Positions 1 to 64,000 of a stretch of 64,000 nt of DNA are shown piece by piece (positions within the stretch are counted from its first letter, which is position 1; every line of letters begins with the position of its first letter). The position numbers and the translations under genes were made by a program. Under the pieces are notes generated by a model. That model searched no databases. It saw only the letters and a list, made by a program, of their open reading frames with translations, and was not told where the DNA came from. Location: positions 32,001-96,000 of IMG/VR virus record IMGVR_UViG_3300036819_000087, one strand, 5' to 3'. Source of the stretch: a virus.

Positions 1-812
1 CCAGTGATCACCGACGTGAGGTCGGTGCGGGGCACCCCGTACAGGTACTGCTGGTAGCCGGGCGCCGGGGGGCGGGGGGTGGCGCCGTTCAGGTCATACA
101 GGGGCCGGATCGTTTCCCCATCAATCAGGCTGAACGAGTCCAGGTCCGACCCCAGCAGTCCCTTACCCAAACCCCGGGCCCGCTTCGGCTGCAAGAAAAT
201 GGACAGCGCGTCGAAAACGAGCATCTGCTCCATCGCGTCGCCGATCCAGCTCGACCACGTGAAATAATCGGGATCCGGGCGGTGAAAGAACCGCATGGCC
301 TTCCCGCGGCGTTCCCCGAATTCGCGCATGGCTTTTTTGTCGCCGCGCATCGCTTTGGCCGCGTCGGGGGTCGGGACAATATCCCACCCGATGCCCTTGA
401 TCTCGTTTTTACGCAACTGGATGCAGGACCGGGCCACCGAGTACAGGTCGGCGATCGACCGCAACGTCTGGAACGTGGCCAGTTTGATGCCCTCGGTGCC
501 AGGCTGACCGGTCGGCAGGTTCCAGCCGACCTCGTACTGCTCCCGCCTGGGCACGGCACGCCCGTCGTCCTCGGGGGTGTCGACCGGGACGGGGAGGATC
601 GGGGAGAACGGGCCGAACGCGCCCGCGGTGAAATCCTGCGGCGGACGAGGCAGGAACGGGCCATAGGCGGAGGCGTAGCCGTTGCTGGTGTCCTGGTCCC
701 GGACCGCTGGGGAGACCTGCCCGTACCACTGGCCGCCCTGCGGCGGCGGGGTGGGCTGCGCGGTACCGGGGACGGCCTTGGTCGCGGCCAGGATGGCTCG
801 GGGAGAAGCCAC
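1..812 (-). CDS. Phage portal protein, N-terminal part (runs off window edge; not in ORF track)
   Basis: Hand translation from GTG 812 (RBS GGAGG): ...YEVGWNLPTGQPGTEGIKLATFQTLRSIADLYSVARSCIQLRKNEIKG...LIDGETIRPLYDLNG...YQQYLYGVP; GC3-rich frame, downstream of terminase on the same strand. Confidence 0.8.
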   Translation of the reverse strand, partial: MASPRAILAATKAVPGTAQPTPPPQGGQWYGQVSPAVRDQDTSNGYASAYGPFLPRPPQDFTAGAFGPFSPILPVPVDTPEDDGRAVPRREQYEVGWNLPTGQPGTEGIKLATFQTLRSIADLYSVARSCIQLRKNEIKGIGWDIVPTPDAAKAMRGDKKAMREFGERRGKAMRFFHRPDPDYFTWSSWIGDAMEQMLVFDALSIFLQPKRARGLGKGLLGSDLDSFSLIDGETIRPLYDLNGATPRPPAPGYQQYLYGVPRTDLTSVIT

Positions 813-849
813 GGGCACCTCCCCCGGGTGTGGTTGGCTGGTGCTCGTG

Positions 850-1044
850 ATGATCAAAATGGACGTGTACGCGGCGGCGGGTGAACGGTTCGCGCCGGGC
901 GTGTTCACCGACGTGGTCGGGAAGCCGGCCACCTGGACCGTGGGCGGTCAGGCGTGGCTGGGCCGGATCTGGTCGGCGAACATGGCCGACGACGGGACCG
1001 AGGCGACCCTCGCGATCGAGGTCGAGGATCCGCCGGCGGCGTAA
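850..1044 (+). CDS. Small hypothetical protein
   Basis: GC3-biased frame MIKMDVYAAAGERF...; start approximate. Confidence 0.5.
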   Translation: MIKMDVYAAAGERFAPGVFTDVVGKPATWTVGGQAWLGRIWSANMADDGTEATLAIEVEDPPAA

Positions 1045-1054
1045 CCTGGCCCGC

Positions 1055-1360
1055 ATGGACAAGGAACGGGACCGGTGGGTGGTCGCGTCGCAGGTCGGGG
1101 CGGCCTTGCCGGCTATCCAAGCCGAGCACACCGCCATCTACGTGATCAGGAACGGGCGCGACCCGATCGCGGTGCTGGTCCCACCCGAGTGGTACGAGGT
1201 CGCGGTCGAGGCTATGGGCGGCCCGCCCGGTTCCGACTCACCGCCCGACTGGCCCGCGCCCGCGCAACTCGACGACGGTACGGCGGGCACACCAGCCACA
1301 CCGTCATCCGTACCGTGGTCCACAGTGGCGGCCGAGCCTGGCCCGCCTGCCATGCCTTGA
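1055..1360 (+). CDS. Phd/YefM-like antitoxin domain protein
   Basis: IYVIRNGRDPIAVLVPPEWYE resembles the Phd/YefM vitrnGkpvavlv motif. Confidence 0.55.
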   Translation: MDKERDRWVVASQVGAALPAIQAEHTAIYVIRNGRDPIAVLVPPEWYEVAVEAMGGPPGSDSPPDWPAPAQLDDGTAGTPATPSSVPWSTVAAEPGPPAMP

Positions 1361-1401
1361 CCCCGAACGCGGCCACCACCCGCGCACGCAACTCGTCCTG
1401 G

Positions 1402-1659
1402 TCACTCATCGGACCGGGCCGTACGCGGGTGCGCCGACGGTGGCACGTAGCGGGGGTCGTCGCGGTAGGTGCGGCCCCGCGCGTGGGCCTTCTCGAACTT
1501 GTACACCGTGGCGAGCACCGTGGTTTTCCCGGCGCCGCGCCTGGCCGGGGGCAGGACGGCGGCCTGGCCGCGGTCCCAGCTCACCAGGAGCGCCCGGACC
1601 ATGTCGGCCTGCCACGGGGTCAGGTCAACCCACCGGCCGTCGATGGTGACGCCCCTCAT
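1402..1659 (-). CDS. Short protein with terminase/helicase-like Q motif and Walker A
   Basis: LTPWQ...ARRGAGKTT in 85 aa. Confidence 0.5.
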   Translation of the reverse strand: MRGVTIDGRWVDLTPWQADMVRALLVSWDRGQAAVLPPARRGAGKTTVLATVYKFEKAHARGRTYRDDPRYVPPSAHPRTARSDE

Positions 1660-1934
1660 GGGATGACCTGGTAGACGCGGGCGCCGTCATCCTGGATCGA
1701 CCCGTTCCACCGGTACGCCGAGCGGCGGCGGTTGAACAGTGGCCGCGCGGCCAGATCGGCGAGCGTCGACGGAAACGGTGGCGGCTCGGACGGGTCAGGC
1801 AGCTCCATCTGGAGGACCGAGGCGGTAACACCACCCCACGGCATCGCGATCCGTTCCCCGTCGTGGGGGCCGCCGAACAGAACGACCTCGACCGGTGCCG
1901 GGGGGTCGTAGAAGTCTTCGATCTTGCGGGCCAT
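1656..1934 (-). CDS. Hypothetical protein
   Basis: Coupled ORF with LFGGPHDGE motif typical of small actinophage proteins. Confidence 0.6.
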   Translation of the reverse strand: MARKIEDFYDPPAPVEVVLFGGPHDGERIAMPWGGVTASVLQMELPDPSEPPPFPSTLADLAARPLFNRRRSAYRWNGSIQDDGARVYQVIP

Positions 1935-1941
1935 GCTGGTC

Positions 1942-2307
1942 TCACGGCTTCCAGGTTTTCATCCAGGCCGCGATCCTGGACGGGTCCATCGTCAGCCCGT
2001 GGTCGGTGATCGTGACACCGGGGAACTTGTCCTGGTAGTCGAGCACGGCCTGGTCGGCCTCGTCAGCGACCTTGCCGTAGAACTCGTCGAGGGTGAACAC
2101 GCCCTTTTCGATCAGGAGGGCGACCACGGCCGTCATTTCCACCCGCAGGAGCAGCGACTGTTCCCGGTGGTCGCGGACCGCGTCGCCTTCCGGGTCACCC
2201 TTGGGGCGGGTGCCGAGCTGCCACCCGGTCAGCAAGGTGCGGATCTTGGCCACCTTGTTCAGCGCGGTCTGGTAGCGCACGTCGGGGCTGGGCGGGGTGG
2301 GGTTCAT
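1942..2307 (-). CDS. Hypothetical phage protein
   Basis: GWQLGTRPKGDPEGDAVRDHRE...; strong codon bias. Confidence 0.7.
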   Translation of the reverse strand: MNPTPPSPDVRYQTALNKVAKIRTLLTGWQLGTRPKGDPEGDAVRDHREQSLLLRVEMTAVVALLIEKGVFTLDEFYGKVADEADQAVLDYQDKFPGVTITDHGLTMDPSRIAAWMKTWKP

Positions 2308-2318
2308 GGCCGATGATC

Positions 2319-2771
2319 CTATCGGTGGCGGCGTGCTGGCCTGCTGGTTTTCGCGGGCATCTGCGCGGCACCGAGCTGGGTGTTGACCGCCCGGCCGAGC
2401 CGCCGCGCCGCGTACTTGGCCTGCTTGGCCGTGAGGCCACCCATCGCCACCTGACCGATGGTCGCCCACGACACGCCGCGGGCCAGCGCGGCGGCGATAA
2501 GGCGGAGGCGGGTGATGTCCCGGCCGAGCTGGTCGGTGACCTCCCCGGTCTGCTGCCCGGCCAGGCCGGCGAGGTCGTCGAGGCTGGCCTCGTGATCATC
2601 TGGGGGGCGTTTGGGTTCCCACTGCTGGACCTCGTCCACCCAGCCTTGGCCGGTCACCAGCGCCACCCGGGGTAGCCGAGCGACGACCAGGCCAGCCACG
2701 CGCCTGCGGCGGCGCTGAGCGCTGCATACGGCCAGCGGACGTGCCGGGCCCACCAGCGGGCCGACCACCAC
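2319..2771 (-). CDS. Hypothetical protein with HTH-like segment
   Basis: ALARGVSWATIG motif; start uncertain. Confidence 0.45.
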   Translation of the reverse strand: MVVGPLVGPARPLAVCSAQRRRRRVAGLVVARLPRVALVTGQGWVDEVQQWEPKRPPDDHEASLDDLAGLAGQQTGEVTDQLGRDITRLRLIAAALARGVSWATIGQVAMGGLTAKQAKYAARRLGRAVNTQLGAAQMPAKTSRPARRHR

Positions 2772-3503
2772 CAGCCCGGATCGTCACGCATGACCCGGCC
2801 CCGCAGGCTGGAACCGGAACTCCAGACTGGCCCCAGTGTGCGCGTTCATGCCACCGGTCCAGACGCGGACCTCAATGCCGGGGAGCACGTCAAGCCACTG
2901 ATCGGTGTGCTCGACCTGGACGACCAGGCTGCGGTTTGGGTCGGCGTACTGGGGGGGCAGTTCCAGCCATACCCGGTCCGGACCTTCGGCCGGGCCGGGG
3001 CTGGCTTGCTGGGTGGCGTTGAGTGCACCCCAGGCCGCGACCGCGCTGGTGAGCGCCTTGGCCAGCACCGGCAGCGCGGCGGTGATCGTGTCGGCGGGAA
3101 CGTCGATCTCCAGGTTGACGTGGGCGTCAGCCACCGTCGGCCTCCTCGCCCTGGCCGTCGTCGGGTTCGGCGGCGTCGACCAGGAACAGGACCCGGGAGG
3201 CATCCCAGTCCCCGTCGGGCCAGAACTTCGCCTCGATCACCATGCCGTCGGCGTTGCATTTGAACTCGGCGACCCGCGGGCACGCCGGCGTGTTCGGCAA
3301 CGGGTGGATACCGCCACACAGGCGGCATCCGAGGTCTTTCGCTGCGGCGTGGGCGGTGTCGCGTTCCTCGCTGGTCAGGACCCGGACGGGGACGGGGAAC
3401 CGGGGCCGGTCACCGAAGATCCGCTGCCGGGCACCCTGGATCGCCTGGGCGGCGGTGCCTTCGAGGAGGGGCTGGCTGGTGGCGCGGCCAGCGGGCGGCG
3501 GCA

Positions 3504-4016
3504 TCACGGCGTGTCCGGGGCGTGCTGGCTGCGGACCTGGTCGCGAATCTGAGTGAGGCGGGACCGGGCCGTCTCGACCGCATCCCGGGCGATCTCGCCG
3601 GGCGGCGAACCGAACGTGACCAGGGGCGTGGCCGGGTGGAGGACCTTGATCTTCTCGGCCGGGACCAGTAGTGCCCGTATGTGGTCGCCGTTGCTGGCTA
3701 GCCACCAGTTCACGTGCTCCTCAAGGTCACGGAGCTGAGCGGGGGTCCAGTCGGCGGGTACGCGGATGACGAGAAGGTCGCCGGGCTCGACCACGTTGAC
3801 GCACTCGCGGAGCAGGGCCCGCAGTTCACCCGGGCCGAGCGCGGGCGGCACGGGGAGCGGGTGCCGGTGCTGCGCGGTGACCTCGTCGAGCTGGCGGCGC
3901 AACTCGGCGGCCTGCGCCTCGTCGATGTCGGCGCGGTCGGCACCCAGCATCGCCCGGAGTTCGTCGTCGTCGCGGGGGCCGTCCACGGCGGGGCTCACGG
4001 TCCCACCTGATCCCAT
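3504..4016 (-). CDS. Hypothetical protein, one of a run of coupled minus-strand ORFs (2784-4559)
   Basis: Overlapping start/stop junctions and GC3 bias. Confidence 0.55.
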   Translation of the reverse strand: MGSGGTVSPAVDGPRDDDELRAMLGADRADIDEAQAAELRRQLDEVTAQHRHPLPVPPALGPGELRALLRECVNVVEPGDLLVIRVPADWTPAQLRDLEEHVNWWLASNGDHIRALLVPAEKIKVLHPATPLVTFGSPPGEIARDAVETARSRLTQIRDQVRSQHAPDTP

Positions 4017-4670
4017 GCGCGGGCGTCCAGTTCACCGAGGAGCGCCAGCGAATCGGTGACCACCGGGTGGAGCTCGACCATCGGCGACCCACCGGACATG
4101 AGGGTCACCTGCTGGACCGTGGCCTCCTGGACCCCGCCGGTGGGCAGGTGGAACGCGAGGTGGTCCCCGGTGCGGGGCACGATCGGCAGGAACAGTGCGG
4201 CCGAGATCGTCCACGAGCCGGGGCGGCTGCGGGAGGTGGACCTGACCTGCTGCCGGACCTTGCACAGGACTTGGTCAGCGGACATCGGCGACCTCGGTGC
4301 GGCCGTGGCGGGGTGGCCAGTTCGCGGCGACCTGCGCGGCCAGGTGGAGACCGAGATCAGGGGGCAGGCTGACCGCGGGGGCGTCCTCGGCGGTCACGGT
4401 GATGTGGACGAGGCGGGTCTTGCCCTCGACGGTGATCTGCCGGGTCTCGGAGATGAGGGTGGGCCAGCCGCCGCTGGACGGGTGGCGGCGGCTGGCCAGT
4501 TCGGCGGTTTCAGCGACCGGGTCGCTGATCGTCCGGGCGGTGCCGGGGATCGGCATCATCGCGGGTGTCCTCCTGCTGGTTGCGGGTCAGGTCGGGGGTG
4601 TCGCACTCGGGCAGTCCTCGACGGGTTCGCCGCATTGCCGGCAGTGACGCACACGCGCCCTCCCCTTGGT

Positions 4671-4976
4671 TTATGGCATGGGCGGCCCGTAGGTCAGGAC
4701 CTCGATGGTTTCGCCGTGCCGGACGTAGGAGACCCCGGGCGGGGTGATGCCGGTCTGGTTGATCTCGTCGGCGAGCTGGTTGGTGGCGGCCGTGGTGAGC
4801 ACGTCGACCATGAGGGAATGGCCGGTGACCGGCCGGCCGGTGAGCTTGGTCAGTTGCTCGGCGCGGCGGGCGAACTGGGCGCGGACTCCGATTGGGAGAC
4901 GCGCCGTTGTACGTTCTGTGCTCTTGTGCCGGCTGGTGTTACGGTCCTTGCTGGCAGCGGGCTTATTTTCAGCCAT
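4671..4976 (-). CDS. Putative ribbon-helix-helix DNA-binding protein
   Basis: ATG 4976 with AGGAG RBS; TTARLPIGVRAQFARRAEQL beta-helix-helix pattern; divergent from 5058 across a repeated operator. Confidence 0.5.
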   Translation of the reverse strand: MAENKPAASKDRNTSRHKSTERTTARLPIGVRAQFARRAEQLTKLTGRPVTGHSLMVDVLTTAATNQLADEINQTGITPPGVSYVRHGETIEVLTYGPPMP

Positions 4977-4988
4977 CCGGGTCTCCTC

Positions 4989-5030
4989 TTGCCTGTGGCG
5001 GACCACCATAGTAAGTTGGTGGCGGACCAC
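4989..5030 (+). promoter_or_regulatory. Promoter with two GTGGCGGACCAC operator copies
   Basis: TTGCCT-17 bp-TAAGTT; 12-bp direct repeat at 4995-5006 and 5019-5030. Confidence 0.65.
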
Positions 5031-5057
5031 AAAGCAAGCGACAACCGAGGAGCCAGA

Positions 5058-5546
5058 ATGACCGACAGCACCGCCCCCCAGGTCGACGACATCGTGACCG
5101 TTGACTACGAACCCGGCACCCTCTGGATCATTCGGCGGGTCAACGCCAAGACTTACTCTCTTGACCAGGTTGACGCCGACGGGCGGCCGTTCCCCGAATG
5201 CCGGCGTATCCGCGCCGACCGTGGCAAGGTCCGCGCCGCCGCCCTGGTCAAGATTCCCGCCCCGTACGCGATGCCCGCCGAGATCCCCGCCACCGGCGCG
5301 ACCGTCGGCATGCTGAAGGCGTGGCTGCGGGACGTGCCCGACAGCATGCCGGTCCTGCTGGCCCGCGACGACGCCGGGAACACCCACGCCGGCCTCGCCG
5401 CTCACACCGGGGCGATCGCCTCCCCCGACGGCCGGTTCGGATTCCAGACCGCACTCTGGGACGGCGACCACCAGGACGCCGACCTGCTCGACCTGATCCA
5501 GGCCGAGGGTGGCCAGCGTGTGTTCGTGCTCATCCCCCAAGCCTGA
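5058..5546 (+). CDS. Hypothetical protein
   Basis: ATG preceded by ACAACCGAGGAG. Confidence 0.7.
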   Translation: MTDSTAPQVDDIVTVDYEPGTLWIIRRVNAKTYSLDQVDADGRPFPECRRIRADRGKVRAAALVKIPAPYAMPAEIPATGATVGMLKAWLRDVPDSMPVLLARDDAGNTHAGLAAHTGAIASPDGRFGFQTALWDGDHQDADLLDLIQAEGGQRVFVLIPQA

Positions 5547-5642
5547 GCGACACTAAGGACGCCCCCCTCCCCACGATCCTGGTGGGCAGGCCCCAGACGC
5601 CGAGGGGGGCACGCACCAGCACCGAAACAACCGAGGAGAACC

Positions 5643-6119
5643 ATGACCAAGGACACCACCCCGGCCCAGCGCGGGCCGTTCATCTCCGCCGAGGGGCTGT
5701 ACATGATCGCGGCGCGGACCGTTGACCACCGGGCCTGCCCGGCCGAGGCCCACGACACCAGCCTCCCCGACGGGTGGCAGCCCGGCTACGAACAGGCCGC
5801 CCTGCCCGGCGGGAAGGCCATCGCCTGCAACGACTGCAAGAAGGCCCTGTTCTACTGCGTGCGGGACGAGAACTGGCACCACGTCGACCCGGACGCTGAG
5901 TGTTTCCTGTGCGGGCCGTGGTCGGCCCCGTTCGGGTGGCTGGTCGACCACGCCACCGGAGTCACGGTCCGGGCGGCGGCGATCCCCGACTGGGTCATGG
6001 GGGCACGGTCCCGCATGACCGGCGGAACCGTCGGCTACCCGGGCGCGTTCCGGGACGGGTCCAGCGCCCGCCTCGTGTACGTCGAGGGCGGCCCCGACCT
6101 GCCCACGGTGCCCCAGTGA
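5643..6119 (+). CDS. Hypothetical Cys-containing protein
   Basis: ATG preceded by CCGAAACAACCGAGGAG; CNDC and CFLC motifs. Confidence 0.7.
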   Translation: MTKDTTPAQRGPFISAEGLYMIAARTVDHRACPAEAHDTSLPDGWQPGYEQAALPGGKAIACNDCKKALFYCVRDENWHHVDPDAECFLCGPWSAPFGWLVDHATGVTVRAAAIPDWVMGARSRMTGGTVGYPGAFRDGSSARLVYVEGGPDLPTVPQ

Positions 6120-7007
6120 AGAACGGGCAGCGCTGGCCGAGCCTGGACGGCTGGCCCGGCTGGTGCCGGTACGACCTCTACAGCGTCCTCGCCGGGGTCG
6201 CTGTCGCCTGGGTGCTCTACCCAGTGGTCATCACGGTCACCGGGGTCGGCTGGCATTTGTGGCCCACGGCCGGCGCGGTGATCGGTCCCCCGATCGTGAT
6301 CACCGTGGGGGCGGTTCGCTGGGCGCGGTACAGGTCGAGGAGGTGGGGCCGGTGAGGCTCCACTACGACCGGCGCGGCCGCCGGCGAGGCTACTCGCTTC
6401 GCCCGGCCGAGGCCGGCGGGTTCCTCATGGTCAAGGGCGTCGGCCTGCTGCTCCTGCTGTTCGCTCCGCTGATCCTCACCGCTCGGCACGGGCATCCCAC
6501 TACGGTGGGGGTGGGTTCTGGCAGTGATCGAATGGGCCGTGGTCGCCGGGTGGTGGCTCGGCCGGGGGTGGAGAGGTCGTGGATGATGTTCCGGACGCTG
6601 TACCGGGCGTTCCTGCTGACCGGGGGCGCGATGCTCGGGGAGACGATCGCCTCGTACACGGTGCCGGCCGGGACGGCCAGCCACGCACGTCTCGCGGTCG
6701 GCTGGCTAGCCGGCGGCGGCGTGTGGGCGGCCGGGGGGGTGCTCGCCGAGTACGTCGTCTGGCGGGTCGCTGTCCGCCGGTGGCGGCGGGGCCGGTCGAT
6801 CTAGGCTGGGCGGTGATCCGGACGGGGTTCCTGACGGTGGCGTGCTGCGCGACCGGGACGATCATCGGCGGGGTGTACGCCGCGGCCCATTTCGCGATGC
6901 CGCTGGCCGAGGTCGGGTGGATCATCCACGTCACCGGGACGGCGGGCCTGGCCGTGGGCTGGGCGATTGGGCTGGCCTGGACGCATCGGGAGGTGTTCCA
7001 TCGCTAG
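6116..7007 (+). CDS. Cluster of about four small membrane proteins (one apparently frameshifted)
   Basis: Hydrophobic ORFs at about 6116-6355, 6352-6586, 6583-6804 and 6813-7007. Confidence 0.5.
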
Positions 7008-7308
7008 ACTCGCCTTTGCGATGAACGGCACGACCGGTTAAACGGGCAGCCCCCTGGGATACGCGCTTCCAGGGGGCTGTTCGCTGTCTGACCTGGGTTT
7101 CTCGGCGGTCGCGTACCAGACACCGTCCCACGTGCCGGGGGCGAACGCGGCGACCTCCTCGTCCTCGTCGTAAATCAGCAGGTAGCTCGGTTGCGGGTCA
7201 CCGGCGGCCGGGGCCAGCCGGTACTGGGTGCCGTGGAGATGGCAGACGGCGTTGGGCTGGTCGATGACGATAACGCGCTGTGGCGGCTGGGGAGACATAG
7301 CCACCAGG

Positions 7309-8877
7309 TTAGGCCGGAGCCGGTTCGGTCGCGTCGGCCAGGTCGGCGGGGACCGCCGTCCCGCAATGCGGGCAGGTTTTCTTCCCCGCGGACAGGTACC
7401 CGTGGCCGCAGCCGGCGCATTTGACCACACCGTAGGCACCCAGCCAACTGCCGCTGATCAGGTCCTTCATGTCGGTGAACCCCCACACCAGCGCGTCGAG
7501 CCGGTCCGGTGACTCGGGGTCGAGCGGGGACCAGGAGCAGAGCTGGTCTTCCAGGAGCGGGAACGACCCGAGGTGATGGATGCGGTGCTGCTCATACAGC
7601 GCACTGATTGGTTCCGCACGGGTCGCTTTGCCGTGGGTGGCGCGGACGGCCCGGTAGGCGATCCCCGGGTCGACCGCGTGGAGCAGGGAGCCGATGTAGT
7701 CGCCGCCGTTGTTGACCTCGGCCACGACCCGGTCCGCGTCGTGATGCTTGGCCGCCCACACCGCTTTCACCATCACCTGCTGGGGGGTGCCGCGCATCGT
7801 GTAGTCGGCGATCACGAACCCGTTGCCGTCCCGGGAGGCCCCGACCACGATGATCCCGGTCTCCGCCGAGCTTTCGCCGTCGGAGACGGCCGGGTCGAGG
7901 GCGACGACCACGCGGATCATGTCCGGGACCGGCACCGCAGGCCACCGGTCCTGGTCGATCCAGTCGCGGCGCCACAGGGCGTCCTCGCGGTCCTCCAGGA
8001 GCTCGGCGTCGAGTTCCTGCCGGCCGAGGCGAGTGCCCATCAGGGGCGCGATGACCTCGGCCTTGTACGTGTCGGACAGGTTGGCCAGGTTGTCGACGGT
8101 CCGGCCGCGGGTGATGATCGTGGTCGCCCGCTGCATCAAACCGGCCCGGGCCGGATCCGGGTCCTGGGTGCGGAGCAGGCTGACGGGGCGGGGCGTGGTC
8201 GCCACCACGATCTGCGTCCTGTAATCATCCGGCCAGCCCGGCTTCGCGGGGAGGCGGGTGCCGATTGTCAGGTTCGACCAGGTCGTGTCGGTGATCGTCC
8301 CCTTGTGCGCGTCGGTCCAGAACGCCGACTCATCCCCCCACGCGAAATGATGCTGGGGTCCGCGCAGGCGGCGGGGCTTCTCCGAGCTGTACGTTTTGAA
8401 CCGGGACCCGTTGGCCATGTACAGCTCACCGAGCGACCGGTTCCAGGCGACCTCGGGGTCACCGCCGCGCAGCTCACCCGGTTCGAGGCAGCCCAGCAGG
8501 CCGGATTCGCCTTCCACCATGGTGTCGCGGGCGTCCGCGATCGTGCTGGCGACCAGCGCGATCCGGGCCCCCGGGTACTTGCGGGCCTTCTCCGCGCTCC
8601 ATTCGGCCGCCGTCCTCGACTTGCCCCAGCCCCGCCCGGCCAGGATGAGCCACACGAACCAGTCCCCCGCCGGGGCCAACTGGTCCGGCCGCGCGACCTC
8701 GACCCACGGCTTGTGCGGGTCGAGTTCCTCAACGTCGAGGAGATCCAGGAGCCGCTGACGTTCGGTGGGGTCAAGCTTCGCGAGGAACCGGCGCCGCGTC
8801 TCCAGATCCCACGCCAGCCACCTCGTCCGCAAGCTGGAAGAGGCGGGCGTCGATCGCGTCAATGGTCCTGACCTCAT
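7309..8877 (-). CDS. terL: Terminase large subunit
   Basis: ILAGRGWGKS Walker A, LRGPQHHFAWGDE Walker B, ATTP coupling motif, VVALDPA, SPDRLDALVW nuclease motif; start uncertain. Confidence 0.95.
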   Translation of the reverse strand: MRSGPLTRSTPASSSLRTRWLAWDLETRRRFLAKLDPTERQRLLDLLDVEELDPHKPWVEVARPDQLAPAGDWFVWLILAGRGWGKSRTAAEWSAEKARKYPGARIALVASTIADARDTMVEGESGLLGCLEPGELRGGDPEVAWNRSLGELYMANGSRFKTYSSEKPRRLRGPQHHFAWGDESAFWTDAHKGTITDTTWSNLTIGTRLPAKPGWPDDYRTQIVVATTPRPVSLLRTQDPDPARAGLMQRATTIITRGRTVDNLANLSDTYKAEVIAPLMGTRLGRQELDAELLEDREDALWRRDWIDQDRWPAVPVPDMIRVVVALDPAVSDGESSAETGIIVVGASRDGNGFVIADYTMRGTPQQVMVKAVWAAKHHDADRVVAEVNNGGDYIGSLLHAVDPGIAYRAVRATHGKATRAEPISALYEQHRIHHLGSFPLLEDQLCSWSPLDPESPDRLDALVWGFTDMKDLISGSWLGAYGVVKCAGCGHGYLSAGKKTCPHCGTAVPADLADATEPAPA

Positions 8878-9304
8878 GCCGTTGGGGAGCGTCCAAGCCG
8901 AGGAGCCGGGCCCGCCGCTCCGACACCCGGATCAGCCCGTTGACCGCCTGGATGACCGGGCCGTCGTCCTCGATCGGCGTCCCCGTGACCGGGTGCCTCG
9001 CGACCTTCCCCGACGCGCTCACCGAGTAATGCTTAGTCAGCAGAACCCGGTGCAGGACCCGGGTGAGTTCATCGAGGCGGTCCGCTTCGAGCGCGCGGAC
9101 CTCCTCGGCCGCGTCCCGGGCCACGTCGGCCATGGCCCGCTGGACCGCCTCATACGAGGTCGACACCGACTTGTGGCCAAGCTCGGTAGCGATCTGCGGG
9201 TAGGTCATGCCGCGGCGGCGGAGGTCGAGGGCGCGGGCGTCCTTCTCCCGGGTCGCGACGCTGCGGCGGCGCCCTCGGGTGCTGCCGGTATTTCTCATGC
9301 TCAT
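8771..9304 (-). CDS. terS: Terminase small subunit
   Basis: ALDLRRRGMTYPQIATELG HTH; ERRARLLGLDAP; directly upstream of terL. Confidence 0.8.
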   Translation of the reverse strand: MSMRNTGSTRGRRRSVATREKDARALDLRRRGMTYPQIATELGHKSVSTSYEAVQRAMADVARDAAEEVRALEADRLDELTRVLHRVLLTKHYSVSASGKVARHPVTGTPIEDDGPVIQAVNGLIRVSERRARLLGLDAPQRHEVRTIDAIDARLFQLADEVAGVGSGDAAPVPREA

Positions 9305-9326
9305 TGGTTTCGCCGAATTCCGAGGT

Positions 9327-9346
9327 CGTCAACGTTCCCGTTGACA
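9327..9346. promoter_or_regulatory. Palindromic operator CGTCAA-N8-TTGAC overlapping a -35 box
   Basis: CGTCAACGTTCCCGTTGACA; near-identical copies at 58073 and 58571. Confidence 0.65.
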
Positions 9347-9402
9347 GGAGGGGGTGGGGGGTGCAGTGTGGTGGTGTACCAACCGCAACCGAGGAGCAGA
9401 CG

Positions 9403-9657
9403 ATGAGCAGCGCGGACGGTTTCAACACCATGAAGGATGTCCTTGACCAGGCACGGAACGGTGACATGGTCACGGCGCTGGCGGCCGGTACCGTCGCGGT
9501 GGACGTGATGTCCTCGGCCCGCAGCGACACGGTCTACAACGACGCGGCGGCGGCGCTCGCGGCGGCGTTCCTCACGATCAAGGACACCCACCTCGCGTCG
9601 CACCCGCATCTGGCCCACGCGGTCGCGGACCATGCGAAGCGGATCGCCGCCCTGTAA
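9403..9657 (+). CDS. Hypothetical protein (moron-like, own promoter and terminator)
   Basis: TTGACA upstream, GCAACCGAGGAG before ATG, GC hairpin at about 9675-9703. Confidence 0.65.
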   Translation: MSSADGFNTMKDVLDQARNGDMVTALAAGTVAVDVMSSARSDTVYNDAAAALAAAFLTIKDTHLASHPHLAHAVADHAKRIAAL

Positions 9658-9706
9658 CCCCGGTTCCCGTTCTGCGGCCCGTCCCCCGACTGGGGGCGGG
9701 CCGTAG

Positions 9707-11383
9707 CTATGTGAGGTCGAGGGGTTCGAGGTGCCCGTCGGGGGTGAGGCGGTGGGGCTGGTCACCGGTGTGCTCGGCCCACCTGCGGGCGATCACGTCG
9801 ACGTACCGGGGTTCGAGTTCGACAGCGGCGACCCTGCGGCCGAGGTGGTGGGCGGCGATGAACTCGGGGCCGGTGCCAGCGAACGGGACGGCGATGAGGT
9901 CGCCGGGGCGGGTGCTGGTCTTGATGGTGCGGGCGATCATGTCGACGGGTTTGGGGGTGGCGTGCCCGTACCGTTCCTCCCCGGCGACCCGGCCGAACTG
10001 CCACACGTCGTGGGTGTTGTCGAACGGGGTTCGCTGTTCCCGCAACTGGGCGGCCAGCTCGCGGCGGTAGGCGTTCCCGCCGTCCTTGGCTTCGGGGAAC
10101 AGTTCGGCGAACAGTTCGTCGTAGTCGCGGGTGAACGCGCGGCCCGCGGCGGCCTCCGCAAGTGCCTCGTAGTGCTTGCGGGAGATCGGGATGAACTGGG
10201 ACTGGGAGAACCAGTGGCCGGCCATCTGGGTGCCGGTGAGGCCGTTGGCGTCCCGGTTGGTCCAGCCGACTTTGTCGCGTTGCTCGACCAGGTGGACGCG
10301 GAGCGGCTCGTAGCCTTCCCAGTATTCGTCCTTGTTCTGGTTGCCCAGGAACTGCTGGCCGCGCATGAGGAACAGGCACCGTTCGGAGGCGATCGGGTAG
10401 GAGTGGCCGTTGTTGCTGGCCATGCCGGGGGTGCTGGCTTTGTCCCAGACGATCTCGTTGCGGACCATCAGGCTGTCGTCGTCGCCGAGGCCGCCACGCC
10501 ACCACAGGCGCCACAGGTCGGGGGCGTTGCCCCAGATGTACGCGGACCCGTTGACGGCCAGGTGGTCGCGCCACACCTGCCACCAGGCCATCTGGAAGGC
10601 GTCGAGCTTGGGGCCGTACAGGTTGTCGTTGGCGATCCCGTCGGCTTCTTTGCCCATCCCGTAGGGCGGGTCGGCGTGGACCATGACCGGGGTCTGGCCG
10701 AACAGGACCTGGGCGACGTGCTCGGGGTTGGTGGAGTCTCCGCAGAGCAGGGCGTGCCGTGGCCACGCCGCGGCTTCCCACTGGTGGCCGACCGGGCAGG
10801 TGCGGGGCTGGACGTGGCCGAGGTCGCCGCCGGCCGCCCACTGGCCGCATTCGGGGCAGGCCGAGCCGAGGCCACCGAACACCAGCAGATCACCGGGGCG
10901 GGTGACCGCTTCGGGTTCGGGTTCGGGGATAGCGTCGGGTTCGGTGAGTCCCTCACCCTGGCCGCTACCGTCGTCGCCGGTGTCGGCGGCCAGGAGTGCC
11001 TGGAGGTCCTCGTCGGTCCAGCCGGTGCCCACATAGTCACCGTCGAACGACGTGAGGAGGGCGGCGAGGTCAGCGTCGTCGTAGGTGCCGAGCTCGGCGG
11101 ACCGGTTGTCGACCGCGTTGATGCGGCGAGCCTCGTCGTCGTCGCATTCGACCAGCTCGCAGCGCGCCGACGGGCGGCCGAGTCGGCCGAGCGCGTCGAA
11201 CGTGTGGTTCCCGGCCAGGATCACCAGGCCGTTGCCGGTGTCGCGGACGACCAGGGACCGGTACTGGTCGAGGCGGGCGAGGGACTCGGCGATCAGGGCG
11301 ACATCACCGCGGCGGGCGTTGCCGGGGAACCGTTCGAGCTGGCCGAGGGGCACGTCGCGGGTGTCGAGGTATTTCGCCGGCAC
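9707..11383 (-). CDS. ParB-like N-terminal domain fused to N6/N4 DNA methyltransferase
   Basis: GNARRGD...ILAGNHT (ParB); LLCGDST, DPPY, HATPKPV, PFAGTG, ELEPRYVDVI. Confidence 0.9.
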   Translation of the reverse strand: MPAKYLDTRDVPLGQLERFPGNARRGDVALIAESLARLDQYRSLVVRDTGNGLVILAGNHTFDALGRLGRPSARCELVECDDDEARRINAVDNRSAELGTYDDADLAALLTSFDGDYVGTGWTDEDLQALLAADTGDDGSGQGEGLTEPDAIPEPEPEAVTRPGDLLVFGGLGSACPECGQWAAGGDLGHVQPRTCPVGHQWEAAAWPRHALLCGDSTNPEHVAQVLFGQTPVMVHADPPYGMGKEADGIANDNLYGPKLDAFQMAWWQVWRDHLAVNGSAYIWGNAPDLWRLWWRGGLGDDDSLMVRNEIVWDKASTPGMASNNGHSYPIASERCLFLMRGQQFLGNQNKDEYWEGYEPLRVHLVEQRDKVGWTNRDANGLTGTQMAGHWFSQSQFIPISRKHYEALAEAAAGRAFTRDYDELFAELFPEAKDGGNAYRRELAAQLREQRTPFDNTHDVWQFGRVAGEERYGHATPKPVDMIARTIKTSTRPGDLIAVPFAGTGPEFIAAHHLGRRVAAVELEPRYVDVIARRWAEHTGDQPHRLTPDGHLEPLDLT

Positions 11384-11420
11384 GGGTCACCCCTATCCGG
11401 GCATATCTCGAGTGGTGGTT

Positions 11421-11666
11421 TCAGGCGGCGGCGCGGCGGTCGCGTTGCTCGGCGAGGGCGGCGGCCTTGGCCGCGTCGATCAGCCGGTACTTGGGGCGGC
11501 CGCGGCCGTCCCGGATCTCCCGGCCGCCGCCGTCGACCGCGACGGGGAGGAGTCCCCGGTCCCGCCAGTTGCAGACGGCCTGGACGCTGACGTTCCGGTC
11601 GGGTCTGGTGGCCCACGCGGCGACCTGGGAGGCGGTCAGCAGTGCCTGGAGGTCGAGGTCGGTCAC
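11421..11666 (-). CDS. MerR/excisionase-like winged HTH protein
   Basis: LLTASQVA...VQAVCNWRDRGLL...GRPKYRL. Confidence 0.7.
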   Translation of the reverse strand: MTDLDLQALLTASQVAAWATRPDRNVSVQAVCNWRDRGLLPVAVDGGGREIRDGRGRPKYRLIDAAKAAALAEQRDRRAAA

Positions 11667-11786
11667 AGGATCACCCCCGGGCATAAAAAAGCGGCCCGCG
11701 GGGCGCTGGGCTCCTGCGGGCGTAGTGATCCACTCGCGATACTACACAGTGAAGTCCCCGCCGCAAGTGTGCCGCGTTGATGCTGG

Positions 11787-12554
11787 TCATCGTGTCGGCG
11801 GTGCGGCGGCCAGGCTGTCGACGATCGCCTCGTATTCGCCGTACTTCAGGACGCGGCCGCAATTCGCGCAGGCCACGTTCTCTTCCCCCTCGACCCACAC
11901 CATGAGGCGGAGCCGGCAGAACGGGCAGCGGAGCGGTTTGGTGATTTTCCGGACGCCGGCTTTGGCTTGCCGGAACCAGGACTGATGCCAGGCGAGGACC
12001 TCCAGGCCGAACGCGGCAGCGAACGGGACCGGGCCAGCCTGCCCCGTCTCGACCGTGCCCGTGTACTGGAGGATGTCTTCGAGGTGGGTGCCGAGCCAGG
12101 CGATGACTTCGGTGGCGGCGGACGCGAGATGCCCGGACCGGGCCGGGGGCGGGGCGATCCCGAGCCGGTCGTGACAGAACAGGATCTTCCACCCGGTCAG
12201 GGTGCGGAGGAGCGCGTCGAGCTGGTCGCCGTACTCCGACGGGGACAGGGGTTCGGCGCTGCCGGAGACCCGCTCGGCGGCGTCGCTGGACGCGGTGTGG
12301 CCGTCGGCGGCGTAGCCGATCAGGGCGGCCAGCACGTCGAGTTCGGCGAGCGCTTCGCGGATACGGGACTCGTGCGGGGCGCACCACACCGGCCAGCCCC
12401 GGCGGGGTTTGGTGTCGGGGGGTTCGGGGCGGGACTGGTCCGGGTCGAGGCGGCCGTGGTCCGCGTATTCCTTGAGGGCGGCCCGGTAGGTGGCCATTTC
12501 GGCGCGGTAGTTTTTGTTGCAGGCGCCGGGGCAGATGCCGTCCTCGTAGGTCAT
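11787..12554 (-). CDS. Cys-rich phage protein (possible late regulator)
   Basis: CPGAC at N-terminus; CPFC...CANC at C-terminus; upstream of packaging genes. Confidence 0.6.
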   Translation of the reverse strand: MTYEDGICPGACNKNYRAEMATYRAALKEYADHGRLDPDQSRPEPPDTKPRRGWPVWCAPHESRIREALAELDVLAALIGYAADGHTASSDAAERVSGSAEPLSPSEYGDQLDALLRTLTGWKILFCHDRLGIAPPPARSGHLASAATEVIAWLGTHLEDILQYTGTVETGQAGPVPFAAAFGLEVLAWHQSWFRQAKAGVRKITKPLRCPFCRLRLMVWVEGEENVACANCGRVLKYGEYEAIVDSLAAAPPTR

Positions 12555-12962
12555 GCGGTTAAGCGTGGCCGGCCGCAAGAGGTGCCGCCAACCTGAACGG
12601 CCCCCGGCCCGCCGTGGCGTTCACCACAAGCGGAGCACGGGGGCCGCTACCAGGGCCGCCGGGGCCCTCCCCGGTGGAAACGGGGAGGGAACACCGGACC
12701 GGCCGGTACTACCCGGCACCCGGGGTCTCCAGTCCCAAGCACCGGGCCGGCCTGCCGGGCCCTCCCCCAGGGCAGACGGGGAGGGATCATAGGCGGGCCG
12801 TCTTAGCCGCGGCCTCTCGTAACTCGGCGGGTGCGGCGGCGTGCTTCGCGGCGGCTCATACCACGGCCACGCATCGTGCGGTAGTAGACGCGGCCGTCAG
12901 CACGGTCATCGCGGCGTGTCTGCCGATCACGGCGGTTCTTCCCGAACATGGGTTTCCTCCGT

Positions 12963-13484
12963 TTATTCTGCTGTGCTGTCGCCGGGATCGGCGGGCAGTT
13001 CGGGCCAGATGTGGCGTTCACCGCGGGGGCCGGGCGGGACCGGGCCATCACCCCACGTGAACGTCTGCCACGGGCCTGGGGTGGTGTCGGTGCGGAGCCT
13101 GTACCTGGTCGTGGTGGGGTCGTCGAACAGGTCACGGGCCGCGTCATCCGCGGCGGCGGTGAACTTCTCGAACCGCATGTCGTCGGCTGCGGCCAGGTCG
13201 AGCGGCGCGGCCCTGCGGGTCCAGACGGCGCGGACCCGGCCCTCGCCGCGGCGGTAGAACAGGACCCAGCGGCGGGGCGCCCACTGGACCTGCAACCCAT
13301 GCTTGCCGCCGTGTCCGGGGATTACCCCCCACTTGATGCGACGGTCGCGGTGGTCAAGGCGGCGCATCCGCCACGCCTCGTACAGGCCCGTGAAAGGGCC
13401 GGGGTGACGGGGTGCGACGTAACCGCGGTAGGTGACGCGCCACATTCCCATCGCGATCCGCTCGAATGTTATCGGCGATTTCAT
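12963..13484 (-). CDS. Hypothetical protein
   Basis: ATG preceded by ACAACCGAGGAG. Confidence 0.6.
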   Translation of the reverse strand: MKSPITFERIAMGMWRVTYRGYVAPRHPGPFTGLYEAWRMRRLDHRDRRIKWGVIPGHGGKHGLQVQWAPRRWVLFYRRGEGRVRAVWTRRAAPLDLAAADDMRFEKFTAAADDAARDLFDDPTTTRYRLRTDTTPGPWQTFTWGDGPVPPGPRGERHIWPELPADPGDSTAE

Positions 13485-13502
13485 TGGGTTCTCCTCGGTT
13501 GT

Positions 13503-13868
13503 TCAGAATAGCGGGTCCATTATGGCCGCCAATTCGGCGGCGCGGGTGGCTTTCGCGGTTTCGGCGTGGTGCTCTTTGTCGTAATGCAAATGGCAGCCTT
13601 GGCACATTGCGCGGAGAATTGACGCGCCCAGGACGTTTATGTCCCAGCAGGCCGGCTGGTGGTTGAGGTGGGCGGTGGTCAAGATGACCCGGTTGCCGGT
13701 GCCGTAGGCGGCGCCCTCGTGCTCGTTCGGGCAGCGGCCGGGGTGGGTGCCCCGGCCGCACTCCCCCACGCATTCGCAGCGGCCGGCGGCCCGGACGAAC
13801 CGCACCCAGTACGTGATTGCCGTCCAGTTCGGCGGGTACAGGTGGCGGTTCTCCGGGCGGATCGGCAC
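13503..13868 (-). CDS. HNH-like zinc-binding phage protein
   Basis: MPIRPENRHLYPPNW...GRCEC...LTTAHLNH...AMCQGCHLHYD. Confidence 0.75.
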   Translation of the reverse strand: MPIRPENRHLYPPNWTAITYWVRFVRAAGRCECVGECGRGTHPGRCPNEHEGAAYGTGNRVILTTAHLNHQPACWDINVLGASILRAMCQGCHLHYDKEHHAETAKATRAAELAAIMDPLF

Positions 13869-13871
13869 CGG

Positions 13872-14171
13872 TCAGCGGCCGTTCGTGCAGCGCCGCGGGC
13901 CGCTCATGATCTTCTTGCGCATGTCGTACAGGTAGCCGATGTAGCAGGTGGCGCCGAAGTCGATCACCCAGCAGACCCCCGCGCATTTCGAGCACACGCC
14001 GCGGTAGGCGGGCTGCCCTTTCCGTTTGGCCCACTTCATCTTGTGGCCGAGGCGGGTCAGGTCCTGGTGCTCGCGGACCTTCAGGCGGGTGCTGTTCCCG
14101 GTCGCGCCGACATCTTTGACAGCCTGCCGCGCCCATGTCCGCTGGACGCTTTCGTCGTCGCCGCGGGTCAT
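13872..14171 (-). CDS. Small basic GHxMxW-CxxC protein (paralog 1)
   Basis: GHKMKW...GVCSKC. Confidence 0.6.
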   Translation of the reverse strand: MTRGDDESVQRTWARQAVKDVGATGNSTRLKVREHQDLTRLGHKMKWAKRKGQPAYRGVCSKCAGVCWVIDFGATCYIGYLYDMRKKIMSGPRRCTNGR

Positions 14172-14638
14172 GGTTTCTCGGACCCGTCGAGCCAGCGGGT
14201 GTAGTCGCCGTCTTCCAGGGGGTTCTTGTCGATGTCGCGGTGGAGGAGATGCACGTTGTACCCGGTCCGGTCGAGGTCGCCGGCGGTCAGGATCGCGATC
14301 GACGGGGACCGGTGCCGGCCTGCTGTGCAGCCGACCGCGATGGTGACGGGGACACTGCTGCGGCGTTTCCGCCCGTACAGTTGGGCGGTCATGGTCCGGG
14401 CCATGCCGGCGAGGTCGGTGACCAGGTCGCGGACGCCGGGCGTGTACATGACCCGGTCCAGGATCTCCTGGTCGCGGGCCGTCAGGGCGCGGAGGGCGGG
14501 GTCGACGCCGGGGTCGTGGAACCGGTGCTGGACGTTGACGGTGATCTCCGCGTCCGCGGGGGGTGGGCCGTTCCGGTACCCGAACGAGACCAGGACGACG
14601 TGGGTGCTGTCGGGGACGAACCCGGTGGTGGTGATCAC
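14168..14638 (-). CDS. RapZ C-terminal-like domain protein
   Basis: SFGYRNGPPP...IAVGCTAGRHRS...HRDI. Confidence 0.8.
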   Translation of the reverse strand: MITTTGFVPDSTHVVLVSFGYRNGPPPADAEITVNVQHRFHDPGVDPALRALTARDQEILDRVMYTPGVRDLVTDLAGMARTMTAQLYGRKRRSSVPVTIAVGCTAGRHRSPSIAILTAGDLDRTGYNVHLLHRDIDKNPLEDGDYTRWLDGSEKP

Positions 14639-15039
14639 ACCGGCTCCTCGTCCTGCTGGCCTTCCAGCCAGCCGTTCTGGTCGGCGACCCACTCCGGGTA
14701 GGCGGGGCCGAGGAGGTCCCGGGCGACCTGGTCGGCGACGTAGTACAGGTGGAGGGGGCCGTGGTTCCCGCCGCCGGCTTCGGCCAGGTGGCCGAGGGCG
14801 CGGCCGACGCGGGCGATCAGCACGTCCGGGCCGGACTCAGCCCACCGGGTCTGCTGAACCAGGCGGACGTAGTCGAGGTACTGGGCGGTGAGGGCGAGCC
14901 GGTCGGCGACCAGCTCGGTGCGGGTCTCGGGCAGGGTGGCGCGGGCGGCCTGGTCCTGGATGTCGCGGGTGAGCCCTTCGAGGACCTCCCCGATCCGGGT
15001 CAGGTGCGGGAGCGCGGTCAGCGCGGGGGCGTCAGTCAT
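14635..15039 (-). CDS. Hypothetical protein
   Basis: ATG preceded by ACAACCGAGGGA. Confidence 0.6.
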   Translation of the reverse strand: MTDAPALTALPHLTRIGEVLEGLTRDIQDQAARATLPETRTELVADRLALTAQYLDYVRLVQQTRWAESGPDVLIARVGRALGHLAEAGGGNHGPLHLYYVADQVARDLLGPAYPEWVADQNGWLEGQQDEEPV

Positions 15040-15063
15040 GGTGTTTTCCCTCGGTTGTTGTGG

Positions 15064-15243
15064 TCACCGGGTGGTTCCGGTGTGAGCGTTGCGGCGTGCC
15101 TGGCGGATGGCGCGGCGGCCGTTCCGGCCCAGGGCCTTGCGGTGGGCACGCTCGGCTTTCCGGTCCAGCGGGCGGCGGCGGAAACGTGACTAGGCAAGGC
15201 CGGCGGCTAGCAGGGTGACCGCGGCGACGGCAGGCAGTGTCAT
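15064..15243 (-). pseudogene. Small membrane-anchored basic protein interrupted by in-frame TAG
   Basis: MTLPAVAAVTLLAAGLA*SRFRRRPLDRKAERAHRK...; perfect start motif upstream; TAG at 15190-15192. Confidence 0.55.
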
Positions 15244-15264
15244 GCTGGTGTCGCTCCTCGGTTG

Positions 15265-15933
15265 TTACGGGCGGGTAGGGGCCGGGTGGATGGTGACGAC
15301 GGCAGGGGAACCGACCGGCTCAGGTGCTCCGACAGGCGGTACTGCGGGCGGGCTGGCTGAACTGGTCACCCAGGAACCGCCGTTCTCCGCGCCCAGGACG
15401 ACGATCGCTTGCCAGGTGATGAGCCGCAGATCAGTCCCGGTGTGGATCTGGCCGCTGGCAGGGAACCACACGTAGTCGCCGGGGAGCGGGTTCATCCAGT
15501 CGTCGGACTGGTCACCGGCTCCGGTGAGCCATGGCTGGCAGGCGACCCTGCGTGTGATGCTGCCACACTCGGCCTGGACGGTCCGGCCGCTAGTAGTGAG
15601 GATTGCCAAGGTCAACGCCCCGCAGAGCGGTTTCTTGCCGCCGCGCTGGCGGCGGGGCATGGCGGTGGGGCAGTGCGCTTGGGTCGCGGCGGCGAACCCG
15701 AACTCGACGGGATCGGAGTCCAGGACCATTCCGGCGGTCATGCCAGGGTGGGGGCGGGTTGTGGGGTGGCTGTCCATGTAGTGGGTGGCCTCGGTGCGGC
15801 TCGACGTACCGGGCGGGCTCGACGTACCGGGCGGGGTGGCTGTCCATGCTTGGCGTGCGCAGGCGGTCAAGGTGCCGCCGATGGTGAGCGCAGCGGTGGC
15901 GGTAGTCAGCGCGATGACGGTTCGGGAGGTCAT
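15265..15933 (-). CDS. Putative secreted protein or lipoprotein
   Basis: Signal-like N-terminus ending LTAC (lipobox-like); start motif upstream. Confidence 0.55.
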   Translation of the reverse strand: MTSRTVIALTTATAALTIGGTLTACARQAWTATPPGTSSPPGTSSRTEATHYMDSHPTTRPHPGMTAGMVLDSDPVEFGFAAATQAHCPTAMPRRQRGGKKPLCGALTLAILTTSGRTVQAECGSITRRVACQPWLTGAGDQSDDWMNPLPGDYVWFPASGQIHTGTDLRLITWQAIVVLGAENGGSWVTSSASPPAVPPVGAPEPVGSPAVVTIHPAPTRP

Positions 15934-15971
15934 GCTGGTGGTGCTCCTCGGTTGTTTCGGGTGGTGGGGGG

Positions 15972-17207
15972 TCAGGAATTGACGGCGCGGAGGCCGCGGG
16001 CCCGCTTCACCTCCTCGATGCGGGTCTTGCCCCAGTTGCGGGAGCGGCCGGGGTGCAAGGCGGAGAGGTCCCGGTCGGTGAGTGTCTTCCGGCCGGGCGC
16101 GAGCGACGCGATGTACTCGTCGCGGGCGGCGACCGCGTCGGGGTCCATGGACATGCGGCCACGGCCCGACAGGGCCACATCCGGGTGGACCTGGTCCGGG
16201 CCAGTGGTCCGTTCTGGCTCATCTGGCCCATCATTGGGCCGGGTGTCTGGCCCATCGGCCGGCCCACCCGTGGCCCACGTTTCTGGCCCATCGGCCGGCC
16301 CCGTCTCTGGCCCATTGGGGGCCTCGTCGGGGCCGTGGGCCGGGGCCATGGTCAGGGCCATGAACGGGGCCACCGGGAGGCTGGCGGACAGGGCCACGCC
16401 GGGGGCCACCCCGGCCGGGAGCGGCGCGGCGGCGGTCAGCAGTTCATCGACCCGGCCGAGGGCACCGGTGATGCGGACACCGGTGTCGAGCTGCCACAGC
16501 AGATCCCCCGGGACGTGGTCACGCCAGCCGGTGCCGAACCGGGCGCGGAGCCGCTCGACGGCGGCGCGGCGGTCGATTTCCAGGCTGACCGCGGTCGTGT
16601 AGGAGGTGACTCCCCACATGATCATGCGGCGTTTGATGTACCAGGTGCCGGGCCGGTCGACCAGCCACCTCTGCCAGGGGATACGTTCGGCGCGGCGCCG
16701 TGACCGGTCAAGGGCGCGGGCGGCGCGGCGGGCCTCGTTCTGGCGGCGGAGCATCGCATGCCGGGCCGCCTCAACGAAGATCACCAGCAGGGCGGGCGCG
16801 AACATGCGGATGCCCATCCCCCGGTAGTCGGGCCAGCCGGCGGCGGCGTTCACGGCGACCACCCCGGCGGCGAACGTGAGGACCGCCCACCGGAGCCACC
16901 ACACCGTCCGTTCGGTGTAGACCAGGACCAGGTCCAGGCCCATCACCACGTACAGGCCACCCTGGATGCCGAGGGGGGCCAGCCACGCCAGCGCCACGTT
17001 CAGGTGGGCCGCGAGATGGGCCACCGTCTGGTAGTCGGCGGCGGTGGCGTAGGCCGCGATCGCCAGGCCACCGATGGCCAGCAGGACCCGCTGCCATGGG
17101 CCAAGAGCGGGCCGGCCTTCATGTTCTCCCATAGGGGCCATAGTGGCGTCTGGCCCAACAGGGGGCGGGGAAACACGCGGGGCGGTCATCAGGTTGGGTC
17201 CTTTCAC
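15972..17207 (-). CDS. DUF2637/Spd-like multi-pass membrane protein
   Basis: About four TM segments, RIPWQRWL...MIMWGVTSY, Pro-rich repeats, C-terminal HTH-like tail; architecture of Streptomyces plasmid spread proteins. Confidence 0.75.
   Translation of the reverse strand: MKGPNLMTAPRVSPPPVGPDATMAPMGEHEGRPALGPWQRVLLAIGGLAIAAYATAADYQTVAHLAAHLNVALAWLAPLGIQGGLYVVMGLDLVLVYTERTVWWLRWAVLTFAAGVVAVNAAAGWPDYRGMGIRMFAPALLVIFVEAARHAMLRRQNEARRAARALDRSRRRAERIPWQRWLVDRPGTWYIKRRMIMWGVTSYTTAVSLEIDRRAAVERLRARFGTGWRDHVPGDLLWQLDTGVRITGALGRVDELLTAAAPLPAGVAPGVALSASLPVAPFMALTMAPAHGPDEAPNGPETGPADGPETWATGGPADGPDTRPNDGPDEPERTTGPDQVHPDVALSGRGRMSMDPDAVAARDEYIASLAPGRKTLTDRDLSALHPGRSRNWGKTRIEEVKRARGLRAVNS
16211..16316. 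repeat. 12-bp-period degenerate repeat (CTGGCCCATC core)
   Basis: CTGGCCCAT at 16223, 16247, 16283 and 16307 with degenerate copies between. Confidence 0.75.
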
Positions 17208-17887
17208 TGGACCGGTGCGGGTTCATCGGCGAGGGCGAGGGAATCCTCGAACCACCAGCCGAACGTGGGCACGGCACCGCCGGCGGCCTGGAGCTCGTAC
17301 ACCTCGATGTAGCAGGCGGTGATGTCGTCGGGGAGCCGCAGCGCGCAGGAGTGGGCGTAGGCGACCCGGCGGATCGCGCCTTCAAGCAGGTTGATCGCCC
17401 GTTCGCATTCGGCGGCGACCCGGCGGGCTTTCTCCGCGGCCAGGGCGGCGTCTTGCATCCGCTTCTCCGCGTCGTCGTAGGCGGGTGATTCGGGGTAGGC
17501 GGCGGCCAGGTCGCGGCGGGCCCGTCTCCACGCATCGATCTGGCGGCGGAGTTCAGCGGCGGCTTCCGCCATGTCTTTGCGGGTTGCTGTTATCAGCTCT
17601 GCGCAGTGTTTCCCCTGCTGGTCGAGGAGGGTGGCGAGGTCGGCGGCGAAGTTGTCCAGTTCGGCGCGGGTCCAGTTGGGTTCTACGTCCCGGTCGTGGA
17701 GGAGGGCGGCGGCGTCGCCGGCGGTCAGGGCTAGGGCGGCGCCGGCGAGGGCGCCAAGGCCGAGGACGGCGACGTTGTTGCGGAGGGCGCGGGCGTACAT
17801 GGTGGCGGTGGTGTTACCGGCGTCGCGGATGCCTTCGATGAACCGGAAAGCTGCCGCCTCGTGCGGGCCGATCGGGTCGAACATCAC
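17204..17887 (-). CDS. Helical hypothetical protein in the transfer module
   Basis: GC3-rich Ala-rich ORF between the FtsK-like and DUF2637-like genes. Confidence 0.65.
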   Translation of the reverse strand: MMFDPIGPHEAAAFRFIEGIRDAGNTTATMYARALRNNVAVLGLGALAGAALALTAGDAAALLHDRDVEPNWTRAELDNFAADLATLLDQQGKHCAELITATRKDMAEAAAELRRQIDAWRRARRDLAAAYPESPAYDDAEKRMQDAALAAEKARRVAAECERAINLLEGAIRRVAYAHSCALRLPDDITACYIEVYELQAAGGAVPTFGWWFEDSLALADEPAPVQ

Positions 17888-17916
17888 CCCTCCCCTCCCC
17901 TACTGTCTGTGATCAC

Positions 17917-17948
17917 GATTGACCGGTCACTTGATTGACCGGTCACTT
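17917..17948. repeat. Perfect 16-bp tandem repeat GATTGACCGGTCACTT x2
   Basis: 17917-17932 and 17933-17948; internal palindrome TGACCGGTCA. Confidence 0.85.
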
Positions 17949-18025
17949 CTGGACCCCCGTATATACAGGGCAGGTGTCCGGTCACGCGGCGTGCGGGCGG
18001 GCGCGGGCGCGGTCACGCGGTTTCG

Positions 18026-20365
18026 TCACTGGCTGTGATCCCCGGGCTTGGGGAGGCCGGGCGGGACCGGGGCCTTCCAGACCCATTTCTGGGCCGCGCC
18101 GCCGGCCCCGTTGGTCCCGACCAGGTCCGCCAGCCTCAGTTTGTGCATGTAGGCGAGGGTGACCGCTTTGTTGATCTTGAGGATGGCGGCGAGTTCCCGA
18201 GCCGATTTACCCCCGCTGACCAGGGCGTTCACGATGACCACGAAACGATCTTGGGGGATTTCGTGCAGGTCGGCGACCTGCTGCCACTGGACGGCGCGCG
18301 CCTGCCGCATCTGTTCCTCGGTGACCTCGGGCCGGATCGTGGCCGGGTCGGGGGTGCTGTCGAGGACGCGGCGGACCTCGTCGGCTTTGGTGCCGAGGCC
18401 CTGGACCATCTCGTCCAGGCCGGGGACTTCTTCTCGCATCATGCGCTCCAGTTCGTCGAACGAGGTGCCGGCGGCGGGCCGGTCGAGGGTGGCCACGGCC
18501 GCACCGTCCCATTCGGGGGAGGGGCTGGCGTCAGCATTTGCTGACGGGGTGGGGGTGGGCTGGGTGGTGGGGGTGAACCGGTCCCACTGGCCGCGTGCCC
18601 AGCGGGCGAACACGTCCTCGCCGAGGAGCTGGTCGAGTTCGTCGCCGAGGAAGTCCCGCAGTTCCGGTTCGAGCTGCGGCTGGTGGCGGGCGCGGGCGTT
18701 GACCAGTTCGTCGATGTCCTCGGTGTCGCGGAGCTTCCAGGTGCGGCCCATCGTGGTGGCGGCGCCCATCTCGGGGACGAACCCCCACACGCCCTTGGCG
18801 GTGCCGCCGTAGGTGGTCATGTCGGGCATCCACGAGTTCTGGCCGAGGAGCAGCGCGGACTCGTTCGGGTTGGTGATGCGGCTCACGGCGAACGTGTCGA
18901 CCAGGGGCCGGATGTTGGCCCCGGAGGGGCCGCCCATCCAGTCGGCGGTGGCCCGCTGCCCGGCGGTGACCCAGGCGATGCCCTCGGACCGGTCCTTGCT
19001 GTACGCCTGGCCGAGGAGTTTCGCGACGGCGGGGAACTTCGCGGCCGCGTCGATCTCGTCGATGATCACCAGGATGAGGGGGGCTTTGCGGGTGGGCCGG
19101 TGGTCACGGTTCCCGCGTCGGGTGTCGCGGTGCTGGGACCGCCACCAGCGGATCTTCTGGAGCAGGCGGAGGATGCGGACCGCGCGGGTCCACTGGTCCG
19201 GGCCGATCGCGGTCAGGTGGCACGCTGGCGCCCAGTCGAGCAGCTCGGACGCCTTGTCCAGGTTGATGCCGATGGTGAGGACATCCCGGCAGGCGGTGCC
19301 CCGCTCGTAGATGCAGTTCATGAGGGTTGATTTGCCCGCGCCGCGGGTGCCGAGGAGGTAGGCGACCCGGGCACCGTCCTCGGTCCAGACCGGGAGGGTG
19401 AGGACCCGGCCGGTTTCGGGAGCCTGGCCGACGGGGAACGGGTCGTGGCAGGTGGCCTCGTTCAGGCCGGGCAGCTCGATCTCATGGTCGGCGACCAGCG
19501 CCGGGTGCTTGATCGGCCGTTTCCACGGGTTGCGGTACTGAATGGTGACCTGGACGCGGCCGGCGCGGGAGTTCGCCGGGACCGTAACCTGGACCTGGGC
19601 GGGGCGGAGCCCTTCCGCGCCGGCGATCGTTTCGGCGTAGTGGCCGGCGCGGGACCGGAAGTACGACGCTTTCTTGCCGGTGCCGTTCACGTCGAACAGC
19701 CACGCCTCCCCGACCCGGGTGTCCCAGTGGTTCAGCAGGAGCGCCCCGTGCATGTCCCAGCTTGCGGCGCGGTGCTGCCACGCGGTTTTCTCCGCCTGCC
19801 ACTGGCGGGCGTACACGGCGGAGGGGAGGTGGTGGACCCACCACCAGGCGACCGCGGTGGTCAGCGCCCACAGCATCGTCAGGGACGGGACACCGAACGG
19901 GCCGCCGAGCACGCCACCCGGCTGGCCTGCGGTCCAGGCGACCCATGCGCCGGTGATCAGGCCGCCGACGGCCAGGCGGCGGGCCCCGGCCATGTGGTTG
20001 CGGCGTTCCCCGGTCCGCTTGTCCTTGCGGCCCGCCGAGCCGGCCAGGAGCGTCACCGACTCGAACACCAGGGTGGCGACCACAATGTCATGGCCGGGGA
20101 GCCCGGTCACGTGCATGATCTCAGCGGCGGTCCACGCGACCGCGGCGGCCTTCCACACGCGGCGGGCCTCGCGGCCGGTGCTGGTGGGGGGGCGGCGGGT
20201 CAGCGTGTTGTCGTCGCTGCCACCCAGGTCCTCCTCGTCACCCCACTCATCCCCATCATCTGCCTCATCCCGGTCATTCGGCTGGTCTATCCGGTAGGGG
20301 GCGGTGGCATAGGGGTCACGGTCGTCGCTCCACTCGGCGGTGGCGTCCGGGTCGGGGTGGGTCAC
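18026..20365 (-). CDS. FtsK/SpoIIIE-family (TraB-like) DNA translocase
   Basis: N-terminal TM helices, GTRGAGKST Walker A, LVIIDEID Walker B, AGQRAT, C-terminal winged HTH (KSARELAAILKINK). Confidence 0.85.
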   Translation of the reverse strand: MTHPDPDATAEWSDDRDPYATAPYRIDQPNDRDEADDGDEWGDEEDLGGSDDNTLTRRPPTSTGREARRVWKAAAVAWTAAEIMHVTGLPGHDIVVATLVFESVTLLAGSAGRKDKRTGERRNHMAGARRLAVGGLITGAWVAWTAGQPGGVLGGPFGVPSLTMLWALTTAVAWWWVHHLPSAVYARQWQAEKTAWQHRAASWDMHGALLLNHWDTRVGEAWLFDVNGTGKKASYFRSRAGHYAETIAGAEGLRPAQVQVTVPANSRAGRVQVTIQYRNPWKRPIKHPALVADHEIELPGLNEATCHDPFPVGQAPETGRVLTLPVWTEDGARVAYLLGTRGAGKSTLMNCIYERGTACRDVLTIGINLDKASELLDWAPACHLTAIGPDQWTRAVRILRLLQKIRWWRSQHRDTRRGNRDHRPTRKAPLILVIIDEIDAAAKFPAVAKLLGQAYSKDRSEGIAWVTAGQRATADWMGGPSGANIRPLVDTFAVSRITNPNESALLLGQNSWMPDMTTYGGTAKGVWGFVPEMGAATTMGRTWKLRDTEDIDELVNARARHQPQLEPELRDFLGDELDQLLGEDVFARWARGQWDRFTPTTQPTPTPSANADASPSPEWDGAAVATLDRPAAGTSFDELERMMREEVPGLDEMVQGLGTKADEVRRVLDSTPDPATIRPEVTEEQMRQARAVQWQQVADLHEIPQDRFVVIVNALVSGGKSARELAAILKINKAVTLAYMHKLRLADLVGTNGAGGAAQKWVWKAPVPPGLPKPGDHSQ

Positions 20366-20415
20366 GGTCGTGATCCTCTCGGGGCAGGCGGGCGGGCAGG
20401 AGAAGGGAAGGGGGG

Positions 20416-21213
20416 TTAGGCGGCGGCGCCGTCGCCGAACCACTGGCGGGCGTTGTTCGGCAGCGGGGTGCCGTCCGCGACCGCGTTGCGGGTCGCGGCG
20501 TACTCGGCGACCATCCGCTGGTTATGCGCGGCGACCAGCAGGGAGGCGTCCATCGCGCTGTCGGCGATCTCGATCAGGCCGGCGATGATGGCCGGGGACA
20601 GGTTCCACACGGCGGTCAGGTTGTCGGTGTGGGCCAGGATCGCCTGGGAGAAGTGGAGGAGCCCCGCCGACCAGCCCCGGACCGTGGACAGTTCGCCGGC
20701 CTCGTTCTCCGGGACGAACCCGGCGATCGCGGTGGAGAGCTGGACCCACAGGGCGGGCACGTCCTGCTGGCCGATCACCGCCGGGTCCGGGGGGGCGGCG
20801 CGCAGGTCGTCGCGGAGGGACGGCACGTCCCGGACCGTGTCTGGGGTCGCGTCCGGGCCTGGGCCACCCGCAGCCGGGACGGGACGGACACGCTGGACCG
20901 GTGCGGTGACCGCCCCGTCCTGGTGGCCACGCCAGGCCGACTCACGGGCCTTCCTGATTCCCAGAGACACACCCCACCGGGCCCGCATGAGCAGCCAGCC
21001 GGACAGCCAGCACAGTTTGTCCCATGCCAGGGTGAGCATCAATCTGGGTGCTCTCCTGACGGCCAGTATCAGCACCTTCCAGTGGGACAGGTGCCCGATT
21101 CTGGAATCAGAACGGGATGCGTCCTCTTCCAGCACTTTGTACAGGTAGGCAACCGACCAGGAAAATCCGATCAGGAAAATCGGGAGGAACAGGACGAAAA
21201 AGAGGCTGAGCAT
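20416..21213 (-). CDS. Membrane-anchored hypothetical protein upstream of traB-like gene
   Basis: Hydrophobic N-terminus, helical C-terminus; AGAAAGGA RBS. Confidence 0.6.
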   Translation of the reverse strand: MLSLFFVLFLPIFLIGFSWSVAYLYKVLEEDASRSDSRIGHLSHWKVLILAVRRAPRLMLTLAWDKLCWLSGWLLMRARWGVSLGIRKARESAWRGHQDGAVTAPVQRVRPVPAAGGPGPDATPDTVRDVPSLRDDLRAAPPDPAVIGQQDVPALWVQLSTAIAGFVPENEAGELSTVRGWSAGLLHFSQAILAHTDNLTAVWNLSPAIIAGLIEIADSAMDASLLVAAHNQRMVAEYAATRNAVADGTPLPNNARQWFGDGAAA

Positions 21214-21228
21214 TTCCGGGTGTCCTTT

Positions 21229-21951
21229 CTAATACCAGCCGTGGATGTTTTCGTGGTCGAGCGCTTTGCAGGGGGTGCCGTACACGTCGTGGATGTCGGC
21301 GAGGCCCCACCGGATTTGGGTCGCGGGGTCGGCCCGGCCCCCGAGGTCGGCGGGCCGGCCAGCGACCGGGTACTTGTAGGCGGGGCGGGCCTGCGCGATC
21401 CCGAACGCGAACACGTAGGAGCCGGGCCCGTCCCCGCCGGCGTGGGTGACGCGGGTGTCGGCGGTGTCCGACCAGCCCGACTCGCGGGTCCACAGCTCGT
21501 TGAGGCAGCCGGCCTGGGTGCCGGTCCAGCCGTCCAGGCAGCCGGCGAGCCTGTCACCGAGGGCCTGGTTGCTGGCCGGGGTGCCGCCGCCGCCGGGGGC
21601 CGAGCACGACGGGGCAGGATGATGGACGGCGTGGATGACAGGCCGGACCACTGGCCGGACCACGGCCTTGGCCGCACCCGGATCCGCGCCAGCACCAGCG
21701 GCGGCGAACGCAGCGACAGCCAGGCCAGCGACCACCAGCGGGTGGGGGCCTCGTCGCTGGCCGAGACGGAGCGGCTTCTGGAACAGGGACGGGCGCGGCC
21801 CATGGAACCGGCGGGACCGGCGGGCCTGCCGCCGCGTCGGCGGCCGGTGGAAGTCGTACCCGTCCAGAGGCATGAGCTGGCCCCTACCGGCTCTCGCCGG
21901 AGCAGCGTTGGCGGCCGAACCAGCCCAGTTTGTAGGTCTCCGAACGGCCAC
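21229..21951 (-). CDS. Lytic transglycosylase-like protein
   Basis: CLNELWTRESGW...FGIAQA...TQIRWGL...YGTPC...HGWY; TM segment upstream. Confidence 0.85.
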   Translation of the reverse strand: MAVRRPTNWAGSAANAAPARAGRGQLMPLDGYDFHRPPTRRQARRSRRFHGPRPSLFQKPLRLGQRRGPHPLVVAGLAVAAFAAAGAGADPGAAKAVVRPVVRPVIHAVHHPAPSCSAPGGGGTPASNQALGDRLAGCLDGWTGTQAGCLNELWTRESGWSDTADTRVTHAGGDGPGSYVFAFGIAQARPAYKYPVAGRPADLGGRADPATQIRWGLADIHDVYGTPCKALDHENIHGWY

Positions 21952-22108
21952 CGGGATGCACGGTCACCGAGCCGAGGCAGCGGCCGCACTGGCCGTTGTA
22001 TGTCTGGATGTTGCGTCTAATCCTCCAGGTCATCTTGTGGCCTTTGCCGCGGAGACGGCGCGTCCATTCCTTTTTGGCCTCGTTGCGCTGTTCGATCTCG
22101 GTAGCCAT
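21884..22108 (-). CDS. Small basic GHxMxW-CxxC protein (paralog 2)
   Basis: LRGKGHKMTW...GQCGRC. Confidence 0.6.
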   Translation of the reverse strand: MATEIEQRNEAKKEWTRRLRGKGHKMTWRIRRNIQTYNGQCGRCLGSVTVHPGGRSETYKLGWFGRQRCSGESR

Positions 22109-22110
22109 GG

Positions 22111-22344
22111 TCAGCGGCCTCCCCGGATTCGGCGGCATCCAGGCCACTTCAGGTCGGTGGTGTCGACGCTGCCGCCGAGGTAGACGGTGATCTCGCCGGG
22201 GCAGTTCTTGCAGCGGCCGTGCCAGCGCCTGCTGCGGCCCCCGCTGTACTTCCACTGCATGACGTGGCCGTGTTTGCGGAGCTTGTCAGCCCAGTCGCGT
22301 TTAGCGGCGGTGCGCGCCTGCGCCGGGGTGATCTGGTTGCGCAT
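22111..22344 (-). CDS. Small basic GHxMxW-CxxC protein (paralog 3)
   Basis: LRKHGHVMQW...GRCKNC. Confidence 0.65.
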   Translation of the reverse strand: MRNQITPAQARTAAKRDWADKLRKHGHVMQWKYSGGRSRRWHGRCKNCPGEITVYLGGSVDTTDLKWPGCRRIRGGR

Positions 22345-22346
22345 GG

Positions 22347-22934
22347 TCAGTACCTCAGTCCGGGGATGCGGCCGTAGCCGACGATGGTGGTTTCGGTGGG
22401 GGACCAGGCGCGGACCTGGACGTACGCGCCGGTGTGGGGTGCCTCGACCACCCGGCCGCCACCGACATAGGTGACGACGTGGCCGGGGGACGGGTCGGGG
22501 TCGCCGGGCCATTGCTCGAAGATCAGGTCACCCGGTTCGAGCTGGCTGTAGGAGATGCGGGTGGTCCAGGCGTACTGGGCTTCGCTGGTCCGCGCCCCGG
22601 TGTCGATACCGATCTGGTGGAGCGCCCAGAAGTTCAGCCCGGAACAGTCGAACTCGCTGGGTCCGATCGCCCCGTACACGTACGGGTCGCCGGTCTTGGA
22701 TTCCTCCAGGTGGAGGAACTCGGTAGCGGTCGGCCCGCTGCCCCCGCCGGCGGCGGCCGCGGCGTGCGCGGGAGCCGCCGTGGCGGCGGGGTGCTTGGCC
22801 TGGTGGACAGCGGCGTGCGCGCCGGTCGAGGCCAGCGCGCACACCACCACCCCGGCCATCACCCCGGCCGCCCAGCCGGGGACACCGCTGGCGCGGCGCC
22901 CGTACCGGCGGCGGAGAGCATCGGGAGAGGTCAT
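22347..22934 (-). CDS. NlpC/P60 cell-wall peptidase
   Basis: GDPYVYGAIGPSEFDCSGL...PGDLIF...GHV...VEAPHTG; signal/TM segment. Confidence 0.92.
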   Translation of the reverse strand: MTSPDALRRRYGRRASGVPGWAAGVMAGVVVCALASTGAHAAVHQAKHPAATAAPAHAAAAAGGGSGPTATEFLHLEESKTGDPYVYGAIGPSEFDCSGLNFWALHQIGIDTGARTSEAQYAWTTRISYSQLEPGDLIFEQWPGDPDPSPGHVVTYVGGGRVVEAPHTGAYVQVRAWSPTETTIVGYGRIPGLRY

Positions 22935-22937
22935 CGG

Positions 22938-23252
22938 TTACCGGCTCACAGACCAGCCGCCAGCGGTCCGCTGGCTGCCCTTGTCCTTGCCCCGGCCGAA
23001 CGGGGCCACGAGGATCCCCGTGGCCGCCGCGACCGCGAAGAAGATCACGAATAGGACGACCCACGCGCCGATCATGTTGCTGGTCACGGAGGTGTGGGTG
23101 ACGGCGGCGTGGTGGGCGATCGCCGTCTTGTGCTTGTCGTTGATGTAGCCGACAGCGACCGACGCGGCGGCCACCGACGCGACGATCGCGCCGAACAGCC
23201 AGCGGCCGAACGTCAGCGGCTTGCTCTCGCGATTGCGGTTGTTGCTGCTCAA
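22938..23252 (-). CDS. Two-TM membrane protein
   Basis: Two hydrophobic segments; AAGGAG RBS. Confidence 0.6.
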   Translation of the reverse strand: MSSNNRNRESKPLTFGRWLFGAIVASVAAASVAVGYINDKHKTAIAHHAAVTHTSVTSNMIGAWVVLFVIFFAVAAATGILVAPFGRGKDKGSQRTAGGWSVSR

Positions 23253-23305
23253 CGGGGTGTCTCCTTTGGTGTGGCGTTGGCCCGGCCGGTTGGCCGGGCC
23301 ACGAT

Positions 23306-23671
23306 CTAGACCGCTTCGGCTTCTATGCCTTCGCGCTTGAGACGGCGGCGTTCCCGTTCGGACATGCCGCCCCAGATCCCGAACCGCTCATCGTTGGCGA
23401 GGGCGAATTCGAGGCAGTCGGCGCGGACCTCACAGGACCGGCACACCTTCTTGGCCTCCCTCGTCGACCCGCCCTTCTCGGGGTAGAAGGCTTCGGGGTC
23501 GGTTTGGGCGCACAGGGCCCGGTCCTGCCAGCCGAGTTCGTTGCCCTCGTCGGTCACTTCGCCGACGAAGCTCTCGTCGAGGGGCTCAACCGTGACCAGG
23601 GGGCCGGCGATGGGGCCGGCCGCGCCGGGGCTGGCCGCGAGGGTGGAGACGCGGACACGGGCGGCGCTCAT
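23306..23671 (-). CDS. whiB: WhiB-family Fe-S transcription factor (WhiB/WhiB2-like)
   Basis: WQDRALCAQTDPEAFYPEKGGSTREAKKVCRSCEVRADCL...GIWGGMSERERRRLKR. Confidence 0.95.
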   Translation of the reverse strand: MSAARVRVSTLAASPGAAGPIAGPLVTVEPLDESFVGEVTDEGNELGWQDRALCAQTDPEAFYPEKGGSTREAKKVCRSCEVRADCLEFALANDERFGIWGGMSERERRRLKREGIEAEAV

Positions 23672-24198
23672 GACTTGGCCGCCTTCCGCAGGTCGGCGAA
23701 GTTCGTGCACCGGACCTCGACCAGGGCGGTGAACTCGGACACGCTTCGCGCGTGGAGCGGACGGACCGGGCCGGTGTGCTCGACCACCAGGTCGGCCTTG
23801 TAGCCGTAGAACTGGCGGGCGCGGTACACAGCGTCCTGCTCGATATCGTCGAGGTCGCGGCCCTCGGCCTGGTCGGCGATGAACAGGTCCGGGCCGGGGC
23901 GGGGGGCGGGTTCCCGGTTGGCGCGCATGACGGCCAGCAGGTCGGGACGAGGCTGATCCGGGGCGGGCGGGGCGGGACAGCCGAACAGGTCAAGGAACGA
24001 GGGCATGAGGGTTCTCCAGGGAAGGAACAGGACGGCCGCGCCGAGGAACACGACCAGGGCGGCGGCGGCGGCCAGCCAGCACAGACCGGACTGGCAGGTC
24101 CAGCCGCCGGTAACAGCCAGGACGGCGACCACGGCGGCCGCGTCTCCGCACACGGCGGCACGCCGTCGTGTGCGGGCGCGGGGGGTGATCTCAGTCAC
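23668..24198 (-). CDS. Hypothetical protein, paralog of 24191-24556
   Basis: ARQFYG...TGPV...VEVRCTNF. Confidence 0.6.
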   Translation of the reverse strand: MTEITPRARTRRRAAVCGDAAAVVAVLAVTGGWTCQSGLCWLAAAAALVVFLGAAVLFLPWRTLMPSFLDLFGCPAPPAPDQPRPDLLAVMRANREPAPRPGPDLFIADQAEGRDLDDIEQDAVYRARQFYGYKADLVVEHTGPVRPLHARSVSEFTALVEVRCTNFADLRKAAKS

Positions 24199-24556
24199 GG
24201 GGGGCCTCCTCACGCCGGCCGCCGAAGTCGGCGGTGGCCGGGTCGGCCTCGTCGAGGAACTCGGCCAGTTCGGTCAGGAGCCGGACGGTGCCCTGCTCAG
24301 CAAGCTGGTCGCGGAACACGTCGAGGGCATCGGTGTAGTTGCCGCAGTGGACCGTCACGCGGGCGGTGACCGGGCCGGGCGCGCGGGGTGACAGCGACGC
24401 GGACAGGGGGCCGATGTAGGCGACCCGGAGGCGGGCGGCTGGCCCGTACACGCGCTGCGCATGGTCGAGGGCGTAGACGATCAGGCCGGGGATTCCGGAG
24501 CCGAAAGCGTCGAGGCTGAACCAGTCGGGGCTGTCGGGGCGGGGTGTCGTGGTCAC
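24191..24556 (-). CDS. Hypothetical protein, paralog of 23668-24198
   Basis: AQRVYG...IGPL...VTVHCGNY. Confidence 0.6.
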   Translation of the reverse strand: MTTTPRPDSPDWFSLDAFGSGIPGLIVYALDHAQRVYGPAARLRVAYIGPLSASLSPRAPGPVTARVTVHCGNYTDALDVFRDQLAEQGTVRLLTELAEFLDEADPATADFGGRREEAPRD

Positions 24557-25199
24557 GATGCCTCCTGCGCGAGAGCGCGGGCGGTGCGGGCGTCGGCCAG
24601 CAGGACGGCGGCGAGGCCGTGGTCTGGCTTGGGGCCAGAGATGGCGTCCTCGGCCTGTGCGGTGAACCGCGCGGCGAGCGCCTCGTACACCTCGGGGCCG
24701 GCATCGACGAGGATGCCGCCGGTGAACATGCCGGCGGCGGTGGCACCGGGGCCGATACGGAGGGGGCGCTCGTAGCGGCCGGCGAGGATCACGGCGCGGA
24801 GGCTGGCCCTGATCTCATCGGGGGTCCCGGCGGTGGCCGTCTCCTCGTCCACCCAGACGATGACCGGGGCGGGGGCGGTCATCCCGCGCTCCTCAGCGAC
24901 TGGGGGGGCCGACCGCAGCGTGCGCAGAAGATCCGGCGACGGTGGCGGATCAGGCTGTCCTCCGGGTGGCAGGGCGATGGTGCAAGTTCCCGGGAACTGG
25001 CGGAGGGGTTGCCGCCAGTCATGCCCCAGGCGGCTTGTGCACGGGCGAGGGCGGCTGCCCCCGCGCGCCGATTGGGCTTGACGAACCTGGTTGCTACAGT
25101 GGCCATGTCGTTTCCTTCCTGGGCGGATGGGGCGATGTGGTGAGCAGGGCGACGGCCGCGGAGTGAGGGCTCCGTGGCCGTTCGCGTTGTAGGAGCAGT

Positions 25200-25442
25200 T
25201 CATGCGGGCACCGCCGACAGGCCGGGGCGTGCGGGGCGGAGCCGGGTGCGGGCGATGTAGGCGTCATAGGACGCCACCGTCACGCGGAGGGTGCGGCCGA
25301 ACTGATTCGCGACCAGTTCACCGGAGTGGATCAGGCCACGGACCCAGTCCTCGTCCCGGTCCCACGCGGCCGCGATCGCCTGAACCGAATAGAACGGGTC
25401 AGGTGCGGGGGCCGCTTGCGTCTCGGCGGGGGATTCACTCAC
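25200..25442 (-). CDS. Excisionase-like HTH protein
   Basis: FYSVQAIAAAW...VRGLIHSGELVANQFGRTLRV. Confidence 0.8.
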   Translation of the reverse strand: MSESPAETQAAPAPDPFYSVQAIAAAWDRDEDWVRGLIHSGELVANQFGRTLRVTVASYDAYIARTRLRPARPGLSAVPA

Positions 25443-25534
25443 CCGTGGGACCACCTCTCTGGACCTGGCAGGCCCGGAAGGCACCTCGGTTCACCGCAAG
25501 TGCCCTCACGGACCCGCATAAGCCGGTTTGGTAA

Positions 25535-25567
25535 TGACAGTACAGACCGAACGGACCGAACTGTCAA
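25535..25567 (-). promoter_or_regulatory. Leftward promoter/operator of the transfer module
   Basis: TTGACA...TACTGT on minus strand (19-bp spacer); TGACAG/CTGTCA inverted repeat enclosing GACCGAA x2. Confidence 0.55.
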
Positions 25568-25633
25568 TGGGTTCGGGAAAGTCCGGGTTACGCTTTCCGG
25601 TGGCAACCGAGGCGACCAGGGAGGACCCGGGCA

Positions 25634-26383
25634 GTGACCGAGTGGGAGAAAATCGCCAGCGACCTGCGGCGGAAGATCGAGGCGGGGGAGTTCACCGACG
25701 GGCGTCTGCCGACGGAACGGGACCTCGCCGAGGAGTACGAGGTGGCGCGGCCCACCGTTCAGCGGGCGCTGGTCAGCCTCACCAACGACGGGCTCCTCGA
25801 ACCGGGGCAGGGCCGGCGGGGCCGGCGGATCCGCCGGAACCGGCCGCTGGTATTCCATGTGCTGCGGTCAGAGTCACCGGCGGCGATCGCCGAGCACGCG
25901 GCGGCCGGGGTTGACTCGTGGACGGCCGCCGCGACCGAACAGGACCGGGCCGGCGGGCAGCAGATCTCGGTGGCGATCGAGGAGGCCAGCGCCAGCATCG
26001 CCGCCCACCTCGGCATCGGCCAGGGCGGCGAGGTCACTGTCCGGCGCCGGGTCCGCACCCTCGATGGTGAACCGCACAACCTCGCCACCACCTACTACCC
26101 GCGGTCGCTGACCGGCGGGTCGGCGATCGAGGGGCCGGGGGATATCCCGCAGGGCACCATCGCGCTCCTGGGGGAGATGGGCTGGCCCCAGACCAGATCC
26201 CGCGACGAGATCGGCACCCGGATGCCGGCCCCGGCCGAACGGGAACAGCTTGAGGTGCCGCCCGGTGTCCCGGTGCTGGTCCACGTCCGTGTCGGGTACA
26301 GCGGGGACACCCCGGTCAAGGTGACAGTGACGATCTGGCCGGGGGACCGGGCCCGCCTGGTGTATGAGGACGGGGACGTGTGA
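25634..26383 (+). CDS. GntR (HutC/KorSA-like) regulator with UTRA domain
   Basis: IASDLRRKIEAGE...LPTERDLAEEYEVARPTVQRAL; UTRA-type C-terminus; divergent from transfer genes. Confidence 0.92.
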   Translation: MTEWEKIASDLRRKIEAGEFTDGRLPTERDLAEEYEVARPTVQRALVSLTNDGLLEPGQGRRGRRIRRNRPLVFHVLRSESPAAIAEHAAAGVDSWTAAATEQDRAGGQQISVAIEEASASIAAHLGIGQGGEVTVRRRVRTLDGEPHNLATTYYPRSLTGGSAIEGPGDIPQGTIALLGEMGWPQTRSRDEIGTRMPAPAEREQLEVPPGVPVLVHVRVGYSGDTPVKVTVTIWPGDRARLVYEDGDV

Positions 26384-26946
26384 TGCCGTTCATCCACAAA
26401 GCCGAACCGGGTCACCTGGCCGAGGTCCACGACGTGCTCCACTCAGCGGCTGAGGACCTTCACCGGCGGGGCATCGATCAGTGGCCGGACGGGTCACCGA
26501 ACTTCGAGCCGGCCGCGCTGGCCACCCAGATCCGGCGGGGCGAGTTCTGGATGGTCCGGGACCGGGCACTGCTGCCGGTCGCGGTGATCGCCGTGTCCTA
26601 CCGCGGCGACCCCGATTTCTGGACCCCCGCCGAGCTGGCCGCCCACGCCGTGTACCTGTCGAAAGCGGCGATCCTGCCGCGTCTGCGCGGGTTGGGGCTC
26701 GGCGCGTCCCTGTTCCGGTGGGCGGTCGACCTGGGATGGCGGGAAGGCACCGACGTGGTCCGCCTCGACGCCTGGTCAGCGAACAAGCAGCTCCACGGCT
26801 ACTACCAGGCGCGGGGGTGGCGGTTCATCCGCAACGACCCTCCGGAAGGACGCCGGTCCGGGGCCCTGTTCGATCGGCCCGCGGTCCCGGACCCGGACGC
26901 GCGGCGCATGTTCCGGCGGGTGCCGCCGCCGGCGATGGCCCTCTAG
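26380..26946 (+). CDS. GNAT acetyltransferase
   Basis: RGLGLG motif; VRLDAWSANKQLHGYYQARGW. Confidence 0.88.
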   Translation: MMPFIHKAEPGHLAEVHDVLHSAAEDLHRRGIDQWPDGSPNFEPAALATQIRRGEFWMVRDRALLPVAVIAVSYRGDPDFWTPAELAAHAVYLSKAAILPRLRGLGLGASLFRWAVDLGWREGTDVVRLDAWSANKQLHGYYQARGWRFIRNDPPEGRRSGALFDRPAVPDPDARRMFRRVPPPAMAL

Positions 26947-26967
26947 CTGGACACGCCCACCTGGCCG

Positions 26968-27180
26968 ATGATGGCCGGTATGGGTGTCTTGCTGCTGATC
27001 GGGGCCGTGTTCGGTGTGCTAGCCGGGTGGCGGTTCAAAACCACCCACTATGCGTGGTTCGAGTGGCGGAAAACGGTCAACGCGGTGCCGATCCTGCGGA
27101 AGATCTTCTACGGGTCGGTGCGGGCTGTCGCCGGGTGGGCGGTCGCCGCCCTGATCCTGGTCATCGTCGCCGTGCACTGA
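26968..27180 (+). CDS. Small two-TM membrane protein
   Basis: Hydrophobic termini. Confidence 0.55.
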   Translation: MMAGMGVLLLIGAVFGVLAGWRFKTTHYAWFEWRKTVNAVPILRKIFYGSVRAVAGWAVAALILVIVAVH

Positions 27181-27745
27181 CCCGACACGCCGGCCCGGTC
27201 CGGTCTTCTGGCGGGCCGGCGGGCTAGCCGGCCATGATGTGCGGTGACGAAAGGAGGCTGGCCCGGATAAACGAAAACGCGCCCCCGATAGGGGCGCGCT
27301 GACAACTCGATACCTCTGGACCCCAGCCCGTGTGGTTGGCGCCGCGAGCGGCTGGTGGCCCGGTTTCCCATCCGATCTGGCTTGGCCCGTCGGGGCTTTG
27401 CAATGCCTGGAAGGCGCTGCCACGATAACACGCCCGCCGCGCCGGGGTGAAGCATGCCCCGCCGCCTATTACCCGCGCGTGTCGCGCGGGCCGCCCACCG
27501 CGCCCCGACCCATCTCTCGAGAGAGCTTTTGTCCGGTCTGGGTGCGTGGGGAGCTCGAAGGCGCGGCGCGGTGTGCCGTGACCTCCTTGCCTCGTGCCCC
27601 CGTAGTGGTTGGTCAGTGCCCCAGTTCTGGGGTGTGCCGCGGGGACACCAGCGGCGGGAAACGGCGACGGCACACGTGCCAGCCCCCGGTGATCTTGGGG
27701 GGAGGAGGGGGGGTGTGCCAGAGCCAAGGGCCACCCCACCACCCC

Positions 27746-27782
27746 TTGCGACTGTAATAAACTTGAGCTATGTTTACTACAG
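27746..27782 (+). promoter_or_regulatory. Promoter overlapped by 11-bp inverted repeat
   Basis: TTGCGA...TATGTT; CTGTAATAAAC-N9-GTTTACTACAG (one mismatch). Confidence 0.65.
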
Positions 27783-27803
27783 CAACCGAGGAGAGGACCC
27801 CCG

Positions 27804-28136
27804 ATGATCACAGACGAGACACTCGAACGGCTCCGCGAGGACGCCACGCTGGCGCGGAACACGCCGCTGGCCACCCGCTGCGGGCAGGCCCTGCGCGGCG
27901 ACACCGCCGCCCGCCAGTCCATCGAGGAGGCCCTCACCGGGACGCCCCGGCCGGCCACCCTGTTCATCACCACCACCACCGGCCAGTTCGGCACCCTCGC
28001 CGCCTACATGGCGCGGGCCGCGATCTCCACCCAGCCCAGCACCTGCGACGACGAAGTCACGGTCGCTTTCCGCGCCACCCCCGACCAGGTCGCCGACCTG
28101 ACCGCGCTCGGTTTCACCGTGGAAGGCGGGGCCTGA
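27804..28136 (+). CDS. Hypothetical protein
   Basis: GCAACCGAGGAG upstream; GC3 bias. Confidence 0.7.
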   Translation: MITDETLERLREDATLARNTPLATRCGQALRGDTAARQSIEEALTGTPRPATLFITTTTGQFGTLAAYMARAAISTQPSTCDDEVTVAFRATPDQVADLTALGFTVEGGA

Positions 28137-28138
28137 CT

Positions 28139-28699
28139 ATGTACGACATCGAGATCCGCACCGTCCGCGCCGACCCGGCCACCGCGATCAAGGGCCCCCA
28201 GGGCTGCGACCTCGCCACCATGGTCAACCTCGCCGGCGACACCGTGTACGGCGGGACCAGCGTCTATGTGACCGCCGTCTACCCCGAAGACTGGAACGAC
28301 GCCTACCTCGCCGGCGCGCCCGTGCCCTACCTGTGGGCCGGGGTCGGCCTCGTTGAGACCCCCGGTGAAGACAGCCCCAGCGGCATCCCCGCCCACGCCG
28401 CGATCTGGTGGGATGAGGTCGGCGGTGACGGTGTCCTGATCGGCGGCTACCCCGGCATCCACGAGACCATGGCCATGGCCCAGGTGCTCGGGCTCGCTGC
28501 CCGGATCGGCGACGACGCCGAGGAAACCTTCCACCATGAGGGTGGCGACGGCATCCCCTGCGGGGCGATCCCGGGCGGTCTGCTGCCGTACTACCCGGCC
28601 GAGCCGTGTGTGCGGCGGGACAGCCACCTCAGCGACCACGAAGACAAGGAAGGCCGCCACTGGGGCAACGGCCACGAGTGCGCGGCGGTGTCCCAGTGA
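28139..28699 (+). CDS. Hypothetical protein
   Basis: MYDIEIRTVRADP...; coupled to neighbours. Confidence 0.65.
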   Translation: MYDIEIRTVRADPATAIKGPQGCDLATMVNLAGDTVYGGTSVYVTAVYPEDWNDAYLAGAPVPYLWAGVGLVETPGEDSPSGIPAHAAIWWDEVGGDGVLIGGYPGIHETMAMAQVLGLAARIGDDAEETFHHEGGDGIPCGAIPGGLLPYYPAEPCVRRDSHLSDHEDKEGRHWGNGHECAAVSQ

Positions 28700-29337
28700 C
28701 CCGGCGGGTGGTGTCGGTCAGCCTGCCCGAGGACGTGGCGGTCCGCCTGGAAGCCGCGCTGGCCCGCCGCAAGGCCGACGGGCGGGAAACCGAGCGGAGC
28801 GCGTTCGTGGTCGAGGGGCTCCGTGGGCACCTCGACCGGGATGAGCGCGGCGACCGGGCGACCAGGTCGGCCGTTGAGGTTGTGGCCGGTGCGGACCTGA
28901 TCGTCCCAGCCGGGGCCGACACGCTCCGCCGTCACGCCTACCGCATCATCGTCCGGGAGGTCGTACAGCGATCCGAGGCCGGGCACGTGCATGTGTTCGG
29001 ACGCAGGTACCGGCTCGACGGTTCCCCGTCCCGGCGGGACCGGTCACCGAACCTGTACGCCATCCTTGACCCAACCCGTCTCCTGCCCGCCCCCCACCGA
29101 GACCGAGGCAACGTCATGACCGCCAGCATCGGGCCGTTCCCGCTCGACCTGGACGACGACGGCCGCTACGACCCCCGCCGCCCGTTCCGGGCGCTCAGCG
29201 CCGACCAGACCAGTACCGGTTGGGGGACCGCTCGCGCCGCCGCTCGCGCCCTCGGGAAGGATGGCGGCGCGGTGTACGTGTGGCGGCCCGTCGAAGGCCG
29301 ATGGAACCGGTACGAGACGGTACCCGCCGATGACTGA
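28696..29337 (+). CDS. CopG/RHH-domain protein (possibly two fused ORFs)
   Basis: VVSVSLPEDVAVRLEAAL...RSAFVVEGL. Confidence 0.6.
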   Translation: MTRRVVSVSLPEDVAVRLEAALARRKADGRETERSAFVVEGLRGHLDRDERGDRATRSAVEVVAGADLIVPAGADTLRRHAYRIIVREVVQRSEAGHVHVFGRRYRLDGSPSRRDRSPNLYAILDPTRLLPAPHRDRGNVMTASIGPFPLDLDDDGRYDPRRPFRALSADQTSTGWGTARAAARALGKDGGAVYVWRPVEGRWNRYETVPADD

Positions 29338-29782
29338 AGCCCTGGTGCGTCCCCGGAGGCGGCCCTGCCGGACCTGCCCCTACCGGCGGGACGTGCCGCC
29401 GGGGATCTGGTCAGCCGAGGAATACGCGAAGCTGCCCCGCCACGACGGGGACGTGCCTGACCAGGCGATGGCCGGCGCGGATGGCCTGTTCTTCTGCCAC
29501 ACCGGGGACGGGTTCCTGTGCGCCGGGTGGGTCGGCTGCCACGACATGATCAGCCAGTTCGCGGTCCGCATCCATGCCCGGTTCCTCGACCTGCCCGCCA
29601 TCTACGACTACGTGTCCCCGGTGCCCCTGTTCAAGTCGGGGGCTGAGGCGGCGCTCCACGGCATCTCGAAGATCACCGACCCGGCGGCGGTGCGGGCCGC
29701 GCAGCGGTACGTGCTGCGGTTCGCGGCCCGCCGCGTCGCTCTCAAGGAAGACAACCGGAACAACCGAGGAGACCAGCAGTGA
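29330..29782 (+). CDS. DUF6283-like Cys-rich protein
   Basis: PCRTCPYRRDVPPGIW...FFCH...CAGW. Confidence 0.7.
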   Translation: MTEALVRPRRRPCRTCPYRRDVPPGIWSAEEYAKLPRHDGDVPDQAMAGADGLFFCHTGDGFLCAGWVGCHDMISQFAVRIHARFLDLPAIYDYVSPVPLFKSGAEAALHGISKITDPAAVRAAQRYVLRFAARRVALKEDNRNNRGDQQ

Positions 29783-30177
29783 AGTACGCCATCGAGCGGT
29801 GGCGGTCGCCACGTCGCCGCACCGACAAGCCCCTGTCCCACACCGAAGCGGTCGACGTGCTCCGCAAGGGCAGCGACATCCAGGTCCTCGCCGTGTACGG
29901 GCAGGGGGAGGAGAAGCCAGCCGGGCGGCCGATCCCCGGCCTGGAAGCCGCCGTCGGCCACGCCCCCGCCGAAGGCCGGATCGACCCGCGCCTGTACCCG
30001 GTGATGGTCCAGTTCCCCGCCGGTGTGCAGTACGGGACCGGGCTGAACCACACCGCCCGCGAGGCCATGGCCCAGGCCGATGTGCTCCGCAAGGCGGCCC
30101 GGGCCGCCCTGGACGCCTACCCCGACGAGAACGAGGTGATCGCCGGCGAGATGGACGAGGCCAGCGACGGCGCCTGA
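29779..30177 (+). CDS. Hypothetical protein
   Basis: ACAACCGAGGAG upstream; hairpin downstream. Confidence 0.65.
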   Translation: MKYAIERWRSPRRRTDKPLSHTEAVDVLRKGSDIQVLAVYGQGEEKPAGRPIPGLEAAVGHAPAEGRIDPRLYPVMVQFPAGVQYGTGLNHTAREAMAQADVLRKAARAALDAYPDENEVIAGEMDEASDGA

Positions 30178-30203
30178 CCTCTCCCCGGGGGGTGGTTTCG
30201 CGG

Positions 30204-30242
30204 CCCCGGCCAGCCCTGTACAGGGCTGGCCGGGGCTGTTTC
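30204..30242 (+). terminator. Intrinsic terminator
   Basis: CCCCGGCCAGCCCTG-TA-CAGGGCTGGCCGGGG followed by ctgttt. Confidence 0.6.
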
Positions 30243-30348
30243 GTTACCTGTCTTGCGGCCAGATGCACCCCGAACGGGGGGACAGCGCAAGGTCCCCGCC
30301 CTATGCTGTGCTTTGCCTTGGTTCACAGCAATGGGGGGGACCTGTCCC

Positions 30349-31410
30349 ATGAATGCTACCGAGCCCAGTCCCGGTATGCGTACGAACGGCCACGGTGATC
30401 CGCGCCGGGCCCGGTGGCTGGCGTTCCGCGCTGACCATCCCGGCTGGCAGATCAGCCGGCACCCGGCCCGCGGCGGCTGGTCTTATACGGCGGTCGCCCG
30501 CCACCACGGCATGCAGCCGCCGGTGGCCCGGGCCCGCACGCTCGGCCAGCTCGGCGGGATGCTCGAACCGGACGGCATGATGCCGCTCGACGCTTCGGTG
30601 CCGAACGCGGCCCGCATCTACGACTACTGGCTCGGCGGGAAAGACAACTTCGCCGCCGACCGGGAAGTCGCCCGGCAGGTCCTGACCGCCCAGCCGGACG
30701 TGGCCCGCCTGGCCCGCGCGAACCGGGCGTTCACCACCCGCGCTGTCGAATGGGCGTGCCGGGGCGGTGTCGGCCAGGTCCTCGACCTCGGCGCCGGGAT
30801 GCCCACCGAAGCCCGCCACCTCGACGGCCGGCCCTCCCACGAATGGGAACCCACCCACGTCGCCGCCCAGTCCGGGTGGCCGGGGGCCCGCTGCCTGTAC
30901 ATCGACTATGACCCGGTCGTGGTCCGCCACATCTGGGCGATGTACCCCAACCCGGGTGACGGGCCGGTCCTGGTCGACGCGGCCGGGGGGGACCTGCGCG
31001 ACCCGGACGTGATCTGGTCGCTGGGCGCGGTCCGCACCATGCTCGACCTGGACCGGCCGCTGGTCCTGGTCCTGACCGCCGTCCTGCATTTCATGCCCCC
31101 CGACGTGGCCCGTGAGATCGTCGCCGCCTACGTTGACCAGCTCGCGGCCGGCTCTTACGTGGTCCTGTCCTCGTGCTGCGACGCCGCCGGGGGGGATGCG
31201 GTCACTGAGGCGTACAACACGAGCGACGCCCCCACCCTCCACAATTTCACCCGCGGCCAGATCGGTGATCTGCTGGACGGGCTCGTACCTGTAGTGCCGG
31301 GACTGGTCGCGGTTGACCGGTGGCTGCCGGGCTGGGACGAGCCGCGTCTGGCCACCGGTGGGCAGGCGGGTGTTCTCGCCGCGGTCGGCTGGAAAAAGCC
31401 ACCGCCGTAG
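30349..31410 (+). CDS. Actinobacterial SAM-dependent methyltransferase (Methyltransf_19 type) with N-terminal extension
   Basis: PNAARIYDYWLGGKDNFAADRE; QVLDLGAGMPT; YIDYDPVV; AVLHF. Confidence 0.9.
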   Translation: MNATEPSPGMRTNGHGDPRRARWLAFRADHPGWQISRHPARGGWSYTAVARHHGMQPPVARARTLGQLGGMLEPDGMMPLDASVPNAARIYDYWLGGKDNFAADREVARQVLTAQPDVARLARANRAFTTRAVEWACRGGVGQVLDLGAGMPTEARHLDGRPSHEWEPTHVAAQSGWPGARCLYIDYDPVVVRHIWAMYPNPGDGPVLVDAAGGDLRDPDVIWSLGAVRTMLDLDRPLVLVLTAVLHFMPPDVAREIVAAYVDQLAAGSYVVLSSCCDAAGGDAVTEAYNTSDAPTLHNFTRGQIGDLLDGLVPVVPGLVAVDRWLPGWDEPRLATGGQAGVLAAVGWKKPPP

Positions 31411-31910
31411 AGGCGCCCACGCGCGGGCTCTGCCGCCGGGAGCGTGCTGACCCGCGCGTGGGTCTCGGGCCTGGCCAGCCAGCGGAACGGCATTCCGCCG
31501 ACTCCACCCACCCACGGGAGCCTCTGACACAGGCCCGCGGGCTGGCCGGGCCCCACGGGTGAACCGCTTGTGCCCGGACAGGGCGCCGCGTATCGTCCGG
31601 GTTACGAGGCATCGACGGTGACCCCTTTACCCCAAGGGGGGGTTGTCCGCACGCCGCGCCGCTGAGGAAACGCGGGCCTCACACCTCAGCCGAGAAGGCC
31701 GCCAGTTACCCCCGTACTGGCGGCCTTCCGCCGTCGTTGTCACCCCCCGCCAGTACCGTCCGGGCCATGGATGCTCCCGCGCCGGTTCCCGTGGCCGACC
31801 TGGCCGACTTGGACACTGATGTCCTGTGCGGTGAGTGCGGGGCGCTGAAACGGTGGCGGCTCCGCGCCGTGCTGACCGGCTGCCCTGAATGCGACGTGGT
31901 GGTCGCGCGT

Positions 31911-32747
31911 CTACTGGCCGCCGCTGCCCGCCTGGTCCGGTGACGGGACCGGGGTGGGCTGGCCGTCCTGGCCACGGCCGCCACGGTGATGGCGGCCGTG
32001 CGGCTGGCCGAGGATGCCTCCGGCCCGGCCCCCGCCGTGGCGGCGGGTCCGGGACGGTGACGGCACCACGGCCGGGGTGGTGACCGAGACCGGCGGGGGC
32101 GGGGTGACCACCACCGGCGGCGGCGGGGCCGAGCTGGCTGGAGCCGCAGGGGTGACGACGGTGGCCGGCGGCGGCGCGGCGACCTGAACCGGCACCGGCA
32201 CCGGCACCGGTACGGGTACGGGCGGGACGGGGGTGGCCACGGCCGCGTTCACCCCCGCCGCCGAGGCCCGCCCCGTGCCTCTGGATGGGGCGGGGATCCG
32301 GGTCGCGGGGACGGGCGGGTCCAGCCAGCCGCCCACCTGCCCAGCCGAGGGCATCGCGGCGACCACTGGCCGGGAGATCACGTCCGGGGTGAGTGCGTAC
32401 ACGCCGCCGACCGTGGTCGCGACGGTGATACTGGCGGCGGCCACGGTCGCGCCAGTGTGCCGGGCGACCAGGCCACTGACCGCGAACGGGGCGGCGGCCA
32501 GGCCCGCCAGCGCGGACGGTACCGGGAACAGGTGCCGGTGGCCGGGCCGGCGATGCTGCCCGCCACGCTGCGGCGGGCCGGAGGCCTCGTCGTCGTCGAG
32601 GCCGTGGTGGGCTTCGCATTCCGCCCAGCCACGGTTGAACGCGGCCTGCAACTGGCCCGCGATGTCTTTCGCCGCCGCGCGTGCGCCAGCAAGGTCGGCC
32701 TGGAGCTGCCGCACCGTCGCGGCATTCTCGTCGGCGCCTGGTCCCAT
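31911..32747 (-). CDS. Membrane protein with Pro/Val-rich tail
   Basis: Coiled-coil N-terminus, hydrophobic centre, PVPVPVPVP repeats. Confidence 0.55.
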   Translation of the reverse strand: MGPGADENAATVRQLQADLAGARAAAKDIAGQLQAAFNRGWAECEAHHGLDDDEASGPPQRGGQHRRPGHRHLFPVPSALAGLAAAPFAVSGLVARHTGATVAAASITVATTVGGVYALTPDVISRPVVAAMPSAGQVGGWLDPPVPATRIPAPSRGTGRASAAGVNAAVATPVPPVPVPVPVPVPVQVAAPPPATVVTPAAPASSAPPPPVVVTPPPPVSVTTPAVVPSPSRTRRHGGGRAGGILGQPHGRHHRGGRGQDGQPTPVPSPDQAGSGGQ

Positions 32748-32860
32748 TCGGTCCCCCCAGGCAGGAAGGTGTCATCCACGTAAGCCCCCCGGCTTAGAGC
32801 AGAGCGTACACAGCTACCCGCGTGGCCGGCGGGGCGGGGGAGGTAACAGTAAAAGATCGT

Positions 32861-33682
32861 TTACGCGGATCGGAGGAGGCCAGGCCCGGGGGTCAGGGCT
32901 GGTGGGGCGCTCGCGGCGGCGTCCCGCATCCGCCACCAGGCCAGCCAGCCGACGAGTTCCTCATCGGGCATGCCGCCCTGCTTGTACAGCCACCAGCGGC
33001 GTTCCTCCTCGTTGTCCCGGAACCGGGGGAGGTCACCGTGCTGGGTCATTTCGTCGCGGACCAGTGCCTCGAACAGGGCGAGGGACTGGACACCGTTCAT
33101 CGCGACCACGGTCATCGGCCCGGCCGCGTCGCTGTCACCGGGCCGGGCCGGGGCGGGCGGGAACACCAAGGTAGTGATGTCGCCGTTGATGAACCGGCGG
33201 GCGGTGCCGGGGGCGAGCCCGTACGCCGAGTCGATGGCCAGGCCCTCCGCGGCGGGCAGCGCCCGGGTCTGCCGGTCCGGGTCGGCGATGACTTCCCGTT
33301 TGCCTTGCTCGGCCTCGGTGATCAGGGCCGGGTCGAGGGCGAACGTCGCGCACCACACGTCCCGTTCCCCGTAGCCGAGGTCGTTGCGGTGACACACCAG
33401 ATCGGTGCCGAACCGTTTCGCGGTGACCAGGTACGGGTGCCCGCCGGCGGCCACCCGGTCCGCTGAGCCGGGAACCCAGCCCAGGCCCGCTTCGAGTTGG
33501 CCGAGCGTTCCCGATGTGGGGGCAACCCGGTGCCCGTTCTGGAGTGCGCGGAGCGTCGCCGACGTGAGGCCGGTCAGTTCCGCGAGGTCCTCTTGCCGCA
33601 GCCCGAGAGCGCGGCGGTGCGTTCCGACGACACGCCCGAGAAGGCGGTAGTCGCGTGCCCCGTGTCTGTTCATCCGTCCCAT
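32861..33682 (-). CDS. XRE-family repressor
   Basis: RRALGLRQEDLAELTGLTSATLRALQNG...LEAGLGWVPGS; divergent from early arm. Confidence 0.8.
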   Translation of the reverse strand: MGRMNRHGARDYRLLGRVVGTHRRALGLRQEDLAELTGLTSATLRALQNGHRVAPTSGTLGQLEAGLGWVPGSADRVAAGGHPYLVTAKRFGTDLVCHRNDLGYGERDVWCATFALDPALITEAEQGKREVIADPDRQTRALPAAEGLAIDSAYGLAPGTARRFINGDITTLVFPPAPARPGDSDAAGPMTVVAMNGVQSLALFEALVRDEMTQHGDLPRFRDNEEERRWWLYKQGGMPDEELVGWLAWWRMRDAAASAPPALTPGPGLLRSA

Positions 33683-33828
33683 CCGTCCAGGTCACCGGCA
33701 CCCGTCCGGGTGCCTTCCGACCCCCCTCGGATACGCCCACGGTAAGTTTCCGCAGGTCATAACGTCAAGAGCGAAACCTTTGCGGCGAGGCTTGCGGTTG
33801 AACACGCCCCGACGCTAACCTTGCCGTC

Positions 33829-34170
33829 ATGACAGCTCCGACCAGCACCAACGGCCCGGCCGTCACCTTGACGCTCCGCGTCTTCCGCGAAAGATACAGC
33901 AAATTGCGCACCTGGGAGTTGCTGGCGGAACTGAAAAGGCGCGGCGTGGTCCGGTCGAAATCAACCCCGGCGTACGTGCGGAACGTTGAGGGCGGCTGGA
34001 AAAAGCCCGCCGCGGAAGTCCTCGACGCATGGCTCGACATCCTCGACCTGCCCGCCGCGTGGCTGGCCGTCCCCGGCGACTGGGGTGACCTGCTCGGCCA
34101 GGTGGCCGAGCTGCGGGCGGCCCGGCAGGAAGAGGAACAGGACCGGCAGGAAAAGGCCCTCGCGGCCTGA
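33829..34170 (+). CDS. Cro-like XRE regulator
   Basis: TPAYVRNVEGGWKKPAAEVLDAW; first gene of early arm. Confidence 0.7.
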   Translation: MTAPTSTNGPAVTLTLRVFRERYSKLRTWELLAELKRRGVVRSKSTPAYVRNVEGGWKKPAAEVLDAWLDILDLPAAWLAVPGDWGDLLGQVAELRAARQEEEQDRQEKALAA

Positions 34171-34298
34171 CCCTGCCCAGATACGGCGGTGCCCCCGCCG
34201 GGCAATGGCGGGGGCGACCGGGCGGCCAGCAGGCCGCACTAGAAGGGGCCACCAAACAGGTGACCCCCCGAGTGTAACGAAGGGGCACCAAGATCACC

Positions 34299-34886
34299 AT
34301 GACTCACCCGTCTTGCCCGAGGGGGGCACCCATGTTCCGCACGCGCCCGCAGCACTCCGCTGGATTCCGCCGCCGTGGGCGCCGCGCCGCACCAGCCCCG
34401 GCCCCAGCCCCGGCTCCTATGGTCGTCGTCCGGCCGGCTGAGGCGACCGCCGTGGACCTGTTCCAGATCCGCCCGTACATGCCGGCCGCGCCGAAGCCGG
34501 ACCCGCTCACCGACCCTGAACTCCCGATCACCGAATCGGCGGTCACGGCCCACGACTGTTCCCGGCAGCAGGTGCTCCGGTTGCGGTGCGGTGGCCCCGG
34601 CCCCACCGGGGACGGCTGCCTGGTGTCATCCGGCCGCGGATCAACCCGCAGCTTCGCCGCCGTGTACGGGTGGGCGTCAGCGGCCCGCTGGGCGCGGGAC
34701 GTGCTCGGCACCTGGACATGCCCCGAATGCCAGATGCTGCCGACGTGGCGGACCCCGTTCGGCCTGTCCCCCCTCGGCCGCAACGCCGCAGAGGCCGGCG
34801 CGGACGAGGCGTGCATCATCGAAGACGCCCACGCCGCCGCCGGCACCCCCGACCAGTTCGTCGCCGCGCTGAAGGCGGCGGCCTGA
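34299..34886 (+). CDS. Hypothetical Cys-containing protein
   Basis: WTCPEC; coupled to bet-like gene. Confidence 0.55.
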   Translation: MTHPSCPRGAPMFRTRPQHSAGFRRRGRRAAPAPAPAPAPMVVVRPAEATAVDLFQIRPYMPAAPKPDPLTDPELPITESAVTAHDCSRQQVLRLRCGGPGPTGDGCLVSSGRGSTRSFAAVYGWASAARWARDVLGTWTCPECQMLPTWRTPFGLSPLGRNAAEAGADEACIIEDAHAAAGTPDQFVAALKAAA

Positions 34887-34887
34887 C

Positions 34888-36207
34888 ATGACCACCACCA
34901 CCGAAGACCGCCCCACCGAGACCAGAGACGATGCCGCCGAGGCCACGGTCGCCGACGCGCTGGCCGGGACGGCCGCGCCGGATCCGCAGGCCGCTGTGGC
35001 GACCAGCGGCACCGGCAACGCCGCCATGGTCCTCCGCGACGACCAGACCGCCTGGACCGGCGCCCAGATCGCCATGCTCCAGGCGATGGGCGTCGGCGAG
35101 GACGTTCTCGACGCCGAACTCCAGTTGTTCCTCTACGAGTGCCAGCGGCGCCGCCTCGACCCGTTCGCGAAGCAGATCTACCTGATCGGCCGCAACGACC
35201 GGCAGGCCAACCGGAAGGTGTACCGGTCCCAGGTCAGCATCGACGGGTTCCGGCTGATCGCCCGCCGCGCCGCCGACAAGGCCGGCATCGAGTACGGGTA
35301 CGCCGACCACGGCACCATCTGGTACGACCGGGCCGGCCGGGAACACAAGATCTGGCTCAGCCCCGAACCCCCCGCCGGGGCCAAGGTCGTGGTCGTCCGC
35401 AACGGCATGACCTACGACGCCGAGGCCCGGTTCGAGGCCTACGCGGCCACGTTCCCCAGCGGCGACCTGATGTCCCAGTGGCGGTCCATGCCGGACGTGA
35501 TGATCGCCAAATGCGCTGAGGCGCTCGCGTTGCGCAAAGCGTTCCCCGAGGACCTCGGTGGCCTGTACACGGTCGAGGAGATGGAACAGGCCGACAACAC
35601 GGTCAGCTACTCCTTCGCAAGCGGCAGCACCGGCCGGCAGAACGCCGAACAGGGCCGGCAACAGGCCACCCGCACCAGCGGCGGCCAGCGCGGCCGGGGA
35701 CAGCAGGGCCAGCAGGGGCAGCGGTCCAAGTACAACCCGGACCCGGCCGCGCAGGTCAACCAGAAATGGCTGAACGACGCACGCGGGAACGCGCCCACCA
35801 TGGACGAGACCGCCCTCACCGCCCTGACCGAGGAAGGCAAAAGGCGGTACCAGGCTGGGGCGCTGACCGCCGACGACTCCACCGGGCTGCGCGACCTGAT
35901 CGCGGCGACCCGCGCCGACCTCCGCGCCGCCGCGCTGAAAGCCACCCAGCTCGACCCGTCCGACCCGTGGGCTGAGGCGATCGACGACATGACCACCCAG
36001 GAGGAAGCGGTCAGCCTCCGCACCCAGCTCACCGCGCAGCGCCGCCGCCGCGACAACCCCGACGGCATCGACAACGACCGCTACCAGCGGGTCATGCGGG
36101 CGATCAACGGCAAAGCGCAGATGCTCCTCAACGCCGAGCAGGCCACGGTCAAGACCGACGAGGCCGGGGTCGTCCAGGGCAAGGTCGAAGGCGAGGCGGC
36201 CGCGTGA
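34888..36207 (+). CDS. bet: Bet/RecT-family single-strand annealing protein
   Basis: LDPFAKQIYLI, QVSIDGFRLIA, WRSMPDVMIAKCAEALALRKAFP, GLYTVEEM. Confidence 0.92.
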   Translation: MTTTTEDRPTETRDDAAEATVADALAGTAAPDPQAAVATSGTGNAAMVLRDDQTAWTGAQIAMLQAMGVGEDVLDAELQLFLYECQRRRLDPFAKQIYLIGRNDRQANRKVYRSQVSIDGFRLIARRAADKAGIEYGYADHGTIWYDRAGREHKIWLSPEPPAGAKVVVVRNGMTYDAEARFEAYAATFPSGDLMSQWRSMPDVMIAKCAEALALRKAFPEDLGGLYTVEEMEQADNTVSYSFASGSTGRQNAEQGRQQATRTSGGQRGRGQQGQQGQRSKYNPDPAAQVNQKWLNDARGNAPTMDETALTALTEEGKRRYQAGALTADDSTGLRDLIAATRADLRAAALKATQLDPSDPWAEAIDDMTTQEEAVSLRTQLTAQRRRRDNPDGIDNDRYQRVMRAINGKAQMLLNAEQATVKTDEAGVVQGKVEGEAAA

Positions 36208-36638
36208 CCGTCCTCACCGGGCATATCCCGCTCGGGGCCGCGTTCACCGGCGACGACGGGCACGCCTACTCGATCGAGCGGATCCTCGACGACATCGGCG
36301 GCGCGGGCCTGGTCATGATCCGGCACACCACCGGGATGGTGTGCCGGATCGACCAGCGGGTCGACCACGCGGGCCACGGCGGGTGCGGGGCCTGGTACGT
36401 GGCCCCCGACAACACGGTCACCTGCGCGGGACTCCTCGCCCACCCCAAGGGCCCGTTCGAATGCAGCACCCGCCTGTTCCCGCTGTCGGCGGTGACCGGC
36501 CAGCCCGGCCACCAGCCGCCGGCGGGGACGGTGGTCCCGTTGTGGCCACCCGCCCCCCCGGCGTTCCCGCCGTTCACCGCCGACCCCGGCGACGGCCAGG
36601 CCGACGCGGACGACGACGCCCCGGCGGCGGCGTGACGC

Positions 36639-37154
36639 ATGGCCCTCTCTGTCGTTCCGGTCAGCCCCCGCGAGGCGGTCGCGTTCATCGCACTGTGGCA
36701 CCGCCACAACAAGCCGCCCCGCGGGTGCAAGTTCTCGCTCGGGGTCGCCGACGACCTCGGGGTGCTGCGCGGTGTCGCCATGGTCGGCCGCCCGGTCGCC
36801 CGCTTGTACGACGACGGCCTGACCCTGGAGGTCAACCGCACCAGCACCGACGGGGCGCGGAACGCCAACTCGATGATGTACGGGGCGGCGTGGCGGGCAG
36901 CTCGGGCGCTCGGTTACTGCCGGCTGGTCACCTACACCCACGCCGACTACTCCGGCCCCGTGTGCCCGGCCCCGTGCGCCCACTGGTCGTGCCTAGCCGT
37001 CCGGGTGGGTGAATCCGGGGCCAGTCTCCGGGCGGCCGGGTGGCGGATCGTCGCCCAGCGCACCCCCCATCACGGCTGGGACCGGCCAGCACGGCCCCGT
37101 GTCGACAGCGGCGGCGAGCTGATCCCGCGCACCTTGTGGGAGGCCACGGCGTGA
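36639..37154 (+). CDS. XF1762/Mom-like DNA-modifying acyltransferase
   Basis: HRHNKPP, GVAMVGRPVAR, LEVNR, SMMYGAAWRAARALGY, ESGASLRAAGW. Confidence 0.85.
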   Translation: MALSVVPVSPREAVAFIALWHRHNKPPRGCKFSLGVADDLGVLRGVAMVGRPVARLYDDGLTLEVNRTSTDGARNANSMMYGAAWRAARALGYCRLVTYTHADYSGPVCPAPCAHWSCLAVRVGESGASLRAAGWRIVAQRTPHHGWDRPARPRVDSGGELIPRTLWEATA

Positions 37155-38020
37155 CGCTCACCGTGCAAGAGCAGGCCGCGCGGCGGCGGGCACGACTCAC
37201 CGAGCTGGTCGCCGCCGGCCTGTACGCCGAAACGATCCGGGACATCCCCCGGACCTGCCTGTGCCCGTGGGACGGGCCCCGCGTCAACGACCCCGCCCAC
37301 TACATCCGGATCGGCTGGACCCCAGCGTGCCCGATCGCCATGCATCACACCGGCCCGCCCAAGGCGGCGGCGGCCTGATGGATGAGAAGACACGCCGCGA
37401 AATCTTCGCCTGTGCCCGCCCCGGATGCGGCCTGCCCGAGGACGCACACAAAAACCCGGTCGGCACCGACGCGGAGCTTCTCGGCGCGCTCACCGCGCTC
37501 GGCGGGGCCTGCGACCACTACGTCCTGTCTGACCGTGCTCTCCAGTACCAGGCCCATCTGAACATCGCCGGCCGCGACCCCGCCCCGCGGTACGGCGGCC
37601 CCCGTCCCAAACGGGGCCGTCTGTGCGGGCGGTGCGGCCAGCGGGGCCACAAGCCCGAGAACTGCGTGATCTCCCCCGGCACACCCGGCCGGCCACCCGA
37701 GTCGATAAGGAACCGGAACCAATGACCACCACCAGCGGCGCCACCCACCGTGCCGAGCTCCGCGCCGCCGCCCGCGCCCGGGTCGGCTGGTGCTCCGCCG
37801 ACCTGGCGCTGCTCCCCGATCAGGAACGCGGCAGCGCCGCCCTGGCCGCCCGGGCGGTCGTCGCCGACGGCTACACCCGCGGCCAGGACGCCGACGACCC
37901 GGTGATCCTCGGTGTCCTCGAAGCGATCGGCCTGCGCGCCTACCCCCCCGGTACCCCACCCAGCCCGAAAGCTGACCCGGGCAAGGCCCCGCCGATCCTG
38001 TACAACCGGCCCGGTCAGCG

Positions 38021-38599
38021 GTGACCGGCCACAGGCGACTCCTCGCCGCGGGCGCGTTCCTCATCTACGCCGCCGCAATCGCCGGCTCGAACTGGCTAAT
38101 CAGCCACGCCGGGAACCTCACTCCGTTCGGCACTCACACGCTGCCCACTTGGCCGGGACTGGTGGCCCCGTCGGGGGTGTACGCGGCAGCCCTGTCGTTC
38201 CCCGCCCGGGACGTGACCCAGCGGCTTACCGGCCGATGGGTGGGCCTGGCTGCGATCCTGGTGGGAGCGCTCGTATCGCTGGCCACCAGTTCCCCCGTCA
38301 TCGCGGTCGCCTCGTTCCTCACCTATCTGGTATCGGAGGGGTGCGACTGGCTGGTGTACACGCCGTTGCAGCGCCGCTGGTTCGCACCCGCCGTGGTTGC
38401 CTCGGGCATGGTCGCCGCTGTGGTCGACTCGGTGCTGTTCCTCCACCTGGCCCACCTGCCCGCCGACCATCGGGCCGTCGCGGGCCTGGTCGCGGGGAAA
38501 GTGTGGGTGGTACTGGCCGCGTGGCCGGTCACCTGGTTGCTGCGGAACTGTGGCCCATTCGCGGTCCCGCAAGGAGAACTCGATGTTGTGGCTGGGTAA
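38021..38599 (+). CDS. VUT-family (YhhQ-like, queuosine precursor) transporter
   Basis: APSGVYAA...RDVTQ...AVASFLTYLVSEGCDWLVYTPL...VDSVLFL; multi-TM. Confidence 0.85.
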   Translation: MTGHRRLLAAGAFLIYAAAIAGSNWLISHAGNLTPFGTHTLPTWPGLVAPSGVYAAALSFPARDVTQRLTGRWVGLAAILVGALVSLATSSPVIAVASFLTYLVSEGCDWLVYTPLQRRWFAPAVVASGMVAAVVDSVLFLHLAHLPADHRAVAGLVAGKVWVVLAAWPVTWLLRNCGPFAVPQGELDVVAG

Positions 38600-39338
38600 C
38601 CCGTCCGGGCCGAAGGTCCGGGACGCGATGCGTGCCGGGCACCTTGGCATGATGACGCAACCACGGCAGGGCAACCAGATGATCCCTAGGGTGCCGTGGG
38701 CCGCCGACAACGGCCGCTTCTCGGACGCCACCTATGTCGGCGACGACGCCCTGCGCGCCTGGTGGGCCACGTTGCAGCCGTACGCTGCGGACTGCCTGTT
38801 CGTGACCGCCCCCGATGTCGTGGCCGCCGCCCGCGCCACCCTCGATTACTCCACCCCGTTCCTCGCCGAGATCCGCGCGCTCGGGTTCCCCGCGGCGTTC
38901 GTCGCACAGAACGGCCTGGACCGGGTCCTGTCCAACATGTTCGGCCAGGACGACCGGACCACCTGGTGGGGGTCGTTCGACGTGCTGTTCCTCGGCGGTG
39001 TCAAGGAATGCCGCCACTGCCGTTACACCCGGTCGCCTCTGTTGAGAGACACCCCGGAACAGCCCTCGAACTCCCGGTGCCCGTGGTGTTTCCGGGCGCT
39101 GACCGAGTGGAAACTCGGCCCGGCGGCGCGGGCTCTCACTAGGGAGGCCCGGTGGCATGGACTGCGCGTGCACATGGGTCGGGTGAACTCACTGCGACGG
39201 TGCCAGATCGCCGACGCGATGGGCTGCGCGACCACGGACGGCACCCACCTCACCCGCGAACCGGACTTTGCCCTCACTGAAGTGATCGGCTGGCACCGGG
39301 CGGTCAACGACCAGGTTCCCCTCTGGGAGGCGTCATGA
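38583..39338 (+). CDS. TGT/DpdA-like transglycosylase
   Basis: WAADNGRFS, APDVV, FVAQNG, LFLGG, VHMGRVN, TDGT; coupled to the VUT gene. Confidence 0.7.
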   Translation: MLWLGNPSGPKVRDAMRAGHLGMMTQPRQGNQMIPRVPWAADNGRFSDATYVGDDALRAWWATLQPYAADCLFVTAPDVVAAARATLDYSTPFLAEIRALGFPAAFVAQNGLDRVLSNMFGQDDRTTWWGSFDVLFLGGVKECRHCRYTRSPLLRDTPEQPSNSRCPWCFRALTEWKLGPAARALTREARWHGLRVHMGRVNSLRRCQIADAMGCATTDGTHLTREPDFALTEVIGWHRAVNDQVPLWEAS

Positions 39339-40162
39339 GCCTCGCCGGCCCCGGCCGCATGATCACCGGCACCGCCGAGGACCTCGTCACCGACTGGGCA
39401 GACGCCGACGTGATCACCGGCCAGCCGACGGGATGGGCCGTGTTCAACCAGGCCCGCACCCACCGGTACCTCCTGGCCCGCTACTGGGACACCACCCCGG
39501 CCGTGCAGACGCTGACGTTTGTGATGCTGAACCCCTCCGACGCGGACGCTTTCCGCAACGATCCGACCGTCGGCCGGTGCATGCGGTTCGCGCACCGGGA
39601 AGGCTACGGCGGTATCCGTGTCCTGAACGCCTACGGATACCGGTCCCCGCGGCCCGCCGACCTCCGGGCCGCCGCCGACCCGGTCGGGCCGTCCAACGAT
39701 GCGGCCCTGGACCAGTGGGCTCGGGGCACGGTCGTGGTCGCGTGGGGCGCGCACCCGTTCGCCGCCGGCCGGGTCGCCGAGGTCGCCGCCCATCTCACTG
39801 CTGGCGGCGCGCGTCTGCTGTGTCTCGGCACCACCATGGACGGTTCCCCGATCCACCCGCTGGCCCGCGGCCGGTCCCGCGTCCCCGACGACGCGCCACT
39901 AGTCCCGTGGGCGCCTCCAGATGTGGGGGCGGCCCCCACCCGGGCCGCTTCCGCTCCACTCCCGCCGCCGGCCGGCACGTCAGGGGAAGGGCCACCGGCC
40001 GGCGGCGGGGATTTCCGTACCGCATGGGGCCGTGCCCTCGCCCGGCAGCACGCCGACACCCGCCGCCGCGTCACCCAGCCCCGCCGCCGCCCGGCTCGGG
40101 GCATCCCCGGTGACGCGGGGCCGGGCATGATCCGCCGCCCACCCCCCGGGAGCGCCGCATGA
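39335..40162 (+). CDS. DUF1643-domain protein
   Basis: HRYLLAR, FVMLNPSDADA...DPTVGRC, VVVAWG, PIHPL. Confidence 0.88.
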   Translation: MSLAGPGRMITGTAEDLVTDWADADVITGQPTGWAVFNQARTHRYLLARYWDTTPAVQTLTFVMLNPSDADAFRNDPTVGRCMRFAHREGYGGIRVLNAYGYRSPRPADLRAAADPVGPSNDAALDQWARGTVVVAWGAHPFAAGRVAEVAAHLTAGGARLLCLGTTMDGSPIHPLARGRSRVPDDAPLVPWAPPDVGAAPTRAASAPLPPPAGTSGEGPPAGGGDFRTAWGRALARQHADTRRRVTQPRRRPARGIPGDAGPGMIRRPPPGSAA

Positions 40163-42327
40163 GACCACTGCGGGCCGGGTCACTATGCACCGGGTACGGC
40201 GGCCTCGACCAAGCCGTGCTCGGCATGTTCGGTGGCGAACTGGTGTGGGTCGCCGACAACGAACCCGGCGCCGCCCAGATCATCAACCACCACCATCCCG
40301 GGGTGAAAAACCTCGGCGACATCACCACCGTCGACTGGACCACGGTCGAACCGGTCGACATCCTCATCGCGGGTTTTCCTTGCCAGGACATCTCATCGGC
40401 CGGGCTCCGGGCGGGACTCCAAACCGGGAACCGGTCGGGGTTGTGGCATGTGATCACGGAAGCGATCCGGGTCTTGCGCCCGCGACTGGTGCTCCTGGAG
40501 AACGTGCGGGCCATCCTGACGGCCCGCGGAGACCGGCCCACCGACGAACACTTGCGCGCCGAAGCAACCCTGCGGGCCGCGAACCAGATGCTCAACCACC
40601 TCGCCCAGGCCGGGAACATCGCACACAGCAGAGGAGATCGCCGTCGTGTCCAGGCAATTCAGTGGCGTACCGATCGCGTCGCTCGACTCCGCAAACGGGC
40701 GGTGGCTCGATGCGACCACCACGAACGGAGACTTGTTCGGGCAGTTGGAACCGTTTGCCGGTCGCTGGCCGACCTCGGGTTCAATGCGGAGTGGGATTGT
40801 GTACGAGCGGCCGATGTCGGCGCACCGCATATCCGCGACCGCTGGTTCGCTCTCGCATGGCCTGATGAAAACCCCGACCGCCCAGTTGGGGATCAACGGG
40901 GGGAGTCAGCCCGAGGAGAAACGGCGGGCGGGCGGGCATGGGCCGACGCTGGCCGACCAGATCGAGCACTCACTGATGGCGAACTTGCCGACCCCGACAG
41001 CGCGGCCGGGGGACTCGTCCAGCCGCGGACCGGACCCGGCACGATACCGGGGGCCGAAGTCGCTGGGCGGGCGCCGGTCGAACCTGGACGACGCGGTCGC
41101 GGCGATCGAGGACCGGTCTCCGTGGCTGGGCGATCTGCTGCCGGTCCCGGGGGTGCAGGCGGACGGCCCGGAGGTCCCGGAGGTGACATCGATGCTGCCG
41201 ACCCCACTGTCGGGGGAGGCGCGGCACGGGTCACCGAACCAGCACCGGAGCGCCGGCGACACGATGCTGACGGGGGAGATCCTCGCGCTGGCGAACCCGG
41301 ACCGGGGACTGAGCCCGGTCCGGGCCGGGCGGCTCGGCCAGGCGGAACCACCGACATTGCCGACCCCGAACGCGCGGGATGGCAAGGGCCGGGACCTGCC
41401 GACCCGGGGCGGGGGACAGGGCCTGCCGTCGGCGGTGCTGCCAACGCCGGTGTCGCATCCGACGGGCCGCACCCCGGAACAGCACATGGATGCCCGGTCG
41501 CGGGACGGCCGGACCGTCCCGTGCGACCTGGGGGTGGCGGTGTCATCCCTGGAAGCCTCACCGGCGGCGACGGGTACCGGCTCGGCCGGGCCGCCTGGGA
41601 ACGGTCCCTTGATCCCGACCCCGACGGCGGCGGACGGGGACCGGGCCAGCCTGGTGTACCCGAGGGGGAACCCGACACTGGCCGGGACCGCGGTCCAGTT
41701 TCTGCCAACCCCGGCGGCCGGGGCGTTCAACGACGGGGAGAGCCCCGAGTCGTGGGCGGCCCGGAACGAGCGACTGCGGGCGAAAGGCTACAACGGGAAC
41801 GGGATGGGCAAACCGCTGACGGTGGTCGCGCAGGAACTGCTGCCGACCCCGCGGGTGACCGAACGGGCCGGGATGCAGCCGAGCCCGGCCACGGTCCGGG
41901 GGACACACGGCCGGGACCTCGGCCCGACGGTCGGGGGACTGCTCCCGACACCGAGCGCGGCCGACGGGCTCGGTGGCCACATCAACCGGAGCGGCCCCCG
42001 GGCGGGGGAACTTCTGCTGGGTGGCCAAGCGCGGCAGATAGCGGAGTCCAGTGGGGCAAATTCGCCCCCGCCATCGCCCGGTGGGAGTTCCTCACCGGAC
42101 GGTCCGCCCCAGCTCCCACTGACATGGGACGGACCGGCCCCCGACTGAGCCCCCGGTTCGTCGAATGGATGATGGGCCTCCCGCCCGGCTGGGTCACCGA
42201 CGTACCCGGCCTGTCCCGGTCCGCCATGCTGAAAGCACTCGGGAACGGCGTGGTGCCGCAACAGGCGGTCGCCGCGATCTACCTGCTGGCCACCCGGATC
42301 CGCGAGACCTGGGACATGGCCGCATGA
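40159..42327 (+). CDS. C5 cytosine DNA methyltransferase
   Basis: SLCTGYGG, GFPCQD, LENV, HIRDRWF, FVEWMMG, LKALGNGVVPQQA. Confidence 0.92.
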   Translation: MRPLRAGSLCTGYGGLDQAVLGMFGGELVWVADNEPGAAQIINHHHPGVKNLGDITTVDWTTVEPVDILIAGFPCQDISSAGLRAGLQTGNRSGLWHVITEAIRVLRPRLVLLENVRAILTARGDRPTDEHLRAEATLRAANQMLNHLAQAGNIAHSRGDRRRVQAIQWRTDRVARLRKRAVARCDHHERRLVRAVGTVCRSLADLGFNAEWDCVRAADVGAPHIRDRWFALAWPDENPDRPVGDQRGESARGETAGGRAWADAGRPDRALTDGELADPDSAAGGLVQPRTGPGTIPGAEVAGRAPVEPGRRGRGDRGPVSVAGRSAAGPGGAGGRPGGPGGDIDAADPTVGGGAARVTEPAPERRRHDADGGDPRAGEPGPGTEPGPGRAARPGGTTDIADPERAGWQGPGPADPGRGTGPAVGGAANAGVASDGPHPGTAHGCPVAGRPDRPVRPGGGGVIPGSLTGGDGYRLGRAAWERSLDPDPDGGGRGPGQPGVPEGEPDTGRDRGPVSANPGGRGVQRRGEPRVVGGPERATAGERLQRERDGQTADGGRAGTAADPAGDRTGRDAAEPGHGPGDTRPGPRPDGRGTAPDTERGRRARWPHQPERPPGGGTSAGWPSAADSGVQWGKFAPAIARWEFLTGRSAPAPTDMGRTGPRLSPRFVEWMMGLPPGWVTDVPGLSRSAMLKALGNGVVPQQAVAAIYLLATRIRETWDMAA
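40646..42148 (+). CDS. Nested alternative-frame ORF with LPTP repeats
   Basis: GAGGAG at 40631-40636 before GTG 40646; 500 aa open; about nine (L/I)PTP-type repeats; GC3 bias favours this frame. Confidence 0.7.
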   Translation: MSRQFSGVPIASLDSANGRWLDATTTNGDLFGQLEPFAGRWPTSGSMRSGIVYERPMSAHRISATAGSLSHGLMKTPTAQLGINGGSQPEEKRRAGGHGPTLADQIEHSLMANLPTPTARPGDSSSRGPDPARYRGPKSLGGRRSNLDDAVAAIEDRSPWLGDLLPVPGVQADGPEVPEVTSMLPTPLSGEARHGSPNQHRSAGDTMLTGEILALANPDRGLSPVRAGRLGQAEPPTLPTPNARDGKGRDLPTRGGGQGLPSAVLPTPVSHPTGRTPEQHMDARSRDGRTVPCDLGVAVSSLEASPAATGTGSAGPPGNGPLIPTPTAADGDRASLVYPRGNPTLAGTAVQFLPTPAAGAFNDGESPESWAARNERLRAKGYNGNGMGKPLTVVAQELLPTPRVTERAGMQPSPATVRGTHGRDLGPTVGGLLPTPSAADGLGGHINRSGPRAGELLLGGQARQIAESSGANSPPPSPGGSSSPDGPPQLPLTWDGPAPD

Positions 42328-42339
42328 GACCGAGAGGAG

Positions 42340-43233
42340 GTGACCCCGTTGTCCGTCAAGGTGACCTCGTGGGTCTGGGACCATTCCCGGACCAAGAAAA
42401 ACGACAAGCTCCTCATGCTGGCGATCGCTGACAACGCGAACGAGGACGGCACCCACGCCTGGCCGTCCAACACCGAGCTGCAACGCAAAACCGGGCTGAG
42501 CCAGCGCGGTGTCCGCATGGCGATCGCCGAGTGTGTGCGGGTGGGGGAACTGCATGTCGAATATAACGCCGGACCAGGCGGAACCAACCGCTACACGGTG
42601 ATCATGACCGGCGGCACCCCGGCAAAACCTGCCCGGGGCAAAACCTGCCCCCCGGCAAAATATGCCCCAGGCAATCCGTGCCCCCCCGAACCTGTGGATA
42701 GCGAGTTTCCGCAGGTCAACGAGGACTCTGACGGCCCCCCGGCAAAATCTGCCTCCCCTCAAATTGTGCCGGGGGAGGGGGCAAACTCTGCCCACGGAAT
42801 CATCCATGAACCGTCCGATAAAGATCTTCATCCGCGTGAGGCCGTTGCCGCGGTCGCTGCCCGGTTGCCCCGCCTCGATGAGGACGATTCATCTTCGAAG
42901 GACCCCGACCGGATACCCCGCCTGGTGGTTGAACTGATCATCCAGCGGACCAAAGTCCACATCGACCTCGACGAGGCACGCCGCGTCGCTGCGGATCTTC
43001 TCGACGGCCGGGAGGTCGCCAACCCCGTCGCCTACGTGCGGCAGGCGCTCCGCCAGGAACCGGATCCGCTGACCCGGTTCGCTCTGCGACGACCCGCCGA
43101 GGGCACCCTCCAAGGCCAGGCCGGCGACTCCGCCTGCCGGTGCCTTGGCTCCCGGTGGGCCGACAACCCCGATGGGCCCGGTGTTGTGCCGTGCCCCGAC
43201 TGCTCACCCTCGACCGCCCGGAGGACCGCATGA
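42340..43233 (+). CDS. HTH-domain phage replication initiator
   Basis: VTSWVWDHS...KLLMLAIADNANEDG..AWPS...LQRKTGLSQRGV. Confidence 0.8.
   Translation: MTPLSVKVTSWVWDHSRTKKNDKLLMLAIADNANEDGTHAWPSNTELQRKTGLSQRGVRMAIAECVRVGELHVEYNAGPGGTNRYTVIMTGGTPAKPARGKTCPPAKYAPGNPCPPEPVDSEFPQVNEDSDGPPAKSASPQIVPGEGANSAHGIIHEPSDKDLHPREAVAAVAARLPRLDEDDSSSKDPDRIPRLVVELIIQRTKVHIDLDEARRVAADLLDGREVANPVAYVRQALRQEPDPLTRFALRRPAEGTLQGQAGDSACRCLGSRWADNPDGPGVVPCPDCSPSTARRTA
42615..42792 (+). repeat. GGCAAA repeats (iteron-like) inside the initiator gene
   Basis: ccggcaaaacct, ggggcaaaacct, ccggcaaaatat, ccggcaaaatct, ggggcaaactct. Confidence 0.6.
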
Positions 43234-44825
43234 CCGGCCACGCGATCATCGCCCAAGCCGACGCCCGCCACCTGCCCCTGCCCGACGCCAGCGTTGACCT
43301 GGTGCTGTTCTCGCCGCCGTACTTCGGGCAGCGGTCGTACACCGACGGCGGCGCCGCCTACGCCGGGCAGCTCGGATCGGAACCCGACCCGTGGGCCTAT
43401 CTCGAGAACCTGTTTACGGTCACCGCTGAGGCGGTCCGGGTCCTGAAGCCGGGCGGGAACCTGTTCGTGAACATTGGCGACAAGCATTCGACGTACACGG
43501 GGGCGAACTGGGGCAACGCCCGGTCGTTCGATGGGAACCGGGGCCAGGTGCCGCGTGGTGGCCCGGTCAACGCCCCCGAGGTGTACGGCATCCCGTACAA
43601 GTCGAAGATGGGCCTGCCGTGGCGGTATGCGCTGGGGTGTGTCGGCGGGACCGGGTCGATGCTCGACGACGCCGGCCTGGTGAAGCTTCTCCTGCGGGAT
43701 GTGGCGCTCGGGGTCCTCGACCTCGCCGACGCTGAGGTCCTGGTCGACCAGCTCGCCGCGACGCGGGCGGGTGGGCTGGGCCTGTCGCTGCGTCAGGAGA
43801 TCATCTGGGCGAAGCTGAACCCGATGCCCGAATCGGCCCGCGACCGGGCCCGGACCGCCCACGAGCCGATCTTCCATTTCATCAAGGCCGGGCAGCGGCG
43901 CACCTACCACGCGACCGACCTGATCCGGGAACCGATCCAGTGGCCCGGCAAGTCCCGCACCTCGAACAAGGCCAACGACGTGTGGGGGCAGATCCACCCG
44001 TCCAAGCAGGGCAACCTGGGCAAGGGTGACGAGAACCCGCTGGGGAAGATCCCCGGGTCGGTGTGGTGGGCGGACCCGGACGACCTGACCGAGCCGGTCC
44101 GCACGGTGTGGGAGATGGCGACGACCCCGCTGAAACTGCCGAAGGCGCTGGGGGTCGAGCATTACGCGGCGTTCCCGTTCGAGCTCGCCCGCCGTATCGT
44201 GCTCGGCTGGTCCCCCGAACGGGTGTGCGGCGTGTGCGGGGAAGGGCGCCGCCCGATCACAGAGTCGGTCCGCACGTTCGACGGCCAGCCCCGCGGGGAT
44301 CTCCCGACCTGGGCGGCCCCTGACGCGCCGCGGCGGGCTCCCAACGGAGCCGGTCACTGGCGGTTCGGCACTGACCGGCGGATCCTCGGCCAGGCGTGCG
44401 CATGCACCCCGTACACCGACCACCCCGAACGGCGCGGGACCTCATTCCTCGACCACGACCGGGCGGCCGTGTCCGGCCAGTCAACCGACGCGGCCGGACG
44501 CTGGGCACGCTACACCGGATCGGCCACCGGGCCTCGTGGCCCGGTCCGCGAATACCACCTGGACGGCTGGACGCCGCCGCCCAGCACGCCGGGTGTGGTC
44601 CTCGACCTGTTCGGCGGCGCCGGGACCACGGCCGCTGTCGCGGTCGCCTACGGCCGGACCGGGATCTCACTGGACCTGTCCCACGACTACGGGCGGGCTG
44701 CCCGGTGGCGGGTCACCGACGAGGGGGAGCGGGCCCGCATCCTCGGGGTGAAGAAACCCGACCCGGTCCGCCCGGACCAGGGCAGCCTGTTCGACGACCT
44801 TGAGGTGAACGGAGCCAGCGCGTGA
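43230..44825 (+). CDS. N4-cytosine/N6-adenine DNA methyltransferase
   Basis: FSPPY, RQEIIWAKLNPMPES..DR, HYAAFP, VLDLFGGAGTT. Confidence 0.92.
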   Translation: MTGHAIIAQADARHLPLPDASVDLVLFSPPYFGQRSYTDGGAAYAGQLGSEPDPWAYLENLFTVTAEAVRVLKPGGNLFVNIGDKHSTYTGANWGNARSFDGNRGQVPRGGPVNAPEVYGIPYKSKMGLPWRYALGCVGGTGSMLDDAGLVKLLLRDVALGVLDLADAEVLVDQLAATRAGGLGLSLRQEIIWAKLNPMPESARDRARTAHEPIFHFIKAGQRRTYHATDLIREPIQWPGKSRTSNKANDVWGQIHPSKQGNLGKGDENPLGKIPGSVWWADPDDLTEPVRTVWEMATTPLKLPKALGVEHYAAFPFELARRIVLGWSPERVCGVCGEGRRPITESVRTFDGQPRGDLPTWAAPDAPRRAPNGAGHWRFGTDRRILGQACACTPYTDHPERRGTSFLDHDRAAVSGQSTDAAGRWARYTGSATGPRGPVREYHLDGWTPPPSTPGVVLDLFGGAGTTAAVAVAYGRTGISLDLSHDYGRAARWRVTDEGERARILGVKKPDPVRPDQGSLFDDLEVNGASA

Positions 44826-45166
44826 GCGGCAGGAAACCGAGCCCGGCCCAGAGCGAGAAAGAGACCGCGGTCGAGGCCCTCGTCTACCGGATGGCCCAGG
44901 CCGGGTACGGCGGCAGCGTTGAGGAGCGGGACACGTTCGCCCGCGAATACGTCGACATGATGTGGGCGCGGGGTCTGCGGGTGGTGCCCGTGGGCCGGCC
45001 CGAGGCGTGGAAGGAAACCACCGGCGACCCGGCCAAGCCCGAGGCACGCACCCGCGCGGCCGAGGCGGCCCGGGCTGCGCTGACCCGGGCGAAGCCGGCC
45101 GCCCGTCCGGCCCCGCCGGGCGCGGCCTGAACGAGCACCACCCGTACAACCGAGGAGAACCACGTC

Positions 45167-45616
45167 ATGCCCATCGCCACCCTGCCCAGCATCTGCTGGA
45201 CCACCACCTCCCGATTCGAGGACGGCCACGACCACTGGGACACCGAAGCCCAGGCGCTGCGGATCGTCATCCAGCAGTTCACCGAGGACACCACCGCGCC
45301 GGGGGAGCTGCCCGGCCGGTACACCGCCTGCTGCCTGACCGTGGAATGCGACGGCCGTGAATGCGGCGAAACGCTGGTCGACCACGAGTGGGAGTTCCCC
45401 ATCCATTTCGACACGTACCGCGAGGCGACCGAGTACCTCGCCGAGGACGCCCGGGCTGAGGATCGGAGCAAACGGTCAGATTTCCCCTACCGGGGCTGGA
45501 TCATGACTCCAGGCGGCGGCGCGTGGTGCCCGGCATGCCGGGAGGAAGGCCAGGTCCCGCCGCCGCCGCTGACCCGCGCGGAGCAGGCCGACGCCGGTCA
45601 GCAGGTCCTGCTGTGA
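45167..45616 (+). CDS. Hypothetical Cys-rich protein
   Basis: ACAACCGAGGAG upstream; CDGREC, WCPAC. Confidence 0.65.
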   Translation: MPIATLPSICWTTTSRFEDGHDHWDTEAQALRIVIQQFTEDTTAPGELPGRYTACCLTVECDGRECGETLVDHEWEFPIHFDTYREATEYLAEDARAEDRSKRSDFPYRGWIMTPGGGAWCPACREEGQVPPPPLTRAEQADAGQQVLL

Positions 45617-45887
45617 CCGCACCAGCCGGGCACGGACTGGAGGGCCAGCCGCGTGGCTGCGGCTGGCCCCTCGACGGGGAATGCAAACTGAACGACCGGT
45701 CGCATCTGCCGCCGGCCGGTACCCGCCGCGCCTGGACCAACCACGACCAGCGCTGCCCCAAACCGAACCCCCGGCCGAGCACGAAACGCCGGGACGGCTA
45801 CCCCTCATGCAGCCTGATCGCCGACCACGACGGCGACTGCGACTATGACCGTGAAGCCATGCCCGGCCCGGACCAGGACCGGGCCGC

Positions 45888-46376
45888 ATGACCGCCGGGG
45901 ACGGCAAAGACAGCGACCTCGCCCGCGTGGTCGCGTACCGGCTCCGCCTCCGCCGCCGCCTCGTCGACTACTCGTTTCTCCGCGACACCGGCTCGACCCC
46001 CGAGGACGCCGGTACCCGGCTCGGCTGGGGAGAGAGAACGGTCGAGCAGAACGAGCTCCGGTACCGGGCCCGTGAGGTTCCCGAATGGCCACCGCCGGCC
46101 GGCGCGGACGCCCCGAAGACCGCGTGGGGCGACGCCTGCGGCACCGAACTGGGCTGGGAAGTGCACCGGTACCTGAACCGTGACCGGGCGTGCCCAGCGT
46201 GCCTGCTGGCCCACTACCCGGGCCTGCTGGCCGAGGACACGCCTGCGGGGATATCTCCGCCGCCGCCGCCTCCTCCGGTCACTGACGAGGAAGCCGCCCG
46301 GCACCTCGCCGACCTGGCCACCGCGATCGGCGCGCCGATTCCCTGGGATGAGACCAGCGGCCAGGCGGCGGCGTGA
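45888..46376 (+). CDS. Hypothetical protein with HTH-like segment
   Basis: GSTPEDAGTRLGWGERTVE; CG...H...CPAC. Confidence 0.55.
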   Translation: MTAGDGKDSDLARVVAYRLRLRRRLVDYSFLRDTGSTPEDAGTRLGWGERTVEQNELRYRAREVPEWPPPAGADAPKTAWGDACGTELGWEVHRYLNRDRACPACLLAHYPGLLAEDTPAGISPPPPPPPVTDEEAARHLADLATAIGAPIPWDETSGQAAA

Positions 46377-46412
46377 GACGTAACCGCGACAGCAACCGAG
46401 GAGAATCAGCAC

Positions 46413-47060
46413 ATGCGTTACCAGATCCGGCCGCTGGGCCTCTGGACCGACCCGGAAACCACCCAGCGCCGCCCTACCGGCGTGTTTCGTGCCACCTGGC
46501 CGGAAACTCTCGAACTACTCGAAACCGAGATAGACAAGATCGGCGGGGAAGACCCCGTCGTTGTTCAGGTCGATGTCGCTGAAGCCGATATCCGCCTGGA
46601 CGGGATGCTGCGGGCCAGCGCCCAGGTCGGCCACCCGGGGGTGATCGTGTCGTTCGGCTCCGACTATGGGCCGCTGCGGTACGCCACCGACGCCTACGAG
46701 AAACAGTGGGGCGGGTCGAAGGTGCTGGCGTCGTGGCAGGGGAATGTCCGCGCAATCGCGCTCACCCTCGGCTCGTTGCGCGACATCGACCGGTGGGGGG
46801 TGCCGAAACGTGGCCAGCAGTACACCGGGTGGAAGGCGCTCCCGGCCGCGGCCGGGGTGACGTTCCCGTCCGTGGATGAGGCGGTGCGGTGGATGCGGGA
46901 CTGGGCTGGCCGCCACCAGATCGACGAGGACCTCGCCGCGCCGCGGACCTTGTACCGGGCGATGGCCCGGCGTCTGCATCCCGACGCGGGCGGCGACCCC
47001 GACGACTGGGAACGCCTCGCCGCGGCCCGGCTCCTGCTCACCACGGCGGGCATGCTGTGA
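46413..47060 (+). CDS. Phage protein with C-terminal J-domain-like segment
   Basis: NVRAIALTLGSLRDIDRWG...QQYTGW...LHPDAGG. Confidence 0.8.
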   Translation: MRYQIRPLGLWTDPETTQRRPTGVFRATWPETLELLETEIDKIGGEDPVVVQVDVAEADIRLDGMLRASAQVGHPGVIVSFGSDYGPLRYATDAYEKQWGGSKVLASWQGNVRAIALTLGSLRDIDRWGVPKRGQQYTGWKALPAAAGVTFPSVDEAVRWMRDWAGRHQIDEDLAAPRTLYRAMARRLHPDAGGDPDDWERLAAARLLLTTAGML

Positions 47061-48785
47061 GCACAGTCAAGATCCGCGTGTGGGGCAAAAAAGACGACTG
47101 CCGGGCCACTGTGGAGCAACTCAGCGCGGTGATGGCGATCCTGTCGGTCAGCGGATGGGTGCGGGACCAGCCCCGCCGCCGCCGCGGTGCAGTCCCGGAC
47201 GATGACCCCTCCGAAAGCATCCTCGGCCGCGTCTACGTCGAGGCTGACCTGCCGGCGGGGGAATAGCCCGCCACGCCGAGCCGGCCCGGAAACCGTTGCG
47301 CTGACGGCGTAACCGCCGACAATGACTGTATGACCGCAGGACCAGCCGCCGATGAGGCCGCCGCCCAGTGGTGGCCCGGCCCGGCCGACGGTGACCAGCC
47401 GCTCGGCCTGGCCGAGGTCGTCCAGCTCGGCCGCGCCCAGTTCCGCCGTGCTCTCATCCGCCGTCTGCGCCGTGAACACACCGGCGGCCTCGGGTCTCCG
47501 CTGGTCACCGAGCACCCCGAACTGGTCGCCGATGTGGTCATGGGGCTTGCCAACCTCCTGGTCCCCGCGAAAGATGGGGAACAGAGACGCAACTGCGAGG
47601 GGTAGTTGCGCGGGGAGGGATTGCAGCCATGGGGCTGGGTCAAGGCGACGTGACGTTCTGGACATGCCCGAACACCGCTCACACCGCGGTCCGTGCTGAG
47701 GGCGCGGTCAAAATCTGCGAGGTGTGCGGTCTCACCTCGAAACACACCGGGACCTTGATCGACCGGGGGCAGGCTGACCAGCGGCAACGCGACCTGCTGT
47801 TCCTCCGGGACCTGGCCCGCCGGATCCGCACCGCACGGGAACTTGTCCTCGAGGGCGACGCCGACGACGGTCTGCTGCGGGTGCCGGCGATTCCGGCGCT
47901 GTGTGTCGACGCGGTCGCCGATCTCCTCGGGGACGCCCCGGTCGGTGCCCCCTCGGGTGAATAACGGTCACAGGTCCGTAACACACGTCAACCCGGCGGC
48001 CACGTTGGGCGACTCTTTAGCGGTACCGCCGTTTGAGACGCAAAACCGCCCCCACCAAGCACGTCTGCTGGTGGGGGCGGTGCCAGCGGCCCGAAACAAC
48101 CGAGGAAGGAAGAACCGGCGCGTGGCTATGACCACCATAGTGCGTGACCGTAACCCGGTCACGCAACCCCCGCTCCGGGCGGGGGAGTAACACCAGCCGC
48201 CCACCGGGCGGTGAAGGGGGAGAGGGGGGCCAGCAGATGCTGGGGGGGAACCTGACCGTGGCCGGGGTCCTGGTCGCGGTCGCTGCGGTGGTGGCGTTCG
48301 CGGTCGCCGCGGCCACCACCGTGCTCGTGCTGGCCAGGAACCGGCGGCGGGCCCGCCGCGCCGTCCACGGCATCAGCCGGGCGGCAGCGGACGGCGTGTG
48401 GCGGCCCGGTGACCCGGGTTACGGCGACACGCTCCGCGCAAACACAATTCACCCAGATGAATGGCCGGAAGCGTGGCAAGATGATCGCCGCGCAGGAGGG
48501 GGAAACGATGGACTGGGGAAACGACCAGATAGGCCTGCCGGGGGTGCCGGGGGATGCCCGCCCGGACCCGGCGGGGAAACCGGCTGGACGGCACGCGAAA
48601 CAGCGTGAACCCCGCCGTCGCCCGTTCTGGGGGCGCCGCGGTCAGCACGCACCACAGGCAGATCCCCGGCCGCGCCCGGCGCTCACCTGACCCGCCGGCC
48701 GCGACCGGGGGCCTGCCCCTAGCATCACCCAGCAGATAGCCACCGGGCTGAAGCTGGCACGTCAACCAAAAAGAGGAGCAACACC

Positions 48786-49511
48786 GTGTTCGGAAAATTC
48801 CGTAAGAGAATCGCGGTGGCCGCTGCCAGCGCGGCCTTGATCGCTGGCGGGGCTACCGCCGCGCTGGCCCCGGCCGCGTCGGCGTCGACCGCCAAGCCCG
48901 CGTTCACCCCCACGTGCGTCGCCTGTATCCACGTCCAGAACGTGTACGCCTTCCGCGGCGCCCTCGACGCCCTCCACCAGGCCACTGCGGTCAACTCGCC
49001 GATCGGCCTGTGGTACGAGACGCCGACCACCACCGACGCGGGCGCCGACATGCTCCAGGTCACGGTGACCGGCGCGACCGGCATCCATGGCGGCAGCGTC
49101 AACCAGTCGAACCTCGACTGGTCCAAGTACAACGGCGACTCGGTGGTCCGGTTCAAGTACGACCCGTTCGGCAACGGCGGCGCCAACACCTACATCGGTC
49201 TCCAGGGCCCCAACCCGGCCACGGCGACCAAGCTGGCGCTGCGGAACGACAACCCGAACTCGATCTGGCAGGAGTTCATCCGGGTCCCTGTCTCCAAGGA
49301 GGGCCTGGGATACGCCCTGTCGAAGGACACCACCCCGGACCACTACGTGCTGATCGACGTGGGTCAGACCGTGAACCCGGACGACCCGATGGTCGTCACC
49401 GACCCCGGTGACGCCTTCACCGGCAGCCTGGTCCAGCAGGACGTGGAGCCGCTGTCCATCGGCCAGTTCAGCAACGTGGCCACCAACCAGATCTGGGACA
49501 CCCAGAACTAG
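48786..49511 (+). CDS. Secreted protein
   Basis: RKRIAVAAA...ASA signal peptide; AGAGGAG RBS; strong codon bias; hairpin downstream. Confidence 0.8.
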   Translation: MFGKFRKRIAVAAASAALIAGGATAALAPAASASTAKPAFTPTCVACIHVQNVYAFRGALDALHQATAVNSPIGLWYETPTTTDAGADMLQVTVTGATGIHGGSVNQSNLDWSKYNGDSVVRFKYDPFGNGGANTYIGLQGPNPATATKLALRNDNPNSIWQEFIRVPVSKEGLGYALSKDTTPDHYVLIDVGQTVNPDDPMVVTDPGDAFTGSLVQQDVEPLSIGQFSNVATNQIWDTQN

Positions 49512-49630
49512 CCGCCCGGCCGTAGCGCCGTGCATGATCTCCGCCCCCCGGCCCGGGTTCCCTCCCGTCTGGCCGGGGGGCGGACCCAATTCCTGCCACC
49601 ACTCACCAACCCAGCAAGGGAGACAGAATC

Positions 49631-50353
49631 ATGATCCGCCGCAGAATCGCCACCCTCACCGCCGCGGCCGCCGCCGCGGGTGTACTGCTCACCACCCCCG
49701 CGCTCGCCGCCACCCCGGCCGGTGCGCAGCCCGCCGGGCAGCCGATCAACGCCTGCGTGAAACCGTCCGGGGTCCTCGACTACCTGCAATTCGCGGTGAC
49801 CAACTTCGGGAACTGCGCGAAGGGCGACAACCACTGGACATGGGCCGAGCAAGGCCCGGCCGGCCCGGCCGGGCCTGCCGGGCCGCAGGGCCCGTCGGGT
49901 GTCGTCTCCACCGGCCAGCACAACATCGTCTCGGGGCCGGTCTCGGAAAACTCAGGTGGCCACTTCACCGACCCGGCCACGGGCGCCAAGGACGTGGGCC
50001 AGGTCAAACTGGCTGCGGGCACGTACTGGATCAGCGTGAACGCCCAAACCGAACCCAACGCGACCGCATCCGGTCAGATCTTCCCCCAGTTTTTCGTCTA
50101 CGACGGGCCGCAGACCGGCTCCGACTTCTCGAACGACCTGTTCAACATCGGGGCCGGTGCGCAGGAACCGTTCATCGCCGGGAACGCGACACAGCACGAC
50201 AGCTACTACTCCGGGTCCACGCAGATCACGGTCCCGGCCGGTGGCGCGACGCTGCACTTCTACGCCTTCGGGTACGACAGTGACTCCGGGGCGAGCACGT
50301 ACAACCTGATGACCTTGAAGTTCGCCGCCACCCAACTCAACCCGGCCAGCTAA
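49631..50353 (+). CDS. Secreted protein with short collagen-like linker
   Basis: RRRIATLTAAAAA...ALA signal peptide; GPAGPAGPAGPQGPSG. Confidence 0.8.
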   Translation: MIRRRIATLTAAAAAAGVLLTTPALAATPAGAQPAGQPINACVKPSGVLDYLQFAVTNFGNCAKGDNHWTWAEQGPAGPAGPAGPQGPSGVVSTGQHNIVSGPVSENSGGHFTDPATGAKDVGQVKLAAGTYWISVNAQTEPNATASGQIFPQFFVYDGPQTGSDFSNDLFNIGAGAQEPFIAGNATQHDSYYSGSTQITVPAGGATLHFYAFGYDSDSGASTYNLMTLKFAATQLNPAS

Positions 50354-50377
50354 ACCCGGCCCCGGGCAAGCACAAGC

Positions 50378-50411
50378 CCCGGCCACCCTGAAGGGGTAGG
50401 GGTGGCCGGGG
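50378..50411. terminator. GC hairpin (same stem family as 51923-51952)
   Basis: CCCCGGCCACCC...GGGTGGCCGGGG. Confidence 0.55.
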
Positions 50412-50943
50412 CTGCCGTGCAACGTCTGCTGGACGTATGAAGGAGCATACCGAGTGGCCGCCACTCAACCGGCCGGGAAACCCGGCCATGTTACCGACCC
50501 GTTTCAGCCCGCCGCCCGCGGGCGGCGCCTCGGCGGCGGACCGTCCGCACCGCGGATGGTGTCCGACCTGGCCGTCAACCGGGCCCGGTCCGTCTCCGAA
50601 CTGCCCGAGGATCAGCGGCTGTGCCGCATCCACGGCCACGACTGGCCCAAGCTGGTGTTCAACCGGCCGGTGCCGTGGAACATCGACTACGTCCCCGACC
50701 CGTCCGGCTCGTTCCAGCGGGTCGAGATCTGCGCCCGGTGCGAGAAACGCCGCTGGCGGTGGACCAAGAGGGGCGGGGCGATGGACCGGGAAGAACACTG
50801 GCGGTACAACCCGCCGCCCGGCGGGTGGATGACGTTGCCCGCGGAGCTCGAAGTGACCCGCCTCGACCTGGTCGAGGCCAACGACGAGGTGTGCCTGCCG
50901 ATGGTGCTGGCGGCGATGGCTGGCCGGGGACGGGAACTGGCCG

Positions 50944-51474
50944 ATGCGTGAAACGATTGTGGTGCTCTGGTGTGACCAGCACCACGCCGACGACGGCAGC
51001 AAGGTCACGGCCACCGTGCGGGTCGTCCCCAGCCTCGACGGCCAGGCCGTCAACCTCGACCTGTGCCAGGAGTGCGCGGACAAGGTCCGCGCCGTGCACC
51101 AGGCGTGGATGAAGATCGGCGAACCGGGCCGGGGACGGAAGCGACCCGCCGGGCGGCCCCCCGCCTCATCGGACCGGGCTGAGTTCCTGGCCCGGCTCCG
51201 CGACTGGTGCGACACCCGCAGCATGCAGAACCCGGCCGGGACCGGCCCCTCGTACGAGACAGCCAGCGGAAAACGCAACTACGACCAGGCCGAACCCCCA
51301 GTTCACTTCCTGGGAGGCCAAGCACGGCACATGGGACCGGGACCGGTGGCTCACCGGGCAACGCGACGCGGCCGCGTCGGCCGCGGCCGTCAACGGGACC
51401 GCACCCGCCCGGGTGTGAAACCCGCAACACCCGCCCCCGAATTACACGATTGTCGTTCCGACCCGAAAGGATAG
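50944..51474 (+). CDS. Lsr2-like protein (probable frameshift near 51295)
   Basis: IVVLWCD...SLDGQAVNLDLC...LRDWC matches Lsr2 dimerisation and DNA-binding patterns. Confidence 0.65.
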   Translation: MRETIVVLWCDQHHADDGSKVTATVRVVPSLDGQAVNLDLCQECADKVRAVHQAWMKIGEPGRGRKRPAGRPPASSDRAEFLARLRDWCDTRSMQNPAGTGPSYETASGKRNYDQAEPPVHFLGGQARHMGPGPVAHRATRRGRVGRGRQRDRTRPGVKPATPAPELHDCRSDPKG

Positions 51475-51492
51475 GGGAGACAAATCACCAGC

Positions 51493-51903
51493 GTGCCAGG
51501 AGGTACCCGCATGACGTGTGAGCATTGCGCCGCGACAATCTTGCATGCGGTCGAGCGGCTCTCCGTCGACATCGACGAGCGGGTACTCCCGTTGCTGCGC
51601 ACCCTCAACCGGAAGGTGGACCGCATGTCCGAACAGCAGGCAGAACTCGACCAGGACGTTCAGGCTCTCGGCGGCATGGTGTCCGACGTGGCCACCCAGA
51701 CCAGCCAGCTCGGCACCGACCTGTCGGCGATCGAGCAGTGGATCGCCGACCAGCCCACCGACACCCCCGTCGACCTGTCCGGCCTGACCAGCCTGGTCCA
51801 GACCGCGCAGCAGACCCAGCAGGGCCTGGACAGCCAGGTCCAGGCGGTCACCGACGCCGTGCCCTCGGCGCCGGCCCCGGACCAGCCGCCGTCGGGCAAC
51901 TAG
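51493..51903 (+). CDS. Coiled-coil hypothetical protein
   Basis: Gln-rich heptads; hairpin at 51923-51952 downstream. Confidence 0.6.
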   Translation: MPGGTRMTCEHCAATILHAVERLSVDIDERVLPLLRTLNRKVDRMSEQQAELDQDVQALGGMVSDVATQTSQLGTDLSAIEQWIADQPTDTPVDLSGLTSLVQTAQQTQQGLDSQVQAVTDAVPSAPAPDQPPSGN

Positions 51904-53330
51904 CCCCGTACAGCACGACCGGCCCCGGCCACCCGACGAGGGGTGGCCGGGGCCGGCTACTTCCCCAGCACGTCAACTCACCGAGGAGCCTACCCCGTGC
52001 CCGCCTGTTTCACCTGCCCATGCTGCGGAGCGGTCAGCCACCACCCCGTCGATGTCGCCCAGGGCTACTGCGGCTGGTGCCACGCCTGGACCGGCGATCC
52101 GGAACTCGGGCCGTTGCATCTCGCCGGCCCGTGCCCGCACCGCACCACCTGGCCCGGGGTTCACGCCGCGAACCGTTTCCTGAACACCAGCCGGTAGAGC
52201 GGGCCGACCCGGCGCCACCCGGCGTAGACCGGGTTGCCTGGATACACAGAGCGCCACAGCCGCCCGCAGCCACATCTGATGATGATGCCGGCCCGGTCGG
52301 GCCGGTAAAGGGCGTCGCGGCAGCTATGCGGACGGTAAATCTCGGTCACCGCTGACCGGCGTCGAGGTAGTCCCACGGGCAGTCCGTGTCGGCCGAGACG
52401 CACACGCCGGCGTGGTTCCGCCACACCGGCACGTGCCCATCCCGGGCGGTGACATGACCGCCGTAGCAGGTCCACAACCGGCCGTCGCTGGTCATTTCCC
52501 CGGCCTGGCCGCACTGCCAGCGGCCGTCGCCGAGGTCCCGTGCGTCCGGATGCTCGGCGGCGGCGAGGGTTTTCGGGCAGCGGTGCTGGTCACCCGGGCA
52601 CGGTGCCTGCGCGTTGACCTCGACCGCCGGGACCCGGCACCGGCGGCACATCGGCGGCCCCGCCCGTTTCAGCAGGACCGACGGGGTCAAGTCCGGCATC
52701 GGAGTGAACAGGTGGCCCTGTCCCTGGGTGAGGAGCCCATCCAGGTAGGAGATCCGGGTCGCCTGCGTTTCGGCGACCAGCCGGGCGCGGCCCTCAGCGA
52801 CCAGCGCCGTGTTCAGCCGCTTCTCCGCGTCGAGCCGGGCCCGCTGCAACTGGTCCCGCTGGACGGCGGTCACAGTATGTCTCCCGGATCCACGGTGTCG
52901 ACAGCCACGCCGCCGCGGCGGATCTGGGCGCGCCGTTCCGGGGGATCCGGTTCCCTGACGCGGGCGGCCGCCTGGCCGGTGGATTCCCGGAAGTTCGCCC
53001 ACGAATGGTAGGCGGCGGCGGTACTGGTCACGGTCCAGCCGCGGGCCAGCACCGTGGCGCGGATCTGGTCGAGGGTTGTTTCGCTGGCGGCGGGGCCGAT
53101 CACGTGGGCGTGCCCGTCGGGGTCGACCGCGACAACCGCGCGGCGGGTCACCGCAGCACCCCGGCCAGGGCGAGGACCAGAGCGATCAAGCAGGCGAACC
53201 CGGCGGCGGTGATCGCGAGCGTGTGGGGGCTGTCGTCGAGCCATTCGAGGAGCCCGCGGGCGAGGTCCCTGATCATTGGCGGCCGTCCTCTCGGTCGTCG
53301 TACCACGGGCCGATCGCCTCGCGGAGGTCA

Positions 53331-53864
53331 TCAATGGCCCGTTCCAGGGCCGGGGTGCAGTCGCGGCCCGTTCAGCGTCATGCCGATCAGGGCCAGCCGC
53401 TGATACACAGCCGCAGCCACGGCGTCACCTATCAGCATGTCAACCTCACGCTGGCCGGGTTCGAGGTGGTCCCACGGGACCAGCCAGGACCGTTTCGGCT
53501 CCGGGTGGGTCAGCGCCCACTGGACCCAGGTGTCGCGGACGATACGGCCAAGCTCCTCCCGCTGAAGGGGACCCGCCGGGGCCGGGCGGGCACATCCGAT
53601 GTCGTGGTAGGCGCCGGTCATCTCGGCGACCACCTGGCTGCGGGTCGGTTCCCCGTCGGCCTTGACCGTGATCTCGGCCAGAAGCCGACCAAGGTCCTCC
53701 GGGGTGGCCGGTTGACCGTTGAGCGGCACCTCGACCGTGAGCGCCCCGTTGTAGGGGGTGGCCCACATGGTGAAAGTGGTGGTTGCCCCGATGGGGTACC
53801 AGCAGTGGCGTTCCAGCCACGCCTCGATTTCGTGGATTGTTGGCATTCGGGTGGGGTCCGGCAT
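53331..53864 (-). CDS. Hypothetical protein
   Basis: CCGAAACAACCGAGGAG upstream; WLVPWDHL...REVDMLIG. Confidence 0.65.
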   Translation of the reverse strand: MPDPTRMPTIHEIEAWLERHCWYPIGATTTFTMWATPYNGALTVEVPLNGQPATPEDLGRLLAEITVKADGEPTRSQVVAEMTGAYHDIGCARPAPAGPLQREELGRIVRDTWVQWALTHPEPKRSWLVPWDHLEPGQREVDMLIGDAVAAAVYQRLALIGMTLNGPRLHPGPGTGH

Positions 53865-53895
53865 TTGTCTCCTCGGTTGTTTCGGGTGATGCGGG

Positions 53896-54255
53896 TTATT
53901 CGTTCCCGGCGGGGCTGGTGCCGTCCCCCTGACCCTCGGCCACCCACTCGGCGTAGCCGTACCCAGGCGGGGGGATCTTGCCACCCCACGCCTCGGTGTC
54001 AGATTCGAGGCGGGCCAGTTCCTCGCGGGCGGCGCCCACGTACGCGGTCCAGCCCGGCAGATCCTGGTCGGGGTTCGGGACTTCCCCGATGATGATTCCG
54101 CCCTGGATGCCGGTAAAGGCCATGAAGTCAACGTCGATAGCCTCGTCGATCGCTGCTTTCACCGCAGCCGCGTCGCCGCGGGTGTGTGCCTCGAAGGATT
54201 GGGTCATCAGTTCCAGGACGCGGACGGTGCGGCGACGCTGTTCTAGCTCGGACAC
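53896..54255 (-). CDS. Hypothetical protein
   Basis: CCGAAACAACCGAGGAG upstream. Confidence 0.65.
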   Translation of the reverse strand: MSELEQRRRTVRVLELMTQSFEAHTRGDAAAVKAAIDEAIDVDFMAFTGIQGGIIIGEVPNPDQDLPGWTAYVGAAREELARLESDTEAWGGKIPPPGYGYAEWVAEGQGDGTSPAGNE

Positions 54256-54291
54256 GGTTAGGTGCTCCTCGGTTGTTTCGGTGGTGCGGGG

Positions 54292-54966
54292 TTAGTCGTT
54301 CCCGGCGGGGCCGGTGCCGTACCGGCCCGCGAGGATGTAGGCGGCGTGGCCGTCGAACTGGCCCCGGTTGGGGTCGGCTGGCTCAGCCCAGCCGGTGAAC
54401 GGCGAGTAGTAGACGATGGTCACACCGAGCATGGTGGCCGGGTTGCGTTCGCGGTACATCGCGAACGTAGTGCCGGGGGTGTTCGGGGCGAATCCTTCCT
54501 GGGTGTTGCAGCTAGGGCACAACCATCCGCGGATCAGGCCGGTCAGGTGGTCGTGGTCAAGGAACTGCGACCGGCCCCCGCAGATGGCGCACCGGCCGGC
54601 TTGCCACTCGACGAGCATCCCCCACCCGTCGTCATCCGCCGTCCGTGTGCGGTGCGAGTCCTCGACCGGCCAGTCCCAGCACGCGGGCGGCCGTTGCCGC
54701 TCGGCCAGGGCGGCCCGCTTGGCCGGCTCATCCAGCGCGGCGGCCTGCCGGGTCAGCACGTCCAGCAATGCGTGCTCAGAGTCGGTCAGGTGTTTCCGGC
54801 ATGATGGCGGTGTCTCGACCGGGGGCACCGGCAGGCCGAGCATTTCGGGGACGCGCCAGTAATCACCCGGCCGGGCGACACGATCGTTCCGGCACGGTGT
54901 GCCCCTTTTCGCCGGGCGCCCGCATTTAGTCACAGGCCGGCCGATGTCATCGGGTTCTTCTTCCAC
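54292..54966 (-). CDS. Endonuclease VII-domain protein
   Basis: QAGRCAICG...DHDHLTGLIRGWLCPSCN. Confidence 0.88.
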   Translation of the reverse strand: MEEEPDDIGRPVTKCGRPAKRGTPCRNDRVARPGDYWRVPEMLGLPVPPVETPPSCRKHLTDSEHALLDVLTRQAAALDEPAKRAALAERQRPPACWDWPVEDSHRTRTADDDGWGMLVEWQAGRCAICGGRSQFLDHDHLTGLIRGWLCPSCNTQEGFAPNTPGTTFAMYRERNPATMLGVTIVYYSPFTGWAEPADPNRGQFDGHAAYILAGRYGTGPAGND

Positions 54967-55970
54967 CTGTCCACGTCGCGGACGTACTTCATCAGGATGG
55001 GGGAGCCGTCGCGCCAGCCGCCGTGGCGGCCGATCGAGAGCAGGTCGGCTCCTCCCAGGTAGGCGCCGGTCGCGCCGCCCGCCCGGAGACTGTGTGCCCT
55101 GATGGCGTCACCGGAGATCCCCGCGGTCAGCGCGGCCCGGTGCATGATGCTTCCGATCGCTTTTCCGGTCAGGCGGCCGTCGGCCGCTGCGCGGCCGGCG
55201 AGGTCGACACCGGGTTCGCCGTAGATGTGCCCATGGCGGTCCACGTACCGCAATAGCGGACCCGAGGTGATGCCGCGGGCGGCCAGGACCGCGAGCCACG
55301 CGCGGGTGAGACGGACCGGGCAGGTGAGCGGGTCGGAACCGTAGGGGACGGCAACCTTCCGCCCGGCCGCCATCTGGTCCCGCTTAGCCTTCCGGATGGT
55401 CACGTCCATCCCTTGCTCGACCTCGGCGAGATCACCGATGGACAAGCGGACCAGTTCGCTGCGCCGCGCCATCATCGCCCAGCCGAGCACCAGCACGAGC
55501 CGGTCCCGCAGGAACAGGACAGAGTCACCGTCCAGGGCCTCGGTGATGGCTTTGAGCTGGCGGACGGTCAGGGCGGCGGCCGGCCGCTCGTTCGGCTGCC
55601 CCCGGTCGGCTCGCTCGTTGCGGTATGTCTTCACGACGGACCGGGCGGGGAGTGTGTCGGGTGGCTGGTGGCCCCCGAGTTTGTGAATGACCCGGACCGA
55701 GGAGACGGCCCGCATGATCGTCGCCGGTGCCTTGTTCTCGTCGGCCAGGTGGGAGGCGTACTCGGCGAGGGTCTCCGCCGTGCACGGCAGCGCGGCCCGG
55801 CCAGCTCCCGCGCACCATTCGGCGAAGATCTTCCAGTCGCTGGCGTACGCCTGCCGGGTTGATTCGGGGACACTCGCAGCGATCCGGTCGAGGACCCGGG
55901 CGGACACTGTCGTATCGGGGCCGGCTCCAGGCGCACGGTAGGCAACCACATCGGCTGTGTTCACACACAC
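54930..55970 (-). CDS. Tyrosine recombinase, Cre-like architecture
   Basis: STRQAYASDW..F..WC N-domain; RDR...RRSEL, KRDQ, HSLRAG, HGGW, KY catalytic set. Confidence 0.92.
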   Translation of the reverse strand: MCVNTADVVAYRAPGAGPDTTVSARVLDRIAASVPESTRQAYASDWKIFAEWCAGAGRAALPCTAETLAEYASHLADENKAPATIMRAVSSVRVIHKLGGHQPPDTLPARSVVKTYRNERADRGQPNERPAAALTVRQLKAITEALDGDSVLFLRDRLVLVLGWAMMARRSELVRLSIGDLAEVEQGMDVTIRKAKRDQMAAGRKVAVPYGSDPLTCPVRLTRAWLAVLAARGITSGPLLRYVDRHGHIYGEPGVDLAGRAAADGRLTGKAIGSIMHRAALTAGISGDAIRAHSLRAGGATGAYLGGADLLSIGRHGGWRDGSPILMKYVRDVDRWKKNPMTSAGL

Positions 55971-56177
55971 TCCCGTCTGGGATACCAGATCCCCCGCTTA
56001 TAAGACTCCAGAATACCGTGGGTTGCGGCCCTGTCGCGGGACGGTTGACGGCGTGTTGCGTAACCTGCCCGGCCTGCTTGTTGCGGTCCTGTTGGCGGTG
56101 GGTTGCGGGTTGCCGCCACCTTGCCGGGCCGTTGCCTGGTACTGGATTCCCGGCGCGGACGGGGTTACCGTGCAAGC

Positions 56178-56399
56178 ATGGACAAGAACCCGCGCATAGG
56201 AAAGCGCATCGCAGCCACCATCCTCGCCGCCGTGATGGGAGGCGGGGCCCTGGCCATCGCGGGCCCGGCCTACCTCTACCACGGGAAGGCCCCCCAGCAC
56301 AGTTCGGCCTACCTCTACCACGGGAAGGCCCCCGCCACGGACTGGGGAGTCGCTGTCGCCGACGGTGCCGCTAGCCCGGACTACCTCTACCACGGCTGA
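56178..56399 (+). CDS. Secreted peptide precursor with three YLYHG repeats
   Basis: 73 aa: basic N-region, hydrophobic core, AYLYHGKAP x2, terminal DYLYHG; TACCGT 6 nt before ATG suggests a leaderless transcript. Confidence 0.8.
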   Translation: MDKNPRIGKRIAATILAAVMGGGALAIAGPAYLYHGKAPQHSSAYLYHGKAPATDWGVAVADGAASPDYLYHG

Positions 56400-56544
56400 C
56401 CGCCCATCCCCCTCTGATCCCCGGCCCGGCACCTCACACACTCACCCGCGCCGCGTCCCACCGACCGGTCCCGGCCTGTTATCCCAAGGCCAATGGTGGA
56501 GGTGACCGGGCCGGTCTATGCCTACTAGGCTTGGCCGTGTGAGC

Positions 56545-56775
56545 ATGACAGCCCGTGACCTGGCCCTGGTGGCCCGGACACGGGCCGATCTGGTCTCGGG
56601 CCGGGCCGCGGCGGCGCGGAAAGCGGCCGATGTGGGGCTCGGGGAGATCGCCGGGGCGCTCGGTGTGTCTCATCAGGCGGTGTCGATGTGGGAGCGGGGT
56701 CTTCGGCGGCCGCGGGCTGGGCACGCCCTGGCCTATGGGCGGGTCCTCGCGCAGCTCACCCGCGCCGCCGCCTAA
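56545..56775 (+). CDS. Small XRE HTH protein
   Basis: ARKAADVGLGEIAGALGVSHQAVSMWERGLRRP. Confidence 0.85.
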   Translation: MTARDLALVARTRADLVSGRAAAARKAADVGLGEIAGALGVSHQAVSMWERGLRRPRAGHALAYGRVLAQLTRAAA

Positions 56776-57635
56776 TCTCCCCAGGCGTCGAACGCGGCGG
56801 CCAGCAGTTCCCGCGATTCGGTTTCGCTGGCCGCGGCCGACCACATCTCCTCGAACGCCATCTCGTGCCGCCACACCGTGTCTTCCTCGTCGAGGCGGTC
56901 CAGGTCGCCGCCGAACTGGGGCACGAGCACCTCGTCGGGGACCGGTACCCCGGCCAGGGCGGTGAACGAGGCGTGGATGAACGGGGGCAGGTCTCCCGGT
57001 ACCTCGTCGGAGTCGAGGGGCAGCACCCGCACCGACACCGGGGCGGGGACCTTCAGTATCCGCTCGACCTGCTGCCGCATGACCACTTGGTCGCCGAACT
57101 GCCGGCGCAAGGCGGGCTCGCCGATGAGCGCCCGGACGGCCAGGCCGCCGCGCTCGAACCGGGCCTGCGGGGCGGTGATCTCCTCAACCAGCGCCCGGAC
57201 TGCTCCCGGGGGCCGGGGGAAGATCCGCGCCTGGGAGGTCAGGACGGCGGCCGCGTAGCCGCTGGTCCGCAGGAGGCGGGGCAGCGTCAGGGGGGCCCAC
57301 TCCAGGATCGTGTTCGCGGCCGTGAACGTTTCCGGTGGCCTGCCGGGCCCGCGCCACGGCTTGCCGCCCGCCGCGAGGATCTGGTCGGCGAGGTCGAGGA
57401 TGGCGGCGCGGCGGCGGGCCGGCACGTTGTACAGGTCGAGGAGCTTGGCGAGGTCGCTGACTCGGACCGGGTGCGCGCAGTTCTCGATCCGGGACACTTT
57501 CGAGATGGACCAGCCTGTGTGGCGGGCCACCCACTCGCTGTTCTCGCCGAGGGCGTGCCGGGCCTGGAGGAGTGCGGTGGCTATCCGCCGGTCGAGCACT
57601 GATGCGACCGTCATGCGCTGATAATAGGCACGCAA
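56772..57635 (-). CDS. XRE regulator with DUF5753-like C-terminal domain
   Basis: TGWSISKVSRIEN...LLDLY; LPRLLRTSGYA; IGEPALRRQFG; VRVLP. Confidence 0.88.
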   Translation of the reverse strand: MRAYYQRMTVASVLDRRIATALLQARHALGENSEWVARHTGWSISKVSRIENCAHPVRVSDLAKLLDLYNVPARRRAAILDLADQILAAGGKPWRGPGRPPETFTAANTILEWAPLTLPRLLRTSGYAAAVLTSQARIFPRPPGAVRALVEEITAPQARFERGGLAVRALIGEPALRRQFGDQVVMRQQVERILKVPAPVSVRVLPLDSDEVPGDLPPFIHASFTALAGVPVPDEVLVPQFGGDLDRLDEEDTVWRHEMAFEEMWSAAASETESRELLAAAFDAWGD

Positions 57636-57655
57636 CTAGCCGTGCAAAAAGCATG

Positions 57656-57699
57656 AAAACGGCCCCCGAACCGTCGTCACCCGGTTCGGGGGCCGTTTT
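57656..57699. terminator. Bidirectional hairpin terminator
   Basis: AAAACGGCCCCCGAACCG...CGGTTCGGGGGCCGTTTT. Confidence 0.75.
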
Positions 57700-58052
57700 C
57701 GCTGGTCACGCTCCCACATCTGCCGGGCCGCCATTTACGCGGCGCGCCGGCCGCGCATTGCGCTCGACCTCCCGGTGTCTTTCTTCCCTGTCCCCCAGCC
57801 CGGCCGTGGTTCAGCGCGTGATCAGACGAACCGGCCCGGCCGGTTGGGTGGCCGGCCGGGCCTGGTCTTTCGCGGCCGGCCCGTACCCGGTCCCACCCGG
57901 TACGACCCCGGCCCTTCGGGAACCCCGCAGAGCTTTCCCAGGGAGATCTCACCCCCCTGTCACCGCAGGCTGGTGACCTGCGGCCGACCCCAGCCCCCCT
58001 CTGCTTGCGGTACCACCCGTCGGCGTTCAGGGGGCCGGGCACGCCTGCGACA

Positions 58053-58538
58053 CTACTCCCCATCACCCGCCGCGTCAACGGGAACATTGACGGGAGGTGA
58101 GGGGGTGGGCTCCTTGACGGCGGCGGGCCGGTCCCGGGCCGGGGCCCACGTCTTGCGGCCGCCGAGCCGCCGGTACCGCTGCTGCATCGCCTGTTTCGAT
58201 GGGTAGCCGAGCTGGTCGGCGAGCTGATCCCAGGTCAGGCCCCGGTTCATCGCCGCCTCGATCAGGTCCTGCTCGAAATAGTCGAGCCGGAACCGCTCCC
58301 CCGGTATCAGGCGGAGCGCGTCGACCACATCGTCGGCGAGGATCTCATCACCGGCCAGGCGGGGCACGGTGGCCTCCTTGCCGAAGCTGAGGGCAAGATG
58401 CACGTCGCTGAGCGCGTCTGCGGGAAGGATGCGCGGCTGGCCCGGTGTGTTGTAGCTCGCGTTGTAGCGGTCCAGGCGGGCGAGCACCTCGGTCTCGGCC
58501 TTGCGGGCGAGGTACCGGTGCGGGCTGGGGTTCGTCAT
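58053..58538 (-). CDS. HTH regulator (RxxGxxWxx-LG-SKQAxQQRY type)
   Basis: LIEAAMNRGLTWDQLADQLGYPSKQAMQQRYRRL. Confidence 0.78.
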   Translation of the reverse strand: MTNPSPHRYLARKAETEVLARLDRYNASYNTPGQPRILPADALSDVHLALSFGKEATVPRLAGDEILADDVVDALRLIPGERFRLDYFEQDLIEAAMNRGLTWDQLADQLGYPSKQAMQQRYRRLGGRKTWAPARDRPAAVKEPTPSPPVNVPVDAAGDGE

Positions 58539-58570
58539 GCTCCCCCGACGATAACCCCCCCACCCCGCTG

Positions 58571-58590
58571 CGTCAATGTTCACGTTGACG
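58571..58590. promoter_or_regulatory. Palindromic operator CGTCAATGTTCACGTTGACG
   Basis: Between divergent genes; overlaps TTGACG...TAATGT promoter; copies at 58073 and 9327. Confidence 0.7.
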
Positions 58591-58646
58591 AGGCAAGGAG
58601 GTGTGAGGTAATGTCACAGGGCGCAACCGAGGAAAAGGAGCACAGA

Positions 58647-59003
58647 ATGCCCACTGGAACCGGCCCGGTCGCCAACCCTGCACTCCCCCGCAGCGCTGGT
58701 GGTTTCCCCGTCCGCCGTACCCTCAGCATCGCTGCGGTCGCCCGCCAGTTTGGCCTGACCGGTCACGCTGGGGACGTGTGGGGTGCCCGGTACGGGATCG
58801 GTGTCTCCTCCCCGCCGACCACCGACGACGGGCCAGCGAACCCGACCCCGTGTCCCGAGCCTGACACCTGGTTCGATAACCGGCCGGCGTGGACGTGGCC
58901 GGACCGGGCCGAGGAGTGGGCGCTGTGGATGGCCACCCGGAGCGGGCAGGGCGGCCCCGGCCAGCCCCGGCCCGCTGAACGAGTCCCCGGCGGCCGCCGT
59001 TAG
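58647..59003 (+). CDS. Hypothetical protein (possible HTH)
   Basis: AAGGAG RBS; LSIAAVARQFGL...PEPD...PAW. Confidence 0.6.
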   Translation: MPTGTGPVANPALPRSAGGFPVRRTLSIAAVARQFGLTGHAGDVWGARYGIGVSSPPTTDDGPANPTPCPEPDTWFDNRPAWTWPDRAEEWALWMATRSGQGGPGQPRPAERVPGGRR

Positions 59004-59010
59004 GGCATGC

Positions 59011-59050
59011 GAAAACGCCCCCACCCCGATCACGGGGCGGGGGCGTTTTT
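59011..59050. terminator. Bidirectional terminator ending the lysis cassette
   Basis: AAAACGCCCCCACCCCG-ATCA-CGGGGCGGGGGCGTTTTT. Confidence 0.75.
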
Positions 59051-59077
59051 CGTGCTGCCGACGGGGCTGTTAGCGGC

Positions 59078-59602
59078 TCACCCGATCGGCCAGTTCCACA
59101 CGCGCGGCGGCGACTGCCTCGCCGACGGCGGGTCGTCGACCGGGATCGGCCGGATCGGCGCGTGCGGGCCGAACGGGTCGTACCCGGCGGCGGGAGGACC
59201 GAACCCGACCCCGCCCGGGGGCGGGCCGAGGACCTGACGCCGGTAGGTGACGGCCGGGGTGAGGTTGACTCGCAGCACCAGCGGCAGGATCACCGACGCG
59301 GCCGCCGTGCCCAGCGCGATCCAATGGGCGGGCGGGTGGAACCCGAACGCGGCCGCCGCGGTCACGATCGTGGTCAGGCCGCCGATGATCGACGGCACGT
59401 CCGCAGGCCGGGTCTGGACCGCCGTGTAGATGGTCGCGGCGGCGGTCACGGCCGTGGCCACGGCCGCTTCCTCGGCCGAGGTGAGCCCGAACACCCACGC
59501 GGCCAGGACCGCGAGGCCGCCGCTGCCCGCCCACGCGGCGACCGCCGGCTCATAGGTGAACAGGCGCCGCAGCCACGCCCACCAGACCCGGGCCCGGTTC
59601 AC
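59078..59602 (-). CDS. Holin-like multi-TM protein
   Basis: YEPA...about four TM helices...RVNLTP; within lysis cassette. Confidence 0.65.
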   Translation of the reverse strand: MNRARVWWAWLRRLFTYEPAVAAWAGSGGLAVLAAWVFGLTSAEEAAVATAVTAAATIYTAVQTRPADVPSIIGGLTTIVTAAAAFGFHPPAHWIALGTAAASVILPLVLRVNLTPAVTYRRQVLGPPPGGVGFGPPAAGYDPFGPHAPIRPIPVDDPPSARQSPPRVWNWPIG

Positions 59603-60483
59603 AGCCGGAACCGGGCGGTCAGGTCGGTCAGCACCGACGCGGGCTGGTGCCCGCCGGCGACCTGGTGGGCCAGGTGCACGACCTGGCCGAGGATGTGGGA
59701 GCGGCGCCGCTCGGCCCGGCCGACATGCCCGTCGAGGGCGTCGAGGTCGCCCTGGAGCTCGGCGAGCGCGTCGGGTTCCATCTCGTCCTCGTGCATGATG
59801 ACGACCCAGCCTTCGACCACGGCCGCAGCCGACCATGCCCCGTCGGAGTCCTGCCGGTGCCCCCAGGTCACCCACCCGTCGCAGCCGTGCCCGTCGGCGG
59901 TGACCTTCAGGATGCAGTGCCCAAGGTCCGGGTCCGGCTCGACTCCCCCGGCCAGCGTCCACGGCTTCCCCTCGGAGAAGTCCTGGTCGGCGTTGGGGGT
60001 GAGCTGAACCCCGCAGTACAGGCCCCGGAACTCTTGCATCGCCGAATCCATCGCCCCGGTGGAGGTGATGTCGACGGGGGCGAACCCGGCGATCAGGCCG
60101 TGCCGGTACCAGTACATGAGCACGCGGGCCAGGACCGCGCCCTCATCCTTGCCGTGGTCGTACTTCAGGTACTCGGCGACCAGTTCGTTGCTGGTTTCGC
60201 GGGGCAGGCCGGTCAGCCCGTAGCAGGCGGCCTTGGCGTAGTGGTAGTGTTCGCGGCCCGCGAACGGGCAGTCCCCGACCCCGCCCGGGTGGGTGGTGCA
60301 TGCCTGGTCGGGGCCGTTCCCGAGCATCCCCCACCCGTCGTCGGGGATCCCGCCGGTCACGTCCACCGGGTACGTCGGGCCGGCCAGTCCCCCGGTGTAT
60401 TCGTGCACGTATTTGATCGGGAGCCGCTCCCCCGCGGGCAGCGGGGGCAGGGCACCGAGCAAGCCCGGGACACGGTCGGTCAT
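59599..60483 (-). CDS. Papain-like cysteine peptidase (putative)
   Basis: GMLGN...VGDC, GHCI, VTWG motifs. Confidence 0.65.
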   Translation of the reverse strand: MTDRVPGLLGALPPLPAGERLPIKYVHEYTGGLAGPTYPVDVTGGIPDDGWGMLGNGPDQACTTHPGGVGDCPFAGREHYHYAKAACYGLTGLPRETSNELVAEYLKYDHGKDEGAVLARVLMYWYRHGLIAGFAPVDITSTGAMDSAMQEFRGLYCGVQLTPNADQDFSEGKPWTLAGGVEPDPDLGHCILKVTADGHGCDGWVTWGHRQDSDGAWSAAAVVEGWVVIMHEDEMEPDALAELQGDLDALDGHVGRAERRRSHILGQVVHLAHQVAGGHQPASVLTDLTARFRL

Positions 60484-60561
60484 GGTGTCTCCTTCGAAGT
60501 TGGGGTAGAAAAAGAACCGGGCCGGGTGTAAGAAACCGGCCCGGCCGCGACAGATAGGAAG

Positions 60562-60816
60562 ATGAGGGGCATGCTGAAAGTGCTGATGACCACGCCCGGT
60601 CCCCGCTGGACGCTGCTCCTCGGCCTGTCCGGGGACGACGTGACCGAACTGGCCGGCGGCGGCGAGCTGGCGATCGATTCCAGCGTGTTCCCCGTCGGCG
60701 CGGACGCATCGAAGATCACCGTGGTGCTGCGTTACGGCCGCACCGAACAGGCACTCCTCGAAACGATGGCGGCCGATGCGACCCCCGAGGCGATCGCCGC
60801 CCTCATGCCCGACTAG
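60562..60816 (+). CDS. Hypothetical protein in opposite orientation within lysis cassette
   Basis: LLLGLSGDDVTEL...YGRTE. Confidence 0.55.
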   Translation: MRGMLKVLMTTPGPRWTLLLGLSGDDVTELAGGGELAIDSSVFPVGADASKITVVLRYGRTEQALLETMAADATPEAIAALMPD

Positions 60817-61035
60817 CTAGTGGACGGGGATGAGGCCGAGGGTGGCTGCGCGGCGACCTTGATCGGCCAGGACTCGGTGGTCCGCTGCCAGGTGGAAGAC
60901 GAGCACACCGAGCACCGCGCCCAGTTTGAGGCGGAGTACGAGGGTCGCCCAGGGCTGGTCGAGGCGGTGTGGACCGGGCCGCCGGCCGTCCTGGACCTGC
61001 GGCCCGACCAGGACCGGTGGATGTGGTGGAACGGG

Positions 61036-61206
61036 CTACAGGAACGACAGGAGCCAGGCCAGGCACCAGGCGGCCAGGCCACCGGGCAGGAACCAGTCCC
61101 CCCCGGTCATGGTGAACATGCCGCCCGAGATGGCGGCGGCGATCACGAAGAACGCGATCCCCAGCAGGGTCAGCAGGATGACGAGTAGACGGCGGTCGGC
61201 GACCAT
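61036..61206 (-). CDS. 56-aa two-TM holin candidate (below ORF-track cutoff)
   Basis: AGGAGG RBS; MVADRRLLVILLTLLGIAFFVIAAAISGG...GGLAAWCLAWLLSFL; directly after endolysin. Confidence 0.65.
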   Translation of the reverse strand: MVADRRLLVILLTLLGIAFFVIAAAISGGMFTMTGGDWFLPGGLAAWCLAWLLSFL

Positions 61207-61215
61207 TGGTTCCTC

Positions 61216-61836
61216 CTAGCGGGTGGCGGGCATGCGGCAGAACTGGCGGAGCTGCGCTTCGGTGCCGTTGAACCGGTCCCGGTCCAGAGACGTGCCGCTG
61301 TACTGCCAAAACGTCCAGTTCGACCACGGCTTCGGCACCTTCGGCTTGGCCACGCCGTAGGAGGCGAGCCACAGGTACCAGGCGTTCAGCCCCGCACAGG
61401 CGCCGGTCGCTGCGAACCCCGGGTTGGTGTAGAGGAGCACCCGGTGGCCGGGGGCGAGCCCGTTGACCGTGTTCAGGAACGCCCGCGCCCTGGCAGCCAC
61501 CGTCGCGGGGGCTACATGATCGTTGGACCCGTCCGACTCGGTGGCTTCCAGGTCACACACGAAGTTGTCGCCGGGCAGCAGGCCGTGCGGTTTGACCGCG
61601 GCGACCAGCCGGCCGGCCTGGATGGTGGGGTCCTCGCTGGCGTGGAAAAAGTGATACGCGAACCGGGGCAGGGTCCTGCTCTCAGCCCACATGCCGTTCC
61701 AGTTCTGCGCGAAGTCCGGGTCCGTGGTGTTGAGGCCCTCGGTGGCCTTGCACATGCCGAACGAGATCTTGCCGCGCTCATTAGCCCAGGGGAAGTGGGC
61801 GCCCTGGGGCCAGGCGACGTCGATGCCCTCTTGCAT
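61216..61836 (-). CDS. GH25 muramidase endolysin
   Basis: GIDVAWPQG, KATEG, AYHF, CDLE, LWLASY, FWQYS, LDRD. Confidence 0.92.
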   Translation of the reverse strand: MQEGIDVAWPQGAHFPWANERGKISFGMCKATEGLNTTDPDFAQNWNGMWAESRTLPRFAYHFFHASEDPTIQAGRLVAAVKPHGLLPGDNFVCDLEATESDGSNDHVAPATVAARARAFLNTVNGLAPGHRVLLYTNPGFAATGACAGLNAWYLWLASYGVAKPKVPKPWSNWTFWQYSGTSLDRDRFNGTEAQLRQFCRMPATR

Positions 61837-61944
61837 GGTGGTCTGTCCTTTCGGGGGGTTGGTTTCCAGGCGGCCCGGCATGGCGGGCACCAGCGGGTCG
61901 CGGGCTCGAGCTGGTCCCAGTGGCCGCAGCGTGCGCAGTAGCCG

Positions 61945-62235
61945 TCACCGGCGGCGGGCACGGTGATGCTCCTCGACGACCTGCCCGGCGGTGAGCCCGT
62001 CGTCCGGGTGGTGTTTCCGGCACACCTTGCGACCCGCGTTGGTTTTGTGGCGACCGAGCCGCCAGCACCGGTCGACCTCACAGTTCGCGTGCCGCCACCA
62101 GGTCCCCGCGGCGGCCAGGAGCGTGACCTCGCCCAAGTCGGAGCCGACCCCGGACCAGGCGTTGTAGGCGACGGCATGCCCGTAGGGGGCGCCGTAGTCG
62201 AGGCCGAGGAAATGCACGACCGCTGGCCACCACAC
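61945..62235 (-). CDS. Small membrane/Cys-His protein
   Basis: YNAWSGVGSD...NCEVDRCWRLG...CRKHHP. Confidence 0.6.
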   Translation of the reverse strand: MWWPAVVHFLGLDYGAPYGHAVAYNAWSGVGSDLGEVTLLAAAGTWWRHANCEVDRCWRLGRHKTNAGRKVCRKHHPDDGLTAGQVVEEHHRARRR

Positions 62236-62258
62236 ACCAGATCACCCGCCCCGCTGTT

Positions 62259-62627
62259 TCACCCGCGGCTGCCGCGATGCTGGACCTCGACCCGGGTCAC
62301 CCGTTCCGACAGGCCCGTGAGCTTGCCGTTCACCTTGCTGAACTCTTCATGGGTGGCCTCCGCGAAGGCGTCAAGTTTCATCCCCATCTCCCGGATCGCG
62401 GCGGTGTTGCTGTTGGCGGCCAGCGTGTTCGCTTCCAGCGCCTGGGTTTGCTGCGCCCGGGATTCCCCCTCGACCAGCCATTTGGATCGCTGCCGTGCGA
62501 AAAACCGCAACGCCGCGACCGGGCCGCCGATGATCGCACCCAGCCCGCCGATGATCGCGATCACGTAGTAGGTGGTGACCAGGCCCTGCCCGTTCGAGGC
62601 GGCGTCGGCGAGGGTCGCGGTCAGCAC
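62259..62627 (-). CDS. TM plus coiled-coil protein (lysis-associated)
   Basis: One TM followed by heptads ending ERVTRVE. Confidence 0.65.
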   Translation of the reverse strand: MLTATLADAASNGQGLVTTYYVIAIIGGLGAIIGGPVAALRFFARQRSKWLVEGESRAQQTQALEANTLAANSNTAAIREMGMKLDAFAEATHEEFSKVNGKLTGLSERVTRVEVQHRGSRG

Positions 62628-62869
62628 CCGAGCCGCCCGTGGAGGGTCTGGAAGTCGCTGCCGAGCTCCCGTTCGTAGGTGGCGAGCTTTTTCACGTACC
62701 GGCGGGTGGCTGTGTCGCTGGGAACCTGGGTCGAGGCGGGGGGTACGGGGGCCTGATTCAGGAGGTGGATGGTGTCGCACCACACGTGCTGGGACTGGTG
62801 AACCTGCCAGATGGTGTAGGCGGTGTTGGCGCCGAACGCGATGACCACACCAGCGATGAACGCCGCCAC
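62621..62869 (-). CDS. Small membrane protein
   Basis: TM then WCDT...LGC; true start may lie upstream. Confidence 0.5.
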   Translation of the reverse strand: MAAFIAGVVIAFGANTAYTIWQVHQSQHVWCDTIHLLNQAPVPPASTQVPSDTATRRYVKKLATYERELGSDFQTLHGRLGC

Positions 62870-62998
62870 GGCGGCGAGGACCAGCCGGGTGATCGGGTAT
62901 TCGCTGCGGTCGGCCGGTTCGCCTGGTTCTGGTCCCTGTTTGCTGGTGTGGGTGACACAGCCTCCTCGGGTCAGCGGATAGTACGGTGGGCATCCAGG

Positions 62999-63682
62999 TC
63001 AGCCGAGTAGCTGACGCAGCGTGATCGCGTCGCGGATCCGGGCCTCCCGGCCGGTGGGGCTGTCGTGGCCGGGATGGTTGATGTAGTTCCCCATGACGGC
63101 GCGGCCCTCGGCGTACGTGGTGTCCTGGTGGCCGCCGGTCAGGTCAGCGCGGTCGTGGTGCACCTGGACCGGTATCAGCCGCTCCATGCCGACGCGGCGG
63201 CCGACCTCGGAGATCCACACGTCCACGTTGGGGGATTCGGATACGTGGCCGAGGTGGGCGGTCCAGGCGGCCGGCCAGGCGGGGAAAAAGTTCCCGCCCG
63301 GCAGGTTGGAGGACAAGGCCAGCACCGCCGGGTCCTGGGACATGATGGCCACGTCCCAGCCGTCGGTGAGCATGGTGGCGTCATCGTTCCACAGCAGGCA
63401 CCAGCGGCCCCGCGCCATCCCCGCGAGAGCGTTGTAATACCGGTGGAGCTGCGCGTACCCGAACCGTTCCGGCGCCACCCACAAGCGGACCAGGTCGTGC
63501 CCATAGTCGGTGTGGGCCTCGTCGCCGAGCGTCTCGGCTACTTCCCTGGTCATGGTGTCATCGGGGTCGGCGGCGACCAGGACCTCGACCTGGGCGGGGC
63601 TGGTGGCCTTGCCGAGGAGGCTGCCGATCGACGCGGCCAGGCTGGCCGGGCGGCCGCGGGAGGGGAGCAGGACCGAGATCAC
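62999..63682 (-). CDS. GT-A (family 2-like) glycosyltransferase
   Basis: ISVLLPSRGRP, ADPDD, YNALA, LWNDDA. Confidence 0.85.
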   Translation of the reverse strand: MISVLLPSRGRPASLAASIGSLLGKATSPAQVEVLVAADPDDTMTREVAETLGDEAHTDYGHDLVRLWVAPERFGYAQLHRYYNALAGMARGRWCLLWNDDATMLTDGWDVAIMSQDPAVLALSSNLPGGNFFPAWPAAWTAHLGHVSESPNVDVWISEVGRRVGMERLIPVQVHHDRADLTGGHQDTTYAEGRAVMGNYINHPGHDSPTGREARIRDAITLRQLLG

Positions 63683-63806
63683 CGGCGTCTCCTCCCCCGC
63701 GCCCGGCCGGCCACCTTGCTGTCCCGGTAGGCGATCACCGCGACCACGGCCACGGCCGCCAGCACGGCGGCCCCCACGGCCAGCGGGACCGCCCACAGAA
63801 GCCACC

Positions 63807-64000
63807 TCACTGGACCGTCCCCGCGTCGGCGACCTCGAAGTGCGGGAGGGGGAACACCATCCGCCCGCCCGTGTTGAGGTAGTCGCGTTCCCGGTCGAGG
63901 AACACCGGCCGGAAAAACCACGGCGAGACCAGCAACGCGTCGGGCGGGTCGGCGCGCATCTCCTCTTCGGAGATGATGGGGATGCCGGTCGCGGCCATGA
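63807..64000 (-). CDS. C-terminal end of NDP-sugar C-methyltransferase-like protein (truncated by window)
   Basis: TGIPIISEEEMRADPPDALLVSPWFF...GGRMVFPLP. Confidence 0.75.
   Translation of the reverse strand, partial: MAATGIPIISEEEMRADPPDALLVSPWFFRPVFLDRERDYLNTGGRMVFPLPHFEVADAGTVQ

Follow-up and report, generated by a model that had tools for sequence, protein, structure and literature searches.

A probable TraB/Spd-type DNA-transfer module built into the genome of an uncultured pZL12-type tailed phage

The closest characterised relative of the phage studied here is the plasmid-phage pZL12 (phage ZL12, record GQ919031), reportedly described by Zhong et al. in 2010; a second plasmid-phage, pFP4, was reportedly described by Chen et al. 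in 2012. Both have been reported to spread as virions and by conjugation (PMC3583192, PMC4170104), with conjugal transfer reported for pZL12 (PMC3583192) and conjugation plus virion production for plasmid-phages (PMC4170104). A further point of comparison is the TraB/Spd conjugation systems of Streptomyces plasmids and AICEs (pSVH1, pIJ101, pSAM2 and pFRL2). According to PMC4447253, TraB and Spd proteins of plasmids serve primary transfer and spreading alike, GntR repressors lie divergently in TraR/traB kil-kor pairs, clt sites on Streptomyces plasmids consist of 8-bp direct repeats, and SpdB2 homologues on actinophages might assist the spreading of phage DNA.

We analysed a window of 64,000 nucleotides (the whole stretch of DNA under study) from the 107-kb circular genome of an uncultured, high-GC actinomycete tailed phage, and conclude that it probably carries a TraB/Spd-type double-stranded DNA transfer module as a long-standing, built-in part of a pZL12-type temperate phage genome. 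The contig closes on itself as a circle via an overlap of roughly 120 nt, its GC content is uniform (0.69-0.72 throughout), and it encodes TerL, a portal, a MuF-like head protein and minor tail proteins. Directly upstream of the packaging genes (methylase, terminase, portal), a minus-strand run from 25.5 to 13 kb encodes an 805/779-aa ATPase together with WhiB, DUF2637 (SpdB2-like) and RapZ-C proteins, two secreted proteins (one NlpC/P60, one transglycosylase-like) and membrane proteins; a GntR-UTRA regulator gene diverges from the run (Table 1). This co-oriented layout, described in an earlier note on the same DNA, was confirmed gene by gene.

Table 1. Positions of the module and packaging features, counted from the first letter of the window
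Feature	Position	Strand	Remarks
Portal	3-932 and beyond	-	Downstream of module
Packaging region	7309-11383	-	Directly downstream of module
Large terminase TerL	7309-8877	-	Homologue pZL12.67c
F10 protein	8771-9304	-	177 aa; homologue pZL12.68c
DNA methylase	9707-11383	-	
Genome-specific genes, DUF2637 to methylase	12963-15933	-	Four carry ACAACCGAGGAG start motif
Cys/His-rich ORF	13503-13868	-	121 aa; among genome-specific genes
RapZ C-terminal-domain protein	14168-14692	-	Accessory; PF22740 E 2.2e-24
DUF2637 membrane protein (F4)	15972-17207	-	PF10935 E 1.3e-8
Seven same-strand TGGGCCAG-like 8-mers, four exact	16214-16314	-	3' half of DUF2637 gene; candidate clt / translocase recognition site
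F3 protein	17204-17887	-	227 aa; one hydrophobic segment and long helices; adjoins ATPase downstream; 11/17 sources
ATPase (F0)	18026-20443	-	805 aa; FtsK-fold, DNA-translocase-like
F2 protein	20416-21213	-	265 aa; hydrophobic N-terminus; adjoins ATPase upstream; 12/17 sources
Secreted transglycosylase-like protein (F8)	21229-21951	-	phrog_12661 E 4.4e-15; NF052397 E 5.3e-15
NlpC/P60 peptidoglycan endopeptidase (F1)	22347-22934	-	PF00877 E 4.6e-16
104-aa protein	22938-23252	-	Two hydrophobic segments in translation; membrane-family matches sub-threshold only
WhiB-family regulator (F6)	23306-23710	-	PF02467 E 1.5e-26
94-aa protein, first gene of leftward run	25200-25484	-	PF12728 HTH_17 (Xis/MerR-like) E 0.0027, below curated cut-off
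Divergent intergenic region	25485-25633	.	Palindrome TGACAGT-N18-ACTGTCA at 25535-25566
GntR-UTRA (HutC-type) regulator (F5)	25634-26383	+	PF00392 E 4.5e-13; PF07702 E 1.8e-23

Much of this architecture is shared with pZL12. Both are tailed-phage genomes of about 90-107 kb and roughly 70% GC in which a GntR-UTRA gene diverges from a run with a Pfam-invisible, FtsK-like ATPase of about 725-800 aa (pZL12.71c gives no match to PF01580), after which an F10-like gene, the large terminase and structural genes come on that strand. The order F10 to TerL is that of pZL12.68c to.67c, pZL12.66c is by position the probable portal, and TerL, the tyrosine recombinase, an EndoVII-like protein and the GntR protein are shared at 28-39% identity (28% between the GntR protein and pZL12.80). 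In contrast, the ATPases are only about 22% identical, tblastn misses the pZL12 counterpart, and most of the structural genes are unrelated. ParA/ParB and a NUDIX gene are present in pZL12, whereas the window has ParB and tblastn found no ParA on the contig. What the window has in addition is WhiB, the SpdB2-like protein and a pair of secreted hydrolases; DUF2637, NlpC/P60 and transglycosylase domains were absent from the ten pZL12 module proteins scanned. With a complete tailed-phage structural and packaging set and an FtsK-like tra-type homologue placed as in pZL12, this phage is a divergent, uncultured variant of the plasmid-phages already reported, and the kind itself is not new. The dual spread as virion and by conjugation that had been proposed for it is likewise a concept known from pZL12 and pFP4, and transfer by the present phage is something we infer.

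The core of the module (GntR, WhiB, NlpC/P60, membrane protein, ATPase, 227-aa protein and DUF2637) recurs in 16 related loci, and we counted the conservation of each gene over the 17 sources compared. Its carriers include phages of three different portal types, Mu-type and HK97-type among them, 125-kb phages with terminal repeats, and a 17-kb chromosomal island (G006) in which a ParB gene adjoins the module and no phage structural genes were found. The ATPase branch comprises 1565 representative clusters at E <= 0.001. WhiB is clustered with the module in 8/17 sources, and tblastn places it here in nine related loci; NlpC/P60 is present in 13/17, including the G006 island; and the GntR gene is conserved in 10/17, mostly divergent from the module and adjoined by a NUDIX gene in relatives, as in pZL12. 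A RapZ-C gene also lies near the module in one relative (L015).

As almost no other genes are shared with the phages that carry it, the module behaves as a cassette, and it occurs outside phages too. Both observations could suggest an independent AICE recently inserted into the phage, or a chimeric assembly, a reading that we regard as very improbable. No tRNA gene was found at the module and no convincing direct repeats flank it, a domain scan of the module genes found no integrase or replication domains, and the sole recombinase lies 30 kb away (54930-55970). AICEs of the pSAM2 type have their own integrase/excisionase, replication gene and bounding att sites. The module differs from TraB/Spd plasmids and AICEs in having no Rep, Int or Xis at its edges and in being carried by a tailed phage. 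The earlier note had seen no replication gene, integrase or att repeats at these edges, and the scans of module genes and flanks agree. The uniform GC content and the circular closure of the contig also argue against insertion or chimerism, as does the recurrence of the order GntR, module, F10, terminase in pZL12, L007, L010 and L016. This shared pre-terminase placement and the co-linearity with phage genes support assimilation of the module, as had been proposed, and a real module rather than an inserted element.

The ATPase, for which the database start at 20365 gives a 779-aa alternative, has visible Walker A and Walker B motifs. Its AF2 model (pLDDT 72) shows five long N-terminal helices ahead of an FtsK-like core, with a winged helix, ArsR-like by profile matches and model, at the C-terminus. 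We read the N-terminal helices as a membrane domain, a reading based on hydrophobic helices only, and the predicted protein would then follow the TraB-type plan. The best Foldseek matches were to the FtsK motor (E about 1e-13), then to TcpA, a conjugation coupling protein, and EccC/EssC, in agreement with the membrane, motor and winged-helix build previously proposed.

At E <= 0.01, the ATPase (P0002) matched neither NF041214 (plasmid_TraB) nor PF01580 (FtsK_SpoIIIE), whereas pFRL2 TraB matched NF041214 at E 6.5e-93. A 70-sequence profile of the ATPase matched the FtsK-like pZL12.71c (hhalign 98.9%, E 3.3e-17, 336 columns) more strongly than pFRL2 TraB (97.6%, E 3.9e-12, 351 columns, extending past the P-loop core), and matched the E. 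coli FtsK motor at E 5.3e-13 over 202 columns, in the RecA-like core only. Chromosomal FtsK/SpoIIIE proteins share the motor fold and the order membrane domain, motor, winged helix, but FtsK is encoded at a cell-division locus, whereas the window ATPase belongs to mobile elements and has Spd-like and hydrolase genes as neighbours. Of the description "TraB-like", the FtsK-motor fold and the profile link to pFRL2 TraB stand, while recognition by TraB or FtsK HMMs does not; E-values alone do not bring the protein nearer to TraB than to FtsK. The profile fits the E. coli FtsK motor just as well as TraB, so placement as a conjugative translocase is not given by sequence alone.

This equal match suits a module that works for the phage or prophage within one mycelium only, with no inter-strain transfer. 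The FtsK-like pump could, for instance, clear or segregate the replicon across septa, whether of sporulation or of vegetative growth, or spread infecting phage DNA from one hyphal compartment to another. The ParB genes on the contig and beside the module in G006, the spreading role suggested for actinophage SpdB2 homologues (PMC4447253), and the retention of the module in the 125-kb phages are also consistent with such a role. We consider it unlikely: plasmid TraB and Spd proteins perform both tasks, pZL12 is reported to transfer conjugally, and secreted wall hydrolases suit passage through two envelopes.

The neighbouring genes point towards transfer between or within hyphae. Over 230 aa, the DUF2637 protein shares 31% identity (E 3e-24) with the product of the gene directly downstream of pFRL2 traB, and by position and homology it is SpdB2-like. 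With a predicted membrane-anchored, FtsK-like ATPase ending in a winged helix, an adjacent DUF2637 gene, a putative GntR repressor, 8-bp direct-repeat arrays and several small membrane proteins, the module resembles TraB/Spd systems (PMC4447253), although its ATPase fails the TraB HMM. At the level of gene content, a linked putative GntR kil-kor repressor and spd genes are present; the GntR protein is by analogy a candidate kil-kor repressor, and the palindrome in the divergent intergenic region may be its operator. The Streptomyces phages phiC31 and VWB also have a DUF2637-like protein, and VWB, whose gp24 matches at E 1e-9, was the only match of the window protein among 50,697 GenBank phage records. 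However, the 14.5 kb around gp24 hold no annotated ATPase, wall hydrolase or GntR regulator, and tblastn with the window ATPase gave no match in the phage collection, VWB included.

The two hydrolases are one difference from the plasmids: in the passages of PMC4447253 consulted, the named transfer and spread genes of pSVH1 include no dedicated secreted NlpC/P60 or transglycosylase. Such domains are known from actinophages, where they form part of minor tail proteins and lysins (phrog_329, phrog_400), and a small gene, likely for a membrane protein (the 104-aa protein), precedes the peptidase gene. Together with a weak PADLOC mad8 P-loop match, these features could indicate another phage role, namely a lysis cassette, superinfection exclusion, or P-loop-ATPase defence or anti-defence, which we hold to be quite improbable. 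Each hydrolase has its own predicted export signal (an RR...AHA signal-peptide-like sequence at the N-terminus of NlpC/P60, a hydrophobic signal or anchor sequence in the transglycosylase-like protein), and the hydrolases remain linked to the ATPase even in the island without detected phage structural genes. Additionally, PADLOC families match nothing outside a 46-residue P-loop stretch, and both the homology of DUF2637 and the GntR/NUDIX surroundings favour transfer genes. Family profile scans gave no match for F2, and the "Xis-like HTH" formerly assigned to the first leftward gene survives as a gene whose HTH_17 match is sub-threshold.

Across the 107-kb genome there are just two 8-mer clusters of this kind, one of them in the DUF2637 gene (Table 1). 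The copies in that gene span two reading frames, and the four exact ones lie in codon phase and encode DGPE/D repeats; the array in the window could have arisen incidentally from a repetitive peptide tail. Counterpart arrays occupy the same gene position in L005, L007, L010, L013, L014, L015 and pFRL2, with spacing out of codon phase in L007, L013, L015 and pFRL2. In 6 of the 11 DUF2637-bearing sources the strongest 8-mer array of the locus falls in the 3' half of this gene, with a different motif in each. We suggest these element-specific arrays, a new observation, as candidate clt sites.

The window contains 16 copies of the start motif CAACCGAGG, where 0.92 would be expected. Four copies lie within the module stretch (13493, 15049, 15256 and 15946), as the earlier note had held, with three of its four positions off by 2 nt. 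The genes that follow these four copies are small, lie downstream of DUF2637 and lack conservation elsewhere; none of the copies precedes a core module gene. The motif thus leaves the conserved core unmarked and counts as weak evidence for assimilation.

The direct results are the gene content and its homologies, the predicted fold, the conservation of synteny and the position of the repeats; from these we infer DNA binding, translocation, regulation and transfer itself. The most likely function would be double-stranded DNA transfer of the phage replicon between or within hyphae. In this scheme the GntR-UTRA repressor would silence the leftward operon in kil-kor fashion, and derepression would allow the membrane-anchored FtsK-fold ATPase to assemble as a ring. 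Its C-terminal winged helix would bind the 8-bp array, and the motor would pump the unprocessed double-stranded replicon through the hyphal envelope or septal cross-walls, helped by the SpdB2-like protein as a pore protein and by the small membrane proteins F2 and F3, while the secreted NlpC/P60 and transglycosylase would open the peptidoglycan. The result would be virion-free spread between mycelia (conjugation) or inside one mycelium (spreading). Counting against a transfer module are the missing ParA and the lack of a recognised replication gene among the proteins scanned (a subset of ORFs), which make a plasmid state putative, and a host that may not be mycelial.

A broader proposal is more tentative, and we think it doubtful at present. 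The Pfam-invisible FtsK/TraB branch, with SpdB2-like, F2/F3 and hydrolase genes, might be a portable cell-to-cell transfer cassette, repeatedly acquired by unrelated Actinomycetota phages, kept upstream of the terminase and holding its own 8-bp array in each spdB2-like gene. Virion-independent mycelial spread would then be common and overlooked.

Phages that conjugate blur the boundary between virus and plasmid. Neither receptor-based host range nor adsorption resistance restrains a phage that can travel as naked double-stranded DNA, and such a phage could mobilise host genes in antibiotic-producing actinomycetes. The prior basis for such elements was two cultured Streptomyces plasmid-phages; the architecture now extends to uncultured phages of at least three portal types and to a chromosomal island without detected phage genes. 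Because standard HMM libraries do not recognise the ATPase family, it is missed by routine annotation. The arrays within the spdB2-like gene offer a concrete target for DNA-binding tests.

We find a single co-oriented minus-strand run of transfer-type genes that starts at ~25.5 kb and reaches the packaging genes of what is a tailed-phage genome. Domain searches and synteny bear out the earlier note's observation of such a run beside packaging genes. With genes called by third-position GC, domain searches also recovered nearly every gene it had listed; the exception was an 'Xis-like' HTH, for which there was a sub-threshold match only. Both wall hydrolases (NlpC/P60 and transglycosylase-like) begin with export signals, and the proteins designated F14 and F7 had no PDB matches. 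A candidate operator, the palindrome TGACAGT-N18-ACTGTCA (25535-25566), lies in the 149 nt that separate the GntR gene from the divergent module operon.

Features of the transfer-type module and of the surrounding phage genome
Feature	Position	Strand	Basis or remark
Large terminase (TerL)	7309-8877		hundreds of phage homologues
F10, 177-aa protein	8771-9304	minus	
121-aa Cys/His-rich ORF	13503-13868	minus	HNH or zinc-finger-like by eye
RapZ C-terminal domain	14168-14692	minus	domain search
DUF2637	15972-17207	minus	domain search
F3, 227-aa protein	17204-17887	minus	
ATPase	18026-20443	minus	FtsK-fold
F2, 265-aa protein	20416-21213	minus	
Transglycosylase-like	21229-21951	minus	domain search
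NlpC/P60	22347-22934	minus	domain search
WhiB	23306-23710	minus	domain search
GntR-UTRA	25634-26383	plus, divergent	domain search
Tyrosine recombinase	54930-55970		

The window covers bases 32001-96000 of one virus record of 107,282 bp with even GC content (0.69-0.72). The final ~120 nt of the record are a copy of nt 16-135, and thus the assembly closes as a circle. Its other genes include a portal, a MuF-like head protein, minor tail proteins, RecT, two DNA methylases and XRE regulators. Recent insertion of the module, or an assembly artefact, was rejected: the module is conserved across loci, and repeat, tRNA and domain searches found no att-like repeats, integrase or replication gene at its edges, as the earlier note had said, and no tRNA either. 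This absence is consistent with no recent insertion.

Sixteen contigs, six from Actinomycetota MAGs and ten from IMG/VR, supplied ATPase relatives, and clustering all ORFs of these loci gave a syntenic core of GntR (usually divergent), WhiB, NlpC/P60, sometimes a transglycosylase, the membrane protein F2, the ATPase, F3 and DUF2637. The carrier phages differ from one another. A 125-kb genome with terminal repeats and a Mu-type portal (G001), a second with an HK97-type portal (G003) and a provirus with an HK97-type portal and S78 prohead protease (G004) have almost nothing in common with the window's genome but the module. At three loci (L007, L010 and L016) a large terminase, of a family unrelated to the window's, is found a few kb downstream of the module, and phages G001 to G005, which also carry the module, have no homologue of the window's TerL. 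On an 837-kb contig of one MAG, the module occupies a ~17-kb island between a Cas3-HD gene with a repeat array and a sigma-factor gene. This island holds a ParB/KorB gene, and no phage structural genes were found within 100 kb of it (tblastn with the proteins of four module-bearing phages; Pfam on ten island and flank ORFs). Unlike carriers sharing a common module, together with an island without detected phage genes, lead us to conclude that the module is a self-contained cassette long associated with tailed phages. Close terminase relatives, sought to compare phages with and without the module, were short fragments of at best 55% identity, and the first 50 kb of pS1D4-14.2, a Streptomyces plasmid with a related terminase, contain no annotated tra gene.

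The repeat array in the MAG, probably type I CRISPR, has a 61-nt period (L002:17733-18902; G006:C22, ~290.9-292.0 kb), neighbours the Cas3-HD gene and directly abuts this module copy without surrounding phage genes. A ParB_N + HTH_ParB protein encoded outside the window (G000:C1:8576-9364, minus strand) shares 41% identity with the ParB/KorB protein adjoining the module in the island; no ParA partner was detectable on its contig.

The 805-aa ATPase (779 aa from the database start) carries Walker A and Walker B motifs. It matched no family in Pfam, PHROGs, NCBIfam or PADLOC beyond P-loop noise, had zero tblastn matches among 72,556 plasmids and 50,697 phage records, and gave only marginal phmmer matches to the PDB. 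A profile search, which returned 1565 representative clusters at E <= 0.001 (201 at E <= 1e-30), shows that the family is not rare; one of the closest homologues, encoded on a 10-kb contig, shares 88% identity. In an AF2 model built from an alignment (pLDDT 72), five N-terminal helices, which hydrophobicity suggests form a predicted membrane domain, precede the core and a C-terminal winged helix. In Foldseek the FtsK motor came first (E ~1e-13), with TcpA, a conjugation coupling protein, next and EccC/EssC and HerA after it. Reference comparisons with a 70-sequence ATPase profile gave matches to TraB of the Streptomyces linear plasmid pFRL2 (probability 97.6%, E 3.9e-12, 351 aligned columns), the E. 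coli FtsK motor (97.9%, E 5.3e-13, 202 columns) and the FtsK-like pZL12.71c of the plasmid-phage pZL12 (98.9%, E 3.3e-17, 336 columns). By these profile comparisons, the ATPase belongs to the FtsK/TraB superfamily as a branch of its own. E-values do not suffice to tell TraB and FtsK affinity apart; the two mobile-element translocases take longer alignments and the best score.

Several ATPase homologues (P0031, P0040, P0043, P0076, P0084 and P0090; genome place G007:C243:9748-12819) are 1074-1281 aa long. Their profile matches are broken into two or three segments at position 271/272, where the motor core starts in the FtsK alignment, ~20 positions ahead of the Walker A loop. With a LAGLIDADG domain (PF14528) in P0031, this looks like intein insertion in the translocase.

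The earlier note had also reported a phage-wide start motif inside the module, which it inferred to be assimilated. ACAACCGAGGAG, an extended ribosome-binding context, precedes start codons (ATG/GTG) by 4-10 nt on both arms and may mark a co-regulated gene class. There are 18 copies in the whole contig, 16 of them in the window (for example at 5042, 5628, 29761, 45147, 46393 and 54267), or ~17-fold over chance; each relative has 0-2, and hardly any occur in related phages, pFRL2 or the MAG segment. Four copies do lie inside the module, all before non-conserved small genes (13.4-16 kb) and none before a core gene. Thus, the motif says little on core assimilation, and the CAACCGAGG motif was rejected as a sign of it.

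Our data also point to a candidate clt, the cis-acting site recognized by TraB in Streptomyces plasmids. Across the full 107-kb genome, exact 8-mers present at least four times within 200 nt formed only two clusters, one of which, TGGGCCAG at 16214-16314, sits within the 3' part of the DUF2637 gene. At five related loci (L007, L010, L013, L014 and L015) the top array falls in the 3' half of the DUF2637 gene, with a different motif in each; L005 has weaker arrays at the same position, and the pFRL2 DUF2637 gene adjoining traB holds ~10 copies of GTGGTCCC. As the background rate of such clusters in these genomes is ~1 per 35-40 kb, the placement of the top array in a ~600-nt target in 6/11 sources is far beyond chance (~1e-7, a rough estimate by hand). 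L007, L013, L015 and pFRL2 have exact copies that do not keep codon phase, and the window array has degenerate copies in a second reading frame and exact copies using the rare codons GAT-GGG-CCA. Such phase and codon choice argue for selection on DNA and not on a peptide repeat, with the caveat that the array region encodes a Pro/Gly-rich tail and all four exact copies in the window keep codon phase. GACCCGGA, a putative pSVH1 TraB recognition motif, was not counted as evidence; a literature search gave unrelated papers only.

Four copies of an element-specific 8-mer also occur at each of L008:5359-5442, L010:2323-2382 and L012:12155-12202, intergenic and immediately 3' of the ATPase stop codon, a possible second recognition-site position.

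Megablast of the 14-kb stretch returned nothing beyond 48 nt of WhiB and 120 nt shared with Streptomyces plasmids. The plasmid match was rejected as an RNA, being part of the conserved Cys/His-rich ORF, which has no Pfam match. The ORF product is 63% identical to an unannotated pFRL2 ORF, and its DNA over 120 nt is 84% identical to pFRL2 and 81% to an S. canus plasmid, the sole near-DNA match between the stretch and any plasmid. It was this chance match that led to pFRL2, where an annotated traB is directly followed by a DUF2637 gene whose product is 31% identical to the window's DUF2637 protein (230 residues, E 3e-24).

PMC4447253 establishes pSVH1 TraB as an FtsK-like translocase that makes up a kil-kor pair with the GntR regulator TraR, clt sites as direct 8-bp repeats read by TraB, and SpdB2 as a four-helix pore-forming membrane protein required for intramycelial spreading. 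A purely intramycelial or segregational role is the main rival explanation for the module; the transfer interpretation of the earlier note, which holds as an inference, is supported by strong published precedent.

The cultured Streptomyces plasmid-phage pZL12 (GQ919031, 90 kb) has the same plan as the window's genome: a run with a NUDIX gene, membrane proteins and FtsK-like.71c reads divergently from a GntR-UTRA gene and is followed on the same strand by an F10 homologue, terminase and structural genes, with.66c the probable portal by position. TerL, F10, GntR, the tyrosine recombinase and an EndoVII-like gene are common to both (28-39% identity); relatedness of pZL12.73c to the DUF2637 protein was not detectable. 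The recombinase and an adjacent 224-aa protein (54292-55970, minus strand), 32% and 39% identical to the neighbours pZL12.36c and pZL12.35c (EndoVII-like), form a second conserved gene pair. In contrast to pZL12, to whose ATPase the window's is only remotely related, the window's module has an extra SpdB2-like protein, two secreted hydrolases and WhiB, neither ParA (by tblastn) nor a replication gene (among the proteins scanned) was found in its genome, and its type of cassette is spread over unrelated uncultured phages.

Given the pZL12-type precedent, the dual lifestyle inferred earlier, as virion and by conjugation, is already described and is not new. We consider, with moderate confidence, that the module most likely serves to move the replicon, as double-stranded DNA and independently of virions, between or within hyphae.

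Follow-up and report, generated by a model that had tools for sequence, protein, structure and literature searches.

A small gene of a soil siphovirus may encode a secreted pro-peptide with several copies of one short peptide, of the Phr/AimP kind; this is the explanation that we favor, if tentatively. The gene (56178..56399, + strand; stop codon 56397-56399) lies in the 64,000-nucleotide stretch of phage DNA analyzed here (the window) and encodes 73 aa, the first 28 to 31 of which are a predicted signal peptide. The source phage is complete (107 kb, circularly permuted), and its GC content of ~70% points to an actinomycete as the probable host. To our knowledge, all phage peptide communication described to date (arbitrium and phage Rap-Phr) comes from Bacillota and uses RRNPP receptors of the TPR type. 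If our reading is true, this lysogeny region in a high-GC actinophage from soil, with allele-like peptide variation between related phages, would extend the principle to Actinomycetota and would imply a new receptor class. Were the peptide to act on the host, it would represent a novel type of extracellular factor encoded by prophages, in bacteria whose development depends on imported oligopeptides.

Repeated pentapeptide and its relatives

Is the ORF a gene? Its GC content by codon position (0.68/0.54/0.86) is the same as that of the integrase gene, the other frames are non-coding in appearance, and its codon-usage score is positive; by these criteria, the ORF at 56178-56399 is a real coding gene. 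Its translation contains AYLYHGKAP twice and ends in DYLYHG and a stop. The three YLYHG copies occupy aa 32-36 (56271-56285, + strand), aa 45-49 (56310-56324, +), and aa 69-73 (56382-56396, +), the stop codon following the last one directly. Translation, codon-position GC, and heuristic signal features all agree with a sequence-only reading of this DNA, which had described a 73-aa ORF with a Sec-type signal peptide and three YLYHG units. That reading had also traced copies 1 and 2 to a 29-bp DNA duplication with a 39-bp period, and a repeat search recovered exactly this: two exact 29-nt copies encoding A-YLYHG-KAP at 56266-56294 and 56305-56333 (+ strand, 39-nt period). The third DNA copy (56377-56405) is 76% identical, with identical pentapeptide codons (TAC CTC TAC CAC GG). 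A degenerate three-motif pattern matches once in the window vs. 0.00 times in 100 shuffles.

Do the copies change together in relatives? A search of 15 billion proteins returned only five homologues, giving a family of six members and 19 motif copies. In every homologue, Y-[LV]-[LY]-H-G occurs three or four times (four in P0012). The copy sequence is uniform inside each protein and differs between proteins—YLYHG, YLLHG, or YVLHG—such that Y-x-x-H-G is identical in 21/21 within-protein copy pairs across the six members, while positions 2-3 are 68% identical between proteins. Read from the alignment, copies that all change together are the signature of a peptide-signal precursor. The upstream flanks behave differently from the motif: positions -4 to -1 are 19-67% identical within a protein vs. 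31-61% between proteins, no greater within. Because these flanks are not homogenized, the pentapeptide itself is the conserved unit. The five homologues, all with three to four co-varying copies, now strengthen the earlier suggestion that the third YLYHG, in its different flanks, reflects selection on the pentapeptide.

Could the concerted repeats instead be a by-product of DNA homogenization, through gene conversion or slippage, in a rapidly evolving accessory gene whose product has no sequence-specific partner or is barely expressed? Homogenization does occur and could account for some of the concerted change: copies 1 and 2 match at 29/29 nt, synonymous sites and the rarer GGG codon included. 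The residues that follow internal copies also co-vary (KAP/KAP, KAS/KAS, and SPT/SPT), copy number changes, and the sequencing runs that contain the stretch are all soil-metagenome DNA, kept as contigs, with none listed as RNA. We nevertheless consider homogenization improbable as the whole account. Y, H, and G are kept in 19/19 copies across proteins that are 51-73% identical overall, the architecture is stable in 6/6 members, and the upstream flanks are not homogenized. The last copy always matches despite different flanks on both sides; here it has only ~15-17 nt in common with copies 1 and 2, which is short for recombination. The sharp N-terminal boundary of the repeat means that selection on a peptide unit fits better than gene conversion, most of all for this last copy.

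All six members come from uncultured samples, and the genomic context is known for two, both of the same phage lineage; the family is tiny and possibly confined to a single lineage. Locus-level searches of IMG/VR, GTDB genomes, and JGI metagenomes confirmed no relatives; matches to the degenerate three-motif DNA pattern in these collections were rejected as tandem repeats and chance matches. A pattern specific to P0007, which is encoded on a 151-kb JGI contig, had no match in IMG/VR. The peptide, the cassette DNA, and the XRE-DUF5753 protein encoded nearby were without a match in 50,697 GenBank phages, and the peptide was absent from PLSDB plasmids. Four further matches from the HMM search (P0005, P0006, P0008, and P0009) were rejected as repetitive or low-complexity proteins.

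Setting beside a recombinase and two XRE regulators

What surrounds the peptide gene? Divergent from it lies a gene for a tyrosine recombinase, an integrase or Cre-like resolvase (54930..55970, - strand), identified by a Pfam Phage_integrase match (5e-09), a SAM-like N-domain, and a PHROG integrase assignment. Its best phage relatives, at ~30% identity, are the Streptomyces plasmid-prophage ZL12 and phage Gilgamesh; IMG/VR held no close relatives of either this protein or the XRE-DUF5753 regulator. Downstream of the peptide gene is a small XRE/Cro-like HTH protein of 85 aa (56518..56775, + strand, alternative start 56545; Pfam HTH_3 2.2e-06 and PHROG transcriptional repressor families). It is followed on the opposite strand by the XRE-DUF5753 regulator (56772..57614, - strand; ORF to 57635, 280 aa from ATG 57614), with matches to Pfam HTH_31 (1.5e-09), DUF5753 (1.2e-29), and phrog_9908 (3e-41). 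These two genes are convergent; their ends share 4 nt, and no terminator separates them. Domain searches and coordinates therefore uphold the sequence-only account of a peptide gene divergent from a recombinase and followed by a small XRE gene and a convergent XRE-DUF5753 gene. The order supports placement of the peptide gene within a putative lysogeny-control region of an actinophage.

The same order is kept in two soil variants, X4 and X2, and the small XRE protein itself is kept in X4, which encodes the homologue P0002. A test set out earlier, that homologues keep the repeat and its linkage to regulators, gave the repeat in all five homologues and linkage to both XRE genes in these two further variants. 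Between variants, the integrase gene shows ~6% nucleotide difference vs. ~14-16% or more for the peptide/XRE cassette.

Ten GTTG-like boxes, found from GTTG counts and direct repeats, are grouped in three blocks phased at 11 bp, immediately before the candidate peptide promoter (56022..56135, + strand). Exact GTTG occurs eight times in ~110 nt, the window maximum; across the window, 207 nt contain 0.64 on average. The boxes are a possible att/arm-site array beside the recombinase. No inverted GTTGCG pairs were found, and GGTTGCGG was rejected as a genome-wide operator (8 occurrences vs. 6 expected).

A candidate weak promoter read from the sequence, TGGATT-17-TACCGT (56143..56171, + strand), ends 6 nt before the ATG of the peptide gene. 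It scores under the threshold of the consensus scan, and its -10 element is the same in X4; from its position, the peptide transcript would be leaderless, without a Shine-Dalgarno sequence. The promoter scan placed a sigma-70-like promoter, TTTGCA-16-TATTAT (57621..57648, - strand), 6 nt before ATG 57614, which predicts a leaderless XRE-DUF5753 transcript as well; it is the sole promoter-like site in 54800-58200 (0.2 expected). A 19-bp perfect hairpin from the hairpin/repeat scan (57655..57700, - strand) is a predicted terminator that would close the upstream lysis/late operon and insulate the XRE-DUF5753 promoter. A further HTH protein, of 176 aa, is encoded at 58053-58583. The peptide gene is thus co-oriented with a Cro-like XRE gene, head-on to a separately promoted XRE-DUF5753 gene, and beside a recombinase. 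Since this layout is that of a lysogeny switch, a bias of the switch is the likeliest output of the predicted peptide.

Predicted export and proposed processing of the precursor

How might the precursor give rise to a signal? On a heuristic reading, the n-region of the 73-aa protein has a charge of +3, residues 11-21 form a hydrophobic core, and cleavage sites with small residues (AIA/G and GPA/Y) are predicted after it. The same heuristic finds Sec-type features (a positive n-region, hydrophobic core, and small-residue c-region) in 6/6 members, P0012 being judged from the alignment, and by these sequence criteria export of the precursor is supported. The AF2 model has a helix only at residues 5-21 and is otherwise coil, with pLDDT ~50 beyond the signal helix; the ESM Atlas model of the precursor scored 0.44. 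The models agree with the predicted layout, in which a signal peptide precedes a 45-aa unstructured tail with three YLYHG units. Small actinobacterial "secreted proteins" matched by feature in the ESM Atlas (0.84-0.86) are under the reliable range and are leads only.

In the pro-peptide reading, signal peptidase would cut off ~28-31 residues and so create a new N-terminus at the first Y-x-x-H-G or close to it; the stop codon would set the C-terminus of the last copy. The first motif copy adjoins a predicted small-residue signal-peptidase site, and the last is the exact C-terminus, directly before the stop, in 6/6 members. Extracellular proteases would free the remaining units, with the co-varying K/S after the Gly of internal copies trimmed. 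Each precursor would then yield several molecules of one short peptide—YLYHG here, YLLHG or YVLHG in relatives—acting as a diffusible signal from infected or lysogenic cells, with Y, H, and G as a constant frame and positions 2-3 conferring strain specificity. YLYHG would have a monoisotopic mass of ~651.3 Da, as calculated from its residues. The signal might enter the cell by Opp/BldK-type uptake and be read by a phage regulator, or its receptor might be a sensor of the host.

Alternatively, the exported 45-aa polypeptide might work intact, either free or held at the membrane by an uncleaved signal-anchor, and bind multivalently at the cell envelope. As a prophage moron, it could mask a receptor or prevent superinfection, or it could occupy a host oligopeptide-binding protein, its three to four motifs engaging an oligomeric or repeated target. 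We regard this as unlikely, though a serious candidate. A multivalent binder of one site also needs identical copies, and residues outside the motif are conserved: a His before copy 2, (E/D)-(W/L)-G after copy 2, and a Pro before the last copy. The cleavage site is heuristic only, and that predicted in P0002 (GPV/Y) is non-canonical. The position of the gene, beside the recombinase and the possible att/arm-site array, fits as well; lysogenic-conversion genes are usually located beside the recombinase/att region. Against an intact ligand, no fold is predicted, the linkers are free in length and sequence to the point that a whole extra copy is tolerated, and the positioning of copies exactly at the C-terminus and close to the N-terminus would have no obvious role.

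The invariant Tyr and His, at fixed spacing in every copy, would also suit cores of a modified or metal-binding peptide matured by host enzymes: a Tyr-His cross-linked RiPP (biarylitide/cittilin-like), an ustiloxin-like multi-core product, or a Tyr/His chelator. Fungal RiPPs include multi-core precursors with a signal peptide, and bacterial biaryl RiPPs include short Tyr/His cores. This origin is nonetheless very improbable: a scan of the neighbors and of ~40 larger phage proteins revealed no maturase (P450, radical-SAM, tyrosinase, or other), bacterial RiPP leaders do not usually carry a Sec signal, and ligand or cross-link residues would not demand identical positions 2-3 across copies.

Five head-module proteins of the same phage carry the tag K-V-G-P-[HE]-G-Y-x-H-G-W. 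The pattern GP-x4-HG occurs six times in the proteome, in the five tags and in peptide copy 1 (GPAYLYHG), which would be expected if the motif were related to the tag and read by the same phage factor, e.g., a maturation protease or targeting partner. Such kinship is extremely improbable, as the Tyr register differs (G-Y-x-H-G vs. Y-x-x-H-G), GP is missing from copies 2 and 3 of several members, and the tags are cytoplasmic, whereas the peptide has an export signal; by estimate, GP-x4-HG would match ~0.5 times by chance in 35,327 aa.

Candidate receptors and known peptide systems

Which protein could read the peptide? Six-frame searches of the 107-kb genome gave no match to TPR_12 or RNPP_C, which extends to the whole phage the earlier statement that no RRNPP/TPR receptor is seen in the window. 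With no such receptor found in the phage, the cassette does not appear to be an RRNPP system. Nor was there any match to DUF397 (PF04149) at E <= 1 in six frames of the 107 kb; the usual partner of DUF5753, noted earlier as not visible in the window, is likewise missing at this scale, and the space downstream of the XRE-DUF5753 gene is taken by the convergent small XRE gene.

The XRE-DUF5753 protein, the sole sensor-type regulator in the vicinity, fuses an N-terminal HTH-XRE domain to DUF5753 (PF19054, above cut-off), and its AF2 model has a pLDDT of 90.5. Structural comparison of the modeled DUF5753 domain points to an alpha/beta PLD/Nuc-like fold (Z 8-10) and not a TPR-type peptide binder, and DUF5753 is not known to bind peptides; a PDB sequence search matched the HTH domain only and returned no solved relative of DUF5753. 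Among 40 chromosomal XRE-DUF5753 loci, none had such a peptide gene within 1.5 kb. A complex prediction of the DUF5753 domain with the 45-aa mature part scored 0.00, which speaks neither for nor against binding. The earlier suggestion that DUF5753 senses the peptide thus loses ground: given this fold and these loci, nothing ties the domain to the peptide. In its fullest form, our reading would make this the first peptide communication system of an actinobacterial phage, with three to four Y-x-x-H-G copies per precursor, specificity in positions 2-3, an output that sets the lysogeny switch, and a non-RRNPP receptor. The latter could be the phage XRE-DUF5753 protein, a pseudo-PLD domain having swapped its missing DUF397 partner for peptide input, or a host sensor. 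We hold this extended claim to be quite unlikely.

How does the cassette compare with known systems? Peptide quorum sensing of the Phr/AimP type is not established in Actinomycetota (PMC10075063). Rap-Phr systems, those of Bacillus phages included, use Sec-exported propeptides with tandemly duplicated pheromones in one to four copies (PMC11343458). As in Phr of Bacillus phages phi3T and phi105 (PMC11343458), we find a small, predicted Sec-exported propeptide of a putatively temperate phage, with identical or near-identical repeats of a 5-6 aa unit and a C-terminal copy. Phr matures through signal peptidase and extracellular proteases, a route only proposed for the YLYHG precursor, and unlike Phr the gene belongs to a high-GC actinophage rather than to Bacillota, lacks a Rap/TPR receptor as its neighbor, and shows no similarity in sequence. 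With the arbitrium system AimP/AimR/AimX of SPbeta-like phages, it shares a predicted secreted phage peptide in a lysogeny-control region and a constant frame with variable positions between related phages. AimP, however, has one C-terminal copy read by the adjacent TPR receptor AimR, whereas the neighbors here are XRE and XRE-DUF5753 proteins, with no TPR receptor.

On the Enterococcus conjugative plasmid pCF10, the peptide-precursor operon (prgQ) and the gene of the regulator PrgX, an RRNPP receptor, are transcribed head-on. The phage has no such receptor and is not a conjugative plasmid; in both, genes run head-on, and transcriptional interference could sharpen a peptide-controlled switch, the convergence here being read from gene order and the missing terminator. 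The Streptomyces XRE-DUF5753/DUF397 pairs (WhiJ/BldB-like, Scr1/Scr2; PMC10364602) differ in having the DUF397 partner that the phage lacks, while the phage-borne regulator has its own predicted leaderless promoter and ~30-35% identity to chromosomal paralogues. It nevertheless has the same HTH and DUF5753 architecture, at a size as in 15 S. coelicolor proteins.

The peptide gene and its repeats

Is the 73-aa ORF at 56178-56399 (+), which a sequence-only reading had described as a signal peptide followed by three copies of YLYHG, a genuine gene? Codon-position composition, repeats, and N-terminal features bear that description out, and the gene is both real and unusual. Its GC content by codon position (0.68/0.54/0.86) is the same as in the integrase gene; overlapping frames look non-coding. 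All three parts of a Sec signal peptide can be recognized at the N-terminus, with a predicted end at AIA (before G) or GPA (before Y). The YLYHG copies lie at aa 32-36, 45-49, and 69-73, with the stop codon directly after the third. Copies 1 and 2 fall within exact 29-nt repeats spaced 39 nt apart, and copy 3 has the same pentapeptide codons (TAC CTC TAC CAC GG) between different flanks. Shuffles of the window gave 0.00 expected occurrences of this three-motif pattern. When the phage and 40 chromosomal XRE-DUF5753 loci were scanned for ORFs combining a signal-like N-terminus with a C-terminal motif present more than once, the peptide gene was the sole match.

What might the product do? An AF2 model built on the family alignment is helical over residues 5-21 and otherwise coil (mean pLDDT 53), and the ESM Atlas model has a pLDDT of 0.44; as modeled, the exported part does not fold independently, which is what a pro-peptide would be expected to show. 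In Rap-Phr systems, those of the Bacillus phages phi3T and phi105 among them, Sec-exported propeptides carry one to four identical or similar pheromone copies and give rise to several mature peptides (PMC11343458). The phage protein has this multi-copy, predicted Sec-exported architecture in common with them, and our tentative reading, held at a little under even chances, is that it is a multi-copy secreted pro-peptide working like Phr/AimP precursors. The main rival—an exported polypeptide that stays intact and acts multivalently at the envelope—strikes us as unlikely, and a modified or metal-binding peptide is a lesser rival.

Another lesser rival links the repeats to a GY-x-HGW tag of the virion. 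The pattern K-[VE]-G-P-[HE]-G-Y-[IVS]-H-G-[WY] occurs once in each of five head-module proteins, among them the portal extension (at aa 798 of its 1169) and a protein of 1210 aa, in a region mostly left of the window (G000:C1 12853-32932 in whole-record coordinates; DNA loci L002 and L003). Elsewhere in the proteome, GP-x4-HG is found just once, in peptide copy 1; the register of the Tyr differs between tag and copy, however, so the resemblance is probably due to chance.

Relatives and co-variation of the motif

How widespread is this kind of protein? Searches of ~15 billion proteins yielded five relatives, none in a named family, and the peptide protein had no match in Pfam or PHROGs. The family is very small, with six members, all from uncultured samples. 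The window ORF (73 aa) has three copies of YLYHG, while YLLHG is present three times in P0002 (74 aa), P0003 (64 aa), and P0004 (75 aa) and four times in P0012 (88 aa), and P0007 (63 aa) has three copies of YVLHG. In 6/6 members the protein ends with the last copy, and the first copy directly follows a predicted small-residue signal-peptidase site. A literature search found YLYHG, YLLHG, and YVLHG in no relevant paper. Four low-GC JGI metagenome contigs (L007, L008, L017, and L018) and the protein match P0008 were rejected as relatives; their tandem DNA repeats translate into runs of C-[AT]-YLLHGWYP that fit the profile and the DNA pattern by chance, with no relation to the family found in the phage.

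Are the copies kept alike by selection or by homogenization of the DNA? All five motif positions are identical in 21/21 within-protein copy pairs, whereas positions 2 and 3 show just 68% identity between proteins. For the four residues preceding the Tyr, likeness within proteins (19-67%) is no higher than between them (31-61%). The Y, H, and G are invariant in all copies, and the residue that follows the Gly in internal copies (K; S in P0004) co-varies in 8/8 pairs. By these counts the conserved unit is Y-x-x-H-G, perhaps with a trimmed basic residue—a constant frame holding two allele-like positions. DNA-level homogenization clearly acts on copies 1 and 2, which are identical at 29/29 nt. It would explain the last copy poorly, because both flanks differ and only ~15-17 nt are shared, yet this copy always matches; pure homogenization is a lesser rival. 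We infer that selection keeps the copies identical. Selection on the pentapeptide had already been suggested from the window, and co-variation across six members now backs it with better comparative evidence than was then visible.

Regulators and the receptor question

The peptide gene is divergent from a tyrosine recombinase gene (54930-55970). Between them lies the densest GTTG cluster of the window (56022-56135), where ten GTTG-like boxes form three blocks phased at exactly 11 bp. The boxes may serve the recombinase as arm-type sites (attP or a resolution site) or make up an activator array acting on a weak peptide promoter. A weak promoter-like element, TGGATT-17-TACCGT, follows the boxes 6 nt before the peptide ATG. 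Direct reading found no Shine-Dalgarno sequence before that ATG, so the transcript is probably leaderless, and it is probably activator-dependent as well.

Downstream on the same strand, an 85-aa XRE/Cro-like protein (56518-56775) is encoded convergently with a 280-aa XRE-DUF5753 protein (57614-56772, minus strand). The two genes share 4 nt where their stop codons meet (56767-56775 region), with no terminator between them, so either transcript would read antisense into the other gene. The sole consensus-grade promoter of the region, TTTGCA-16-TATTAT, lies 6 nt before the XRE-DUF5753 ATG, just behind a perfect 19-bp terminator closing the lysis operon. We read this layout as a putative two-promoter switch adjoining the recombinase. 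The 417 nt between the XRE-DUF5753 gene and a 176-aa HTH gene (57636-58052) have no convincing ORF but a high density of GC-rich hairpins, among them the 19-bp terminator and another stem, of 13 bp, at 57833-57862.

Could DUF5753 sense the peptide, as the sequence-only reading had proposed? The XRE-DUF5753 model, folded with 31 homologues (pLDDT 90.5), presents DUF5753 (residues 86-280) as a mixed alpha/beta domain with no helical repeat. Its best VIA-align matches are PLD/Nuc-fold domains at Z 8-10—the SauUSI N-domain (10.2), Zucchini (9.4), FAM83B DUF1669 (8.7), the TrmBL2 C-domain (8.5), and Nuc (8.0)—and Foldseek ranked the same set weakly. DUF5753, a domain of unknown function so far, is thus given a PLD/Nuc-like alpha/beta fold by a high-confidence model; because no His or Lys is conserved across the 31 sequences, it is probably a non-catalytic PLD-like module for sensing or interaction. 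Nothing positive ties it to the peptide. The whole phage has no match to DUF397, TPR_12, or RNPP_C, which extends the earlier observation that neither a DUF397 partner nor an RRNPP/TPR receptor was visible in the window. XRE-DUF5753 proteins have so far been described solely in pairs with DUF397 proteins, in Streptomyces (PMC10364602), a pairing that the phage lacks. With no TPR_12 or RNPP_C match and no helical repeat in DUF5753, the cassette, unlike Rap-Phr, has no RRNPP-type receptor, and the peptide gene falls outside the RRNPP family. Phr-type peptide quorum sensing is regarded as a trait of Bacillota; the signals for which Actinomycetota are known are small molecules (PMC10075063).

Locus variation, phage genome, and host

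We aligned contigs of other soil runs to 54900-57700. Gene order is unchanged on a 6.2-kb contig from run X4, which takes in the peptide gene, the small XRE gene, and the two ends of the XRE-DUF5753 gene; once translated, its peptide-gene differences (A>V, Y>L, P>S) give precisely P0002. The recombinase is found on another X4 contig. A third variant, on a 1.7-kb contig from run X2, has 403 nt replaced from the signal-peptide region to the small-XRE end. Divergence is ~6% in the recombinase (68/1161 nt) and 14-16% where the peptide and XRE genes can be aligned, and most of the XRE-DUF5753 gene is <80% identical. The peptide/XRE region resembles an immunity or specificity region outpacing its neighbors in divergence. 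Because every variant comes from a single phage lineage, their conserved layout gives no independent context.

The virus record (107,282 bp; IMG/VR completeness rating 96%), of which the window takes up bases 32001-96000, encodes a large terminase, portal, tape-measure protein, minor tail proteins, endolysin, holin, RecT, several DNA methylases, and a GntR/UTRA regulator. The tape-measure frame stays open when the record ends are joined (985 codons from stop to stop, G000:C1 104863-107282 plus 1-478), which indicates a complete, circularly permuted genome without host flanks. The host is most likely a soil actinomycete, given a GC content of ~70% over the whole record, a single recombinase whose nearest phage relatives (~30% identity) are those of Streptomyces phages ZL12 and Gilgamesh, paralogues of the DUF5753 regulator (~30-35% identical) in 65/81 Streptomycetaceae genomes sampled, and the presence of the stretch in soil metagenome runs only. 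A plasmid-prophage lifestyle is possible, given the similarity of this single recombinase to the one in the plasmid-prophage ZL12.
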